This document shows positions 1 through 64,000 of a stretch of 64,000 nt of DNA, piece after piece. Source of the stretch: Chrysemys picta bellii (taxonomy: Eukaryota); assembly GCF_011386835.1 (NCBI RefSeq), contig NC_088804.1:25172001-25236000 (forward strand). The letters are read 5' to 3'. The notes below the pieces were generated by a model that did not search any database, was not told where the DNA came from, and worked only from the letters and a program-made list of their open reading frames with translations. How positions within the stretch are numbered: the first letter of the stretch is position 1; each line of letters opens with the position of its first letter. The translations under genes and the position numbers were made by a program.

Positions 1-623
1 TGAATGTTGAACAGACAGGGTTTTTGTTGTTGTTTTAATCCTGTTTAATTAACGACGTTCAACAGATTTAGCGTGAATAGCAAGGCGTTGTTACTTCATC
101 TGTGGAAATTTTGCGCACAGATTAAAGATATTCTATGTGTTCTTATGTCATATAATTTCAATTCAGATCCAGGTCCCTTTCTTGGAAACTATCAGAGCAC
201 TGGGGTCCTTCATTCTTCCCTCCAGCCCCACATACACCTGTGTACATTAAAGTGATATTGTCAAAAACTTTGATCCTACATTGGGATCCACTAGCACAGA
301 CTTTTGTGCCTGTGAAGATTCCCACTGATTTCATTGGGGCTCTGCACAGACTTGAGTCAATGCTAACAGATCCTGATGCAAAATCGGGGCCAAGGTTGGC
401 ATGATGTGTTTTTTTTTGTTTTTGTTTTTTTAATATCTGAGTACAAAGGTGTTTCTATAGAGTAGAGAAGTTAAAATGAGGAATTGGGAGTCCCAAATCC
501 CTTATGTAGCTTTGGAAATCTCAGCCCAAATATTAGGGAATTTAAATTTTTGTGTAGTTTAATATTGTGTTTGTCTTTTATATGGTAATGCTTTTATTTC
601 TCTATATTTGATTTTTGCTTTAG

Positions 624-748
624 AGACTATTCAGAAACATGAGCCAGTACCACTAGCAAGTTCTCTTGAAGCCAATCAGAAAGAGAAACCTAAAAAGAAC
701 AAAGAAAAACACAAGGCTAAGAGAGAGCACAAACACAAAAAGGAAAAG
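624..748 (+). CDS. GPATCH1: GPATCH1 antepenultimate coding exon (ETIQKHEPVP...KREHKHKKEK)
   Basis: tttag| acceptor and |gtgacc donor; Lys/His-rich frame splices in phase to the next two exons; lies upstream of WDR88 as in other amniotes (recalled synteny). Confidence 0.85.
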
Positions 749-1292
749 GTGACCAGCTTAAATAAATTGGTTCTTTCTTCCTTTCTTTGGACTGATTTCC
801 TCAGCCAAGTGAAAACTACCATGATCTATGCTAGATTATGGAAAACAGAAATAGAGTTGGGCTGTGTGGACACCCTCCCTTAGACTCCCTTAGCACTTCT
901 AGCTTAGAACAGAAGATACATTGGCTGAACAGGGTGCTGCTTCTTTGTGCTTAGGGACCATACGCATAGTTTGCTTAGATACTGCATAAAGCTGTAGAAA
1001 ACCTTGATACAATATAATAATGAAGTTTCTAAATATATGTTAATTTAATTTATTTGGTCCTTGCCTCCTAAAGACCTTGGCTTGTATTATTTAAAGTGTA
1101 CACAACTGAAGATGTGCAAGTACTGTTGTTACTGCTCTGCTCCAGTTAACTTTGGAATTTACACTGAAATATGTTTCCTGTAATCCCAGTTGCTCTTTTT
1201 TGGTGACCTTCTGTTTTAATTTGACCAACTCTCTTTGTAAAACTTAAAAAAAATACACAAATAGCAAACTCAACTATTTCTTTTTTTAACAG

Positions 1293-1441
1293 AAAAAGAA
1301 ACATAAGAAGCACAGGCACAAAGGCAAACACAAGAATAAAAAATCAGAGAAAAACAGTAGCTCAGAGACTGCTGATAGCAGTGACAGCCTTAGTGACATA
1401 GAGGAGATCACAGGTTTGTCATCCCAGGAACTTCTAAGAAG
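1293..1441 (+). CDS. GPATCH1: GPATCH1 penultimate coding exon (KKKHKKHRHK...SDSLSDIEEITGLSSQELLR)
   Basis: aacag| and |gtaaat splice sites; resembles the recalled human C-terminus (...SSDSSDS...SPQELLRRLK...). Confidence 0.9.
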
Positions 1442-2752
1442 GTAAATAGATAATTTACTGAAATCTTTGTAAATCTGGCAGCAATGAGTCAGATTTTTGC
1501 TAGTGTAACTTGGTGTAGTTCTGCTGAAGTCAGGAGAATTACGCCAATTTAAACCAATTTAAACGCCAATTTAAATTACGCCAATTCAAACCAACCAGGA
1601 TCTGGTACAATATGTTTGTGCCTAGAATACAGTTTATGTTGCTAATCAAGTCAGAAAAGATAATTTATCCTAGGCTTTTGGATCTAGATGTGCCAGATAA
1701 GAACTAGTTTTAAGATAAAGTGCTCCAGGGAAAAGAGCGTTGAGCAGCTAACTCTGCAAGGACTAGATAATGAAAGTTAATTTGGGTGAGATCTTGGTGT
1801 CATTGTAAATTACTATAAATGGGAATAAATACTGAGTAGGTAAGAGAAATGCAAATGGTGAGAAGTGTTGCTACTACATTTGTTCAGAAGACATAGTTAA
1901 GGTTAACAAAATTTATCCCTCCCCTGATAACTATGGGGTATTGCCGGATAGATTTTTAGTATCCAAAATAAATGCTGTAATCTGGCTAAAATTCTTCGTA
2001 GCTGAATGACCCAGCTCCAGCAGATCCAGGTTGTTGGGCTTATTTTGGTTCAGTCAGGGCTTGTCAATATCACACTGTTCACTGCTTGCTGGTTCTGTTC
2101 TTGTGAGATGGCAAGTTATTGACGTGTAAGATCATTCTGTGCTTGAATACAAGGTTACTGTAAGTCAGTACCCTGCTGGCTCACAAATATGGAGCAGGCA
2201 GGCAGAACTGAGTAGACAATGAGAAACTGTTTGAATCAAGTGCGCATTTGTTCAGCAAGCTGAAGTGAAGGTGGTAGGTCTAATTTTAGACAGTGTGCTG
2301 TTAAATATTTTATAAACCATGGACTTGAACAAACCAGTATTAAGCCCATGAACAGTAGAAGAGAACACTGTGACTTCATTCTGTTTTCAAAGTATGTTCC
2401 ATACACTTCTAAAAAAACCAACCAAATTAAACATAAGTAACTTCAGCTCCAAGCATGCTCTGGGTGGAGGAATCACTGCATCACACTCCAGTTAACCCCT
2501 CTGGCTGATTGAAGGAGTGGCCTCAACATGTTCTGCAGAGTAACAACATTGTCTTCCTTGGTGTAGGAAACTCATTGTGGTATAGGACCTTAGTGGGACA
2601 AGGGAATACAAATAGGAAAACTAGGCATTCCAAAGGACTATTCCCATCCGTCCTTTGTTCATTAAAAAACAAGCAAACAAAAACCTGATGAGCGCAATTT
2701 AAAAATTTATTTCTAAAAATTAAGCTTTGTTTCTGTATAACATTTTCTCTCT

Positions 2753-2755
<3 letters not shown>

Positions 2756-2784
<29 letters not shown>
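2756..2784. repeat. poly(T)29 tract in the last GPATCH1 intron
   Basis: direct reading. Confidence 0.95.
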
Positions 2785-2788
<4 letters not shown>

Positions 2789-2999
2789 GGTAATTTTTAA
2801 GGGGCTTCCAAACAGCTCAAAATTTGCAGCCAGACCTGTCTTGTCTGAAGATTTGCCAATTTTGTTTTATTAAAAGGGCAAAAACTCATTATGGTTAAAT
2901 TCAGATTGAGGGTTTGAGAAACCTTTTCATTCTTGTTAAAGTGATTAAATGTTCCTGGTGGTGTTGTGTATAACTGTTAAATATGGACTTTTTTTCCAG

Positions 3000-3030
3000 A
3001 CTGAAACATCTTCCTGCAATGAAGCAGTAA
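3000..3030 (+). CDS. GPATCH1: GPATCH1 last coding exon (R-LKHLPAMKQ*)
   Basis: tttttccag| acceptor; phase matches the preceding exon (AG|A); ends in TAA. Confidence 0.85.
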
Positions 3031-3470
3031 CTTGCTTTCTTCAATACTGTATGACTTTTGGTCTGAAACTTTGATCTCCTCCATGATGGAAGATCAGTAA
3101 TGTATAGATTGCACTGTAAATGTTGTATTTATGCTGAATATGTTTGAAATCATAAATTTATAATTTTTTTCTGTGATATTTTACCATTTTAAACTATATG
3201 AATTGTGGAATGTTGGAAAGATCTTTCTTTTTTTTTTCTTTTTTTTGCTGCTAGCATGCATTATCAAAAGTAATCGTTCAGGCTCTACATTTAATTAATG
3301 TGAGGGCTATTGGTAGCAAGCGCGCGTGTGTCTGAGAGTAGGACTTCTCCTTTACATCCCAGTGTTCTACTAAAAAGGTAGACTCAAAATGGTGAATTCT
3401 TGGTTGTTTTGAAGAACCTATTATAATTTGGTTTGAGCTACCTTTTAATTTAAATGAGACTAGATATTTT

Positions 3471-3754
3471 AATAAACTGTATATTACAAATGGTATTTCT
3501 GGTGTGTTAAATCATTGTGTGAAAGTTCTTAAAATATTATAAACAAGAATGTAAGTCAATGCTGAAAGAAGTGAAGCTCGGAAGTTAAAAAGGCATAATT
3601 TACATGAAAACAAGTCATTCTGTCTCTCTCTTATGTAGATATTCAGAATGCAGAATTTCTCTGTATTTCTAAATGTGTTAATCTGTTTTTCAGACTTTTT
3701 CTGTCTTAGAATTTTGTATATTATCCATCACCATAGTATGGCTTTTTCAATAAA
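3471..3754 (+). promoter_or_regulatory. candidate GPATCH1 polyadenylation signals (AATAAA at 3471-3476 and 3749-3754)
   Basis: hexamers 440-720 nt after the stop codon; usage not verifiable from sequence. Confidence 0.5.
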
Positions 3755-6037
3755 TTAACAAATGGTATGATGCATGTTAAAATAGCATTACAGTACTGGA
3801 TTATCTTGAACACTACCTACATAAAAAATGTCATCATCAGTATCGGCATTATTCTACATTCATGTTTATATTTAACACAAATGTTATGTTGAAAAACCCA
3901 AAGATTCTTCAAAATTTTCTTGCTTGCTCTGAGTACAAACCTGTGCTGTATTGTACACTTAAAAGGAGGTTGAAATTTCATTAAAAAGTCCAAATAAGTC
4001 TGTAAAGTCCTATTACAATTACAGGGTTGTTCCTGATGTGAACTATAAAATAATACTGAACCACATGACTGTCTCTGACCTCCGTGAATGGAAAAAGTTG
4101 TTAAAACCAGTTCATCATGATTTATTATGAGACTAAAAGAATGTTCTCCATTTGCAATTGCTAACAAAAAAAAATCAAACAAGCTCAAGGTTGTAGATGA
4201 TGTTGTATTGGGCTAGCTAAAAATAAAGTAAAATTTCAGCATTTACAGTCTTTTTAATAGGTCATTGGATTTAGAGCAAGGTGGCATAGTGTTGATTTAG
4301 GTTTTGTAATTTAAATTTAGCAATTAAGATGGAACTTTATAGAGAGGGGAAAAGTTAGTAACAAATGTGGATTTGGAATGCTGTCTGGATTACAAGAATG
4401 GGTAAATGAAGCAGCAGAATAAAAAAAAATAACTAAAAAGCAACAGGAAATTCTTACTTATAGTAAACAGATATTTTTGGTAGACTACTAGTAGTACAGT
4501 ATTGTTATAAAAATCAGTGCCTCAAGATCTGCTTCTCTCAGAGGGGGAAAAAATGGCTCCTATAAGATCAGACACCAATTCTCAATCCTTTCCATTTAGA
4601 CTTACTTCTCACTTATTATTTTAAAAAATTAAAAATGCCATGAAGATAAAAAGTAATTGTTTCTGTCTTTTTAATCCACTAGTGTGAAACACAACTTCTT
4701 GAATTAGTATAATTTGACAGGATTAGAGAAAAATATTAACTTTTTCAATTTGTTTACCTGTACATTTGACAGCACTTTGTATAGTCTTTTTCTCTGTATA
4801 GTCCGTTCCTAGTTTTGTTCATGTGGGTCTCTTCATATAGCAATAGAGGAGAAGAATATTTTAGAAGATAGGAAAATCTGATTGCCATCCTAGAAAATTG
4901 GCAGGAAGATTTAAGAGCAGGTGTGGCATTTGAACTTTTTAAATGTCTTTAAAATTAAAGAGTTTTCAAATTAACAGTGCCCCTTTAATTTCTTAAATCA
5001 TTTATATATCCAACTCGTTTGTGTAGAAGTACATCTTTGTAAATTAAAGAAGCTATTTTCAACAGTGCATTCATAGAACAGGTATTTCAATCTTTCTTTT
5101 CCCTTGATCCCCAAACCAGCTCATTTCTTGTCCTGACTCCAACCCTGTACCTTTTGTGGTCACACATTTCTAATTAGTATATTGTAAAAATTTAATAGCA
5201 AATAAATGCTTCTGAATAAGGAGTAATGAGTATGCCAAATGATGAAAAGAGTTGCAAGATAAGAAGTGAAGGGAGCCTTGATGCATTTCCTTGTACCTCT
5301 TTCCTTATGTCTGCAGAAACTTCATTTGAAGAAGGCAAAGTAGCTGGCAGGGAGCTGTGAGCAGTGGGTCCTGGCAGCCAGCTCCACTCTAAATAGCACT
5401 TTTCCAAAGTTGAGAGCATAGTGCAGGTGAGAATATAAAAGGTGCAGTGGAGGCAGGGCAGAACAGCAATAAAAAGGGATGGAGTGAGCTTCCCTAGTCC
5501 TAGAGGAAGCCAATTACCAAGTAGTCTGAAGCCCTTTTAGGTGGGGAAGATCTTGGGCAACATCCAGGTGCAGCTTGCATTGAGGTTGTGACCCTGTTAT
5601 TGAGAAATTAGAATAGATGATGGTGTGATGAAAGGACGTTATTGGGCTGAATATCATTTGGGATGTTACATGCCCTACCCAAGAGCTGAAGACAAGTGAA
5701 TGATGCAGCTGTCCTAAATTTATGCCAACAAAGCCTTTAGGCCCCATGCTCCATGTAATCAGGTTTTTTGTGTATCTTCATCTAAATACTCCCCTCTTTA
5801 AAATATATATATTTATTTAGAAGTTATTTACAAGGATAGCACCTTTTAGTGCTTGTGGCTATAAAGCCTGATGCTTGTAGTTACCATGTGTCCAACAGTA
5901 CAGCTCTTGAATATGTGAGTGTCTCAAGCCCAGGGCTCCAGGCACCAAGCACCCTGTTAGAGATGTGGGAACCCTTCGCCTTGTAAGGTTTGAATTAAAA
6001 GCTAGACCCCAGATGGTGAGCTCCTGGCCGTTTGGAG

Positions 6038-6449
6038 CAGGGCGGCTTTAGCAAGTGCGGGGCCTGATTCCTGGGGCGGCACTTCGGATTGCCAGTTGGG
6101 GGTTGCAGGGCCGTGGGGCTGCTGCGCTCCGGCTGGAGCTCCAGCCGGGAGAGCGGGACTGTTGTGCTCCGGCTGGGGTCGTGGGGCTGCCGCAGTCTGG
6201 CCAGAGCTCCAGCTGGGGCCGTGGGGCTTGCCGCGCTCCAGCCAGAAGAGCGGGGCCAAGGGTCTTGCCGCGCTCCGGCCAGGGTCATGGGGCCATGAGG
6301 CAGCCGCGCTCTGGCCGGGGTCGCGGGGCCATGGTGCTGCCACACTCCGGCCAGAGTTCTGGCCAGGGGAGCGGGGCCCCCGAAGACGACCGCCGCCGGG
6401 GTGAGTGCGCGGGGCCCGATTCCAGGGAATAGGCCTAAAGCCGGCCCTG
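6038..6449. mobile_element. GC-rich hAT-type MITE with internal ~30-bp tandem repeats
   Basis: termini cagggcggctttag ... ctaaagccggccctg are inverted repeats; TSD degraded. Confidence 0.7.
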
Positions 6450-7120
6450 CGTGGGAGAGTCGAAGCCGGTGGCCTGCGGGCTGGGGGCCAGCAGCCGCTG
6501 CTGAGGTTCAGATGCCGGGCGGGGCGAGAAGCGGCCCATGGTGTCCTGGCGGTGGGTTAATTGCTCCAGTGTTGGGGAGGCGCCGAAATCCCCGCGAGGC
6601 GTGGGCACGCGGCTGGTGGTGCGTGCGGTACCCGCTACAGCTATGACAACACATATAGCAACCCTCCTGTTTTGCAACTAGGTGCAGTTTCCGTCATGCA
6701 ACTTGACCATCTGGACTACTGCTCAGGACTTGCTACCGCCTGGTCCATGGGGTTGCAAATCAGGAGGGATGGGGTATGTGGTCAAAAACACTCACGATCT
6801 GCTTCCTCCTGGGTAATGTGACAAATTGATCTATTGGATGATTGAGGCGCGCTGTTTCACTTTTTTGTGTGTGAATATGTGAAAAGGGAGGTAAGGTTTG
6901 GGGGTACGGAGCCTGCTCCTGAGCCCAAGGTGATACCACTTTCATTTTTTTAATTTACTTTTATAATTTGCATTATACACGTGGACACAAATACAGAGAA
7001 TAATTTTTTCAAATAAAAAACATTTATTATAATAATCTGGTATATACATTAAAAAGTCTTTTGGTTGCATTATGTTTTGAACAAGAAGCATTTAAACAAT
7101 TTTTTTTGTAAAGGAGTGCA

Positions 7121-10100
7121 CTATGCACATTTTTTGCAGTTGTACTCTTTCTTCTCATCTGTCAGGTTTTCTTGATTGGTTCCTTCTGTAATGCAGGGCA
7201 TATGTGCCCACCTCTTGCAAGAATCACACTGAACCTTTGATAAGTAACAATTAAGAAATGAAATCACAGAAGTTATAATGTTACACATACTTTGCATTCA
7301 CTCATGCTATTCCTTCCACATGTCAGCATTACCTAACATATGTATGCCTATCAGCATGAAGAAAATGTTTACTGATGTGGAATTTTTACAAGAATCATGA
7401 TCCTTAGGCAGTTTATGGCATTTATTTCTCATACAATTCTATGTTTCTTACCATCGTGCTATCCTCACTTTCCTTTTTACAGTTGACAAGGTTGCACTAT
7501 ATGCAATAGTCCTCCACGCTTTCTTAAAAATAAATATAGCATTATGAAATGATGAATACGTTACAACCAACACTGAAAATGCAAATCTTGATTTATTAAT
7601 TAATGTCAATATTTTAATCCAGACATTGGTTTGAACATATCTTTTTCCTTTTTGTGAGTCATATTTTCTCAAATTTTTACTTTACTGCACCTGTATCTAA
7701 AAATGCCAATTTCATTTAACTGGTCGATCAATAGCAATCATTCACCCCCATTCAAATGTTTGTGTACTTAAAGATATTATTGATCCATAGTCACCATTAC
7801 AGAACCAAACCTGTGAGATATCCCACTTTAGGGGTATAAAGATAACTGTCTGCTATGTGACATAATTCCACTCTTCATGTTATCTTCACATGTGCCTAAT
7901 GAGTCCACAGTACATGGTAGAAAGTAATTACCTGCCTCCTTCATTAGAAGAATTGCTATATGTCTTCTAAATGCAGTATTAACCTCTTGTGTTGTTTCTA
8001 CCATACTGATGTCTTTGTGCTGCAAATATGTTTCTGCAAACTAACAACACTGATATTTAGAATAAACATCATAATTACCAGAGGTGAAAGTGGGCCGGTT
8101 CAGCATACCGGTAAGAACCGGCCACTGGTACCGGCCCGTACACAGCTGACGTTACACTTCCGCTGTGGCAGTGCTTTATGTTTTAACATCGCTGTCCCCT
8201 TTAGGTCCTCCCTCCCCCACATCAGCGGCCCTGCCATAGGGTCCGGCAATGCTGTTGGATGCTCCTGGCAGGGCTGCCGACAGTGGGGGAGCAAAAGGGG
8301 CCCTGGGTTCCTGCAATTTACAAGGGCCTGGTGCTCCTGGCCACTGCAGCAGCAGCTGTCAGGAAGGGCTGGCTGATGGAATCTGGCCCCCCCAGCACTG
8401 CACCTTCTGCCAGAGACCCCCATCCCTTCTGGGGGCCACAAGCCCAACCCACACACCTTGGCAAGAAGGCCGGTGTAGTGCCCACTGGTAATCTCTGGCA
8501 TTTACTTTCACCCTGGATAATTACACATACATAACAAATGATAATGGCAATGTGGTATTCAATACCTTTAAGATGAGTGGTCCGCAGTTGTGACCATCAC
8601 TTTGTCTGGGGTGCTGAGCAATTTTACTCTTCCAATCAGATGAGGATTTGCTAGTTAATCGTTTGATGAAGTTTCTGAAATTTTTAGAGAGTACATTAGA
8701 GGACTGCATAAATGAGCTTTTCTTTCTTTCCTCCACCCCCCCCCCCCCCAGCCCACCTCCGCTTTCTGGACATGTATACAAATCCATTCTATCTCTTTTT
8801 AATTAATGATTGAAATGACTTATTGCTCACATATATACACACTTGCTTTCATATTATTGTCTCACTCTTACACAATGTATCACCTGATTTGCTGTGCCCC
8901 ATTTTGATAACAGATTCTCAATCATGCAACATGCTACTGTTTCGTGTCCACATTCTGTGAAGTCGTTTCCCAGAGTCCAATCACACAAGTTCACTCAAAG
9001 TCCATTACTAGGCATATTCAGTACAAGTATATGCTGTTTCAATATTTATTTGTAGCTGACAGAAAGATATTAGTCTCACTATTGTTACATTCCCTTTAAA
9101 AAAATGTCCACTGTAAAAGTAAGTATCTAATAAATCACCTCCAATTCCTCAGACATGTTCTTTCATATCTCATCTCATCTCATCACACAAGGGGTCAATT
9201 ATTAACAATTCCTTTTTTTTCATCAAGGCTATCTGTAAGTGTAAATATATTCACAAATTATATTGGTAATGTGATCATTTCAAAATTTTTATCAAAAATC
9301 ATTATGCAATTAACATATTCTCGTTTGTAATGTCTCAGTAATACACAAGAGAAAAACATATTGTGAAATCATTGATCAATTCATTACAGAGTGTATTCTT
9401 CCAAGTTACATTAACAACGTAACTTGACAGTAGCATTTTATTTTTAACATTCACATTCCACTTTCCTTTGCATGCACTGAACTCACTGAAAACCCGCAAC
9501 ACGGGAAATTATATCACTGCTACTATAGTTGTGTTACAAATCGCTTATTTAATACCACATTTATTGCCCATAATCCAGAAGTACAATACAAAACATCTTA
9601 CCGCAAGAACCCAATGACCCGGTGTGTGGTAAGGAAGTAATAATATATCATTTTGAAGTAATTCACTCTGTATTTATTAAAAAAAAAATAGAAATGCAAT
9701 TATAGTTTCCAGTGAAGCAAACAATGAAATGTACATTATACTGTAATTCCCAATTTCATTACATGTATTACTATTAGAGTACTCCTCCACATCAAACATA
9801 GAGTTGTATTTGCTGTTTCACACTGTGTTTAACTCACATGAATGAAATTGTGCTTTGCTCACCTCATTTGTGGAGCTCTGCCTGAGAGAATGACAGTGGA
9901 AACTACTGATGAGATGGCTTGTACCTGTTGACAGTCAACAAAGTTATTAATGCATTAATAATTCTGGCACATCAAGAAAATAATGAATTTAATATAGACA
10001 GACATGCAAGGGACAGTTAGTGTTACAAATCAGATATGCAAGAGAGTCCTGTAAAAACAAAAAGATTTGTAATCAATGTGCTCTGTCTTACTTAATGTAA

Positions 10101-10445
10101 AAACGGACTAAGCTGTTCGCATACTTGTGTTTAATGGACACACTGAACTGTACAGCAAACTGTACAGCCACTAACTGTGGCCCTCAGTTAGTTAAGTATT
10201 GTATGTCCAATATGCACCTCCAAATACATTTCAGTAAATGTTTGGCAGCAGTAAATACACTGAAATGTTGCTATTTCAGGTTTATGTTGATATTTCCAGG
10301 GTATTTGGACTTAAATATGTTGTGCCACATATTCACGTGATTGTTTACTTATTGAATCAATGTATACTTTCATGTACCATCACAGTACGTAGCCTACCTT
10401 TCCATCTACTTTCTCCACCACACATCTCAAATATGCATCAATAAT
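7121..10445 (-). pseudogene. 8-exon relic gene: Ulp1/SENP-like peptidase C48 domain plus C-terminal PHD finger, 5' part missing; probably DNA-transposon derived
   Basis: Minus-strand exons 10445-10398 (IIDAYLRCVVEKVDGK), 9924-9863 (VQAISS...PQMR), 9667-9602 (DILLLPYHTPGHWVLA), 9232-9139 (LLIIDPL...LRNWR), 8674-8566 (HPRQSDGHNCGPLILK), 8040-7932 (FAETYL...FRRHIAILL), 7522-7452 (EDYCI*C), 7234-7121 (VQCDSCKRWAHMPC...CKKCA*). All 7 introns are GT-AG. Lesions: 1-nt deletion, 5-nt insertion, one in-frame TAG. AATAAA on the minus strand at 7023-7028. Confidence 0.88.
8079..8516. mobile_element. hAT MITE inside an intron of the Ulp1-PHD relic
   Basis: TIR cagaggtgaaagt / actttcaccctgg; 8-bp TSD ataattac (8071-8078 and 8517-8524). 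Confidence 0.85.
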
Positions 10446-11427
10446 CTACAACACATGATGAAAGAAAAGGCACAGTTTCAATAATATTTGATGAATCAAT
10501 CCCGTTAACAAATAACCAGACAGAGACCACACAGATAAACAATAGAGAAATGGGGAGCAGTAAATAAATCACCATGATTACAGGCATACAAACCATTTAA
10601 GAAATGACTATACAGTTATTGTAAAGATTCTTGATTATTCATGCAGTCAGCCAGGAAGACCATTAGTATTTGTGTACTTTTACCAGATTTGCCCATTACT
10701 TGGGGTATGCTCATTGTTTGGGTTTTTCCCCCCTGATAAGATGAGGGGCCTAGCAAAGTTGAGGTTCATCTGTTTTTCCTCCAGAATGTCCTGAAATCTT
10801 CAATGATACTGTGCTCTGTTTGGAAAATGAGAGTATGACAGCATGTGAAGTGTATGCCATAATGAATACTCTGAGAATTAAACTTCAGCAACGGAAAAAT
10901 GACATATTCTTTGGCTCTAAAGTTGAAAGTGCATTAACTGAGATGCTGCCTGTCACTGCTGCATGTCTCCAGAAAGACTTCATGAAATTTTACTATGTGT
11001 CGATCCTATATTTGGAGAAATGGTTTGATTTTTCAACAACTGGCTACTTGTTCAATACCCAGTTCTTGAACATCAAAGTTAATAGGGTATTCGAATTCAA
11101 CGATCTGCCTGCAGTCGTGACAGCTGTAAACCTTCAGAAAACAGTGAATCTTGATCAGCTCTATGATGAGTACTGTATCATAAAAGACAGTGACTCCAAG
11201 TACGAGCCTGGAAACTATTCAGTTGGGGAACTCTGGTCTCAGGTGCTGAGAAACAAGGACAGTAGAACTGAATTCGTGAACATGGCAAAGCTGGTGTCAT
11301 ACGTGCTCAGTATACCCGTAAGCAATTCATACTCAGAGCGTGTATTTTCAATCATGAAAGGTGCATGGACTGATGTCCAGAATCGAAGCAGCATAGACTT
11401 GGTGTGGAGTGAAACCCTTATCAAAAT

Positions 11428-11624
11428 CAACAGAGGGTCCTGTGGCACCTTTAAGACTAACAGAAGTATTGGCGCATAAGCTTTCGTGGGTGAATGCTTG
11501 CGTCTGATGAAGTGGGCATTCACCCACGAAAGCTTATGCGCCAATACTTCTGTTAGTCTTAAAGGTGCCACAGGACCCTCTGTAGCTTTTTACATATTCA
11601 GACTAACACAGCTACCCCTCTGAT
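11428..11624. mobile_element. Penelope-like (Neptune-type) retroelement-derived palindromic insert
   Basis: perfect 68-bp inverted arms 11430-11497 and 11516-11583; 12-bp TSD ccttatcaaaat / ccttgtcaaaat; same family as 23468, 37201, 40261 and 48502. Confidence 0.8.
11504..11541 (+). ncRNA. minimal hammerhead-ribozyme-like core (CUGAUGA-A-GUGGG/CCCAC-GAAA-GC uuau GC), cleavage triplet mutated
   Basis: catalytic-core motifs and stem II seen directly; Penelope-like elements are known to carry minimal type I hammerheads; U16.1 is G here, so probably inactive. Confidence 0.5.
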
Positions 11625-12072
11625 CCTTGTCAAAATGAATTTCCGGATGAGTTGCAAGGACTTCTACGTCTTTGTGATTGCCCAGAAGCAAGTCATGACT
11701 ATGGCAAAGTCATCCAAGAAGTACTAGACTTCTGGCATATCTGAGAGGTATGCAAATTGGGAAGTTGATTTATTGACTGAATAAAAAAATCCGGCCTTTA
11801 CCCCTGTTGTTTGTTTAGTGTACAAATAAATCTGTATGTTTAAATATGTATTACGACTAAGTCTATAATTTACACTCACTGATTCCAGACCTCTGTGATG
11901 TAGTTTGCTTCAGCTGTCCGTGGCTGAAGCTGGGGCTGAAGGCAGGACTGGGGGCCTCCCCTCTGTGACTGTGGCTGAAGCCAGAGCTAGAACCGGGACC
12001 CTTTGCTCCCCTGCCCTGCAACTGGATCTGACTTTGCAACCAGGATCCTGCGCCCCTGCAACTTCAGCCGAA

Positions 12073-12537
12073 GGGGGGGGGGCGGTGGGCACGGCTGGAG
12101 GAGCGAAGGGGCCGGCTCCTCGGCCATCGCGCCCCACGCTCAGCGCGGCCCCAACGTCGCCGCGGCTGCCTCCTGCGACGGCTCAGGGCTCGGCAGCTGA
12201 GCGCTCCACAGCTGGCGGGCAGATCTCCTCTCCCTGGCAGCTTCCTGCTTCCCTCGGCCCGGGCAGCCCAGCATTAGCAAGGGGTGGGGACCCCGCCCCT
12301 TGCTAATACTGGGCTGCCCGGGCTGAGGGAAGCAGGAAGTTGTGGGCTGCCCGGGCCGAGGGAAGCAGGAAGCTGCTGGGGAGAGGAGATCTGCCCGCCA
12401 GCTGCGGAGCGCTCGGCCGCCGAGCCCTGAGCTGCCGCAGGAGGCGGCTGCGGCGACGTTGGGGCCGCGCTGAGCGTGGGGCGCGATGGCCGAGGAGCCG
12501 GCCCCTTCGCTCCTCCGGCTGCGCCCGCCACCCCCCC
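12073..12537. repeat. CpG-rich long imperfect palindrome (about 210-bp arms)
   Basis: 12073-12284 is the reverse complement of 12296-12537 except for a ~27-bp tandem duplication in the right arm; hAT-like terminus cctagctacactactg at 12665-12680. Confidence 0.8.
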
Positions 12538-15500
12538 AATGGCTCCTCTGGAGTTGGGCTGTGCTGCCCGCCCTCCCCCTTGCCTGCAGGATCCCAGTGC
12601 TGGCCTGGCAGGTGCCGCTTTTGAAAAATGTGCTGAGGGGAAGCAGCTGTTTCCCCTGAACACCCCTAGCTACACTACTGCATTGAGCATGAAATGAGCT
12701 TTAACAATCTGTTGTGACTACTTACATTAAAGAAATCCATTCTACCTTGGTTTAGGAGAGAGACCACTGATTGACCAATAAGAATCTGGTGTTGCAGATC
12801 CCCATAGTGCAATTATTTTTTCTTCTCCATTGTCAGTGCAGCTTTTATTTTGGTGAGTTTTGCACACAGATGCAGAAATGTGGACTTGCGCATCCAAAAG
12901 TTCTGCAGCCCCTGGTCATGAGCCCAAGCCTTCATTCTTGTAGAAGATTTTTGCCCTTGGGAAGGATGTAAGATGACACCATATAATACACTTACTGAAT
13001 ATTTGTGAATCAGCTTCTACACACAAGCAATGACATGTGAACATGGGACTGTAAGGGCTGAATTCACAGGCAAGATAAATGCAGCAAAAGGCAATCCTAA
13101 AATTTGTGAACTGTTATGAGACTTCACCTAGACAAATAGTTATGAGAGACTCTTTTAAATACTCAAAATGTGTGACGCAGAGTTTGATGGAATGTAGGGA
13201 AATTCTTTCACTGCATCAAGTCTCCTGTAGCAATAAAGTAGCACCGGGGCAGCAGGTTTTTATATTTTTTGGTGACATCCAGAAAAGGTCCAAGGGAGTT
13301 TTGCTGTGGGAGGGGGTTTGGGGTCTGTACCGGGTTTACAATGGTGCCAATGGTGCTGTGGCACCAGGCCCACCCTGGGAAGGGGCCCATTACAGACCCC
13401 TGTAACCCATCCACATAGCTGGGTCTGGCCCCTCGCCTGGGGCAGTCCAGCACACAGGCCTTGCTGTCTTTTCACTGCAGACTTTGATCTTGGTGACAAA
13501 TCTGTAGAGAATTATGAAACTGGTCTAGGGGAGATAATGTCTCAGTATAAAACACTGGAAAGCTGTAAAAAAGTTGAAGGCTACTATACGCTGGCATTGA
13601 TCTATGTGCAGAACTCTCATGGACATCATTGGTTTTGTGCAAAAATTTAAGATAGAACGTTAAAGACTTTTTTTTTTTTAAAGAGAGAAATACTTTAGTG
13701 CACTCTTTTATACATAAAGTGTACTCATTTCCATGAGACCCAGAAGTGTGACAGATACTGTGGATCAGATACAGGGCTGTATCTAAACTGTGCTTAGTGC
13801 AGTTTGTGAAGAAAAGCGGGGTAAAGGTGCTTTAAGGTGCCAGTTATGTGTTCTGCGTCTCACTGCTGACTAGCTGCAGACCCAGTGCTCAGAATTAAGC
13901 AGTGTTCTCAGGGCTACTGTACTCTATACTAGTTTTCAATTGCCTGCTAAATCCTTCAGCCATGCCACCTTTTCACTTAGCTATATCCTGAATAGTGGTG
14001 ACGGGGGATGGGGGAGGGGGGCGGGGAGTCTAGCAGATGCCAATTTGAGGTGAATATTCTCTTGGCCAGATTCTGCCAGGTGCTTTGTGCTATGGACTGG
14101 AGCACAGTGGCTGGTGAATAACCAAGAGTCTGGTTAATAATTATTCTCTAAATTCATCTTTCTTCTTTCTCTCTCTCTGAATTATCACTAATTCAAAATA
14201 GTAGTGTGCAAGTTGACTGGATAATGGTAATAGCACAATCTCTTGTTATAACATTGTAAACCCTACTACCTGATTTTTATATTAAACACTTACTATACAT
14301 GATACAATAAATCTGACAGAAACAAAACCTAGGAAAAGTTTATTCTTTCTGTGTCTTATTTAAAATTTTCCAGTAATCTCCTCTTGCTTCAGAATGCCTT
14401 ATGCGTCACCCATACTGTTTGCAATAGGATTCAACCTGTGGCTTGGCTGCTGAGTCTTTACTGCTTCCTGAAGAGCTGGGAGCTCAATATTCATCTCAAA
14501 TAGATACTATATGCAGAAGCACAACTCAGTATATAGGGTGGTGGTGGGGGGAGAATTATTGACCTTTGTGCATATGTAATGGTGTTTGGTGTTTGTAAGG
14601 CAAGGTATAATAATCACACTTCCAAATTGCAATGAACTGTGGAAAAGTTCCTGTTTGGTGTGAGAGATGTTACTTATACTGTGTTGTAGAGATGTCTTCT
14701 GTTCTTAAAAAAAACCATGAATAAAGCTACTTTAAGGGAAATTACTGCTTTCTCCAACACCGAAGAGCTATGAGATCTTTGCTCACCAATTCTCATAAAA
14801 CTTGTATTTGTCATGCCTTTTTGGTGACTTTAGGATTACAATCTATTATGAATAAAGTACATTTCATTGATTGATTTTTAAAATGAAATTAGTAACTGGA
14901 AAAAATGGCCAGTATTTTTTTTTAATCCTGTGACAATTATAAACTACTGTATTCTGTCATTTACTTTCTAGAATCAAAAGTATATCTAAGTATAATCTAA
15001 AGTTCTCCTGCAAAATGCTGGCTGTGCAAACCCTTCCCTGGCTGGATCATTCTTGTGTTTTTATTTTAAGTACAAAATAAATATGTATAACGAATTTAAA
15101 AGTATGTAATTAGTAATTTGATATGTCGGGTGGTGCCTTTTTTTAATGTGTTCGCTCCCCTGATGTTAGAACTTGGCTACGCCACTGCTGTAGGGGGCTC
15201 ATTACCAGCAGCTGGGGGCCACCATGCGGGCTCGGCAGGGCTGCTGGACATGGGGCCAATGGGTGTAGGTGGACTCGGTGGGATCTTGGGAGTCACGTCC
15301 CAGGGATCTGCCCCGCTCCCCAGCACTGCTCCAGCTCTGAGCTGTCTCCACTGCCTGGGACCTGTAGGGCCCCACCTGCCTCCCCGGGGGCAGAGCCACC
15401 TGGGACTGGTGCAGAGGCTCGGCCAGTCTCAGACAGTCACAGGAGAGTGGGGGGGAGGGGAGGCTCAGCTGGGTTCTGCCAGGCATGTGGGTCCTGAGGG

Positions 15501-15630
15501 AGCCTGGTAGGCTCTGCTCCTGCTCCAGCCTGGCTGATCTCACCACTCCTAAGGGGCCGGAGTTATCCTGCCCCAGGACCAGCTCTGGCTGCGCTGCTGG
15601 ATCAGCCTGGCAGACACAGTCACCTCCCAT

Positions 15631-16390
15631 CAGGGCCGGCTACTGTGGCCGGGGATTAGGGTATGGGAGAGTAGGTCTCTAGTGGGTCTGGGGGGGGTGC
15701 TGGGCAGTGGGGGTTGGGGAGATCTGTGTGTGTCGAGGCGCTGGGAAGTGGGGGGGTGTCTGTGCGGGGCACTGTGCAGTTGTGGCGGTGGGGGGCAATG
15801 GGCAGTGAGGGGATCTGGGGGGGCTCTGGGTGGGGAGGTGTGGGGCACTGTGCAGTTGTGGTGGTGGTGGGGCATTGGACAGTGAGGGGATCTGTGGGGG
15901 GGTCTCTGGGCGGGGAGGTGCAGCGCACTGTGCAGTTATGGGAGGGCTGTGGGGGGTATTCAGCTAGGGGAGCACTGGGCAGTGAGAGGATCTGTGGGGG
16001 GGTTCTGAGTGGGTGGGGGAGTGGTCTGTGGGAGGGGGATTGGTGGGGGTGGTGGGGCACTGGGCATAGGAAGTCAGAGGGGTGCTGGGCAGGGGGGTAG
16101 CATGGTGCAGCATGGGCCCGCCCCCAAGGGGAAGAAGTGCCATGGCAGCGCAGGGCCGGGCTGCCCAGTGTGCATCTGGCAGCTCCCGGTTTGTACTGGG
16201 CTGGGTGGAGTGCCCTTGTACTGGGCTGGGTGGAGCGGGGCTGTCCCTGCCGTGCCATGACCCATCTCCCATTGCCCCCGGCCGGCCCCTCACTCTGAGG
16301 ACTCTTCCCCCCTGCCCCATGTCCCCATTTCCCCCATGAGGGCCCACAAATATGTTTAGCAGCGGGCCCACAAAAGGTTAATCCGGCTGT
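15631..16390. mobile_element. GC-rich hAT-type MITE with internal G-rich tandem repeats
   Basis: left end cagggccggc; truncated right end gggccccacaaaaggttaatccggc; internal ggggcactgtgcagttgtgg repeats. Confidence 0.55.
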
Positions 16391-16889
16391 TTTTGGGGTG
16401 CAGGCTCTGGGATGTAGTTGGGGTGCAGGAGGGTTGCAGGCTATGGGGAGTTTGAGTGAAGGGTGCAGGCTCTGACCTGGGGCAGGGGTTTGGGGTGCAG
16501 GAGGGGGTGCGGACATGTGGGCTCTGGGAGGGAGTTAGCAATTCAGCACATTATATAAGAGAAAGGAGCTGCAGTGATTTCATATAGACATGGAAACTGA
16601 TGGAAGACACTTTTACATATTCAAAATGTGAGAGGCAGAGTTTGAGGGAGGGGGTGTCTGTACAATATTTCACCGCATTCAGTCTCCTGGCTGGAGCAGT
16701 AACGTAGCCCCGCAGCCCTTGTATCAGACAGAGAGGAGCTGTGGTGTCTAAGCTTTGACAGTCTAGGAATTGGGCTGCTTATGCCTTTAAGTCCCCAGCC
16801 CCAGGAACCTGCCCTCTGCTCTGGGGCTGACATGCAGCGTCCTGTGAGCAGAACGAAAACAGCCTCTGCATCCTCCACACCCCTAGATT

Positions 16890-17520
16890 AGCGAGCACAG
16901 CACGTGGCTCATCCCGCGGGGTCACTGTTCCCCCCTCCCCCTCCCTAAACGGGGGTTTTGTCCCGCCAAGGGGTCTGACAGCGTCTCCCCCGGGGCTTAA
17001 CCTCGGCTACCACCCCCGATTTTTCCCCTTCAGCCCCTCTCCTGCCGCTACCTACAGTAGCTTGATACCCACCTGGCCAGTAAATTTCTGTCCCCTGCTC
17101 AGACCCTGACAGCCCCCCTGCTGCGATTTGCCCCCTTTGGTCCTTTTAAACCCCTCCAACGTGCAGGCAGCAAATCGTAAGTAGAATTAAAGGCAGAGAG
17201 AGGCCAGCGGCAACAGCGAAGATTACTGGGCATGCTCAGTTCGGGTGAGCATGCTCAGTGCACCCGAAGTAGGGAGCGGGGCAGCGTGACCGCTAGGGGC
17301 TCCCGTGAGTGGCGGTTACCTCAGAGCCAGGGAGATGGCCGGGGCGAGCGGCCGGGGGGACCCGCTGGCGTTGGAGGAGCCTCCCCTGCCCAGGCCCTCC
17401 CAGCCGGAGAGCCGCTTGGGTGACCAGGACGGGCTCGCGCAGGTGGGGGCGGGGAGCGGACGGTTTCCTGCCCGGGGGAAGGTGGTGCCCTGGCTGAGAA
17501 ACCGGGAGGGTGGGTGAGAG
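16890..17520 (+). promoter_or_regulatory. CpG island / promoter of WDR88
   Basis: GC- and CpG-rich island covering exon 1; GCATGC-centred palindromes at 17225-17257. Confidence 0.7.
17335..17442 (+). CDS. WDR88: WDR88 exon 1 (MAGASGRGDPLALEEPP...GDQDGLAQ)
   Basis: good Kozak context GAGATGG; CAG|gtgggg donor; DPLAL and GDQD match the recalled human sequence. Confidence 0.8.
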
Positions 17521-18145
17521 CCGGGGGGAGGGGTGTGACAGCTGGGGGAGGGGTGTCTCGGTACCTGGGAGTGGGGGTAAGAGCAGGGTGGGTGAGAGAC
17601 GGGATGTGTGTGTCTCAGTGCCTGGGGGGTAGGGTGAGTGAGAGTGCGTGTGCGTGTGTGTGTGTGTGTGGTGGTGGTGGGGGGGGTGTCTCAGTGCCTG
17701 AGGCAGGGATATGGGAGAGGCAGGTCTCAGGGGGCGGGTGGGAGAATTCTTTTGTGTGTGGGTGGAGAGGGTATCTCAGTGCCCCAAGAGTTGGGGGGAA
17801 TCAGTAGGAGCACTACTGGGATGAGCTGCAGACTGCCCTGTTCCTGTAGGGCCAATGCATGCCGGAGGCTGCTAGTTGGGGACAACTGGGACTATATGTT
17901 TTCTTCCACCACCTTCCCCCCATCTGTGGAAAGTATCGCCAGCCTAACCCTTCTTTGCTACCAGCAGGCTGACCTCTCCCCAGTGCTCATGTGCTCCTTT
18001 AATCTGCCTGCACCACAGTGATGTATTTGTGTATTACAAAACTTGGTTCATCCTCCCACTCAAAACACCAGTGCTCTTTGCAAAAAAACCTCTGCCCTTT
18101 TCTAGATTGTGGTAATAGTTCAACTGCATATTTCATTATGGTTTC

Positions 18146-19326
18146 TGTGACAGTGTACCCCATAAGGCTTTATGGGGGGGTGCTTATAAATGTATGTATG
18201 TTATAACTGGAATAGGGTTTTGCTACATATGCCATGTAACATATCTATGTAAAGGTTATGATCTACTGGTTATGTTCATCCTAGTTGTATGCAGGCACCA
18301 TTTGTGTGTTCAAAGTTATGAACATTGGCTGTATAATTGCTTGATTTCTAAGTAGCCTTAGTTAGAACATTTGATCACTTCTTGGGAAAGGAATGTGCAA
18401 ATTAGGTGCTCAGTCAGGAAGCACTTAACAGACAAAAGAGTTTGGAAGACTCCAGTTCACATAAGAAGTCTACCTGAGGACATTCAAAGTAGCATGTGGG
18501 TAACAGCTGCTACCTGCAAGTCCTGAGTCATGCATGGGCATGTGACTTGCCCATGTGATTCTGAATCTCCATTTTGTGACTGGATTCTACACAGGGTGAG
18601 GAGGGGGTCTCCACCCACAAGAGAAAGTCTATTTAAACCCCTGGGAGACCCCTCCATTGGGTCTTCAGCTGGCTAAAGAAGGAGCCTCTCCACCCCCTGC
18701 CCCCCAGGATACTTAAAGGAAACTGAAACAAAGGACAGTAACTACAGGGGGTGTGAGTAATTACTGGACCTAGGCTAAAAGAAGATTAGCCTGTAAAAGG
18801 GAGCATTCTGGAACTGGTGAGAATCTTATCTGTATTTAGTTTAATTAGATATAGATTTGTGCATTTTATTTTATTTTGCTTACTTTGTTCTGTCTGTTAC
18901 TACTTGGAACCACTTAAATCCTACTTTCTGTATTTAATAAAATCACTTTTTACTTATTAATTAACTCAGAGTATGTGTTAATACCTGGGGGAGCAAACAA
19001 CTGTGCATATCTCTCTATCAGTGTTATAGAGGGTGAACAATTTATGAGTTTACCCTGTATAAGCTTTATACAGGGTAAAACAGATTTATTTGGGTTTAGA
19101 CCCCATTGGATGTTGGGCATCTGAGTGCTAAAGACAAGCACACTTCTGTGAGCTGTTTTCAACTAAACCTGCAGCTTTAGGGCAAGTAATTTAGACCCTG
19201 CGTCTGTGTTGGAGCAGCAAGACAGGGTGCTGGAGTCCTGAGCTGGCAGGGAAAACAGGAATGGAAATAGTCTTGGCACATTGGTTGGCAGCTCTCAGGG
19301 GGGTTTCTGTGATCCAACCCGTCACA
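18146..19326 (+). mobile_element. solo LTR (about 1.18 kb)
   Basis: TGTGACA...GTCACA termini; 5-bp TSD gtttc/gtctc; internal TATA-like and AATAAA signals. Confidence 0.8.
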
Positions 19327-19719
19327 GTCTCATTATAATTAATATGCTATGCTGAAAGTGTTGTTAGTAACATACATACAATTGTCTGTGAAGACTGGAG
19401 GGGAACTTGTGTCAACCTATCCAGGAAAAGAAAGAAAAGCAAGAACAAGGCAGGTGTAATGTACTAAATTCTTAAAATACACAATTTATATTTTTAAATT
19501 GTTAATGTATTCATTGCTCCTGAAAGCAGAGGACTGGAAGTATCCTTTGTTACTTTGCATGTATAATGAACCACAATATAATATTCATGACAAATCAGAC
19601 AAACTCATTTAGCCTTTCTGATTATATCAGTTCTGAAGAACAGATACTGAACAGCAGTCAATACACTACCGTATGTCTATGAAAAAGATGCAGAAAAAAT
19701 GAACACCTGCTCAAGGAGG

Positions 19720-20981
19720 TTTGCAGTGGCACAGGATGAAGGCATAGTCTGAGTGATTATTTAAGACCAATTTAATCAAACAAAGGGTTCTTTTAATCCC
19801 AAGAGATTAGCCCACACAGCCAGGTCAATATGTAATTCAGATTTTACCCAATAATCACACTGTTGCCAATCCTTTAGTATCTAATATCTAAAGGTTTATT
19901 TATAAGAGAGAAGAAAGTGGGCAGAGTTAAAATGGTTAAGGAAAACAAATATATACACTCATTTCAAAGCAGTGATGTTACAGACTGCTGGCGTGTAAAG
20001 ACTCTGGTAACTTCCAAAAGATTGGAAGGTCCTTAGTCCATTGGTTGGAATGCGCCTTTTAGGGTAAGTCCATAGTCCAAAGATCAGAGCAGGAAAGAGC
20101 CAAAATGGAGATGCTTCCAGGGGTTTTTATACCTTCTCCCATGTGGAGGGAATTTTTCTCAGTCTTAGTTTGTGGAAAATTACAGGCACAAGATGGAGTC
20201 CAGGATCACATACAGAGGCAGATTAAGGTTTCTTGGGGTCCTGGGCCAGAGCAAGTGGGGGGGCCCCTCCCTACCCCTTCCACCTGAGGTCCTGTTCCTC
20301 CCTCCTCCACATGTGACCCTGCCCATGGCCCCACCCCTTTCTGCCCCTTCCCTATTCCACTCATGGTCCCCCCATTCTGCTCTTCCACCACTGTGGCCCC
20401 AAAACCAGATAAGCTCTCTGAAAGCTCCAGTCTTAGGGCTGCAGGGGGAGTCCCAGTGCTGGGACTTTCCCCACCCTGCTCCCGGCTGCTGATGGGGTCA
20501 GTGGGCACTGGGAGCTACCCACACTGCCACTCCCGGCGCTGCTTCCTGGGAGCGGGGTCAGGGCAGTGGGGCTTTTCCCATCCCTCTGGGACTCTGGGGC
20601 CCTTGGGCATGGGCCTCATAGCCCCAGTGGCTAATCCATCACTGGTCACATGCCCTTGCATGCTTCGATGACTAATAGGAATGGCTATTACCCATGTTTT
20701 GGCTAAAGTGTCCACAGAAAGACTCATGGGATGGGGACAAGCTTCTTCTGTGGCTCATTAAGAGTTAACTATTCCTTAATAGGCCATCAACGCATTTGAA
20801 ATACAGTCAATAGTCATACTTTTAGCTGCAAAGATGATACATGCAGACAAACAGGATAATCATATTTGATAGATTATAACTTACCTTACATGACATACTT
20901 TGTATAAGATTTGTTGCAATTGTCTAACAGTGGCAATATTAATTATATAAATGGTCATATTTCAATCATACAGCGTACACA
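19720..20981 (-). mobile_element. degraded LTR, reverse orientation, related to 18146-19326 and interrupted by a MITE
   Basis: minus strand begins tgtgtacgctgtatgattg and shares gtcatgtaagg/ttatgat-type segments with the upstream LTR; left boundary approximate. Confidence 0.5.
20213..20644. mobile_element. hAT-type MITE
   Basis: TIR cagaggcagatta / taatccatcactg; degraded 8-bp TSD atcacata/gtcacatg. Confidence 0.65.
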
Positions 20982-21262
20982 ACATACTTCAAGAATCAAA
21001 ATAGATTTTTTTAAACTTAAAGAAGAGCAAGATCATTGTCATGTACAAACAGGTGCTTAAAAAAAAGTCTTGCTGTGATCTGCCAAATCAACTGCAATCT
21101 AATAACAGAGAAAGATGAGTGTGAATGCTCTCAAACAGCAGGAACTAAAATATTCTAATCGGGTTACTACTTTTAGACTATCTCTTGAGGACTAACTTGT
21201 CAACAAGAAGGATTTATTATATAAGATAAAACATACTGTATCTTTGTTCTGTTCATTTACAG

Positions 21263-21373
21263 ATCCACTTTAAAATTTTGAGAGGGCACTGTGATACTGT
21301 GAGCTCCTGCCATTTCTGCTTTGAAGATACAAAAATTCTTTCTTGCTCTTATGACAGAACAATGAAACTCTGG
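21263..21373 (+). CDS. WDR88: WDR88 exon 2 (IHFKILRGHCDTVSSCHFCFEDTKILSCSYDRTMKLW)
   Basis: WD40 GH...W motif; ag/gt sites; 111 nt, phase 0-0. Confidence 0.92.
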
Positions 21374-23467
21374 GTATGTCATGAATCTAAAACAATTCAA
21401 CAGTCACGCCATAATAATGTCTAAACCAAGCAAGAAATTTCATATAAGTATGGAGGTTGAGTGAGTCATAAATTGACCTTCTAAACAGCATTTTATTCAG
21501 TTTGTAAAATAACTAAACTGTTTCACAGGTACAATTACAGTGTTAACGCTCCTATTCCATACTTTTAACATATTCTTTGACATTCAGCAGTGCTCCATGT
21601 AGGCACCTGGAGATGAATGTTCTTATACACTAGTGAGGGAGAGCTCTACTACAATATTATATAATATGTCAAGTCTTTCTGGGGAAAAAAAATATTTCGT
21701 TTTGACTTGGGAATGTCATCTTGTGCTGCTTTTATAGTGTTAATGAGGTTTTTTTTCCTAATTGTCATGTTTTTTCCTCATTAATTACCTGAACCTAGTC
21801 TCTGACTCAGCAAAGAACTTAAGTATGTATGTAGACCCTATTGACTTCAGAAGGACTTAGACATGTATTTAAAGTGCTTTGCTGAATAGCTGTGGACTTA
21901 AGCACATGCTCAAGAATTTTGCTGGATCAGCGCTCTAGTTCTTTGAATAAAATACTTCACAACAATGGCTTGTTACACAATTTTTGATTTCTTTTGATCT
22001 GGAGGTTCATTTTGCTCACCATCACATTGTTTGATGTGTACAGTCTTTCTTAGAGAATAGTGGGAATCAAGGGTTATGCACTATAGGCACTAGATTTAGC
22101 TATCAGCAAGGGCATAATGTTTTTTACACTTTTCATGTGCTGCCTTTTGTTTGCAATGAAGTCAAATCTGTCTGTTCTTTACTTTCTATCTGCTCTGATG
22201 CCCTTGGCCAGTTTTATGAAGTTACCTAGGGTTTCCACATAATTCCAACCAGGTTGGTTACAGCAACCAGGTTTAACTGAACTGAGGCACACAAGAACCC
22301 TGGCTGATGTGATGTGAAGGTTATTTATTTCAGTCTGTTCTAAAAGATGGCCCAGATCCTTATTCTTAGATAAGTACTATACCTGATGTTCATATGAGCA
22401 GCTGACAATTCATTATGCCTGACATATATGAACTGGTTTGTAACTTGATTCAAACACTTCCTGCTGAGGTTGGTATTAAGGGATGGTAATGCCTTAATGT
22501 TGTGAATACAGGTGTAGAGGCTATGATGCTATAAAGAGAACTTTAGTGCTGCATTTTTATCCAGATATCATGCTTAGCTTCCATTATGACACGTTAAGAA
22601 ATTTTCTAGTGAAAGTTTGGGAATAGATGAAGAACAAAGCTATACTTGGGGTCAGCTCAGGCATCCACAGTGTTCAACACTTCCAGGGTATCCAAGAGAC
22701 AGGACTCATTCCATCCTTAGCTCCTCCCATGAAACAGCTGAAGAGCCGCTCCCTTTTTGATAGGTTTCAAAGCAAATAATCATGATTACAATGGTGATGT
22801 TTAAGGAAATATTTGTAGGAGGCAAGACAGTAAATAAATGTGTCCAGCCAAGTGGATCATTAAGATGTTCACAATTTAATGTTGGTAATTCCATCACATT
22901 GTCAGAACTACATACTCACTCCTAATCCCATCACAGAATTGGAATTTGTAAAGTATAGATTCTTCTATTTTAGTGAAAACCTATGATATCAAACTTGCAT
23001 GTCAAGAGATTTAAATCAAAACAAAAAAATAAGGTAATTGCGGAATCTTCCTTAAGTAAACTAGATGGAGGGGACACATGAAAGCCTCTTCATTGAAAAG
23101 AGAATATAATGTATTGAATATTTTTTTCTTCATGTATGGAAGATTAGTACTGTCTGATGTGACTTGCTTATCTTGGGCATAGTTGTGTAAGAAAATTTTT
23201 ATCCAGCGCTCCCTGAGATATTATTTTTTGTCAGGAGCTATCTAAGAGAATCTACCTGAATGTTGAGGGCTTCCTTATAAGCAACACATAAGAGAGACAA
23301 TGGTTCATTTATCCTGATAACTTCCACTTTGTCAGGACAACTCTGATTTCCTCTTCTATAGGAGTAGCTGGGCCAGTTAGGATTCATAAAAGACCAGGTT
23401 TGATAACAAAGAGCTAGGGAAACTGTCAATTCCACTTTGTTTCTTTTGAAAGAGTAGGTATCAAATG

Positions 23468-23596
23468 ACAGGTTTCAGAGTAGCAGCCGTGTTAGTCTGT
23501 ATCCGCAAAAAGAAGAACAGGAGTACTTGTGGCACCTTAGAGACTAACAAATTTGTTAGTCTCTAAGGTGCCACAAGTACTCCTGTTCTTCTTTTT
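23468..23596. mobile_element. Penelope-like-derived insert containing a perfect 90-bp palindrome (23507-23596)
   Basis: no-loop palindrome centred at 23551/23552; 12-bp TSD aggtatcaaatg. Confidence 0.85.
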
Positions 23597-23721
23597 AGGT
23601 ATCAAATGTGTATCTAAGAAAGTATTTGGAATTCCTCTTGTGAATAGAAAATATTTCACTGGCAGTGCACACATCTTTTGGAAAACACAAATTAATAAGG
23701 CACAGTACACATGGTCTAGAT

Positions 23722-24124
23722 CAGTGGTTCTCAATCAGAGACACGTGTACCCTGAAGGTATGCAGAGGTTCTTCCAGTGGGTACATCAATTCATCTAGAT
23801 ATTTGCCTAGTGTTACAACCGGCTGCATAAAAAGCACTAGCGAAGTCACTAGAAACTAAAATTTCATACAGACAATGACTTGTTTATATGGCTCTATATA
23901 CTATACACTGAAATGTAAGTACAGTATTTATATTCCAATTCATTTATTTTATGAATATATAGTAAAAATGAAAAAGTAAGCAATTTCTCAGTAACAGTGT
24001 GCTGTGACACTTTTGTATTTTTATGTCTGATTTTGTAAGCAAGTAATTTTTGTGAGATGAAACTTGGGGTATGCAAGATAAATCAGACCGGGGTACAGTA
24101 GTCTGGAAAGGTTGAGAGCCATTG
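23722..24124. mobile_element. hAT (Charlie-like) MITE
   Basis: TIR cagtggttctcaa / ttgagagccattg; TSD gtctagat/gtcaagat. Confidence 0.8.
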
Positions 24125-24690
24125 GTCAAGATAAGTCTAGAAAGACAGTTTTCTTGACTCAAAAAATTAAAACAAAATTGTAAGTTAGGGTTTTTTTTGT
24201 TTGTTTCAGCCTTAGAAAGAGACACGATGGCTCTAATGTCTGCTATTGGAACACTGAAAAATAAGAAAGAAAAATCAGACTTAAAACAAATTTACTTTCA
24301 TTCAAATTCTCTGTATCATTCACAGCTGTTAATTGAACAGAATAACTTCCAGTTGAAGGATCCTGTCAGGGGCAGCTGCTGCCAAGCCCCAGGCTGTGTA
24401 CATTTCACAAGGTGGGAGTGAGGGGGAGGTTCAAATGTAGTAAAGCTTCACTGAACAGCACAGCAGCCTTTGAAGGGGCATGTGCAAGTAAGGCAACTTA
24501 CAGTGCCACACACAGGCCCTGATCCTGAAAACTCTTATTCAGGTTCAATTAATCCCCTTGCAATTAGTGACACTACTTATTTAAAATAAAAACTTGATCA
24601 TATGAATAAAGGAATAAAAATACATTGACCTAGAGTTACCACTGCATGTCAAACTTTCTTTACTGTACAGTATTTGAAATGTGTTTAGGT

Positions 24691-24813
24691 TAGGGTGACC
24701 AGACAGCAAATGTGAAAAATCGGGACGGGGCTGGGGGGTAATAGGAGCCTAGATAAGAAAAAGACCCAAAAATCGGGACTGTCCCTATAAAATCGGGACA
24801 TCTGGTCACCCTA
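24691..24813. mobile_element. hAT Blackjack-like (MER81-like) MITE
   Basis: TIR tagggtgaccaga / tctggtcacccta; perfect TSD gtttaggt. Confidence 0.88.
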
Positions 24814-25257
24814 GTTTAGGTGGCACTTCCCATTGTGTAAAGCTCAATTATTATTATTTGTATTACTCTAGCACCTGGTTGTGGACCAGGACCCCATTGT
24901 GCTGGCTGTACAAACACAGAACCAAAAGATAGACCCTGCCCCAAAGAGTTTACAATCTGAATATAAGACATGACACAAGGGGGGAGGGTAAGGAGGGGAG
25001 TAAAAGGAAAGGAGACAGTTTTGGTCAGTATGATAGCCAGTAGTCGCAGTACACTAGTAGTCTAACCTTTGTCATGTTTGAGGGTTTTGACGGAGGATAA
25101 TGAGGTAAGCTTTACAGATATTTACAGGGAGCGCCTTCAAGTATGAAAGGCAGAATGCGAGAAAGCACAAAGGTATTTGTAAATGTATCAAGTGGGCAAT
25201 GGAGGTTGATGTCATGGGTGACTGAAGGCAGGAGTTGACATCTTGCTTGTGAAAGAT

Positions 25258-25334
25258 TAGGGTGACCAGATGTCCTGATTTTATAGGGACAGTCCCGATA
25301 TTTGGGGCTTTGTCCTATATAGGTGCCTATTACC
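25258..25334. mobile_element. truncated copy of the tagggtgacca MITE
   Basis: one TIR plus internal sequence shared with 24691 and 57335. Confidence 0.7.
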
Positions 25335-25649
25335 TCTCTCTTTTCAGAGAGCTTACAGTCAAAATATAAGACAAGAGACAACAGGTGGATACAGACAGTG
25401 GAGTAAAAGGACATAATGAGACAATATTGGTCAGCATGTCAGGTGGTGGTCTCAGGACACCAATATTGATGATTGATTTGTGGAACAGGTGAAAGGTCTT
25501 TTTTTTTTTTTCATGGATAAAGGTAATAATCATTCTAATTCTCAGATCAGATGCTACAACTGAGACCAAGTTCACTGATTTCAGATCTTTTATATGTTGC
25601 ATTTTATCTTTTCAAAATCATTAATCAAGCTCCTTTGGATTTATTTAAG

Positions 25650-25738
25650 GATGTTGAAAAAGGTGTTCCTGTTCAAGTCTTTGAAGAAAAACACACAGCT
25701 CCCATTTCTGAGTGCAGCTTGACTCCTGATAACAAAAG
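25650..25738 (+). CDS. WDR88: WDR88 exon 3 (DVEKGVPVQVFEEKHTAPISECSLTPDNKR)
   Basis: splice sites; phase 0-2. Confidence 0.9.
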
Positions 25739-26414
25739 GTGACCTTTCATTTGTAGTTCATATGTAAGTATAAATAGAGAGGAGAAAGTGGTGCTATTTG
25801 ACTGCTAGGTGTTACATTTTTACAGCAAATGAAGAAAACCAGGACAAAACTCAGAACAAATAAACTGAGTATTGCTCTGATGCTTCCATATAGATAGATT
25901 TGTTAGAGAGGAAATTGAATTAATTTTTTCTAAATATACAGAAATAGTTGTGTTGAAGTACAGAAGTTAAACAAGTACAGATAGAAAAACTGTTATGCCA
26001 GTTAGCTTATCTTCAACCATTTAATATTACTTTTATAATGCAGTAAAATGAATGATTGTTTTGGTGTAAACAGATGTGTTTGAAATTAGACACTAAATTA
26101 TTGGAACAGTATTCTGTTATATTTAGAGCAATAGCATTTACAGAAGTGACTATGATGATTACACTACATACTTAAAGTTCCAGTCCACTCATTCTAAGCT
26201 CAGTATTGGTTTCCTCTCTCAAATCCACAAAAAAGGCATTACCTCAAAACTGGTATGTTATTTCTGAGGCCAAAGTAGAATTTTTCTTCCAAATTTGATG
26301 TGAATTGGACAAAAGGCTCCTAAATTATGAGACCCTACAGAAGTTCACTAGCAGCCAAACTGTGTTTGCCACATTGTAGCAAACTCCTCTGACAGAATGA
26401 AGGACAGAAACTTA

Positions 26415-26984
26415 GGCCAGGTCTATGCTATAGACCAGGGGTCGGCAATGTTTGGCATGCGGTAAGCACCCTGACAGGCCGGGCCAGTTTATTTACCTGC
26501 TGACACGGCAGGTTTGGCTGATTGCGGCCCCCACTGGCCACGGTTCGCCGTCCCGGGCCAATGGGGGCGGCAAGAAGCAGCGCGGGCGAGGGATGTGCTG
26601 GCCACGGCTTCCTGCCGCCCCCATTGGCCCGGGATGGCGAACCGCAGCCAGTGGGGGCCGCGATCAGCTGAACCTGCCGCATCAGCAGGTAAATAAATTG
26701 GCCCAGTCCGCCAGGGTGCTTACCCTGGCGAGCAGCATGCCAAACGTTGCCGACCCCTGCTATAGACCTATATTGGTATAACTATGTCACTAAAAGGTTT
26801 GAGAAATCCATACCCTTGAGCGATGTAGTTATGCCGACCTAACCCCCAGTGTAGATAGTGCCATGTCAATGGGAGAAACTCTCCCATTGACATTGCTACC
26901 GCCTCTTGGGTACAGCTTCTCCTTACAGTCTTCACTTAAGTGCTACAGTGGTGCCAATGCAGCATTTTAAGTTTAGACTTGCCC
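26415..26984. mobile_element. PIF/Harbinger-type MITE hosting a hAT MITE
   Basis: termini ggccaggtcta / tagacttgccc; degraded 3-bp TSD tta/ata. Confidence 0.6.
26436..26759. mobile_element. hAT MITE (caggggtcggcaa family)
   Basis: TIR; 8-bp TSD ctatagac; siblings at 32983 and 58565. Confidence 0.88.
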
Positions 26985-28930
26985 ATAATTTAGTTTACTG
27001 ATTTAGCTAAGACCTTGTGTCAGATTGCTGGTTCAAGAATGATTTCAAAAGATATTAACTTGACTGGGAATGTTGCTAGAGATCATTGATTCTAGCAATC
27101 TTACAGCATGTCAGATAACTGCCAGAGACCTATGCTTTCATTAAAAAAAAAAAAAAAAAAGTCTCTCTTTCTTGCAGACACAGGCCTCATAGTGTAATTT
27201 CTTTCTTAATACATAAGCATGGTTTTATACACATTATCTTCAGCAGTATTCACCATTAGATTGTTTTTATTGTGAGACATTCCCCATGCTCTTTACTCTC
27301 CCAGAATAAGAATCATGAGATGATGGTGTCTTTAGAGAATGGAACATTATTTACTTTGTAATTCTGCTTTCCTGAAGAAGGATTCTTCACCCATCCACAC
27401 GGGGCAGAGAAGGTTATTGTATTTACTATGTAGTGCAAGATTTTGTGGAGCTCTTGCCTCCCAGTCTTGAAAGTAACTATCTGAAATGCTTTGGGGCCTG
27501 TGAAGTGGGAGCAGGTTCACTTGGGGGGAATCCCAGAGCCAGCCTACAGTCATAAATGTTAAGACCTTGGAGAATTTCCTGAATGACTTGTGCTGGTGGC
27601 ACAAGATATGTAAATATATGCCATTGTATAAATGAATAATAATTTGTGAACTAGCCTAGGATCATGGGTTTCTTCTGACATCGGAATTTATATATTCAAA
27701 AAACTTCTGTATTGTTTATCAGCATTCTATATCTCTGCAGTCAGCTGTTATAATTTTGTCAGGAGATGCATCTTATCTAATGTCCTGCCATGGACATTAA
27801 TCACTACAAGAGCTGTGGAATACACAAACAGTTGACTGTGTAGGTCAAGCAATGTCACTAAGGGTATTATTCCTGGTATTGCTATCAGTGGAGCATAGTC
27901 TAGATCAATTCCAATCAAGTTGGAAGATTGACAAAAAAAACTTTGGTCACCACACTTTAATTATGCTAATGGTGCCTTTTGCTGTTGCCTGAGTTTTTGA
28001 AGATTGCTAAACAGACAAGCAGAGTTTCATAGTTTGTTGACCTTTATATTTGTTTCCAGTCAAAAATAGCATCGATACATAAACTAGATATGGCCTTTAT
28101 GTGTTAGATGATGTCTATTGAAGAGCAGAAAATACACTGTCAATTGTCAGAAGATCAATGTATGAAATTCCTTGCCATCTAGGTTCCTTTTATTCTTTTA
28201 ATATATTTAAAATCCATTTTCATGTTGAACTTGTATAAAATGATATTCAGTGACACTGTAATAAATTGGTCAAAAACTGAACAAGTGAAAAGCCATTTTG
28301 GTAATAAAGTATAATTATCATGTTCTTTAACATTCAGAATAAATGTATTTCAAATATATGGGAATGTTTTAAGAAAACCTGTCAGTTTCTAGTAAACTTT
28401 ATTAAATGGCTTTGTTGTGTAATGTAGCTTTGTATTTGTGCATAAGAAAGGTCAGTGGTGTTACGCAGCAATATCAACTCCTGAAAATGCAAATAACTAG
28501 CAACGAAGATACTTCACATTCATAACAGCAAACCCACCATAATTGCTTTACATGCATTCTAAAGTTAGTGATAATTAAATAACTTGTAATAGGATGAAAT
28601 GAAAATGAATAGGCTGTCTGCCCTCCAAATTACATAGAAGGCATTCTTTTGTTAATTTCTAGTGCGAAAAATTCCAACTTCTATTTCAAAATTTCCAACT
28701 AACTCCTTTTTTTGGCAATAGTTTTTGCAAAAATATAAAAACAAAATATATTTATTTTAAATTACTGGAAAGTAGGGAGAACAAATAATTTAACAGAAAA
28801 CTGAAGGTGTGCGTTTGCTTTTCCCCCACAAAGACAACTTTTTATTGTTTCTATACTAACAGCATTTTAAGTCTGAGTTCTTTTAATGGAAATGTTGATT
28901 GTTGTTTTTGTTAATATGCTTAATTTTTAG

Positions 28931-28994
28931 AGTGATAACATCATCCTATGATAAAACAGTAAAGGCTTGGGATATGGAAACAGGAAAAATGCTT
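28931..28994 (+). CDS. WDR88: WDR88 exon 4 (VITSSYDKTVKAWDMETGKML)
   Basis: splice sites; WD motif. Confidence 0.92.
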
Positions 28995-29109
28995 GTATGT
29001 ATTGATTTTTTCAATGAGTTTAGCTTTTAGCAGAAATTGGTAACATTATCAAATTCATAAAGATTTTTAAGTTGGAGGTACAGTAAAAAAATGCAATCCT
29101 CACGTTGGG

Positions 29110-29280
29110 CAGTAATGTGGTCTAGTTGGAGTCTGTAGGCTCAGCTGTGAGAGCGATTAACTGTGTGACCTAGGGCAAATCGATTTCTTGATATGCCTCA
29201 GTTACCTCATCTGTAAAATAATATAGGAATGATTACCTACCCCAGAAGGCTACCTTGAGGTTTAATTCATTTAATATTTC
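29110..29280 (+). mobile_element. degraded MIR/CORE-like SINE
   Basis: tgtgtgacctagggcaa...gcctcagttacctcatctgtaaaat core motif. Confidence 0.6.
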
Positions 29281-29530
29281 TGGCCAATTTTATGATCTCA
29301 GCTGGCCGGTGCTATCTAATTTTAAATTTCCTGCTAATGCAAAATATGAAGTGGGTTTAAAAAAATTGAAATACTGTAAACACACATTTATCAGAGTTCA
29401 TTAAAATATCAAACAGTAGCAAAATCTATTCCTTCTGAGCCTGTTTACTGATTATAGAAGAGCTGATAAGAAACTGTGATAACTAATCCCAAAAAGCATG
29501 ACTTCCAAAACGGTTTATTTTCTTCTTCAG

Positions 29531-29669
29531 TGGACTGTAGACCAAGAAGGCCTTGTAACTTCATGTAATATTTCATGTGATGGTAAATATGTGGTATCTG
29601 GCTTGGACGTGGAAAATGCTATATGTGTTACTGATGCAGTAAATGCCACAATGGTGGCATATGTCCAAG
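29531..29669 (+). CDS. WDR88: WDR88 exon 5 (WTVDQEGLVTSC...VAYVQ)
   Basis: splice sites; phase 0-1. Confidence 0.92.
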
Positions 29670-32175
29670 GTAAGACTTTAAAACTTCACATTGTTTAGTT
29701 CCGTTCTTGAGTCTTGCATCTGATGAGATAATTTTTGATTGCATAAAGAAAGTCAAAAACTAGATTTATATTAAATTCAAGATCTATTGGATTCAAACAA
29801 TGTTTTGTGAGGTTGGGAAACAAACCAATGTGTGAGGAGGGGAAGCAGTATTTAAGAAAACATATCACAGACATGCCCTCCACATGGCAGTGAATATGGA
29901 ACATCAGGATTTTATTTCTATAGGATGTTTTTGTCCAGTTACACTTTGTTCAGTTTTGTCAATGTGTATTCAAATGAGTGTGTGCAAGAATCTTAACCAT
30001 AGGTGTTGGTTAGCATTCTGCATCTCACCCTTCCTTTTCTCCCATCTTTTTCCTCTCCTTCTGAAGTGTTTGTTTTCTGCAATAGACTCCTCAGAGGATT
30101 TTTAATTCTAGATTTTTTCAGGATTAGTAGATTGGTGTTGTCTAATGTGAGTGCTGCATTTGAGGTGCACTGATGATGGAATTTATCCCAGTTCACTAGG
30201 ACTGGTTAAGCTTCCTGCATTACATAAGGCCCATGTAATCCCCTGGGTCTACACAAGCCTCATGAGCTCTTTAAGTGGTGTAGAGGGGCTTGGATGGGCT
30301 CTGTGCATTCTGTGTATCCCAAGTCCGTTGACATGAGTTAATATTTCCTTCTGTTTTCTTCCCAAAACCTCTCTGATAGCTACTATGCTATCATAAAAGC
30401 ATCAGGAACTGGAGGAAGATGGGATAAGAGATAGATCAATGATAACATGGTGCATGAGTCCACTTGTGGACTCATAGATAAACATGTAAGACTGAATTAC
30501 AGTGGTTGCTTTGCAGTAACCAAGAAGGCTTGTGTGTTTTCTCTCCGTATGTCCATAAACGTAAGCTAAAATAATATAGGAATGATTACCTACCCCAGAA
30601 GGCTACCTTGAGGTTTAATTAATTTAATTAACGTAAGCTAAACTAACTACAGTTATTTGTTACAAATATCACTTTAGATTGTTATGGTTTTTAACAATCT
30701 AATTTACTTTTCACAATTTATTCAATTTTTCTTTTTTAAAATTTCATCTCTTTGCCCTGTAAAAAATTGACTATTTAATATCACTTTGGTTTATAGTCAG
30801 TTTCTGGGTTTCATAAATTGGCACAACAACACATATTTGGGATACAAACACTGCAAGGGCATGTTTATTTAATTTAAAAGAATATTTCTGTGACTTTGTT
30901 TTTGTTTTTAAAAAGTTTATGGAAAAACTTCTATTTGTCTTAGACTTTGTAAGAACTTGTTTTTATAAAAACTATGTTGTAGACTAAAATTAGCCTGACA
31001 GTGGTTTTGATTTTTAAGCACAATTCCCCTTTGAAAGCAATTTCAGTGCTGAGATCGCAGTCCAGAAAAGCACATCAGCACATGTTTAAGGACTTGATTC
31101 TTGGATATGCGGAGCACCTTCAACTCCCATTGAAGCCTTTGAGAGTTGAAGATGCTCACTCAACATGTTTCAGAATCAAGCCCTAAATACATGAGCAATC
31201 TCATAAATACATGTTTATATTTTAATTTAAGTGCTTTGCTGAAATTGCTTGTTCTTAAAAGTCAGAAGTACACTACAGCTGAATGTAGTTTCAAGATGGA
31301 CAACAGCTCCATTATTCTTTAAAGGGACACTATCAGGCCAGAGTTGGTTTACATTGACTTTCATTGAGCTAATTACATGCTTAAAATTTAATCATGTATT
31401 TTGCTAGATTAGGGCCTGAAGGCTTAAAAATCAATGGAATGGTGAGCTAGTGGCTTATTTTTAGATTCATTAGCAAAAAAAGAAAAATCTACAAAGCTAC
31501 TACTCCTTTGAATTTTAAATTTTAATTTAAAGCACAGTATAAGGATATGTTTTAATAAAGTTATTGATCAAAAAACAACATAGCTGAGATTTATTCATAA
31601 CTGAGGAAAACTTAACGTATCCCATAACTTTTCCAATGCACTGTGTTGCTTTTGCTGGAGTTTATTGTATCCTTTCAACTGAACTGTGTGTTGGGGACTT
31701 TCGTGTTTGTTATAAAAAAAGAACCTTCTATGAGCTTGTTTTGTATACAGACTGGATGATACCGTGGCTAAAAAAAAATTCCACATATGATATACTGGAT
31801 TTTGAGTTGTACCATGAACTTCAAATGTCCTTTAACTTTTTCCAATTTATTACTTTTCATGCAAATTCTAATCCCATTGTTGAGACTATTGTAAATTAAT
31901 GTTTAGATTAATATGACTTTAATCTGTTGATTGAATATGATTTCAACATCTATAGATGTTTATTTGTTGATAGGAAGTATTTACAAAGATAATTGTTTTA
32001 CTGTGTGTCATGAAGTTTTACTTGTGCATGTTTACATGTTCTCATTGCAGAATAGCTGACAACTAATATAACAGACAATGAGGAGTCAATATTTTCATAA
32101 TAGAATTTCACTTTGGTAATATGTTGATAGTAAATATAAGATTTATATTTGTTAGTCTACAGTTTCATAGGACTG

Positions 32176-32970
32176 TGTCAGGGTTCCCTCCCCACTCTGA
32201 ACTCTGGGTTACAGATGTGGGGACCCGCATGAAAGACCCCCTAAGCTTATTTCTACCAGTTTAGGTTTAAAAACTTCCCCAAGGCACAAATTCTTCCTTG
32301 TCCTTGGACAGTATTGCTGCCACCACCAAGTGAGTTAGACAAAGATTCAGGAAAAGGACCACCTGGAGTTCCTATTTCCCCAAAATATCCCCCCAAACCC
32401 CTTCACCCCCTTTCCTGGGGAGGCTTGAGAATAATATACCAACCGATAGGTTAACAAAGTGAGCACAGACCAAATTCCTGGTTTTTAGGACACTAAAAAT
32501 CAATCAGGTTCTTAAAAGAAGAACTTTATTATAAAGAAAAAAGTAAAAGAATCACACCTGCAAAATCAGGATGGAAGGTAACTTTACAGGGTAATAAAAG
32601 ATTTAAAACATGGAGGACTCCCTTCTGGACTTAATGTTACAGTTACAAAAAACAGGAATAAAACTCCCTCTTAGCATAGGGAAAATTCACAAGCTAAAAC
32701 AAAAAATAATCTAACGCATTTCCTTGCTTTACTTACAATTATTGTAATCTTAGATGCTTATTTCAGGTAGGGTTTTAGGAGAGGTTTTTTTCCTGCCTGG
32801 TCCCTCTCTCTGTCCCGAGAGCACAAACAAAACCTCCCCCCACAGATTTGAAAGGATCTTCTTCCCTTATTGGTCCTTTTGGTCCGGTGCCAACCAGGTT
32901 ATTTGAGTTTTTTAACCCCTTACAGGTAAAGGAGGGATTTTATGCTACCCTTAGCTGTATGTTTATCACA
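32176..32970. mobile_element. solo LTR (Gypsy-like)
   Basis: TGTCAGGG...ATCACA termini; TSD gactg/gtctg. Confidence 0.8.
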
Positions 32971-32982
32971 GTCTGCTTAATG

Positions 32983-33241
32983 CAGGGGTCGGCAACGTTT
33001 GGCATGCAGCTCGCCAGGGTAAGCATCCTAGCAGGCTGGGCCAGTTTATTTACCTGCTGACGTGGCAGGTTTGGCCGATCGCGGCCCCCACTGGCCGCGG
33101 TTCGCTGTCCTGGCCCAATGGGGGCGGCGGGAAGCGGCGTGGGCGAGCGATGTGCTGGCCGCATCAGCAGGTAAATAAACTGGCCCGGCCCACCAGGGTG
33201 CTTACCCTGGCGAGCCACATGCCAAACGTTGCCGACCCCTG
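32983..33241. mobile_element. hAT MITE (caggggtcggcaa family)
   Basis: TIR; perfect TSD gcttaatg. Confidence 0.88.
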
Positions 33242-34481
33242 GCTTAATGAGTCGTTCTATTGTATGATATTTCAGATATCATCAGATCCCTCCAGATCCG
33301 TGAGGAATGCATGTTGTCAAATTAAATCAGATAATGTCTGCAAGATTATTGCTTACCTTTTTACTTCAAAATTTCCTTTTGTCTTAGATATAGGCTCTTA
33401 ATCCTTCTCTCATGTAGTGACAGCACCACAACACCCTTTTCCCTGCTTGGAGAATAGGATAGCTGCTGCCTACACTATTCCTCATATTAGCCAAAAATCC
33501 GTGCTTAAGAAGCAAAGTGCTGTGCCCTCCTCTAAAGAACTAGAATATCAACTTCATGACCTGCCAGGGGTTGCAAGTTTGGATTGCCTGCATATAATCC
33601 AATTTACTTCTTTCACAGGCAGTTAGCGAGAATGGTTTAGCAGAGTGAATTATCTCAATTCATCAGTGACTATTTTGACATGACATTCTTTCTAGGATAT
33701 TTAAAAGAATTGTTATAAATTACCAATTAAAATCAGTTTGGAGTACGTCATGGAATAATGTATTTTTTAAATATGATGTTTGTGCAGGATTCTCACTCTT
33801 GGACTCCAGCTCCCTAGTGTAAAATAGGAGGAACTATCTCCCCAAGCTCTTATGGTTTTTAAGACTGTTAGTGGTAACAGGTAGGGAAACCAAGCCACCA
33901 CCTCCACTGTTGTTTCATGCCCAAGGTTTAATTGCTTGTTCACATTATTGTTATTGGACTTGTTCTTTTGGGGGTATTCCTAGAACTGCTTACGCTCCAT
34001 GAATTAGAATCTTGGCTGGAAGAGATCATTAGAGAAGGGGGAATACTGACCTGCTTCTCTGAAGGTATCATTTTATATGATATTCTTATTTACTCAACCT
34101 ACTTACCTCCTCTCAGAAGGAAATTTTTTCTTACTTTGATATTTTATTGTCCTACCTTTTGCCAGATTACATTTTCAAACATTTTGTTTTGTTATTGGCT
34201 AATTTTTGTTTGTTTTTTTCCCTTCATTTCCTACTTAATCAGGACTGGATGGTTTGAAGGGCAGTAAGTTAGTTCAGGTGTTTTGTATGACACCAGTTGG
34301 GGAAGAAAGGGGGATTGTGCTCCTACTCACTGCCCTCGGTGGGGGAAAAAAAAGTCAGAGTTTAGGGAGTTCTGCCTTTCTTGAACTAGAGAGCTGAGAT
34401 TCAGATGTGAGAATCCTGAAAATAGCAAAAGGAAGCAGAATTACAAGTTAGGTAATATTCTTGTTTTGGTTTTTATTATAG

Positions 34482-34611
34482 GTCACCACAGAAGCACAAT
34501 CACAAGATGTTGTTTTGACCCTGATAATGAGAGAGTCTCTTCAGTATCATCTGATAAGACAATAAAGCTTTGGGACATTATAGCACAATCCACCACTATC
34601 ACAATTGATGA
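34482..34611 (+). CDS. WDR88: WDR88 exon 6 (GHHRSTITRCCFDPD...KLWDII...)
   Basis: splice sites; WD motif. Confidence 0.92.
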
Positions 34612-34775
34612 GTAAGAAAACATAGTATATCTATATTAGGCAAGATTTATATGTACTTTTTAAAAAAGTATCCGTGAAATTTGTGTTACAACTTATACTG
34701 GGAAAATGAACAGTAAGTATGTAACCGAATAGCATAATACATGGAAAGGCTGAATAACATACCATTAAATACATG

Positions 34776-35987
34776 TGTAAGCGGAGAATGGTCCCGCTTA
34801 TGGGGAACTGTCCTGGCTTATACACTACCCCAGTGAAATGGGCTAGCGAAAGGATCTGAGTCCTTGCTCCCACTTCCTTTACCCAGAGGCCTGCCTGACC
34901 TCAAGGGCTCCCCTTCCACTCTCCTGTGTGGCAGAGTCCTCGTAACCCCAACAAGGCTGGGCCCAGAATTCCTGCGGAGCTCAACCCCCAACCTTGTTGT
35001 GGTCACTTAGGGCAGGGGCTAGGGTGTCCCCACTCCGGGATGCTCTCTCTGCGCTGGATGCTTCCCTGACCCACTGATCATTACATACAGTTCAAAGCAA
35101 ATACAATTTACTAAACAGCAATCAATTTTAAAAAATAAGGAAAAAATGGGAAAGGCTCAAGGAAAACACATAACCCTGCTGTGTGGCACGGGGACATCAC
35201 AACCAGCGACTCTTTGGAATGTAAGGGAAATTCAGTCTGTTCCTCACAAGTCCCAGGCGCCTTCTGAGGCCCTGGTTGTGCTGCAGGGTTGCTGCAGGTC
35301 AGACACTTGCTTTGGCAGTGGCCACGCGCTCAGGCTCTAGGTGGCAGGACCCTTCTTCCCAGCGTCGCCCCCACCCTGTTGGAGTTACGATCCCCTTTCA
35401 AGTCTGACCTGCAAGGCCTCTTGGCTGGGGGTGTCTCCCTGCACTGGACCTGCTGCCCAGGGTTCCCCTTGCTCTTGCCAGCCGCTCACCGCACCCAGCT
35501 CCGGACTGCTCCAGTCTCAGCTCCACTCTGCCTCAGCACTGCTGCTGCTGCTCTGCCTCCAGCTCTCTGGGCTGCTTCTCTGGCCCCTCTGGCTCTGGTT
35601 GCTGCAGCTCTCCTCCCAGCACTGGCCTGCTTCCTGGGCTGCTTTTCTGGCCCTTCTGGATCTGGCACAGCTGTGCTCCCCAGCTCAGCTTAGGCTCCTG
35701 CTTTCTCCTTAGCTCATCCCCACGCTGTCTGACCCAGGCAATTCCAGTTCACCGGGAGGACGGATTTCCCCCCCCCCACCCCCCCCGGCCTCCTGACTCC
35801 CTGATTAGCCTGCCCGCCCTGTCAATCAAACCGACCTGGAGCATTGGCCTCTCCCCATTATTCCTGGGGACTGTCAGTCTCAGGGTCCTGATTTCCCATT
35901 GACCCTTCCCCTTTCTTTTGGTACTGGGAGCTAGCCAACCAAAACACCCCCTCTGAGTTTTAGTAAGGGGACAACAGTTCCCTTACA
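34776..35987. mobile_element. solo LTR (Gypsy-like, about 1.2 kb)
   Basis: TGTAAG...CTTACA inverted termini; 4-bp TSD catg. Confidence 0.82.
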
Positions 35988-37200
35988 CATGGAAAGGTTA
36001 AATAATATGCTATATACAAGCTTCTTGATGTGAATGATAGATGAGGTGCATCTGTCCATCTGTAAGCATTAACTAAAGCTAACCATCATAGTTTCTAGGT
36101 ACTGAGACATAGAATTTGATAGTGGAGAAAGCAAACAATAGCATGGAGAATGTGCTGTTGAACTGGAAGCTAGTTGCTGATGTCTCTCAGGACTAGCAAC
36201 ACTGGATAATAAATAACATTAACAAATGTGAAGAAGATGAAACACCATTTAGCATGATACAGGTCTCTAAAAGGACTGCAAAATGGAACATATACATGGT
36301 ACAGGATATATTTTTGGAGAAGGATAGGTCTTGATCTGAGTGTGGAATCAGAGTGAAATTATCCGGAGAGAAAACTCACAGTGGGTAATTCACTATCTAG
36401 AGTTGATGGCTTATGAATCTGAAACTCAGGTGGTACCAAAAGGTCAAATCTTTAGAGGTTCAAACTGTCCCTTCATCATTGTGAGGTAAATAGATTAACT
36501 TCTGTGCACTGACTGGAGACATTTCAGATGAGAACATAACACCTGAAATCCATTCTGATCATAGTGACTGTAAAGTTCCTATAGCACTATTCTTAATATT
36601 AGGGATTTCCCTGATATCCTTTCTGTTATTGAGTGTGTTGCTGCATTTTATTGGTGTATGTGCCTGTATCCTGATCCTGAGAGAAGCCCCCACAACTCCC
36701 ACTGAAGTCAATAATACATGAAAATCCTTATATAAAGATAGAATGATATTGTCTGTGTAAGAAGGGAGTATGCAACAAATGAAGATATCAGATGAGCTAC
36801 TGAAAAACATTAACAAATTCAGTGGTTCTGGTTTTAAATCATAAAAGCATTAATCCTAAATTGTCTGTATAAAAAAGTACTATTAAAGTTGCCCTTAAAA
36901 GGATTAGGAATTTACTTAGAATGGGAGACTCAGAGCTGGAACATTTTACTAATCCTTCTTTTAAATTGCAATGGATATAGCATTGTTTCCTGCAGAGATG
37001 CTTGTAATCCCTTCCCCATTGTGGACTGCAGGAATTGCTAAAGTCCTGTCAGGTTCTGGAACTTTGAGACTTCTTTCTTGAAGTGCACCCCCTGTTCTCA
37101 AAATTGGAGTTCACTGTAGAATTCAAATCACTATATAGTTTCATTTTTTATATATATATATAATGAAACTAGAGAGCGAGAGAGAGACTCTTTATTTGAA

Positions 37201-37292
37201 AAAAGCAACAGAGGGTCCTGTGGCACCTTTAAGACTAACAGAAGTATTGGGAGCATAAGCTTTTATGGGTAAGAACCTCACTTCTTCAGATG
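37201..37292. mobile_element. Penelope-like-derived fragment with a degenerate hammerhead-like core on the minus strand
   Basis: same arm sequence as 11430; 10-bp TSD tttatttgaa. Confidence 0.8.
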
Positions 37293-37683
37293 TTTATTTG
37301 AAGGGATCCGTAGCTCACCCTTCAATGTTGGGGTTTAATTAAACTGGTGTGTAGTGTAGTAATCAGAGGATTTTTTGTTACCTGTGGGTGACAAGAAGCA
37401 GGTGATAAGTTCTACTTAAAACTCAGTTAGTACTCAATCCTGTGAGATGTTAAACACTATGTCGCATCTAGGAAAGCACTTAATCACATGCTTAAGCTTT
37501 GGCAAATGAGCAGTTCAAGTAACTTTTACAGAACTACTCAGATGATAAAAGCTAAGAATGTGCTTAAGTGCTTCACTAGATGGGGCCAGAGTGCTCAGAC
37601 CTTGCAAGATCAAGCCCTTACAGCATTCTAATGGCTTTAAAAATCACAGTATCCTGGTGCAGTCATTTTCATTTGTATTTCAG

Positions 37684-37868
37684 GGCACACACCAATGTCA
37701 TCTCAGACTGCTGCTTTTCCATAGATGGTCATTACTTGTGCACTGCATCTTGGGACAAAACCTTAAAAATATGGGATATAAAAACAGGGGAGTTTCGTTA
37801 TCATGGACCTATTTGCTTGAATCAAGGTCATGAAGGTTCTGTTAGTTCCTGTGTTTTTAGCAAAGATG
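37684..37868 (+). CDS. WDR88: WDR88 exon 7 (AHTNVISDCCFS...GHEGSVSSCVFSKD)
   Basis: splice sites; WD motifs. Confidence 0.93.
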
Positions 37869-38990
37869 GTGAGTTATGTTAAATACCATTATACACATCT
37901 TGAAGTATATACATGTAGGACATTTCAGATAAGTCACAGGGGTCATATGCCAACCATATGACTAATTTATTTCTCAATTTCAAAATTTAAATGCTTTTCA
38001 TTCTGATTAAATGGCTACACACATAATGTAAGTAAATTGAAATTGATGGTTTGTATTCTGCTTTACTCAGACATCTGAAATGCTGCTTAATTGATATAAT
38101 CATCAAAGATTTTCTGTAAAAAGATCATGATTGAGAGAATATAGTCGAAACAAACTACTGAGCCACCTCATGGACTGAATGCTTGCTATTATCCACCTGG
38201 TATTAGTTAATGGTTGTAAGGCACTCTGAAAATGTAAAGCACTATATACAGTATAAGGATATATACTATTATTGTTAAGCATATTGAATGAGAGAGAGGA
38301 TGTCACTGTGTATCTTTAGTCAGTACCTCCAGGAGTAAAGTTTCTGCATGGTTCAATCAACATTTTCCAATAATGTGATATTTCAGAAAAACATCTTTAT
38401 GGTATTTTGTGAGATACAGTAGAAGAGCACTATGACTCCTCTGTATAAAATGGTTGATATTTTAATACTTTTGTAATAACTGTGTCCTGGACTAAATAAT
38501 CTCTGAAGCTTAGATGTTAATTTGCCTGTGATATTGCTATTGCAGAGTTAAAGAAAACACCATCAACTTGTTATATTGAAATGGCATCTCGCTTCTTTGC
38601 TGTGCTTGGCTACTACAAATCTTTGTGCCTTGATTGGCTGTTTCTCTCAGAACTTCCCATCTTTATACCCATAACAAACATGGCCTTTTAAAGTACTGAC
38701 CCCTCTTCATCTTGTGATCCCGTCTAAACCCAGTCTTCTCAGTTCGGTGACTTCAATCCTAAACTACACACTTTGGGGGGGAAAAATTCTGGGAGTGAAA
38801 ACATCAAATGTGGTAGCACCAAGTAGTTTGCGGTTCATTCTGTTCAAAGCTAATCTGATAGGGAGATCATTACAAGAAAGTTTTCTTGATATTTTCCCAC
38901 TATCTCTGCCCCATGTTAGAAGAATATGCTCTACTTTGGAGTCAAGGAAATAGATTTACTGCAGGAAAGGTTTTGGAGAAGCTCCTAGTG

Positions 38991-39692
38991 CAGGGGTGGG
39001 CAAACGTTTTGGCCCAAGGGCCACATCTGGGTGGGGAAATTGCTTGCAGGGCCACAAATGTAGGGCTGGTGCAGGGGGTTGGGGTGCGAGAAGGAGTGCA
39101 GTGTGCAGGAAGGGGCTCGGGGCAAGGTGTTGGAGCAGAGGAGGGGTGCGGGGTGTACGAGGGGGCTCGGGGAAGGGGGTTGGGGTGCACACTGTGGGAG
39201 GGGGCTCAGGGCAGTGGTGCAGGGAGGGGTGCGGAGTGCTGGAGGGGGCTCAGGGCAGGGAGTTGGGGTGCAGGAGGAGTTCGGGGTGCGGGCTCCGGCC
39301 TGGTGCCGCTTACCTGGAGTGGCTCTGGGGTGGCAGCTGCGCACACCGGGGCCAGGGCCAGGCCAGACAGGCCCTGGCCCTGCGCTGCTCCCGGCACCAT
39401 GTTCCTGCAGCCCTGGGGAGGGGGGCCAGAGGGCTCCGCGTGATGCCCTTGCATGTGGGTACCTCCCCTGAAGCACCCATTGGCTGCAGTTCCCTGTTCC
39501 CAGCCAATGGGAGCTTCGGGGGAGATACCCACAGGCAAGGGCAGTGAGCGGAGCCCTCTGCCCCCCCTCCCCTAGGGGTTGCAGGGACGTGGTGCTAGCC
39601 GCTTCCTGGAGTGGTGCAGGGTCCGTGGCGCCATGGGGGTGGCAATCCCGCGGGCCGGATTTGGCCCGCGGGCCATAGTTTGCCCACCTCTG
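38991..39692. mobile_element. GC-rich hAT MITE
   Basis: TIR caggggtgggcaaac / gtttgcccacctctg; perfect TSD tcctagtg. Confidence 0.88.
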
Positions 39693-40119
39693 TCCTAGTG
39701 AATGAAGTGTATTTTATCCACTGGTTCTCAACTGCAGCAAGTACTAAACTTACCAGTAAAATAAAAGCTATAGTAATGAGTAAATGTAGTTGTTTTTCTA
39801 GCCAAAGCTTAGTAATTTTAAAAATAACTTTTTGCTATTTTAACTTTTTAAAAATAAAATGTCTCATCAAATTTCATGTCATCAGCATTTTCTTTTACTT
39901 TGTAAGCTCTGTTGTATTTTTGATAACTGAATTTTATGCCTATGTTTATACTCATTAAAAAAATCCAGGGACTTTCATTACCTTGCTAGAGCATAACTAA
40001 TACCAGTGGATTATTTAAATTCTGTTAACAGTCTGACTCAAGTCTGGATGAGGCTTGTTCTGTTAGTCTGTATAGAAAAAACCCAGAGAAATAATATGGC
40101 ATCTAATTTTGTATTTTAG

Positions 40120-40202
40120 CATCTCTTGTAGTGTCTGGAGCATATGACAAAACTATAGCTCTGTGGGATGCAGGAGCAGGATATAAAAAGCTAGCGTTAA
40201 AG
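40120..40202 (+). CDS. WDR88: WDR88 exon 8 (SLVVSGAYDKTIALWDAGAGYKKLALK)
   Basis: splice sites; WD motif. Confidence 0.92.
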
Positions 40203-40260
40203 GTACTAAATTCCTATTTGCTCACTAGTTTAGTGAGAAGCTATTAAATGTACAGCTAGT

Positions 40261-40304
40261 AATTTGTTAGTCTCTAAGGTGCCACAAGTACTCCTGTTCT
40301 TTTT
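40261..40304. mobile_element. short Penelope-like-derived fragment
   Basis: aatttgttagtctctaaggtgccacaagtactcctgttc matches the right arm at 23550-23590. Confidence 0.75.
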
Positions 40305-40387
40305 ATAAGTATTGTGTATCTCTTTACATTAACTGATGTGTGTGTCTTTTTCTCTCTCTTCCCCCCACCCTAACCCTCATAGACATA

Positions 40388-40683
40388 GGCCTAGTCTTCA
40401 CTTACCGGCTGGTCCGGCGGCACGCCATCGATGTTCTGGGATCGGTTTATCGCGTCTGGTTAAGACACGATAAATCGATCCCGGATCGATCCCGGAAGTG
40501 CTCACAGTCGGCGCCGGTACTCCAGCTCGCCGAGAGGAGTACGCGGCGTCGACGGGGGGAGACTTCCGGCCGCGTCTGGACCGTGGTAAGTCCGGACTAA
40601 GGTACTTCGAATTCAGCTACGTTATTAACGTAGCTGAATTTGCGTACCTTAGTCCGAAGTCCGGACTAAGTGGGGACCAGCCC
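40388..40683. mobile_element. PIF/Harbinger-type MITE, CpG-rich, with internal palindrome
   Basis: TIR ggcctagtcttcactta / taagtggggaccagccc; 3-bp TSD ata. Confidence 0.75.
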
Positions 40684-42490
40684 ATAGACAAGAATCTGTC
40701 ATGTACTGCATGTGACTTTAATTTCCTGGAGACAATATATTCTTTTATAATTACCGACTATTTTCTTTGTCAGGTGTGTTATTAACATACTACTAGATTT
40801 CTATCTGACTGCATCAGCTGTGTTAGTAACTGCATTGTCTAGAACAGCATATTTACCTTGGAAGATCATGACTTTTCCCCAGTAAGAGACTGGTCAGTGT
40901 GTGTATAAATTTAAAAATGCTATACCCCTTTGTATGTATGTATCCATATAATATAATGGTCTACATTAAAAAAATGCTAAGGTCACAAAGGAGATGCACT
41001 CAAAAGTCCGAAAATGCTAAAGTTAAGGTTGTCCATTCAACTTTAACTCTGCCCCCACGTTCATATGTATTATAATACATCTTTAGTTACAGGTACATGC
41101 TCAACCACCCTCTTATTCAGTGTTCGGGATAGATGGTGCTTCGTAAATGAGGCAGCTCCCAGCTGTCTGATATTTACTTTATCCTCATCACTCAGTGTTA
41201 GAACCTTGTTCCTCATTCACTACACACAGTATGACTGCCTCATACCTGAGGCAACAAGGTGGTACCTCTGTGGAGGAAGCACATTATGATACATGGGAGC
41301 TAGTTAGTTTAGGACTTTATGGTACAAATTTTCAAAGGCCCTCCAAAATGTGCCATTAAAATTTGATGATTGACTTGAAATGATCAGATGTTAACTGTGG
41401 ACATGATGGATTGTACCTTTAAGAGTACAGCTCTTAATTTCATGCTCTGACATGATGTCCTTAATCCAGTTTTGGTGACATTAAGATTGATCTGCTGCCA
41501 TGTGCTGTACATTGACTGCCAAAGAAACAAACTCATTGCTTGTAGCAAGTGCAGAATATAGTAGCTGCACAGTTACTGTGGGAGGGCAGAGAGATTCAGG
41601 GTATCTGTTGCTCTGGTCACTGCAGTTTGCTGGCTGGCTGGTGCAAGAACTGAGTTTAAGGTTTTATTTTGAATGGTTAGCTGTATCATTTGCAAAAGGC
41701 TCAGAGATAGTGACTGAAACTTATAGGTGCCCTCCTTGTACTCGGGTTCCCATTTTAGAACTGTAAATGAGAAAAGATCAGTATTATAAATCTGAATAAA
41801 ATTCTGAAGACAAAAAACATCAGTGAACTATCTTCATTGCTGAAAAAGACATTTAGCTAAAACATTTATCTTCAGAATTTTGTTTCTTCCGTCCTACTCT
41901 TTGTTCATCTCACTTGGAACTGACTCTTTGGTTTTAAAGAACTCACTCTGAACCCAGAATCTAACATAAGAATTATCATTGTTGCAAGTGACTGTGTGTG
42001 GAAGAGAGCTTGAGAGCACTGATTATCATCGCCACAAAGACTGCTTTTGATATGGAAGTTACTGTTATGATCTAGAATATGATTCAATAAGTCAGTCACT
42101 TCCAATGTTATTTAGGTATCTGATATTAGTGTCTGATGTATGTAGGTTTTAAAACCTTTCAGTAGAACCTAGCAATGAATTTAGAGATATTAGTGGTGTT
42201 GACAGTAAGTCTATTTTTTTGTACCTCTGGCATACTTATAATCCCATCTTTTCAAATTTGTGTGTGCAAGATGTGCTTGTATTATTTACACATGCAGGTA
42301 CTATGACTGTATGCACAATAATAGTAATTTTACATCCAATTTTGTAAAGTTTGGCCATAATATGCATAAAGTTGGGCCATAATATTTGTTTGATGGAGGT
42401 TGGGTAAAAATTCATTGAAGCTGGTGGGTGTGATAGCTGCCATTCATAGGATAAATCTAAGGAGCAGTTAAGCTCCTTTTTGGAGTAAGA

Positions 42491-42687
42491 TACACCTCTA
42501 CCCCGATATAACGCGACCCGATATAACACGAATTCGGATATAACGCGGTAAAGCAGTGCTCCGGGTTGGGGGGGAGGGGCTGCGCACTCTGGCGGATCAA
42601 AGCAAGTTGGATATAACACGGTTTCACCTATAACACGGTAAGATTTTTTGGCTCCCGAGGACAGCATTATATCAGGGTAGAGGTGTA
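42491..42687. mobile_element. Tc1/mariner (Tigger-like) MITE
   Basis: TIR cacctctaccccgatataa / ttatatcagggtagaggtg flanked by TA. Confidence 0.82.
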
Positions 42688-43964
42688 GTTGAAACAATAG
42701 GAGCACCACCCCCAAAACACAGGTCAAATGCAAGGCTAGTCAGGAACTGAGCTATGTGGGAGGAGGGTATGGGGAGAAGGGTGGGTCTCTGGATATTGTT
42801 TGATGTAGATGTGCACATCTGTGGGCAGAAGCAGCCAGAGAAAAGCAGCCAAAAAGCCAAGCAAACAGCAAGAGAAGCCCTGGAAATGTTGCTGGGAAAG
42901 AAAGCAAGGAGAGGAAGTTTATTGGGTAGAGTGCAAGCTGAAAAGAAGCTTTGAACTCTGAGCAAAGAAACTGCCTCCTGTTGTTTGATACCCACTGTGT
43001 TCAGGGAAACAAGGACTTTGTGAACATGCTTTGTAAATGAAACCGATTGCATCAAAGAAATACATGACTCTAAAATGGCAAATTTGCCCTATATCCTATT
43101 AAATACGTCTTTGCCTTTCTCCTTGTATGTTAGAAAATATTAGTTTCTTTTTGATAAATGTTAATGCATACTTTTCATATGTGAAGTTTGTCAATCAAAA
43201 TGAAAAACATCCTTTTTGGAACTCAAGGAGTTTTCTCATTAATTCTATTAATTTTTAATAAATTCATGGTGTGGGTTACTTCATTTTTGTTTTTAGCTTG
43301 ATTCTCTTCTTGTGGTAGCAGACCTAATGGTGCTCTCTCAAATCTCCATGCATGCTCAGTGATCAGCTGTGCAGCAGCAAGCAGGACCAATCCACCCAAT
43401 GCAACTGCCTGCCTTCTGAATCATCTCCCTTCCCTTGAAGTGGGGAAAGGCTGGTGGCTGCCCTCAAAGCTCTCCCCCTTGCCATCTGACCCACATCTTC
43501 AAACTGCTCTACATTATGTGCACTAGAAAACAACTCTCTCCCTGTCTTCTTCCCTCCCTCTCTCCCTCTCTCTCTATATATATTTAGCTAAATTATTTAA
43601 AAATGTAGAAAGGAAAACACACAAACAAATAATCTCACACACACACACACAAGGAGGACTGGAACCAAAAATAACTACCACACTATCTGCCAGCACTGCA
43701 TCAACCAGAACTACAATTCTAACTGAGATGCTGCTGTTACACAAATCCTGGATAGAGGATCAGGCTGTGTCAAGTATGTGCAGACAAAGATTAACCTGAT
43801 AGCAGCTGTTCTTCTGACCAGGGACGAGTGAGCATGCACAGAGATTTTGCTTACTGTAGGAAGGGCTGCCAGAGTGGATTTGTGGGGAAGACAGCTATTT
43901 CCTTTATTATAAAAGTAATAAAGTTCTTACTTTTGGTCTACAGTTACAATTTGTTTTGCTCCAG

Positions 43965-44033
43965 GGCCATGGAGACTGGGTGATGGATGTTGCAATTAGC
44001 AACAACAAGAAATGGATCCTTTCTTCCTCAAAG
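43965..44033 (+). CDS. WDR88: WDR88 exon 9 (GHGDWVMDVAISNNKKWILSSSK)
   Basis: near identity to the recalled human peptide; splice sites. Confidence 0.95.
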
Positions 44034-44217
44034 GTAACAAACTAACTTACAGATGTGGTATAGGAAGCTAATTTGGTCACAGATTTCACTATGTATTTCA
44101 ATATTTATTTTAGAAAAATTATAATTTTGTGTAACAGTTGACTCAGACAGTCTTTCATTTGTAGTTTTATGATTAGTTGAAAAGCAATTACAGAAAATAT
44201 TAAAAAGAATTTTATAT

Positions 44218-44900
44218 TGTGATAGACCCAGACCAGTTGGGAACAGCAGAGTAGCAGAAGGGAGATATACTGGCCACTGGATAAGTAGTTTTCTGTTCCC
44301 TGAGTGACCAGAGCAGGGGCTGCGCCAGGCTAATAGACCACCTGACTCCAATTAATCTGCTAAGAGTCAGGTGAGGCAGTTAAGCACCTGACTCTAATTA
44401 AGGCCCCTCTGATGCTATAAAAGGGCTCACTCCAGTCAAGCCAGGGGGAGCCAGAGGAGAGGAAGAGTGTGCGAGGAACTGGGAGCAAGAGGTGTACAAG
44501 AAGCTGAGAGTGAGTAGGCGTATTGCTGGAGGATGGAGAAATACAAGTGTTATCAGACATCAGGAGGAAGGTCCGGTGGTGAGGACAAAGCAGGTGGTGG
44601 GAGGAGGCCATGGGGAAGTAGCCCAGGGAGTTGTAGGTGTCGTGCAACTGTACCAGGAGGCACTCTAAACAGCTGCAGTCCACAGGGCCCTGGGCTGGAA
44701 CCCGGAGTAGAGGGCGGGCCCGGGTTCCCCCCATATCTCCCAACTCCTGATCAAACACAGGAGGAATTGACTTGGACTATAGCTTCTACCAGAGGGGAAG
44801 GTCTCTGGACTGTTTCCTGACCCACAGGGTGAATCTGTGAAGGGAGCAAATCCACCAATAAGCGCAGGACCCACCAAGGTAGAGGAGGAACTTTGTCACA
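44218..44900. mobile_element. solo LTR (Gypsy-like)
   Basis: TGTGATA...TGTCACA termini; 4-bp TSD atat; TATA-like ctataaaa. Confidence 0.82.
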
Positions 44901-45184
44901 ATATGTAGGTGTACATGTTTGATGTGACCAATAAACTCAGTTTCTAAGATTACTAAATATTTGTGGTAAGTAAAACAATTTTTTGTTTTCAAAGTAATGA
45001 CAGTTTTAAAAATAATGCCCATCTCTTATCCAAGAAATTTTCCTCTTATAAGTAGAGTTATTTGCGCTTTGTGCAACTGATGAGGCCTTTATCCATTGGA
45101 CAAATACTGTACTGGAGCTTGCTGTGGTGCTTGACCAGTGATAACATGTAAATACATTTCCTAATTGTAGTTTCTGATTTTTAG

Positions 45185-45277
45185 GATGCTACTTTGAGAT
45201 TATGGAACATTGAAAAGGCTAATCATGTTCCTGCGGCAATAGAAAGCAGAAATACAAGAGGCTCAAAAATAGCTCAA
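45185..45277 (+). CDS. WDR88: WDR88 exon 10 (DATLRLWNIEKANHVP...KIAQ)
   Basis: splice sites; phase 0-0. Confidence 0.92.
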
Positions 45278-46218
45278 GTAAGCACTATGTGGTGTTACGG
45301 CTGATGGGTCTGTCCTTTTAGTCTCTAAGTTACACCTCACTCTGTTCAAAATCAAAATATGAATGGTTGAAGAGACATTGTCAACAAGATTGCTGGGTTC
45401 AAAAATTGATTTACCTTATTTTTCTCTCTTCGCAAAATTTATGTAATTTATTTATATGTGAGTTGGGGAGGGAGAAGAGGGAATTTCAAAACAAATGCAT
45501 CAATGCTTTTCTTTCTTTTTTTTAAAAAGTATTTGGTAAGGATGCAGAAGTCCATGTACAGATGCCGTATTTTTAGAAACAATAGCAAACCAAATAAAAC
45601 ATTTTTAAAATAAAAAAATCCTTTGGCTTCCAAACCTGATGCTTAGTAGTATGATTGGCTGCATACAACACTGCTGGCCTCAGGCAGTGGTATTCATGCA
45701 CTCATGGACATTTTTGGCTCCCCAGTAAACATAAAAAATATTGAGTTTACCAAAGAAGGAAGAGAAAAGGTATGAAATCACTACCAGATGTTAAGAGGAG
45801 GGGGGAAAAGAGAAATGTTGATGACAATTCAGTTTTAATTCCAATTAAACAATTTGTTCTAAACCATGTGAGATTGGGAAAGGGAAACCATCTTTATTTG
45901 TTTTGTAAAACTCATCACACCTCCAGTACTGTATAAACTAAAATAATAATAAATTTGCTAAGGCAATATCACAAACTACAAAAATATACTAGTAAATTTA
46001 GGAAAGCTTCCTGCACAATGACTGGATGGGCCTGATTTTCAAGAGTATAGAGCACCCACTGCTCCATTTGAAGCTAATAAGAGCTGCAAGTACTCAGCAC
46101 CTCTGAAAAGCAGGGCTGCATATTTATAGTTGAGCATCAGTGGTAAAATGATTCATGTCTGGCACATATGATTAACTAACATCATTTTTGTTGTTTTTTA
46201 ATGTTATATTTACATCAG

Positions 46219-46356
46219 TGTGAAGAATGTGAAAAACCTTTCTCACTCCTACAGTGTGATGACTCTGAAGTGGTCACCAAGTGTGTATTCTGTCGACTGG
46301 CTTCTCCTTCGAGAAATATTTTGCCATTACCACCTATTGTAGCACCTGATCTCTAA
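46219..46356 (+). CDS. WDR88: WDR88 exon 11, terminal (CEECEKPF...KCVFCRL...PDL*)
   Basis: acceptor catcag|; TAA at 46354-46356. Confidence 0.9.
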   Translation, partial: CEECEKPFSLLQCDDSEVVTKCVFCRLASPSRNILPLPPIVAPDL

Positions 46357-46625
46357 ATTCTTCCCAACAGACTATTTGTGCAAATACATTTGAGTTTTTA
46401 AGCATATGCCTATACATAATTGTGATTATCAGTATATTATATTGCATGTACATACAGAGGCAAGGACTTCCTCCATACTTCTGTGCCATACAGTGACATC
46501 TATGTTAAAAAAAAAAAATCTGCTGATTCATTGTACACCTGTGCAATATACATACTGAGTTTCACAGTGTAACAGATGACCGGATCAAGTCCTAAGATTT
46601 TAAATCTATTCATATTGTACAAGAA

Positions 46626-46669
46626 AATAAAATTATATCCATCCCGTTTAAGTACGCACACTTAATAAA
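46626..46669 (+). promoter_or_regulatory. candidate WDR88 polyadenylation signals (AATAAA at 46626 and 46664)
   Basis: hexamers about 270-310 nt after the stop codon. Confidence 0.5.
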
Positions 46670-47924
46670 GGTTGTTGTAACAAAGAAAATATGTGACTAT
46701 GTAACTTGCTGACAGTTGTCCTTAAATTGTGTAATATAAAGCCACCTTCTTCTACTCTGGAGTGGAGTATACTGGAAATATGAAAAACATTTGCATAAAT
46801 TGAAAATGCTAAAGGGTTTTGAAATTTGAATGTGGAGAGGGCATTTGGACCATGAAGTTTGTATTATCTTGCTTCTAACATCCCCCTACAAAATGTTTCT
46901 CGGAACTTTCAATCACAGATATACATTATTATTTGTGTTTGACATGATATATGGCAAACTAGTCCTGTATATTCAGGACCCAATCCTGCAAAGTGCTGTG
47001 CACTCTCAATTCCAGCACCATTCAAGATTGGTCCCTAAAAGTCTATACCTCTTCACTAGCTATGTGAGGATGTCAATTAATGTGAGATTAGTGTTTCAAG
47101 ATGTGGGGGCCTCATTCATCAAAAACATGTTTCAGCAGATTATATTATTTTAAAAGGGATTTATAAGGAGAAAAATATATTGTACCAGTCTGGAATGTAG
47201 TTAAGCTATAAAATAAATCAAAATCTATTATGGGTCTTTCTTTTTTAAGCCATGTGAATTGTGTAGCCTTGGTAGCTACAGTTGCACTTGACTCCAAGGT
47301 GAAAAGAAAATGATTTTTTAAGATATAGTATGTTTTACTGCTTTGAATAAAACATGAGGTCAAGTTGTAACATATCCTAAGACACTGTTCTCTTTATTAA
47401 ATGTTGTTGGTTTACAGTAAAAAGTTGGAAAAAATGCAGTTTGTATGGTGCTGGAATTATTTTTGCAGAATACATAAAATGTGCCTGTCTTACTGTTGGA
47501 GTAATTACCCTTAAATATGAATAAGAATAATGAACTAATTTCTGCATGTTTGAAAATAATCTGTTTAATTAAATAATATTCTTATAATATTTGATTGGGA
47601 TTGTCCTTTATTTGCTCTTCCTGTCCCATTTAGCTGAAAAATCAAACCTCTAAGATTTTCCATTGAGGGAGCAAAGCCAATTACTCTCTAGAGGGTTTTT
47701 GTGCATAAATAGTGTGACATTCAGAGACAAATAGGTGGAAACTTTCTTTTGAAAGGGTCTTTTATTTCCCAAATTAAGAAAGACAAATCAAACTGATACT
47801 TTGCTGTAGCAAACATAAGACATATTAAATCAGTTTGTATTTTAATGCTTATTTAACAGAATCAATTTGATAGATCAAGACAAAGAAGAGAGAGAACAGG
47901 AACTTTGACAACTCTATCATAGAC

Positions 47925-48354
47925 CAGTGGTTCTCAACCAGGCATCCGGAGCTCCCTGGGGGGCCGCAAGCAGGTTTCAGGGGGTCCACCAAGCAGGGCC
48001 AAAATTTAAACTTGCTAGGGCCCAAGGCAGAAAGCCGAAGCCCCACTGCATGGGGCTGAAGCCGAAGCCTGAGAAATGTAGCTTTGCAGGGGTCCCTGTG
48101 CCATGGGGTCCTGGGCATTTACTCTGCTTGCTACCCCCTGATGCTGGCCGTGGCTTTTATATGCAGAAAAACAGTTGTAACACAGCTGGGCAGTGAACAT
48201 AAGACCATCAGAACAGCCATACTGAGTCAGACCAAAGGTCCATCTAGACCAGTATCCTGTCTTCGGACAGTGGCCAATGCCAGGTGCCCCACTGGAGTTT
48301 TTATAGTATGGTGGGGGAGGGAGTTTCAGATTAGAAAAAGGTTGAGAACCCCTA
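47925..48354. mobile_element. hAT MITE
   Basis: TIR cagtggttctcaacc / ggttgagaaccccta; TSD tcatagac/tcacagac. Confidence 0.8.
48196..48291 (-). mobile_element. CR1 LINE 3'-end fragment nested in a hAT MITE
   Basis: aacataaga...gccatactgagtcagaccaaaggtccatctag...gacagtggccaatgccagg resembles the reptile CR1 3' UTR in reverse (recalled). Confidence 0.65.
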
Positions 48355-48426
48355 TCACAGACCATTCAAACCAGTTTAGTGCTTGGGAATATATAGGTTA
48401 TTTTTGGCCTGATTTATTAGATAGGG

Positions 48427-49066
48427 CAGGAGTGGCCAACCTGAGCTTAAGAAGGAGCCAGAATTTAACAATGTACATTGCCAAAGAGCCACAGTAATAG
48501 TCAGGTTTCAGAGTAGCAGCCGTGTTAGTCTGTATCCGCAAAAAGAACAGGAGTACTTGTGGCACCTTAGAGACTAACACATTTATTTGAGCATAAGCTT
48601 TCGTGGACTACAGCCCACTTCTATGCATCTGAAGAAGTGGGCTGTAGTCCACGAAATCTTATGCTCTAATAAATTTGTTAGTCTCTAGGGTGCCACAAGT
48701 ACTCCTGTTTTTTTTAGTAATAGTCAGCAGCCTCCCATCAGCTCCCTCGCCCACTCCCAGTGCCTCCCACCCAATGGCAGCCCTACTGATCAGCACCTTC
48801 CCCTCCCTCCCTGCACCTCCCGGTCAGCTATTTTCCGGTGTGCTTGAGGCTCTGGGGTGGGGGGAGGGCATAGCAAGCTCAGGGGAAGGGGTGGAGTGGG
48901 GGCAGGGCCTGTGGCAGAGCCAGGGGTTGAGCAGTGAGCGCCCCTTGGCCCATTGGAATGTTGGCGTCTGTAGCTCCAGCCCCAGAGTCTGTGCCTATAC
49001 AAGGAGCCGCATATTAACTTCTGAAGAGCCACATGTGGCTCCAGAGCCACAGGTTGGCCACCCCTG
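48427..49066. mobile_element. hAT MITE hosting a Penelope-like insert
   Basis: TIR caggagtggccaacctg / caggttggccacccctg; TSD agataggg. Confidence 0.85.
48502..48715. mobile_element. Penelope-like-derived palindromic insert with hammerhead-like core at 48629-48666
   Basis: inverted arms around 48622-48629; TSD agtaatagtcag; CUGAAGA-A-GUGGG/UCCAC-GAAA-UC uuau GC-UC. Confidence 0.8.
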
Positions 49067-49991
49067 AGATAGGGCATTCAAGAGTTACATAACAAACTTG
49101 TTTGATGAATAAAGCCTCAAGAACTACCCAAAACTATGTGCTCTGTCCCTCTTAAGCTACTAGCACCATCTGCACTGCTGCCTGCCTTCCTATGTTTTTG
49201 CACTTCTCTGCAGGTAATGATGTCTGCTCTTATGGGTCTGCTATAGGAGAAGAAAAGGCATACTGACAGCCATGATTTGGTTCTAAGTATGGCCCATGGA
49301 TTCCTGGTAAATTGGCAAAGTGATCCCTGGCTTTACTGTTGAGGAAACTGTAATTATACCCCAATTTTGTAATCAGATCCATAAGGGGAGGACCTTTACA
49401 CCCCTCCAGATCTGATTGCAGGAGTGGAGCCACAGATACATTAGCTGTTATTTCTATTTTTAAAGTAATCACTTTGCTTGGCATAGCTCAAAACAGAGTG
49501 TTTGCCCCCAAGAAGCTAACAGTGTAAAGTCTTAGCTCTCTGAGAGAGGAATTCCCACTGATGTCTGTGGACATTCTGCATGTGGAGGGCTTATCAGACT
49601 TAGATCTAAATTAGAAAAAAATCATTTAAATTATATAAATTTGTGTATAATGTGTGATCTTTTCAGTCATTAGGATAGTGTGTGTATATAAAAATCACAA
49701 TATACATATACCCACAAATACATAATCAGTGGTATTATGACTTACTACAAATGTCTAAAACAAAATTAAATGAAAATGTTAGGGTCCTGATTCTCTACAG
49801 AGATCTGCTAGCATGGACTCTGTGCCATTGGGACTCCGTATGAATGTGTACTTAGGAAGTTTTGGAACTTAAGCATGTATAATTGTACATGCCTAAATAA
49901 GTTTGCCCTGGCAATTTTAACATGTATTGTGCCAATGCTAAAGTGTATGCACGTGCACACACTCTCGTGCATCTCAATGAGTTGCATGTAT

Positions 49992-50252
49992 GGGCAGGTC
50001 TACACTGCAGCGGGGATTGATGCTCTGAGATCGATCCACCAGCGGTTGATTTAGCGGGTCTAGTAAAGACCCTCCAAATCGACTGCAGATCACTCTTCAG
50101 TCGACCCCTATACTCTACACCCGATGAGAAGAGTAAGGTAAGTTGACGGGAGAGACCCCTCGCGATGTAGACCCTGTGGTAACTTGACCTAAGGTATGTC
50201 GACTGGAGTTGCATAGCATAGGTCGACTTACTGCGGTAGTGTAGACATAGCC
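49992..50252. mobile_element. PIF/Harbinger-type MITE
   Basis: TIR ggcaggtctacact / agtgtagacatagcc; TSD tat. Confidence 0.8.
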
Positions 50253-50326
50253 TATGTCTGCGACCTGCCAACCTGCTATTCTGACTCTGGCGCCGTAGCT
50301 ATGCTACCATATCCGCGTAGCATAGA

Positions 50327-50919
50327 TAGGGTTGCCAACTTTCTAATTGCAAAAAACTGAAACCTTTTGCCCCGCCCCTTTTCCAAGGCCCCCTCCCCGC
50401 TCACTCCATCCCCCCTCCCTCTGTCGCTTGGTCTCCTCCACCCTCCCTCCCTCACTTTCACTGGTCTGGGGCCCGAAGGGTTTCGGGTGCAGGAGGGGGT
50501 TGGGGTGTGGGACAGGGTGGGACACCATTTCCGGGAGGGAGTTGGGGTGTGGGCTCTAGGAGGGAGTTTGGGTGTGTGAGGGGGTTCAGGGTTGGGGAAG
50601 GGAGTTGGGCTGCAGGCGGGGGTGAGAGCTCTGGGTGGCGCTTACCTCGGCTGCCGGGAAGTGGCTGGCATGTCCCTCCAGCTCCTAGGCGTGGAGTGAG
50701 GCCATGGGGGCTCTGCGCACTGCCCCCATCCTGAGCACTGCCCCTACACCTAGGAGCCGGAGGGACATGCCAGTACTACACCGGCTGCTTCCCAGGAGCC
50801 GCACAGAACCGGGTAGGGAGCCTGCCAGTCCTGTGCCAACTGGACTTTTATCGGTGCTGACCAGAGCCGTCAGGGTCCCCTTTCCGACCGGATGTTCTGG
50901 TCGAAAACCGGCAACCCTA
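50327..50919. mobile_element. hAT MITE (tagggttgcc termini)
   Basis: TIR; perfect TSD agcataga. Confidence 0.85.
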
Positions 50920-51835
50920 AGCATAGATGCAGTCTACAGCAACAAAAGTGCTTTTTCTGTCACTGTTGGAACACCAGTTCTCCAAGTGACAGTCTCGGTC
51001 AATGGAAACATTCTTCCATCAACCTTGCTGCATCTATGCTGGGGTTTAGGTTGGCATAGCTATGGGCTTGGCATACCTCCCACCATTTCAAGTGGCTAAA
51101 GTGGTACGCAGTGCCACGAAGGTTTGGCCAGTCTGCCCCAAGCCAGAGATGGAGTGCTGGTGGCCAGCCCAAATTTGATTGGCGGTGAGACATAGCACAT
51201 GGGGTCGCAACACCACTCAAATTTGGTCCGGCTGCTGCTCCGGACATGGGGGGCAGCTGGACCAAGCCTGACTGGCACTGTGACACGTTGCAAGCTGGCA
51301 CATGGGGAAGGCCAAAGCAACTGCCCCCTTTGTCTCCTCTCCTCCCCGGGTGGCCCTGAAGGTGGGAAATGTTCTGTTTCAGCCAGGCCAGTGGCTTGAA
51401 GGTGCAGTTCAAAGCTGGACAGCCACACGAAACCCTGGCAGGCTACAGTGCTCGGGCCTTGGATTTTCCACCCCCCTGAGTGCCCTAGCTAGGGCGACCT
51501 ACATTTTAAGTTTACGCCAGCCCTGGGTGGCAAGGGCAAGGTGGACCCCTCCCCCCGCTCTCTGAGGGTTGGAGTGGGCGCCTCTGCCTGCGTGGCAGGC
51601 TAGGAGAGGGTCTGAGAGCAGTATGAGCTCTCACCCCCGGCTCTGGTGGGGATTGCAGATGAGGCGTGGGAGACGGGAGTGAGCGCAGTATTATGCAGCG
51701 TGCTAGGGTGCTAGGGGGTGTCGCTTGCACCCCAGCCCCACGCGGTGCTTGCAGCCACCTCCTTTTGTGCGAGGAGAGCAACCGCCTGGCTGCCGAGCCA
51801 TGGATGGGACCGCCTCGCCACATAACGGAGCAGCC

Positions 51836-51909
51836 GGCGCCGTGGCTTAGTTGGTTAAAGCGCCTGTCTAGTAAACAGGAGATCCTGGGTTCGAATCCCA
51901 GCGGTGCCT
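51836..51909 (+). tRNA. tRNA-Thr (anticodon AGT at 51870-51872)
   Basis: full cloverleaf: acceptor GGCGCCG/CGGTGCC, anticodon stem CCTGT/ACAGG, T-loop GGTTCGAATCC; sequence matches the vertebrate Thr-AGT type as recalled. Confidence 0.98.
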
Positions 51910-51927
51910 ACGCGGGCCGGGCCCGCG

Positions 51928-51947
51928 TTTTGCCCCGGGGTATTTTT
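51928..51947 (+). terminator. Pol III terminator T-runs downstream of the tRNA
   Basis: TTTT at 51928-51931 and TTTTT at 51943-51947. Confidence 0.6.
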
Positions 51948-52158
51948 ATCTCCGCTCCCTCCCAGGACAGGGGCCGAACTGGCTGGTCCGGCGGGGCCGC
52001 TACTGCCAGTGGTTCAGCTGACAGCAGGAGAAGCAGGGTCTCCCCCTTCTCTTCCGGAGCCAGTGAACGCCCTGCCCGCAGCCATGATCCCGCGCTCCCG
52101 AGCCCTCCCCGGCCCCTGAGCCGCTTCCCAGAGTCCTTACAGTGCTTGGCCCCCGCTG

Positions 52159-53650
52159 GCTGTGCCGCGGCCGCGTAGTGCCGCCCCCTCCCTGCCCCAG
52201 CGTGCTGGGCCCTGTAGTGCCTCCCCTTCCCCGCTGTGCCGCGCCCGCGTAGTGCCGCCCCCTCCCTGCTCCCGTTTGCAGTGCCGCGCCCCGTGTAGTG
52301 CCCCCCCCGCTGTGCTGCGCCCCGCATAGTGCCTACCCCTCTCCCCTCCCTGCCCCCCGCCTGCTGCGCCCTGCGTAGTGCCTCCCCCTCCCCGCTGTGC
52401 CGCGCCCGCGTAGTGCCCCCACCGCTGTGCTGCACCTCGCATAGTGCCTGCCCCTCTCCCCTCCCTGCCCCCCGCCTGCTGCGCCCACGTAGTGCCGCCC
52501 CCTCCCTGCTGTGCCGCGCCCGCGTAGTGCCGCCCCCTCCCTGCTCCCGTTTGCTGTGCCGCGCCCCGTGTAGTGCCCCCCCCCGCTGTGCTGCGCCCCG
52601 CATAGTGCCTACCCCTCTCCCCTCCCTGCCCCCCGCCTGCTGCGCCCTGCGTAGTGCCTCCCCCTCCCCGCTGTGCCGCGCCCGCGTAGTGCCCCCCCCG
52701 CTGTGCTGCACCTCGCATAGTGCCTGCCCCTCTCCCCTCCCTGCCCCCCGCCTGCTGCGCCCACGTAGTGCCGCCCCCTCCCTGCTGTGCCGCGCCCGCG
52801 TAGTGCCCCCCTGCTGTGCTGCACCCCGCATAGTGCCTGCCCCTCTCCCCTCCCTGCCCCCCCGCCTGCTGCGCCCTGCGTAGTGCCTCCCCCTCCCTGC
52901 TGTGCCGCGCCCGCGTAGTGCCCCCCTGCTGTGCTGCACCCCGCATAGTGCCTGCCCCTCTCCCCTCCCTGCCCCCCGCCTGCTGCGCCCTGCGTAGTGC
53001 CTCCCCCTCCCTGCTGTGCCGCGCCCGTGTAGTGCCCCCCCGCTGTGCCGCGCCCCGTGTAGTGCCTACCCCTCTCCCCTCCCTGCCCCCCGCCTGCTGC
53101 GCCCACGTAGTGCCGCCCCCTCCCCGCTGTACTGCGCCCGCGTAGTGCCTGCCCCCTCCCTGCCCCAGTGTGCTGTGCCACATAGTGCCCCCCGCTGTGC
53201 TGCACCCCGCATAGTGCCTGCCCCTCTCCCCTCCCTGCCCCAGTCTGCTGTGCCGCATAGTGCCTCCCCTCCCCCCTCCCTGCTGTGCTGCACCCCGCAT
53301 AGTGCCTACCTCTCTCCCCTCCCTGCCCCCCCGCCTGCTGCGCCCTGCGTAGTGCCTCCCCCCTCCCTGCTGTGCTGCGCCCGTGTAGTGCCGCCCCCTC
53401 CCTGCTGTACTGCACCCGCATAGTGCCTGCCCCCCTCCCTGCCCCAGTGTGCTGTGTCACATAGTGCCCCCCTGCTGTGCTGTACCCCATGTAATGCCTA
53501 CCCCTCTCTCCTCCCGCCTCGTCTGCTGTGCTGCACCCCGCGTAGTGCCCCCCCGCTGTGCTGCACCCCGCATAGTGCCTACCCTTCTCTCCTCCCTGCT
53601 CCCCGCCTGCTGCACCCTGCGTAGTGCCTGCCCCCTCCCCGCTGTGCTGC
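52159..53650. repeat. GC-rich minisatellite (30-50 bp variants anchored on tagtgcc) with a ~275-bp higher-order period
   Basis: recurring gtagtgcc/atagtgcc units; the unique marker cccgtttgc recurs at 52271 and 52546. Confidence 0.92.
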
Positions 53651-53924
53651 TCCTGTCAGTGCAAGGATATTTTGTGCCCTAGGCAAAACTTCCACCCTGC
53701 GCCCACCCCTCCTCCCTTCCCCCCAGAGCATCGCTTATTCTAAACTTTCAAAAATGAATACTGCATAATGTGGCATTGTTCATTACAATTAATACACGTT
53801 CGGCTTGAACATTTATTAATTTCATTATTTAGTCTACATATTTAATGAAAATAAATTGCCTTGGGTCTCCTGCAGGTGGCTAAAGTCCCTCCTGCCCCCC
53901 GGAACTGGAAAGTGCTGTTTTGGG

Positions 53925-54050
53925 GATCAGAGCACAGAGCTGGGAGTCAGGATCAGGCTTCTATTCTCCACCCTGGCACCAACTCACTGGATGACTTCAG
54001 GCAAGTTACTTCCCCGTTCTGGGCTTCAGCTCCCCCCAGCACTAAGGTGT
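53925..54050 (+). mobile_element. degraded MIR/CORE-like SINE
   Basis: ctgggagtcagga...gatgacttcaggcaagttactt...gggcttcag core. Confidence 0.5.
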
Positions 54051-54944
54051 GAAATGGTTCCTTGCTCCTGGGCTGGAAAGTGCAATGCAGGCGGGAGGGG
54101 GTGTCTGAAGGCCTGTCTTCCCCACAGGTGTGAGGCAAGGACGGAGTTCCAGCCTCCGTCATGACCGTCCGGGTTGCTTTACTCTGCCCCACGCCAATTG
54201 CTGCTGAAGCCCCTTACTCAGAGAGCTCTGGCCCAGGGCAGAGGCATCAGTGTCACTCTGGGCCTGATTTTCAGAGATGCTGAGCACCTGCAGTTCCCCC
54301 GATGTCTGTGGGAACTCCAGGGTACTCAGTACTTCTGAAACTCAGGGCAATTTATTTCGAATGCTGGGCCAGGACTGAGCCTGCAAAGGCAGGTCCATAT
54401 ACACCCCTCAATCCACAGCAGATCTCCCATCAATAACAATACAAGCAATCAGGAGAATGATGAGGGGCAGTTGGCTCAATGCTGGGAGTGGGGAGGATAT
54501 GGCCCTAATGTGGTCACTAAACTTCTACCTAGTAAAGTTACTGGTGCATCTGCTGTCATTCAGTGGGAGAACAAAAATCTCTTGGGTGCTGCAGCCTGCC
54601 CAGGGTTCAGCTGCACTCAACCTGAGTTGCTCACACACTTGCAGTGGTTGTGCACCACGCAACTGGTCACCCATGTTACATGAAAATCTGGCTCTGGCGG
54701 TGTCGTAATTAGACTTAACAGTTACTGCTGCATTTCCTAGAGCTGTTGTCCCAGGCTGGCTGCAGACTCAGGCAGACAGAACTGTGTCGGCTAGACACCC
54801 ATCACCTTTGGAAGATTTTCCTTGTAGCCATAAGGGCTCGAGACAGCCGTGTTTCTTCACTGAAAACTTGCAGTGTGCTGCTCCTGAATCCAAGATTAAT
54901 ACCTTGTGTGGGCAGGTGCAGAGCTCAGGGCTTGAAGGCCTCTG

Positions 54945-55080
54945 GTCTAATGGTCTGAGCCAGCGCAGAACTAGGAGCCTCGATCTCCTGTGTTCAAAGC
55001 AGGACTCCGACAACGACTTCCCAGGTGACCTTGGGCAAGTCATGTCCCTGTTCTCTGCCTCAGTTTCCCCCCAAATGGGG
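54945..55080 (+). mobile_element. degraded tRNA-derived CORE-like SINE
   Basis: ggtctaatggt head; gtgaccttgggcaagtc...ctctgcctcagtttcccc core. Confidence 0.55.
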
Positions 55081-55104
55081 CTCTATTTACCTAACCTGGT
55101 TACA

Positions 55105-55310
55105 CCGCCCCTCTCCTCTCCCTGCCCCCGCCTGCTGCGCCCCACGTAGTGCCTGCCCCTTCCCTGCTGTACTGTGCCCCGCGTAGTGCCATCCCCTCCC
55201 TCCCTCCCCTGCCTACTGCAGCCCACGTAGTGCCTGCCCCCTGCTAGGCCACGCCCCAGGTAATGCCTGCTCCCTCCCTGCCCCAGTCTGCTGTGCTGTG
55301 GCACCCAGTG
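55105..55310. repeat. detached, more degenerate copy of the tagtgcc minisatellite
   Basis: cccgcctgctgcgccccacgtagtgcctgcccc units shared with 52159-53650. Confidence 0.8.
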
Positions 55311-57334
55311 TCTAGTTCCCTGCCTTGTACCTGCTGTACCCATACTGCCTGGCATGCTGCCCTGCCCCCACGCCCAGTGACCTCTGTTTTGTCATACCAA
55401 CTGTGCCTGGTGTCATGTCCTGTCCTGAAAACCCCCCATCCTTCCCTGTGCTCTCTTTGCCCTGTGCTCTCTACACTGCTCTGCACCCATAGTGCCTTAC
55501 ACCCTAAAGCTTGGCAGCCTGCCCTGCAAGCTACATGGTCAGTTCTTACAGTGCCCTGCCCTGACCACTGCCTCCCCTGCCCTGCCCTGCCCTCCCTGCA
55601 CACAAGGCAGAAGCAGGTACCCCCAATACATGTGATTAAGTCTTTCCCCAAGCTGCTGGGGCTACTGCTTTTCCAGCTTCTCTCCTTGGGGTGGGCTCTA
55701 GGGAGTCCTCCCAAGACTGATTACGCAAGAGAGGAGATCAAGCTGCTGCTGAACATACACAACTCCTGTAGGCAGAAGATAGGTCCTCCACCTGCCAGTG
55801 TGCTCAAGCTGGTAGGTAGCTGCTCTCTGGGAAGCTCTTGTCCCACCAATAGCTCCATCCTTTACAGGAGAAGGAGCTAATGCATTCACTAGCAGAAAGT
55901 CTGTAGTGGTGGTTCTTCAGTATTTACTGGTTTGTACCAGTGGGCTTATTTTAACCATCCTGAGTATCTATAACCAAACTGTACCTTAAGAAGTTAACAA
56001 GTTTAGAGAGTATGACATTATCCTTTTTTTTGGGTCAAATAAAAATGACATTTTAGCATATTAAATTTAGCTGATGTGTTTTATATGTCCTGAACTCAAT
56101 ACTTCTCAAATTGTTTGAACAAGAGATACTAAGCTTCTCTTTTGATTGGAAGAGCAAGGTTCAGAAAAAAAAGGACAGAAAGAAAAGTTATCTCTATACA
56201 CTGCTTCCTCATTGCCTTTAATGAGGCCAGAGAGTGTCTAAATGAGTTAACAGGGTTTTCTTTGTTTATTGCCATTTCAGTAATTTCAAAGCAGCATGTA
56301 TTATTAAATGCATCAATTTAACATCAAATGGGTAATGGATAGAGAGTGGTTACTTATTATTTATGGTGCATGTTATACATTATTCTGGGTCATTGCCAGC
56401 CGGAGGATGATTAATAGTGGGGATTTAATAATATTTCAATATGGTGTTTTCTACTAAACAGTTTATTTAACAACAGATTTACAATGCCTATCACCATTAT
56501 TCTTGTCCTATAGAATATTGTGTTGACCCATGTTGCTGTAATTGAAGTTATACAGAGTAATGGGTTATTTTTATATTTTGAAAATATAAACCTACTATAT
56601 CTTCTCATAGTAGGTTTAATCAGTATTTTAGAATGTTTAAACAAGTGCTTTAGAGATAGCTAAAGCGCACGTTAGTTTGAATCAAATTGAAGGAAAATCA
56701 TATTTACTATAAAGGCTTAGAGTGCCTAGTCCATGTTTAATGTTAAATAAGTTGTGGTGTTGTATGTTTAGGCTGCTTAAGTTCTGTTGACAATTTCAGT
56801 TTTCTATAACAGAATTTTGAGGTGCCTATTCCTTGATGAGCTGAAATTTCCATCTCAAAACTCTCTGTTCCCTTGCTCTAAATCTTCAATAGCTTCTTAG
56901 TTAGGGAATGAACTTACTCTCTTCTTCTCTTTTTTCCCTATACTTGGGATTTATATTTGCAAAATGTATTACAGAAAAGTATTGACATCACTGAACAGCT
57001 TTGGGACTTTTTATTTAGCTTCCCCTACTGAAGGATTTCACAAATAAATCACTGTCTATTTCTTGTGTAAAGTGGAAACAAGTTCTCTGTGCCATTAGTA
57101 ATGCTGGGTGTATAGGGGGAAAAAGTAACATTTTAAATCTCAACCTTCAAAAATATTTATAACATTTAAGAGCCATATTCTGCCCTCAGTTATGCCAGTG
57201 TATTGACTTCAGTAGTGATATTCCAGAATTACACCAGTGTAAATGAGAGAAAAATTTGTCCCTAAATCTAATGGCAAAAGGCCAAATCCTGCAAACATTA
57301 CCAGGTGTTGTGAGTAACCTCAATGGAGTAAAGT

Positions 57335-57456
57335 TAAAGGGACCAGATGTCCCGATTTTATAGGGACAGTCCCGATAGTCAGGGCTTTGTCTTATATACT
57401 CGCCTATTACCCTCTACCCCGTCTCAGTTTTTCACACTTGCTATCTGGTCACCCTA
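57335..57456. mobile_element. hAT Blackjack-like MITE
   Basis: right TIR tctggtcacccta; perfect TSD agtaaagt. Confidence 0.82.
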
Positions 57457-58149
57457 AGTAAAGTATTAGAGCCTTAAGATCCCATCCACATACTTATACA
57501 TGTGAGTAACCTTAGTCATGTGTGGGGCTATGAATTGGCACGGCGGAATGCATGCATCTAATTTACAGGATCAGAGCTTCAGATTGTAAGATGCTCAAAC
57601 AGGGAACTTTCAGTTGTATTTATGTATAAGGTACTATATAAATAATATTTAATAATAGGCAATATAAAAAGTAAGCATAATCCAAAAAACAAACAAATTA
57701 AACAAATTTTACATTGAAAACTGAAAAAAATGTATTTTGGAGCAGTATCCTGGGTACCCTGGGAATAAACTTCCTTGTACAGACTTTATATATAAACACT
57801 GTATGGAGGAAAACAAAAGAACTATCATATGAAAAAATTCAAAGGAAAGAATAAATTAAGGCCATATTTATCATATCACACTATGATACTTTTCAGTAGT
57901 TCACTGATTAGTATTGTAAAGAAAACTCCAAGAAAAAGAAACTACTAAGGAGCCTGCCCATAATGCTGGAGTATAGATCTATAGCTGCATAGATAACAAT
58001 GATTTACAAAAAGTAAAATCTTGTATAAAGCATTTTTCTACTTCTTTGATCTTATTGTATGATAAGAACAAAATTACACAACTTCTTAGAATCAGTTCTG
58101 AAATAAATCCCTGGTCAAAATTCCACATCAGAGGAAATTTTATTATGGA

Positions 58150-58421
58150 TAAGGATATGATTTAGTCACAGAGGTCATGGAAGTCATGGAGTCCCTGAGT
58201 TTACCGGACCTCCATGACTTCTTCAGCTTCAGCTGTCAGCGGTTGTGGCCAGGGAAGAGCTGGGGCTGTGCGCCCCCTACCCCTCCGTGACTGTGGCCAG
58301 AGCTGGGAATTTTTTCATTTTTGTGTCTCAAAATATTTCAGTTTTACATGAATTTTTGTTTTTTGCCCGCAACCTGTCCATGACTTTGACTAAAAATAAT
58401 TGTGACCAAATCTTAACCTTA
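58150..58421. mobile_element. internally deleted hAT-type element
   Basis: TIR taaggatatgatttagtcac / gtgaccaaatcttaacctta; perfect 8-bp TSD attatgga. Confidence 0.8.
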
Positions 58422-58564
58422 ATTATGGATTGTATTAGTGGTGTTACTGCAGATTTTGTAGTAGTCCTTTCAGGCACTAGGAAAATGAGCATGAACATCC
58501 TGTGTTTTGGCAATTCTCTCACATACTGTATGTAACTAAACCAACTTGCTCCTAGCTCTTACAC

Positions 58565-58898
58565 CAGGGGTTGGCAACCTTTGGCACATGGCTCGCCAGG
58601 GTAAGCACCCTGGCGGGCCGGGCCGGTTTGTTTACCTGCCGTGTCCGCAGATTTGGCTGATTGTGGCTCCCACTGGCCGCGGTTCGCCATTCCGGGTCTA
58701 TGCGGGCGGCGGGAAGTGGCAGCCAGCATATCCCTCGGCCCGCGCTGCTTCCCGCCGCCCCCATTGGCCCGGAGCAGCGAACTGCAGCCAGTGGGAGCCG
58801 CGATCGGCCGAACCTGTGGACGCGGCAGGTAAACAAACCGGCCCGGCCTACCAGGGTGCTTACCCTGGCGAGCAGCGTGCCAAAGGTTGCCGACCCCG
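58565..58898. mobile_element. hAT MITE (caggggtcggcaa family)
   Basis: TIR; TSD tcttacac. Confidence 0.88.
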
Positions 58899-58918
58899 TC
58901 TTACACACTAGTGGAGGC

Positions 58919-59093
58919 TAGGGTTGCCATCCCTCCAGGGTTGGCCAGGACTCTCCCAGAATCGGCATTGGTCTCCTGGTGACTACTGAAAGCAATCCGG
59001 GAGATTTTAATAGGCTATTTTAAGAAAATGACATTATGTCATGTTGGGGAAAACAACCTCCCACAATAACTTCAGTCAGAGTTGGCAACCCTG
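58919..59093. mobile_element. hAT MITE (tagggttgcca termini)
   Basis: TIR; TSD gtggaggc/gtggaggt. Confidence 0.8.
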
Positions 59094-61205
59094 GTGGAGG
59101 TTGGTTTTGTGTTGGTCTGTTTTGGATAAAGTGTTATATCAATCTCTGCACTGTTGCTCGTAGGGGGACAGGATTATTCAGGATCTTTTTTGCTAAATGT
59201 GGTGCAGCCAATACACATGTCCCGCAGCTTGAAGAAATGCTGCACACAGGAAGAAATGCTTATGTGAGTCAGACATTTATGAACACTTTCTACGTGAGAG
59301 TGAATCTGTTAGATGAGGTACCAGTAATGTACACTTACAACATGTTGTATTTGAATTATTACATCAAAACCAATAATGAATATTCTTTTACAATTTATCA
59401 ACAGGAATGGCCTGGTGAGTTAGCCAGCATGGCTCAGGAGTGGCCTGGTAAATTCACTTTTGAACATGGTCAGTCTGAAAGACACTTTAACACATTTGAG
59501 GAAATGGGGCAAAATCTGAATAGATTCAGCAGCACAGATCCAATTTGTCTTGACTCCGTAAGAATGATTCTGTTTTTTTTTTTTTAATTTGGCTACCCAG
59601 AGTAATGAAGCCCAGCCTGCAGTAACAGATATATAGATATCTGTTTAATTATGTGAGAAATAACTAATATTTTAAAACTATGTTTATAAAATGCTGATGC
59701 TCCTGGAATGAATCATAGCACTGATTTCTTTCCATAGATAGATTAACGTAAAATAAATACATCACATACGTTTTTTTCCGTGTTTTAAATCTAGCCAATC
59801 AGGCAAACTGCTCTCTCTGTACATAAACTTCCATTGACTTCAGGTGGGAGAGGGGTCAAGAGTCTTGTATGGATGGGTCTATTTGTTAAATGTTATAAAG
59901 AAATTCCTGAAATAATATGAAACCTGCTTGGATGTATTCAGTGTCCATTCTGCTGCGGTATCAGTTTTTCCATACCCAATATCTTTTCCAAGGTTTGCAA
60001 CCACTCTGCTTTGAAAGGAAGAGTTAAGCATTTCCAATTTGTAATATTTGAAGAAGACAACCATTTCTTATTCACTTGTTTCAAAGTTTTGTGCAACTTT
60101 TTGAGGGACAAAAGTGACTTGAAATCCAAAAAATCATTCAGGACTCGGCCTTTGTCTCAGAGGGATCAAATACGTGGGCACACCCATGTGATGGTATATC
60201 CAGGCCCTGACTCTGCAAATACTTGCACATGCATTGTGAGCAGGCCCAGTGAAATCCAAGTTAAACATGTACATAAGTGTTTGCAGGATCAGTGCCAAGG
60301 AATATTGATTAACTGACTTGCATGAGTAGTTCCATTGACTTCAGTGGGGCCATTCACATGCTCAAAATTACTCACATGCATAAGTGTTTGCCAGATTGGC
60401 ATCCCAGTTCTCTCCTAGTATTTATCTCCTATATCTAGGTTATTTTAGCCAGTATCTTGAGACTTAAAGCAAACCCTCAAGAAATGAATTAATCAGCATG
60501 ACTCTGAAGTGTTTTAATGCAAACATAAAATTGATATTCTCTCTTAAAAAATTTGGACAATTATTCATGCTAAAATGATTCTTTAAAAATATTATGCCAT
60601 GTAAAATACCATGGAAGAATGTTTTGTAAAGCAATTAGAAAATGTGAAACAAATGCTAACATTTAATTTTAATCATTTTTGTGTGCATGTGTATGAGCAT
60701 GTTCTCTTTATATTTGTATAGGGTTATTTGACTCCCAAGTCTCTGGGGCTTTTGTTTGTTTTTGGACCCTTCATTCCCAGACCCCTTTCTGTTTGGTTCC
60801 TCCTCCCTCCTGCACAGTCTAAAGAGTTTGGAGCAGCAAAAGGGGCAGGGAACAAAGAACAGAAAAGGATGAGAAAAGAAAGGTTAATTTAAAAAAGATC
60901 TGAATTATGTGGCAGTGCTAATTAACACTCTGGGGACTGCTGTAGCCTGTTGAAGGCCACTTATATTTAACATAAGAGTGTAGTTACCAGTTTTTAAACA
61001 TCCTTAAAGTTCATACATCATCTGCCAAGTAGCAGGTTGGAGCAGCTGTCTCCCTATAAATATTTCCATTTTTGTTTTACAGGGACTTCAGCAAGTGTAT
61101 AGAGTTTTCCCACCCCCAGCACTTGCAACATCATGTCACTTAAAAAGAAATTGTACAGTTTATAAAATTATATTGCTCTAGGTTACAGCAAGTGGTGCTC
61201 ATAGG

Positions 61206-61805
61206 TAGGGCCCTATCAAATTTACGGCCATGGAAAATGTGTCACAGACCGTGAAATCTGGTCTTTTGTGTTCTTTTACCCTATACTATACAGATTTCAT
61301 GGGAGAGACCAGCGTTTCTCAAATTGAGGGTCCTGACCCAAAAGGGAGTTGCAGGGGGGTCAGAAGGTACCATACCATATCATTACATACCACGCCAACC
61401 TTCTGTGCTTCAGAGCTGGGCGCCAGAGAGTGGCAGCTGCTGACTGAGGGCCCAGCTTTGCAGGCAGCAGTGCAGAAGTAAGGGTGGCAATACCATACTA
61501 TGCCATCCTTACTTCTGCACTGCTGCTAGCAGTGGCTCTGCCTTCAGAGCTGGGCTCCTGGCCAGCAGCCGCCACTCTCCAGCTGCCCAGCTCTGAAGAC
61601 AGCGCCGCCACCAGCAGAAGTAAAGGTAGCAGTACTGCAACTCCCCCATAATAACCTTGCGATCCCCCCCATAACTCCTTTTTGGGTCAGGACCCTTACA
61701 ATAATGACACTCAGATTTAAAAAGCTGAAAAAATGAAATTCACGATTTTTAAAACCCTATGATCGTGAAATTGACCAAGATGGACCATGAATTTGCTAGG
61801 CCCTA
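61206..61805. mobile_element. hAT MITE (tagggcccta termini)
   Basis: TIR tagggccctatcaaattt / gaatttgctaggcccta; perfect TSD ctcatagg. Confidence 0.85.
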
Positions 61806-64000
61806 CTCATAGGGCAGTGTACCCAAGCATTTAACTTAATGAACATTTGCTAATGTTCATTAAGTTAAATGTGTTCTGCCAAGCAGTGTTATTTAAAAAG
61901 GATATAGGCAAGCAAGACCTGCTTGATTTTTCAACATGCTGCTAGAAAGGTGGTCTTGTATAGTCAGACAGTAGCCCTGGAAGTCAGGTGAGCTGGTTCT
62001 AGTCCCAGGTTTGGTACTCACATGCTGTTTGATCCTGGGTATGTTAACTCTCTGTAGTCCATTTCCTTACCTGTAAAATGGCGATAATACTACTTACCTA
62101 CTTCACAGGGATGCTGTGAGAGTTAGTTAATATTTTGTGAAGCATTCTGAGCTCTGGGATAAAAGCTCTTTTTTAGTGTAAAGTATTATTCTTGTTGATA
62201 AACTCAGTACTTGTGTAACAAAGGCCACATTTACTGGGGGTCTCTTCAGTGGCATCAGTAAAATCCACCAGTTTATTTGGGCTCTGCATGGGTTCAGGGG
62301 TCTACCCACCTGGATCTGTTTGCAGGATTGGAGCCTCTGTTTGCAAATGTAACTCTTTGGAGGCTTAATTGAAAAGGTCCCTTGAAAATTAGCCCTAAAG
62401 ATTTTTATTCGGTGTAGTTTTCCATACATCACTAGCAGATGTTCATTAAGCATTGGGCTTGATTTATATATCACAATGTATATACCACATATTTTACACT
62501 TAAATATTTTGCAGGCTGGAATTTTTTCATTTTTGTGTCTCAAAATATTTCAAAGTTTTACATGAAAGGGCTAGTGAAATATATTTGATATTGACAGGGG
62601 AGAGAAAAATATAATGGATGTAGCATGTGATGGCATAGTTAGAAGCTGCTTTAAAAATGTCTCAAGTCTTTTGAAAGCCAGCACACTGAAAGATGGCTGT
62701 GGACAAAGTGGAAGAAAGACAAATGCCCAATTTCTTATGACAGTTTCCTAGATTGGTTGCAATCTTATTTAAATGGAACAAATTAATGCTTGGTTGAGGA
62801 CAGGTAATTCTTGGAAGTTAACTTAGGGATGGTGAACTGACTAACCTTTCTCAATGATCATCTGTGAGGGCATCATACTGACTACTTGATCCATCTGTTC
62901 ATGCATACCAAGGTATAACTAGCCCCCATATTGAGAGTTTTGACCCTCTTGCAGCCTATATAGGACACTGTACAAGCAGGATAGTAAGGACCGGTAAATT
63001 CTACAGTGATACTTTTAACTGCACACAATGATGAATAAAGGCCTATTGAGTAATATTAAGAAATATTGTTTCTGGCCAAGATGGCTACCTCAGAATATAC
63101 AACATTCACATAAACATTTCTAGAATGATGATGAAGCATTAAAGTTATGTACAGATAGAATATCCAATACATTTACAGAAATACACTCTTTTATTGTTTA
63201 AGCTGGATACTTGGATCTATTTATCTTTGAAGACTTGGTGGGATGAAGCAAGCTGGTATAATTTTGAAAGCAGTGACTGCTCAGGTCCTCTCTGTAGACA
63301 TTACACAGAGGTAGTGTGATAATGTCCTTCTCTAACATTTGATAAAGTACATATTATTCTCCTGGTCCTTATCTGTGGATTTTTACATTTAAAAAAAATT
63401 GTATCTTTCTTGTATGGGCAAGGATGAAGTATATTGGATGTGGATATATGAATGGTGTGCAATGCCCTGGATTGTTCACCTCTGTTGTTTGTAACTATAG
63501 TCCTCTGTAAGTAGTATACAGTATGTTGTAATAATTAGAAACTTGCATTTTACACTGCTAGATGTATTAATTACTATACAATGATTATTATCCTGCCACC
63601 TGCATATAATTAGTTTTTACTTGTTTAGTAGTGAAAGCTTTGCTTAAAATTACAGCAACTTGGTTAAGCGTACCACAGGCATGAACCTATTTAATTTTTA
63701 TTCATGAACTCATGGAACCAGAGTTTAAAAGAAAATGTTATAACGTATAATGTATAGATAAAATGCTTGCCATCGGGAACAGATGGGGCATACGTTATTG
63801 GTTTTATAGAAGTTTTCAAAATTCATGTGGGTTGAATAAGTAAAAGAATAATGAATAAAATGTGGGCCTGGGCCATTAAATATTCATGACAGTTTGCAAG
63901 ACTGCAGATAAATTATTTTTTGCCTCAGCAATGTCTAGCTTCTGTAGGTGAGAAAAGGAGACGTGAACTGTTTTCATATATAACTTATAATATAGACACT

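Follow-up and report, generated by a model that had tools for sequence, protein, structure and literature searches.

Positions 7121-10445 (minus strand) of the 64,000-nucleotide stretch of Chrysemys picta bellii DNA analysed here (the window) are, with a probability that we put at roughly 85%, the C-terminal half of a transposase gene that belongs to a dead turtle copy of a cut-and-paste DNA transposon of the Ginger1 type. In fuller copies this gene has about 16 exons, running in order from an N-terminal region through an H2C2 zinc finger, the rve DDE core, a GPY/F module and an acidic linker to an Ulp1 protease and a PHD finger. The element itself measures from 11 to more than 18 kb and comprises a GC-rich 5' region, the transposase gene and a 3' end of 278-bp repeats finishing in …ACA. 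The window copy appears to have lost about 5 kb at position 10514 and to have taken up foreign repeats, including a hAT fragment.

Exon structure and domains of the locus

The initial annotation had described a hidden gene of eight minus-strand exons with GT-AG introns, and all eight were recovered (8/8), every one with AG/GT borders and with the quoted peptides; intron ends reading CT..AC on the plus strand are GT..AG on the minus strand. Exon 1 (10445-10398, IIDAYL…), which equals exon 9 of the full transposase gene, is followed by exon 2 (9924-9863), by exon 3 (9667-9602) with the catalytic His (…PGHW…), by exon 4 (9232-9139) with the catalytic Asp (IIDPL) and by exon 5 (8674-8566) with the oxyanion Gln and the catalytic Cys (…RQSDGHNCG…). 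The residues of exons 3 and 5 were assigned by alignment to SENP1 through P0156, an intact Gopherus member of the family. Sequence comparison placed the C-terminal helices of the Ulp1 domain in exon 6 (8040-7932), while exon 7 (7522-7452) holds the first CxxC of the PHD finger and exon 8 (7234-7121) its second half (CxxC-x4-H-x2-C...CxxC) and the stop codon. The phases first proposed for the introns (0,2,0,2,0,1,0) are arithmetically impossible with a 66-nt exon 3, and those of intact relatives are 0,0,0,2,0,1,0.

Transcript evidence, which consists of assembled contigs from runs presumed to be RNA, came from four public runs covering three organisms, and spliced transcripts of the family, for which a search had been suggested, were found there. 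The contigs skip exactly 7522>7932 (run X1), 8040>8566 (runs X2, X17 and X18), 8674>9139 and 9924>10398. Because the exons give domain matches and the spliced contigs use the predicted junctions, the exon-intron structure is real and not a product of chance.

Single exons of the window were submitted to profile searches; for local alignments the exons were joined into one peptide with an X at each break. Exon 8 alone matched Pfam PHD (PF00628; E 2.7e-7, 30.9 bits vs a cut-off of 24) and is 86% identical to residues 314-350 of P0007, a minor isoform for which no encoding contigs were found. Exon 3 alone gave a weak match to Peptidase_C48 (E 0.094, 13 bits), and P0156 matched that profile (PF02902) with E 4.4e-13 and 50 bits vs a cut-off of 20.7. 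The protease and PHD assignments, originally made from motifs, were thus borne out by the profiles, by P0156 for C48 and by exon 8 of the window for PHD. Identity of the conceptual peptide with Gopherus P0156 and P0186 is 86.9% across all 227 positions; it falls to 62% for Pelodiscus P0199 and to 35% for P0201, an 810-aa integrase-C48 protein of Poecilia. The tortoise RefSeq relatives carry the name "sentrin-specific protease 1-like"; no host SENP was among the best 150 matches listed. In a phmmer comparison of P0156 with SENP1 (2xph), GHW was paired with VHW, IIDPL with YYDSM and RQSDGHNCG with QQMNGSDCG. The turtle family shares its fold family with SENP1, SENP2 and Ulp1, and His-Asp-Cys, the oxyanion Gln and the HW motif align. 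In contrast to SENP1, which is distant (E 1e-9 for P0156), the protease of the turtle family forms one protein with an integrase and a PHD finger.

The integrase half of the family

In fuller copies the Ulp1-PHD exons continue upstream, within the same gene, into a Gypsy-like integrase, so the proposal to walk upstream for a transposase led to an integrase of the rve/H2C2/GPY-F type. The H2C2, DDE and GPY/F exons all lie upstream in the same gene as the Ulp1-PHD exons. The rve exon of copy L011 gave E 5.6e-10. The GPY/F module and the beginning of the RefSeq protein are read in one uninterrupted frame; the motif of the module, identified by inspection and not by a profile, reads …KYHGPYK… and …YRGPYKI…, then …LKP…, in frame with the acidic linker. 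The transcript-derived protein P0188 matched Integrase_H2C2 (1.6e-19) and rve (5.3e-11), and it overlaps P0186, which matched C48 (2.4e-12) and PHD (4e-5). Single gene models unite the two halves as well: Pelodiscus P0199 has H2C2, C48 and PHD, and P0207 of the cichlid Astatotilapia has H2C2, rve (2.8e-15), C48 and PHD. As a possible counterpart of the YPYY motif that Ginger1 transposases have N-terminal to the zinc finger, exon i of P0188 reads …TTYPEG…. The position of the P0188 ATG is TTA in the three long Gopherus copies. The window copy itself is without the integrase exons (H2C2 and rve).

In the integrase tree, which was built without a bona fide Hydra Ginger1 or human GIN1 sequence, the turtle integrases and the fish integrase-C48 fusions formed a clade (SH-aLRT 99) with the RT-linked Gypsy integrases outside it. 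The latter are only 25-29% identical to the turtle integrases. The nearest named relatives, at 39-61% identity, include proteins automatically named "Gypsy retrotransposon integrase-like protein 1". No RT-like ORF was found in L011 1-10200, no direct repeat was found between the ends of L010, and introns are retained in every copy. A reading as an LTR retrotransposon was rejected, there being neither LTR nor RT. Judged by its domains, an integrase, an Ulp1 protease and a PHD finger in one protein is the architecture of a Ginger1 transposase. Ginger1 had been named among the candidate carriers, and the presence of all three parts in one gene agrees with it.

Dispersal, ends and age of the copies

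The dispersed paralogues that a transposon origin had led the annotation to expect were found, and the family proved to be multi-copy at unrelated loci in many turtles. In Pangshura, Eretmochelys, Lepidochelys, Chelydra, Gopherus and Chelonia, neighbouring genes and chromosomes differ from copy to copy, and the copies lie in introns and between genes. Their DNA identity of 75-91% extends through the introns, as measured between natural copies and not against a consensus. Most are decayed or internally deleted, each differently. Gopherus flavomarginatus has at least five annotated loci, and Gopherus copies on different chromosomes are 95-98.6% identical to one another; in the young Gopherus copies all coding exons are open and spliced transcripts are present. 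A tblastn search with the conceptual peptide found no second copy within the 64-kb window. Sharing of 31-mers at 33-72% in at least seven organisms points to orthologues of the relic. Multi-copy, dispersed and integrase-linked, the family answers to the original idea that the locus is a remnant of a large spliced transposon pairing a deSUMOylase with a PHD reader.

At the 3' end, all seven copies compared (the window, L001, L009, L010, L011, L012 and L013) align up to …ACA and differ right after it. Of the four young Gopherus copies, L009, L010 and L011 have CCGG as the adjoining flank and L012 has CCTG. L010, the one young copy with both ends and therefore the copy in which terminal inverted repeats (TIRs) were sought, starts with TGTAACG, mirroring CGTTACA at its own 3' end; a 5' TGTAA was found in L010 only. 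Its two ends agree at about 9 of their first 11 bases, and no longer inverted match turned up in L010 or the window. No matching pair of target-site duplications was found: GGGG precedes the candidate 5' end of L010, the sole copy to have one, and CCGG follows its 3' end, and the old copies are uninformative. The search for terminal repeats and a duplication of defined length thus yielded a match of about 9 bases and no duplication pair.

These ends bear on the rival that survives best, in which segmental duplication would have spread a host gene family, domesticated from Ginger1 and present in several copies (GIN1-like with an Ulp1-PHD tail), and the locus would be one duplicate that became a pseudogene. 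GIN1 and GIN2 are host genes that descend from Ginger1 transposases; both are syntenic and single-copy, and three introns are conserved between them and Ginger1-5_HM. They are not known to have an Ulp1-PHD tail. They have the same type of integrase as the turtle family, whereas the latter is multi-copy, dispersed and mostly decayed. The copies do look like genes, with about 15 introns and a GC-rich 5' region with GCATGCGC-type motifs; they show spliced expression in several species, RefSeq models them as genes, and TIRs and a target-site duplication are unproven. However, an exact 3' end common to seven copies is followed by unrelated flanks, the copies are spread over unrelated intronic and intergenic sites on various chromosomes, most are decayed or deleted in different ways, and the Gopherus copies are nearly identical (95-98.6%) despite their separate chromosomes. 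We consider this rival improbable, and a mobile Ginger1-type element the better account of the same copies.

Layout of the relic

As delimited by alignment with other copies, the relic in the window is about 10.7 kb long, from 6642 to about 17320, and is read on the minus strand. Its 3' terminal region (6642..6957) comprises approximately one unit of a 278-bp satellite-like repeat, a period detected by TRF in L012, and has its last base at 6642 (…GTCATA). The 3' untranslated region after the stop codon (6958..7120) contains AATAAA and is conserved with L001, L002, L003 and L007. Upstream of exon 1, 69 bp of an intron remain (10446..10514) and end at the deletion junction 10514; similarity to L001, L002, L008, L010, L011 and L014 stops at 10510-10514. 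Position 10514 joins positions matching 10614 and 5422 of L011, while the 5' region stays collinear. The approximately 5 kb lost there held all integrase exons and the two exons before exon 1.

Beyond the junction lies a 212-bp piece (10514..10725, minus strand), collinear in order and orientation with L011 5422-5211, a stretch that precedes the first coding exon of tortoise copies. The piece is 91-92% identical to L011 and L009. The same piece also occurs twice beside copies in L007, outside the element, and may itself be a nested small repeat. Because of these occurrences outside the element, the exact history of the deletion junction is uncertain. The GC-rich non-coding 5' region (12680..17320, minus strand) is collinear with the 5' regions of L003, L010, L011, L013 and L014, with gaps at 13378-13874 and 14615-15189. 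Its 5' end is approximate (17276-17320): the boundary is fuzzy in old copies, and comparison of the window, L003, L010, L013 and L014 gave no exact end. GGTAAC at 17320, where L010 has TGTAAC, is a candidate 5' terminus.

Between these two parts, foreign DNA is found inside the relic (10726..12679; no strand applies), which matches nothing within the element part of any other copy; elsewhere in L002, L003 and L009 its matches are confined to short high-copy repeats. It contains a C-terminal fragment of a hAT transposase (10811-11479, plus strand; Pfam Dimer_Tnp_hAT, E 4.5e-6), a very high-copy palindromic repeat (11423-11590) and a GC-rich inverted repeat (12113-12500). The hAT fragment, 366 bp from exon 1, invites the view that the Ulp1-PHD exons are cargo or a captured fragment of another transposon, such as Zisupton, a MULE, CACTA, a Helitron or the adjacent hAT. 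Several other superfamilies carry Ulp1 domains (PMC2836005), and other long proteins with a similar Ulp1-PHD tail have a YqaJ domain in place of an integrase. Against this, the fuller copies splice the exons to the rve/H2C2/GPY-F integrase in one reading frame, no other type of transposase lies inside the unit, and the hAT fragment is missing from all other copies. The adjacent hAT was rejected as the carrier on this last ground, and its repeat similarity begins only at 10742. Ulp1-bearing MULEs and Zisupton resemble the turtle element in being transposons with a C48 protease; they differ from it in transposase type, that of the turtle element being an rve integrase, and the Zisupton and MULE/CACTA alternatives of the initial annotation found no support. 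Carriage or capture by another transposon is in our opinion very unlikely, and less likely than domestication.

Lesions of the window copy

Reading through the window exons required two frame corrections and the crossing of one stop. Alignment with intact copies shows exon 2 to be rearranged at its 3' end and native donor, where about 8 bp are gone and the reading frame is lost; a spliced contig in run X18 has 6 extra letters at exon 2 that are absent from the window. In exon 4, a 5-bp insertion near 9167-9175 shifts the frame and is absent from the contigs of runs X17 and X18. In exon 7, a TAG codon (TAC in intact copies) sits between both cysteines of the first CxxC of the PHD finger, whose C4HC3 spacing is C-x2-C-x16-C-x2-C-x4-H-x2-C-x18-C-x2-C. 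The C48 domain has lost its N-terminal third to deletion, and with it the exon that carries the first tunnel Trp. The codons for the catalytic His, Asp, Gln and Cys in exons 3, 4 and 5 are all retained.

The window copy is a pseudogene in which the Ulp1-PHD frame is broken three times, and therefore no functional protein comes from this locus; the "hidden gene" of the initial annotation is a pseudogene without its integrase half. An unannotated functional host SUMO-protease gene, for which the four retained catalytic codons and contigs identical to the locus in runs presumed to be RNA could speak, is already contradicted by the sequence, given the two frame breaks and the in-frame stop, the missing third of the domain with its tunnel Trp, and a best solved-structure match of the intact member P0156 to SENP1 at only E 1e-9.

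Discussion

The closest described relative of the turtle element is found in Hydra. Ginger1 elements have TGTNR…YNACA ends, a CCGG/CCGT 4-bp target-site duplication and a C-terminal Ulp1 (or OTU) domain with or without a PHD finger; those described are 2.6-7 kb long with 0-4 introns, and the Hydra TIRs measure 40-270 bp (PMC2836005). Like the turtle element, Ginger1-9_HM of Hydra has a zinc finger, DDE and GPY/F followed by Ulp1 and PHD (Bao, Kapitonov & Jurka 2010, PMC2836005). GT-AG introns in the coding region and the lack of RT and LTR are likewise shared, the ends are probably of the TGT…ACA type as well, and the 3' end of three of the four young turtle copies adjoins CCGG. In contrast, the size of the turtle elements (11 to more than 18 kb) and their intron number (about 15) are far outside the described ranges; the elements also have an extended GC-rich 5' region, their 3' end carries a 278-bp satellite, and neither a 40-270 bp TIR nor a confirmed 4-bp target-site duplication was found in them.

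Ginger1 was long thought to be absent from sarcopterygians and was later found there only as protein relics, including relics reported in turtle (PMC9004415); the supplement of that paper has no Ginger1 table. The suggestion that the family had gone undescribed in turtles therefore stands in part: the literature on Ginger in turtles, tortoises and reptiles yielded no description of a turtle integrase-Ulp1-PHD family, but Ginger1 relics have been reported and RefSeq already models intact copies.

Regarding mechanism, the integrase would mobilise the element by cut-and-paste, and in active copies the Ulp1-PHD tail might act on SUMO, or on a modifier related to it, where the PHD finger recognises chromatin. 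Such a tail could assist integration or repair, or could blunt SUMO-dependent silencing. We also propose, much more tentatively and as possible rather than probable, that the turtle element represents a Ginger1 lineage of giant size and many introns, which has undergone recent transposition in tortoises and could still be mobile.

For annotation, the window locus is a dead transposon fragment to be masked as a repeat and not annotated as a gene. Many turtle RefSeq models under the names "sentrin-specific protease 1-like" and "Gypsy retrotransposon integrase-like" seem to represent parts of the element, and repeat masking applies to them likewise. The Ginger1 architecture of integrase, Ulp1 and PHD, described in Hydra, persists in vertebrates (teleosts, axolotl and turtles), and tortoises hold young, transcribed copies of the element. 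Conservation of the protease-reader tail over the distance from Hydra to vertebrates argues that the tail serves the element, and makes the link between SUMO and transposon control open to experiment. If recent transposition in tortoises is true, this would be the first recently active Ginger1 known in an amniote, and would provide a natural setting in which to study why a SUMO protease and a PHD reader have been retained in transposases as far apart as those of Hydra and turtles.

The window locus retains eight exons in a broken frame

Eight short open segments, all with AG/GT borders, lie on the minus strand at 7121-10445: exon 1 (10445-10398), exon 2 (9924-9863), exon 3 (9667-9602), exon 4 (9232-9139), exon 5 (8674-8566), exon 6 (8040-7932), exon 7 (7522-7452), and exon 8 (7234-7121). 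These exons and their peptides were present where the initial annotation had placed them. Its further claim that they splice into one open frame failed, since the frame changes from exon 2 to exon 3, shifts again in exon 4, and meets a TAG in exon 7; nor can its intron phases (0,2,0,2,0,1,0) hold, the intact copies having 0,0,0,2,0,1,0. Alignment with intact relatives showed that a rearrangement with loss of about 8 bp affects the end of exon 2 together with its native donor, that exon 4 carries a 5-bp insertion, and that the TAG of exon 7, which is TAC in other copies, falls between the two cysteines of the first CxxC. When the window exons were searched singly for the two predicted domains, exon 8, which holds the second half of the PHD finger, passed the Pfam PHD threshold by itself (E 2.7e-7, 30.9 bits), and exon 3 gave a weak Peptidase_C48 match (E 0.094).

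Intact family members encode a distant C48 protease with a PHD finger

The intact Gopherus protein P0156 (366 aa) exceeded the Peptidase_C48 threshold (E 4.4e-13, 50 bits versus a cut-off of 20.7), and its PHD match was slightly below threshold (22.8 bits versus 24); the PHD finger of the family has the complete C4HC3 pattern. Against solved structures, its best matches were SENP1, SENP2, and Ulp1 (E 1e-9 to 5e-7). In the SENP1 alignment, GHW supplies the catalytic His, IIDPL the Asp, and RQSDGHNCG the oxyanion Gln and the Cys, each opposite its SENP1 counterpart; all four codons are retained in window exons 3-5, in agreement with the active site first proposed. Judged by these matches, the family belongs to C48 as a distant member; a recent SENP paralogue was set aside, the kinship to SENP1 being only distant (E 1e-9). 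Both tunnel tryptophans (…SWISDE… and GHW) appear to be present too, judged by eye against SENP1. The protease of intact members looks competent, because they have the catalytic residues and apparently these tryptophans. The Ulp1-PHD query also matched the C-terminal ends of long intron-less proteins from Logan contigs (P0043, P0049, P0070, and others, about 1450 aa). One of them, P0043, has a YqaJ-like recombinase domain in place of the integrase, and a second element type with the same kind of tail appears to exist.

The copies are dispersed in turtle genomes

An 88-aa ORF around exon 5 matched six turtle proteins at 73-92% identity, whose loci have unrelated neighbours: the Pangshura copy lies inside an intron of a 1005-aa gene, the Eretmochelys copy 8.8 kb from a C-type lectin gene, the Lepidochelys copy between a butyrophilin-like gene and WBP11, and the Chelydra copies on two contigs. 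DNA similarity between the window and other copies was 75-89% over about 3.8 kb, in introns as well as exons, indicating that the copies arose at the DNA level and ruling out retroposition. The dispersed paralogues expected of a transposon were thus found. In the Lepidochelys copy near WBP11 (L003), part of the GPY/F-linker exon (9707-9997) is inverted and abuts exon 3, a rearrangement unlike that of the window.

A profile-free search with the Pangshura protein P0003 against 1.84 billion representatives gave 203 matches, headed by "sentrin-specific protease 1-like", a RefSeq protein of 350 aa from Gopherus flavomarginatus. The 90% cluster to which it belongs takes in proteins encoded at four or more loci of this tortoise, on four chromosomes, as well as G. 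evgoodei, Terrapene, Mauremys, and Natator members; relatives in the pleurodire Emydura showed about 55-58% identity. Across all 227 positions, the conceptual window peptide, with X at the three breaks, was 86.9% identical to the Gopherus proteins. Of the stretch's 31-mers, 33-72% occur in each of at least seven coded organisms, which is beyond the reach of paralogues at 89% identity or less, so related species probably hold the same relic. Three chimeric gene models (P0023, P0211, and P0203), in which element pieces are fused to host genes (TRIM/B-box, QPRT, and finTRIM), look like annotation artefacts due to the repeat.

Long tortoise copies carry an integrase upstream of the Ulp1-PHD exons

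Three long Gopherus copies (L009, L010, and L011) are 95-98.6% identical to each other, and their shared sequence far exceeds the Ulp1-PHD exons. Upstream of the RefSeq start, the Gopherus loci contain, in order, open exons for an H2C2 zinc finger (…YHDSPEGGHLG… then …CLTCQ…), a DDE core (Pfam rve, E 5.6e-10), an exon with …PYHPQTNGLAEN…, and a long GPY/F-module exon (…KYHGPYK…) that continues in one frame through an acidic linker to the Met of the RefSeq start. Every exon of L011 is open. P0188, a 510-aa protein from a 1.9-kb intron-less transcript contig, matched Integrase_H2C2 (1.6e-19) and rve (5e-11) and overlaps the Gopherus protein P0186, which extends through C48 and PHD; its ATG is TTA in all three long tortoise copies. 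Single gene models join H2C2, C48, and PHD in Pelodiscus sinensis (P0199), and H2C2, rve, C48, and PHD in a cichlid (P0207), with related proteins also in Poecilia, Oreochromis, and axolotl. RT-linked Gypsy integrases were only 25-29% identical to the turtle family. In a quick ML tree they fell outside a clade (SH-aLRT 99) formed by the turtle sequences, fish integrase-C48 fusions, and auto-named GIN1-like proteins. By homology, the DDE integrase would mobilise the family by cut-and-paste.

The window copy lost its integrase and took in foreign DNA

The window was mapped against L011, L010, and a further copy, L014. Collinear matches joined window 6740-10514 to L011 14444-10614, 10514-10725 to L011 5422-5211, 12682-14614 to L011 4202-2769, and 15231-17275 to the 5' region of L011 and L010, which gives a minus-strand relic of about 6642-17320. 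About 5 kb, including all integrase exons and the two exons before exon 1, were lost in a deletion whose junction lies at 10514, and no part of the P0188 sequence was found in the window. In Chelydra, the 212-bp piece at 10514-10725 is also found outside the element; it may be a small nested repeat in its own right, which makes the history of this junction tentative. Foreign DNA at 10726-12679 includes two palindromic repeats and a hAT transposase C-terminal fragment (10811-11479, plus strand, a 222-aa open frame, Dimer_Tnp_hAT E 4.5e-6) seen in no other copy of the element. This fragment is a hAT transposase truncated at its 5' end that lies nested in the Ginger-type relic, and its head-to-head placement reflects this nesting rather than a functional pairing. 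With its integrase lost and its frame broken, the window locus has no function and is an ordinary relic.

Several repeats were observed besides. Summed contig depth over the near-perfect palindrome at 11423-11590 (arms of 75 nt, 97% complementary, with an 18-nt spacer) exceeded that of the surrounding sequence by a factor of thousands in 4/4 runs, which makes a MITE- or SINE-like repeat of very high copy number probable. The other inverted repeat, at 12113-12500, is GC-rich (158-nt arms, 94% complementary, 72 nt between). Long GC-rich ORFs on both strands at 51900-53500 come from a Gly/Arg-rich minisatellite (…GGRGEGRHYAG…) and are not genes.

The predicted splice junctions are used by other copies

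Four public runs, from three coded organisms, supplied contigs that match window 6300-11600 at 90% likeness or more. These contigs skipped exactly 7522>7932, 8040>8566, 8674>9139, and 9924>10398, each gap bounded by GT..AG when read on the minus strand, and one contig skipped exon 4, so the junctions first predicted are in use. The exon 4 insertion of 5 bp was absent from some contigs, and some had six letters absent from window exon 2, indicating that these contigs came from intact paralogues or orthologues, not from the window locus. All runs are stored as contigs, whose counts give neither expression level nor copy number.

Comparison with Ginger1

Ginger1 elements have a Gypsy-like integrase with a YPYY motif, zinc finger, DDE, and GPY/F, a C-terminal OTU or Ulp1 domain (with PHD in addition in Ginger1-9_HM), TGTNR termini, TIRs of 40-270 bp, and 4-bp target-site duplications, CCGG or CCGT (PMC2836005). 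Seven turtle copies share an exact 3' end, …ACA, beyond which the flanks are unrelated; the next four bases in young tortoise copies were CCGG in 3/4 and CCTG in 1/4. No LTRs were found in the element. L010 is the one young copy for which both ends were available, and its 5' TGTAACG mirrors its 3' CGTTACA. The inverted match covers about 9 bases only, and the flanks differ (GGGG 5', CCGG 3'). The element is also atypical in its length (11 to >18 kb), about 15 introns, and a 278-bp satellite at its 3' end. This satellite has about 19 units in the Gopherus evgoodei copy L012 (14687-19990) and about one in the window (6642-6957). Architecture and 3' end therefore fit Ginger1, one of the candidate transposons originally named, and we assign the family to the Ginger1 type, with reservation on TIR length and target-site duplication.

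Ginger1 with Ulp1 and PHD has been described (PMC2836005), and Ginger1 protein relics are known from turtle, alligator, coelacanth, and frog in a paper stating that sarcopterygians had yielded no Ginger1 before (PMC9004415). The initial annotation knew of no such family in turtles; such relics had been reported there, but the searchable literature gave no account of this family, its structure, or its young tortoise copies. The Ulp1-PHD tail may act at integration sites, deSUMOylating chromatin or repair factors, or, as first suggested, may counter SUMO-dependent silencing; that it is conserved in Hydra Ginger1, fish, and turtles alike speaks for a benefit to the element. The moderate specialist interest of this turtle Ginger1-type family lies in its possible recent activity in Gopherus.

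What the first reader, a model, noticed from the sequence alone, without database searches (positions are those of the whole stretch)
55635..63506. Unannotated-looking CAP-superfamily gene downstream of tRNA-Thr
Seen: four exons spread over 7.9 kb splice in frame to a signal peptide plus all CAP motifs in order: HNxxR, W-x3-LA-x2-AQ-x-W, FEH, G(Q)NL, WxDE, CxHYT(E)-LVW, IGCG and VCNYxP. The longest contributing exon is only 177 nt, so the ORF track misses it. Established: these motifs define CAP proteins (CRISP, PI16, GLIPR1, CLEC18, venom CRISPs), which act in reproduction, immunity and lipid binding. I do not recall a CAP gene between WDR88 and LRP3 in mammals. Inference: a sauropsid-retained or lineage-specific CAP paralogue lost in mammals.
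Basis: partly seen in the sequence, partly recalled or inferred. Interest (0 to 1): 0.8.

Follow-up and report, generated by a model that had tools for sequence, protein, structure and literature searches.

The report
Disabled relic of ancient CAP gene
The exons are real: this is the reptile copy of an old, little-studied vertebrate CAP-domain gene that sits between WDR88 and LRP3 in sturgeon, gar and bowfin, but here it has no usable start codon and two lost splice sites, so it is most likely a decaying pseudogene rather than a hidden working gene.

Summary
The CAP exons are real. Four + strand exons (55635-55811, 59405-59557, 63203-63310, 63409-63506), joined with X at each junction, score 224 bits against a profile of six orthologues. 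They score 92 bits against a generic CAP profile.

The gene is not lineage-specific. It is the positional orthologue of a gene that NCBI auto-names "cysteine-rich venom protein-like" in gar, bowfin and sturgeon, with further members in axolotl, newt and a caecilian. In the three fishes the order is WD40 gene, tRNA-Thr(AGU), CAP gene, CUB/LDLa gene. The window has the same WD40 exons and an identical tRNA. Intron positions and phases match, and the tree places the window copy inside the orthogroup (100/99).

The window copy looks disabled:
- The only ATG at the ancestral start is out of frame and runs straight into TGA.
- The acceptors of exons 4 and 5 are TT and AT, not AG.
- Exon 5 is 32 nt short.
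- 17 of 78 orthogroup-invariant residues are changed, including a cysteine.
- Only unspliced, low-depth contigs were found.

No amniote protein joined the orthogroup. I read it as a fairly recent unitary pseudogene (about 0.78). Interest is modest.

The parts
28929..46341 (+). Exons of the upstream WD40-repeat gene (WDR88-like). This is a synteny anchor, not part of the CAP gene.
   Evidence: tblastn of the translated gar and bowfin upstream WD40 gene segments found collinear hits from 28929 to 46341, with E down to 2e-26.
51836..51909 (+). tRNA-Thr(AGU), a conserved neighbour upstream of the CAP gene.
   Evidence: ARAGORN. It is 74/74 identical to tRNA-Thr(AGU) genes in the same place and orientation in bowfin, gar and sturgeon.
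55630..55635 (+). ATG at the position of the ancestral start, directly followed by TGA. It is two bases out of register with the exon 1 reading frame.
   Evidence: Sequence reading. The distance from this ATG to the conserved TDY motif matches that of the amphibian orthologues.
55635..55811 (+). Exon 1: a hydrophobic signal-like segment and the first CAP helix (TDY...HNSCR...). The donor CTG|GTAGGT is in phase 0.
   Evidence: The donor position and phase are the same as in gar and bowfin.
59405..59557 (+). Exon 2: ELASMAQEW, FEH and GQNL. It has a canonical acceptor (cag) and donor (GTAAGA).
   Evidence: tblastn E = 4e-12 to gar. The boundaries are as in gar and bowfin.
63203..63310 (+). Exon 3: WWDE and CSGPLCRHYTE. 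It has a canonical acceptor (aag) and a weak donor (GTAGTG).
63407..63408 (+). The place of the exon 4 acceptor dinucleotide. It reads TT where gar and bowfin have AG.
63409..63506 (+). Exon 4: LVWARMKYIGCG...VVCNYSP. The donor CT|GTAAGT is in phase 2, as in the orthologues.
   Evidence: one search gives 69% identity to gar; one search gives a mean column identity of 72% in the three-way DNA alignment with gar and bowfin; Pfam CAP E = 0.07.
63772..63773 (+). The place of the exon 5 acceptor dinucleotide. It reads AT where gar and bowfin have AG.
63774..63839 (+). Probable relic of exon 5 (GN...). It is 66 nt against 98 nt in bowfin, so it is out of phase, and three of the four conserved cysteines are missing.
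   Evidence: GGGAACAG is identical to gar at the expected exon start, 268 nt after exon 4, which is the same intron length as in gar. Homology of the rest of the segment is weak.

Best explanation
The stretch is the positional orthologue, in a reptile-like genome, of an ancient bony-vertebrate gene. In other species that gene encodes a secreted or membrane-tethered protein with an N-terminal CAP domain, cysteine-rich EGF-like and ShK-like modules, and a hydrophobic C-terminal tail.

In this genome the copy is a unitary pseudogene that was disabled fairly recently.
- Translation cannot start in frame, because the ATG runs directly into TGA.
- Introns 3 and 4 have no AG acceptor, so the CAP core strand (LVW) and the following exon cannot be joined in frame.
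- Exon 5 has lost 32 nt.
- Residues that are invariant elsewhere in the orthogroup have been replaced.

Shown: homology, synteny, shared intron positions, the lesions, and the excess change at invariant sites. Inferred: loss of function, its recent date, and the domain reading of the C-terminal half of the orthologues.
For: Homology:
- The exon 2 search of 1.84 billion representatives gave only four hits, all CAP proteins. One is a gar protein that matches every exon.
- The X-joined peptide scores 223.9 bits on the orthogroup profile.
- The tree places it inside the orthogroup at 100/99, on the tetrapod side.

Synteny:
- WD40 gene, CAP gene, CUB/LDLa gene lie in that order on one strand in bowfin, gar and sturgeon.
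- The window holds WD40 exons at 28.9-46.3 kb.
- The tRNA-Thr(AGU) is identical in the window, bowfin and gar; sturgeon has one at the same place.
- All four intron positions and phases coincide with gar and bowfin.

Lesions:
- ATG 55630 is out of frame and followed by TGA, and exon 1 has no other in-frame ATG.
- TT stands at 63407-8 and AT at 63772-3 where the orthologues have AG.
- Exon 5 is 66 nt against 98 nt.

Relaxed constraint:
- 17 of 78 residues invariant in six orthologues are changed, against 2.5-12% in leave-one-out tests (pooled Fisher p = 2e-5).
- Changes include the Cys of WADxC, NM to SV, GHYTQ to RHYTE and FTY to FTS.
- The terminal branch is 1.25 against 0.18-0.40 for the others.
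- Both differences from a close relative within exon 2 are non-synonymous, and the exon differs at about the intron rate (2/153 against 34/2222).

Expression and annotation:
- Only unspliced, low-depth contigs were found in RNA or possible-RNA runs. One runs from exon 2 on into intron 2.
- A profile search that included the window's own exon words returned no amniote protein in the orthogroup.
Against: - Exons 1-4 (178 codons) carry no internal stop or frameshift. In a simulation this becomes unlikely once neutral divergence passes about 5%. So either inactivation is recent or some constraint persists.
- The lesions rest on one assembly. I could not see whether related species share them, because the read laying difference list was truncated over exons 3-5 and exon 1 was outside the laid stretch.
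- Against gar alone, the excess change at invariant sites is not significant (p = 0.15).
- The amniote branch is long and is represented by one sequence.
- The RNA runs available were few and of unknown tissue. Absence of spliced reads is weak evidence.
- Exons 6-10 lie beyond the window and were not seen.
Confidence: 0.78

Rival explanations
1. It is a live but unannotated CAP gene. Either the lesions are assembly errors or polymorphisms, or the gene uses an unusual start and unusual splice sites. Candidate starts are the upstream in-frame ATG at 55263 or a CUG in the leader. One candidate splice pairing is the alternative donor at 63316 with the AG at 63421-2, which stays in frame.
For: - Four exons are fully open and 55-58% identical to amphibian orthologues.
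- The openness argues against long neutral decay.
- Donors of exons 1, 2 and 4 and acceptors of exons 2 and 3 are canonical.
- The frame of exon 1 stays open upstream to an ATG at 55263.
Against: - Three to four independent lesions of different kinds are unlikely to all be errors.
- The upstream ATG adds about 124 residues of low-complexity, minisatellite-derived sequence in front of the signal-like segment.
- The in-frame rescue splice removes the LVW core of the CAP1 motif. The other cryptic options give a premature stop or a 23-residue insertion inside a strand (reading).
- Exon 5 is out of phase.
- No spliced contig was found, and no annotated amniote protein.
Confidence: 0.15
2. The locus is transcribed and kept for something other than a canonical CAP protein, such as a non-coding RNA or a short truncated peptide, after loss of the original function.
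For: Low-depth unspliced contigs over exon 2 and over intron 4 / exon 5 appear in a polyA RNA run and in possible-RNA runs.
Against: Those contigs are collinear with the genome, have depth of about 2, and may be DNA carry-over or pre-mRNA. Nothing shows selection for a new product.
Confidence: 0.05
3. The motifs are a chance arrangement in non-coding DNA.
For: Single exons give only weak or no Pfam hits.
Against: - 224 bits against the orthogroup profile.
- Collinear CAP hits for each piece.
- Conserved synteny and intron phases.
Confidence: 0.01

Closest known systems
Orthogroup auto-named 'cysteine-rich venom protein-like' or 'CRISP3': Lepisosteus oculatus XP_069037277.1/XP_069037276.1, plus Amia ocellicauda, Huso huso, Ambystoma mexicanum, Lissotriton helveticus and Microcaecilia unicolor (P0002, P0005-P0011)
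   Same: - Same locus in the three fishes: WD40 gene, tRNA-Thr(AGU), CAP gene, CUB/LDLa gene.
- Same intron positions and phases.
- Shared family quirks: FEH or FDH, GQNL instead of GENL, and CSGP-x-C-x-HYT.
   Different: - The window copy lacks an in-frame start and two acceptors, and has a shortened exon 5.
- It changes 22% of the residues invariant in the six others.
- Its C-terminal cysteine-rich exons lie outside the window and were not seen.
Amphioxus, hemichordate and echinoderm CAP proteins with EGF-like tails (P0024-P0026, P0032)
   Same: They are the next-best matches to the orthogroup profile (236-291 bits). They combine a CAP domain with cysteine-rich EGF-like C-terminal modules.
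   Different: They score far below the vertebrate orthogroup (563-686 bits). They fall outside it in the tree. Their synteny was not examined.
Classical vertebrate CAP families: CRISP1-3 and venom CRISPs, PI15/PI16, CRISPLD1/2, R3HDML, GLIPR1, CLEC18
   Same: All share the CAP fold motifs. The GQNL and CSGP-x-C-x-HYTQ wording resembles PI15, CRISPLD and R3HDML as I recall them; this is from memory and was not tested.
   Different: - PI16, CRISP2-like and CRISPLD1b score only 104-124 bits on the orthogroup profile.
- PI16, CRISP2-like, CRISPLD1b and GLIPR1L1 lie outside the orthogroup in the tree.
- Pfam finds no CRISP-type Crisp domain (PF08562) and no LCCL or C-type lectin domain in the orthologues.
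- No CLEC18, PI15 or true R3HDML sequence was in hand for a direct test.

Membership tests
CAP superfamily (PF00188) | Significant match to a CAP-domain profile over the whole domain | tested here: met
   The X-joined exons score 92 bits against a profile built here from 96 distant PF00188-bearing proteins, aligned from the HNxxR helix to VCNY-x-P. The orthologues score 78-84 bits on Pfam CAP. Pfam itself could be run only on single exons; exon 4 gave E = 0.07, below the cut-off.
CAP superfamily (PF00188) | CAP signature motifs intact. The PROSITE CRISP_1 (GHYTQ-LVW-xx-[STN]) and CRISP_2 (..C-N-Y-x-P-x-G-N) patterns are as I recall them. | tested here: not met
   The motifs are recognisable but degenerate: RHYTE-LVWARM has E for Q/A and M for S/T/N, and SVVCNY has S where the orthogroup has Y. 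In addition, the two halves of CAP1 cannot be spliced together, because the acceptor is missing.
CAP superfamily (PF00188) | N-terminal signal peptide on a translatable ORF | tested here: not met
   A hydrophobic leader ending ALG|SPP is present, but no in-frame ATG precedes it. The ATG at 55630 is followed by TGA. No signal-peptide predictor was available.
WDR88-LRP3 interval CAP orthogroup (gar, bowfin, sturgeon, salamanders, caecilian) | Position between the WD40 gene with tRNA-Thr(AGU) and the CUB/LDLa gene, all on the same strand | tested here: met
   The upstream side is met. The downstream CUB/LDLa gene lies beyond the window and could not be seen. It is present in all three fish loci.
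WDR88-LRP3 interval CAP orthogroup (gar, bowfin, sturgeon, salamanders, caecilian) | Shared exon-intron structure | tested here: met
   The exon 1/2, 2/3 and 3/4 boundaries are in phase 0 and the 4/5 boundary is in phase 2, at the same residues as in gar and bowfin.
WDR88-LRP3 interval CAP orthogroup (gar, bowfin, sturgeon, salamanders, caecilian) | Monophyly with the group in a tree that includes other CAP families | tested here: met
   The seven-row clade has support 100/99, and the window copy lies on the amphibian side. Its exact sister is unsure because its branch is long.
Functional protein-coding gene | Start codon, canonical splice sites, an open joined frame, and spliced transcripts | tested here: not met
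   The start is out of frame, two of the four acceptors seen are not AG, exon 5 is out of phase, and only unspliced contigs were found.
CRISP family proper (CAP plus hinge plus ICR/Crisp domain) | C-terminal Crisp domain (PF08562) and grouping with CRISP1-3 | tested here: not met
   Pfam finds only CAP in the orthologues. The shrew CRISP2-like protein lies far from the orthogroup in the tree. The window's own C-terminal exons were not seen.

The most novel reading that the evidence does not exclude
The WDR88-LRP3 interval CAP gene is an undescribed additional vertebrate CAP subfamily: a CAP domain with EGF-like and ShK-like modules and a hydrophobic tail. It has stayed next to an unchanged tRNA-Thr(AGU) gene for more than 400 million years. 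It survives in non-teleost ray-finned fishes, salamanders and caecilians, and was lost repeatedly elsewhere. On this reading the reptile copy is still expressed, through a non-canonical start and splicing, or it marks a very recent loss that could date and explain the gene's disappearance in amniotes.
Probability: 0.12. Interest if true: 0.5.

Novelty: new member of a known kind. Interest (0 to 1): 0.3.

Why it matters
The finding shows that the standard list of vertebrate CAP genes (CRISP, GLIPR, PI15/16, CRISPLD, R3HDML, CLEC18) misses one old orthogroup. That group is annotated only under misleading automatic names such as 'venom protein-like' and 'CRISP3'. This reptile-like genome preserves a readable relic of it at the ancestral locus.

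The relic gives a dated example of gene loss in amniotes. It also gives a clean synteny marker, the unchanged tRNA-Thr(AGU) beside the gene, for finding other relics. No working gene has been uncovered here, so the practical weight is modest.

Tried and rejected
Searches that gave little or nothing:
- Pfam on the single exons gave only a sub-threshold CAP hit for exon 4.
- A word-index homology search with exon 2 inside its carrier ORF gave no hit.
- Pfam on the ten longest ORFs of the window, run to find neighbouring genes, gave only a hAT domain.
- The look-up of encoding contigs found nothing on record for P0002, P0009 and the window ORF 55263-55877.
- The newt gene spans 395 kb, so no DNA or neighbours could be fetched.
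It gave no spliced contig. The listed differences were cut short over exons 3-5, so whether relatives share the lesions stayed open.
- Three literature searches found no paper describing this orthogroup.

Readings considered and rejected:
- U12-type introns: the donors do not fit.
- Read-through of intron 3: it contains an in-frame TGA.
- The cryptic acceptor at 63421-2: it causes a frameshift and a stop at 63492-4 unless paired with a weak alternative donor, and that pairing deletes LVW.
- The upstream AG at 63345-6: it gives a stop or a 23-residue insertion.
- The upstream ATG at 55263: it adds a minisatellite-derived extension.
- Chance.

Not attempted:
- Deep-time dN/dS, because synonymous sites are saturated.
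Full report
**Observation.**
- With splice sites read from the DNA, and later checked against orthologues, the exons are as follows:
  - Exon 1, 55635-55811 (177 nt), donor CTG|GTAGGT.
  - Exon 2, 59405-59557, between cag and GTAAGA.
  - Exon 3, 63203-63310, between aag and GTAGTG.
  - Exon 4, 63409-63506, donor CT|GTAAGT in phase 2.
- Pfam on single pieces gives only a sub-threshold CAP hit for exon 4 (E = 0.07).
- Against PDB sequences, the best hit of exons 2, 3 and 4 is a CAP protein at the collinear position: Sol i 3, a PR-1 protein and Ves v 5. Exon 1 weakly hits natrin.
- I joined the pieces only with X at each junction.
  - The peptide scores 223.9 bits on a profile of six orthologues built without it.
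  - It scores 92 bits on a profile of 96 distant PF00188 proteins.
- The CAP reading is therefore real and not chance.

**What it is.**
- An exhaustive HMMER search of 1.84 billion representatives with exon 2 returned four proteins, all CAP.
- One of them, the gar protein XP_069037277.1 ('cysteine-rich venom protein-like'), matches every window exon.
- Word-index and profile searches added bowfin, sturgeon, axolotl, newt and caecilian proteins at 563-686 bits.
  - There is then a gap to amphioxus at 291 bits.
  - PI16, CRISP2-like and CRISPLD1b score 104-124 bits.
- No amniote, teleost or anuran protein joined the top group, even though the query alignment contained the window's own exon words.
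- In a maximum-likelihood tree the window peptide sits inside this orthogroup (100/99), on the amphibian side. Its terminal branch is 1.25 against 0.18-0.40 for the others.

**Synteny and gene structure.**
- In bowfin, gar and sturgeon the gene lies between a ~400-residue WD40 gene and a CUB/LDLa gene (LRP3-like), all on one strand.
- The window holds collinear WD40 exons at 28929-46341.
- A tRNA-Thr(AGU) lies 0.8-0.95 kb upstream of the CAP start in all three fishes.
  - The bowfin and gar genes were aligned with window 51836-51909 and are 74/74 identical to it.
  - All are in the same orientation.
- Exact mapping of the gar and bowfin proteins on their loci gives ten coding exons.
  - The first four intron positions and phases coincide with those of the window.
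- This is therefore the positional orthologue, not a lineage-specific paralogue.
- Pfam sees only CAP in the orthologues.
  - By eye, their C-terminal half has EGF-like and ShK-like cysteine patterns and a hydrophobic tail. This domain reading is inference.

**State of the window copy.**
- Start codon.
  - The ATG at 55630 lies at the distance from the conserved TDY motif expected from the amphibian proteins.
  - It is two bases out of register with exon 1 and is followed directly by TGA.
  - Exon 1 has no other in-frame ATG.
- Exon 4 acceptor. The dinucleotide before exon 4 is TT where gar and bowfin have AG, and no AG lies within 60 nt upstream.
- Exon 5 relic.
  - It begins at 63774 with GGGAACAG, as in gar.
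  - It lies 268 nt after exon 4, which is the intron length in gar.
  - It is preceded by AT, not AG.
  - It is 66 nt against 98 nt, so it is out of phase, and three of the four conserved cysteines are missing.
- Invariant residues.
  - Of 78 residues invariant in the six orthologues, 17 are changed (22%).
  - Leave-one-out tests on each orthologue give 2.5-12%.
  - Fisher tests give p = 2e-5 against the pooled orthologues, 0.012 against the caecilian and 0.15 against gar.
  - The changes include the cysteine of WADxC, NM to SV, GHYTQ to RHYTE and FTY to FTS.
- Cryptic splice options give a premature stop, a 23-residue insertion inside the CAP1 strand, or loss of LVW (reading).

**Expression and relatives.**
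- Twenty DNA-type runs from nine coded organisms hold more than half of the words of the stretch, so close relatives exist.
- A search with exon 2 found one possible-RNA run and one polyA RNA run.
- Laid on 58001-64000, these runs give only collinear, depth ~2 contigs.
  - One runs from exon 2 on into intron 2 (59409-59664).
  - One runs from intron 4 into exon 5 (63544-63788).
  - No joint fell at any exon boundary.
- A DNA run of a relative about 1.5% diverged differs in exon 2 at 59448 (Gly to Asp, the ancestral residue) and at 59471 (Gln to Lys).
  - Both changes are non-synonymous, and the exon differs at about the intron rate.
Whether the lesions are shared is therefore unknown.

**Dating and caveat.**
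- Exons 1-4 (534 nt) have no internal stop or frameshift.
- In a simulation, the chance of this is about 0.3 at 5% neutral divergence from substitutions alone, and about 0.04 once assumed indels are included. It is below 0.1 at 10%.
- Complete inactivation is therefore recent relative to the ~350 My amniote branch.
  - Much of the excess change probably accrued under weakened rather than absent selection.
- This is the main reason I leave 0.15 for a live gene or assembly artefacts.

**Comparison with known families.**
- The closest known family is the fish and amphibian orthogroup above.
- The next closest are invertebrate deuterostome CAP-EGF proteins.
- The classical vertebrate CAP families sampled are more distant.
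- Three literature searches found no description of this orthogroup. The library does not cover all journals, so this is weak evidence of novelty.
- Earlier first-stage notes on this genome call it a turtle. I did not test that.

**Verdict.**
- The 'hidden functional, lineage-specific gene' reading is not supported.
- The locus is best described as a recently disabled relic of an ancient, automatically annotated but undescribed vertebrate CAP orthogroup at a deeply conserved locus.
- Interest is modest (0.3).

Noticed in passing
window 51836-51909; L001 9199-9272; L002 9054-9127; L003 9083-9156: A tRNA-Thr(AGU) gene lies in the same place and orientation between the WD40 gene and the CAP gene in the window, bowfin, gar and sturgeon. 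The window, bowfin and gar genes are identical over all 74 nt. In the two aligned fishes (bowfin and gar) a T-run follows at once. In the window the 3' flank is GC-rich, with no immediate T-run.
   Followed up: partly
window 52159-53628, degenerate on to about 55500: A C-rich minisatellite (units of about 35 and 114 nt, 68% G+C, strong C-over-G skew) fills most of the 3.7 kb between the tRNA and CAP exon 1. The same spacer is under 1 kb in the fishes. The array creates long spurious ORFs on both strands.
   Followed up: partly
window 28929-46341 (+): Exons of a WDR88-like WD40-repeat gene, collinear with the gar and bowfin gene. One aligned segment (34481-34636) has a stop just past the conserved part, probably at an exon end. 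The gene model was not built.
   Followed up: partly
window 10811-11476 (+): An ORF with a hAT C-terminal dimerisation domain (Pfam E = 4.5e-6), a transposon remnant upstream of the WD40 gene hits.
   Followed up: no
window 58200-59100 and 61200-61800: Very high-copy repeats lie inside CAP introns 1 and 2, with depth up to a million-fold in a relative's DNA run. Many opposite-strand joints around 61464/61538 suggest a palindromic element. The repeat at 58546-58911 is open on both strands.
   Followed up: no
window 63311-63408: Intron 3 is only 98 nt here, against 1.2-1.35 kb in gar and bowfin. A deletion that shortened it may also have removed the acceptor.
   Followed up: no
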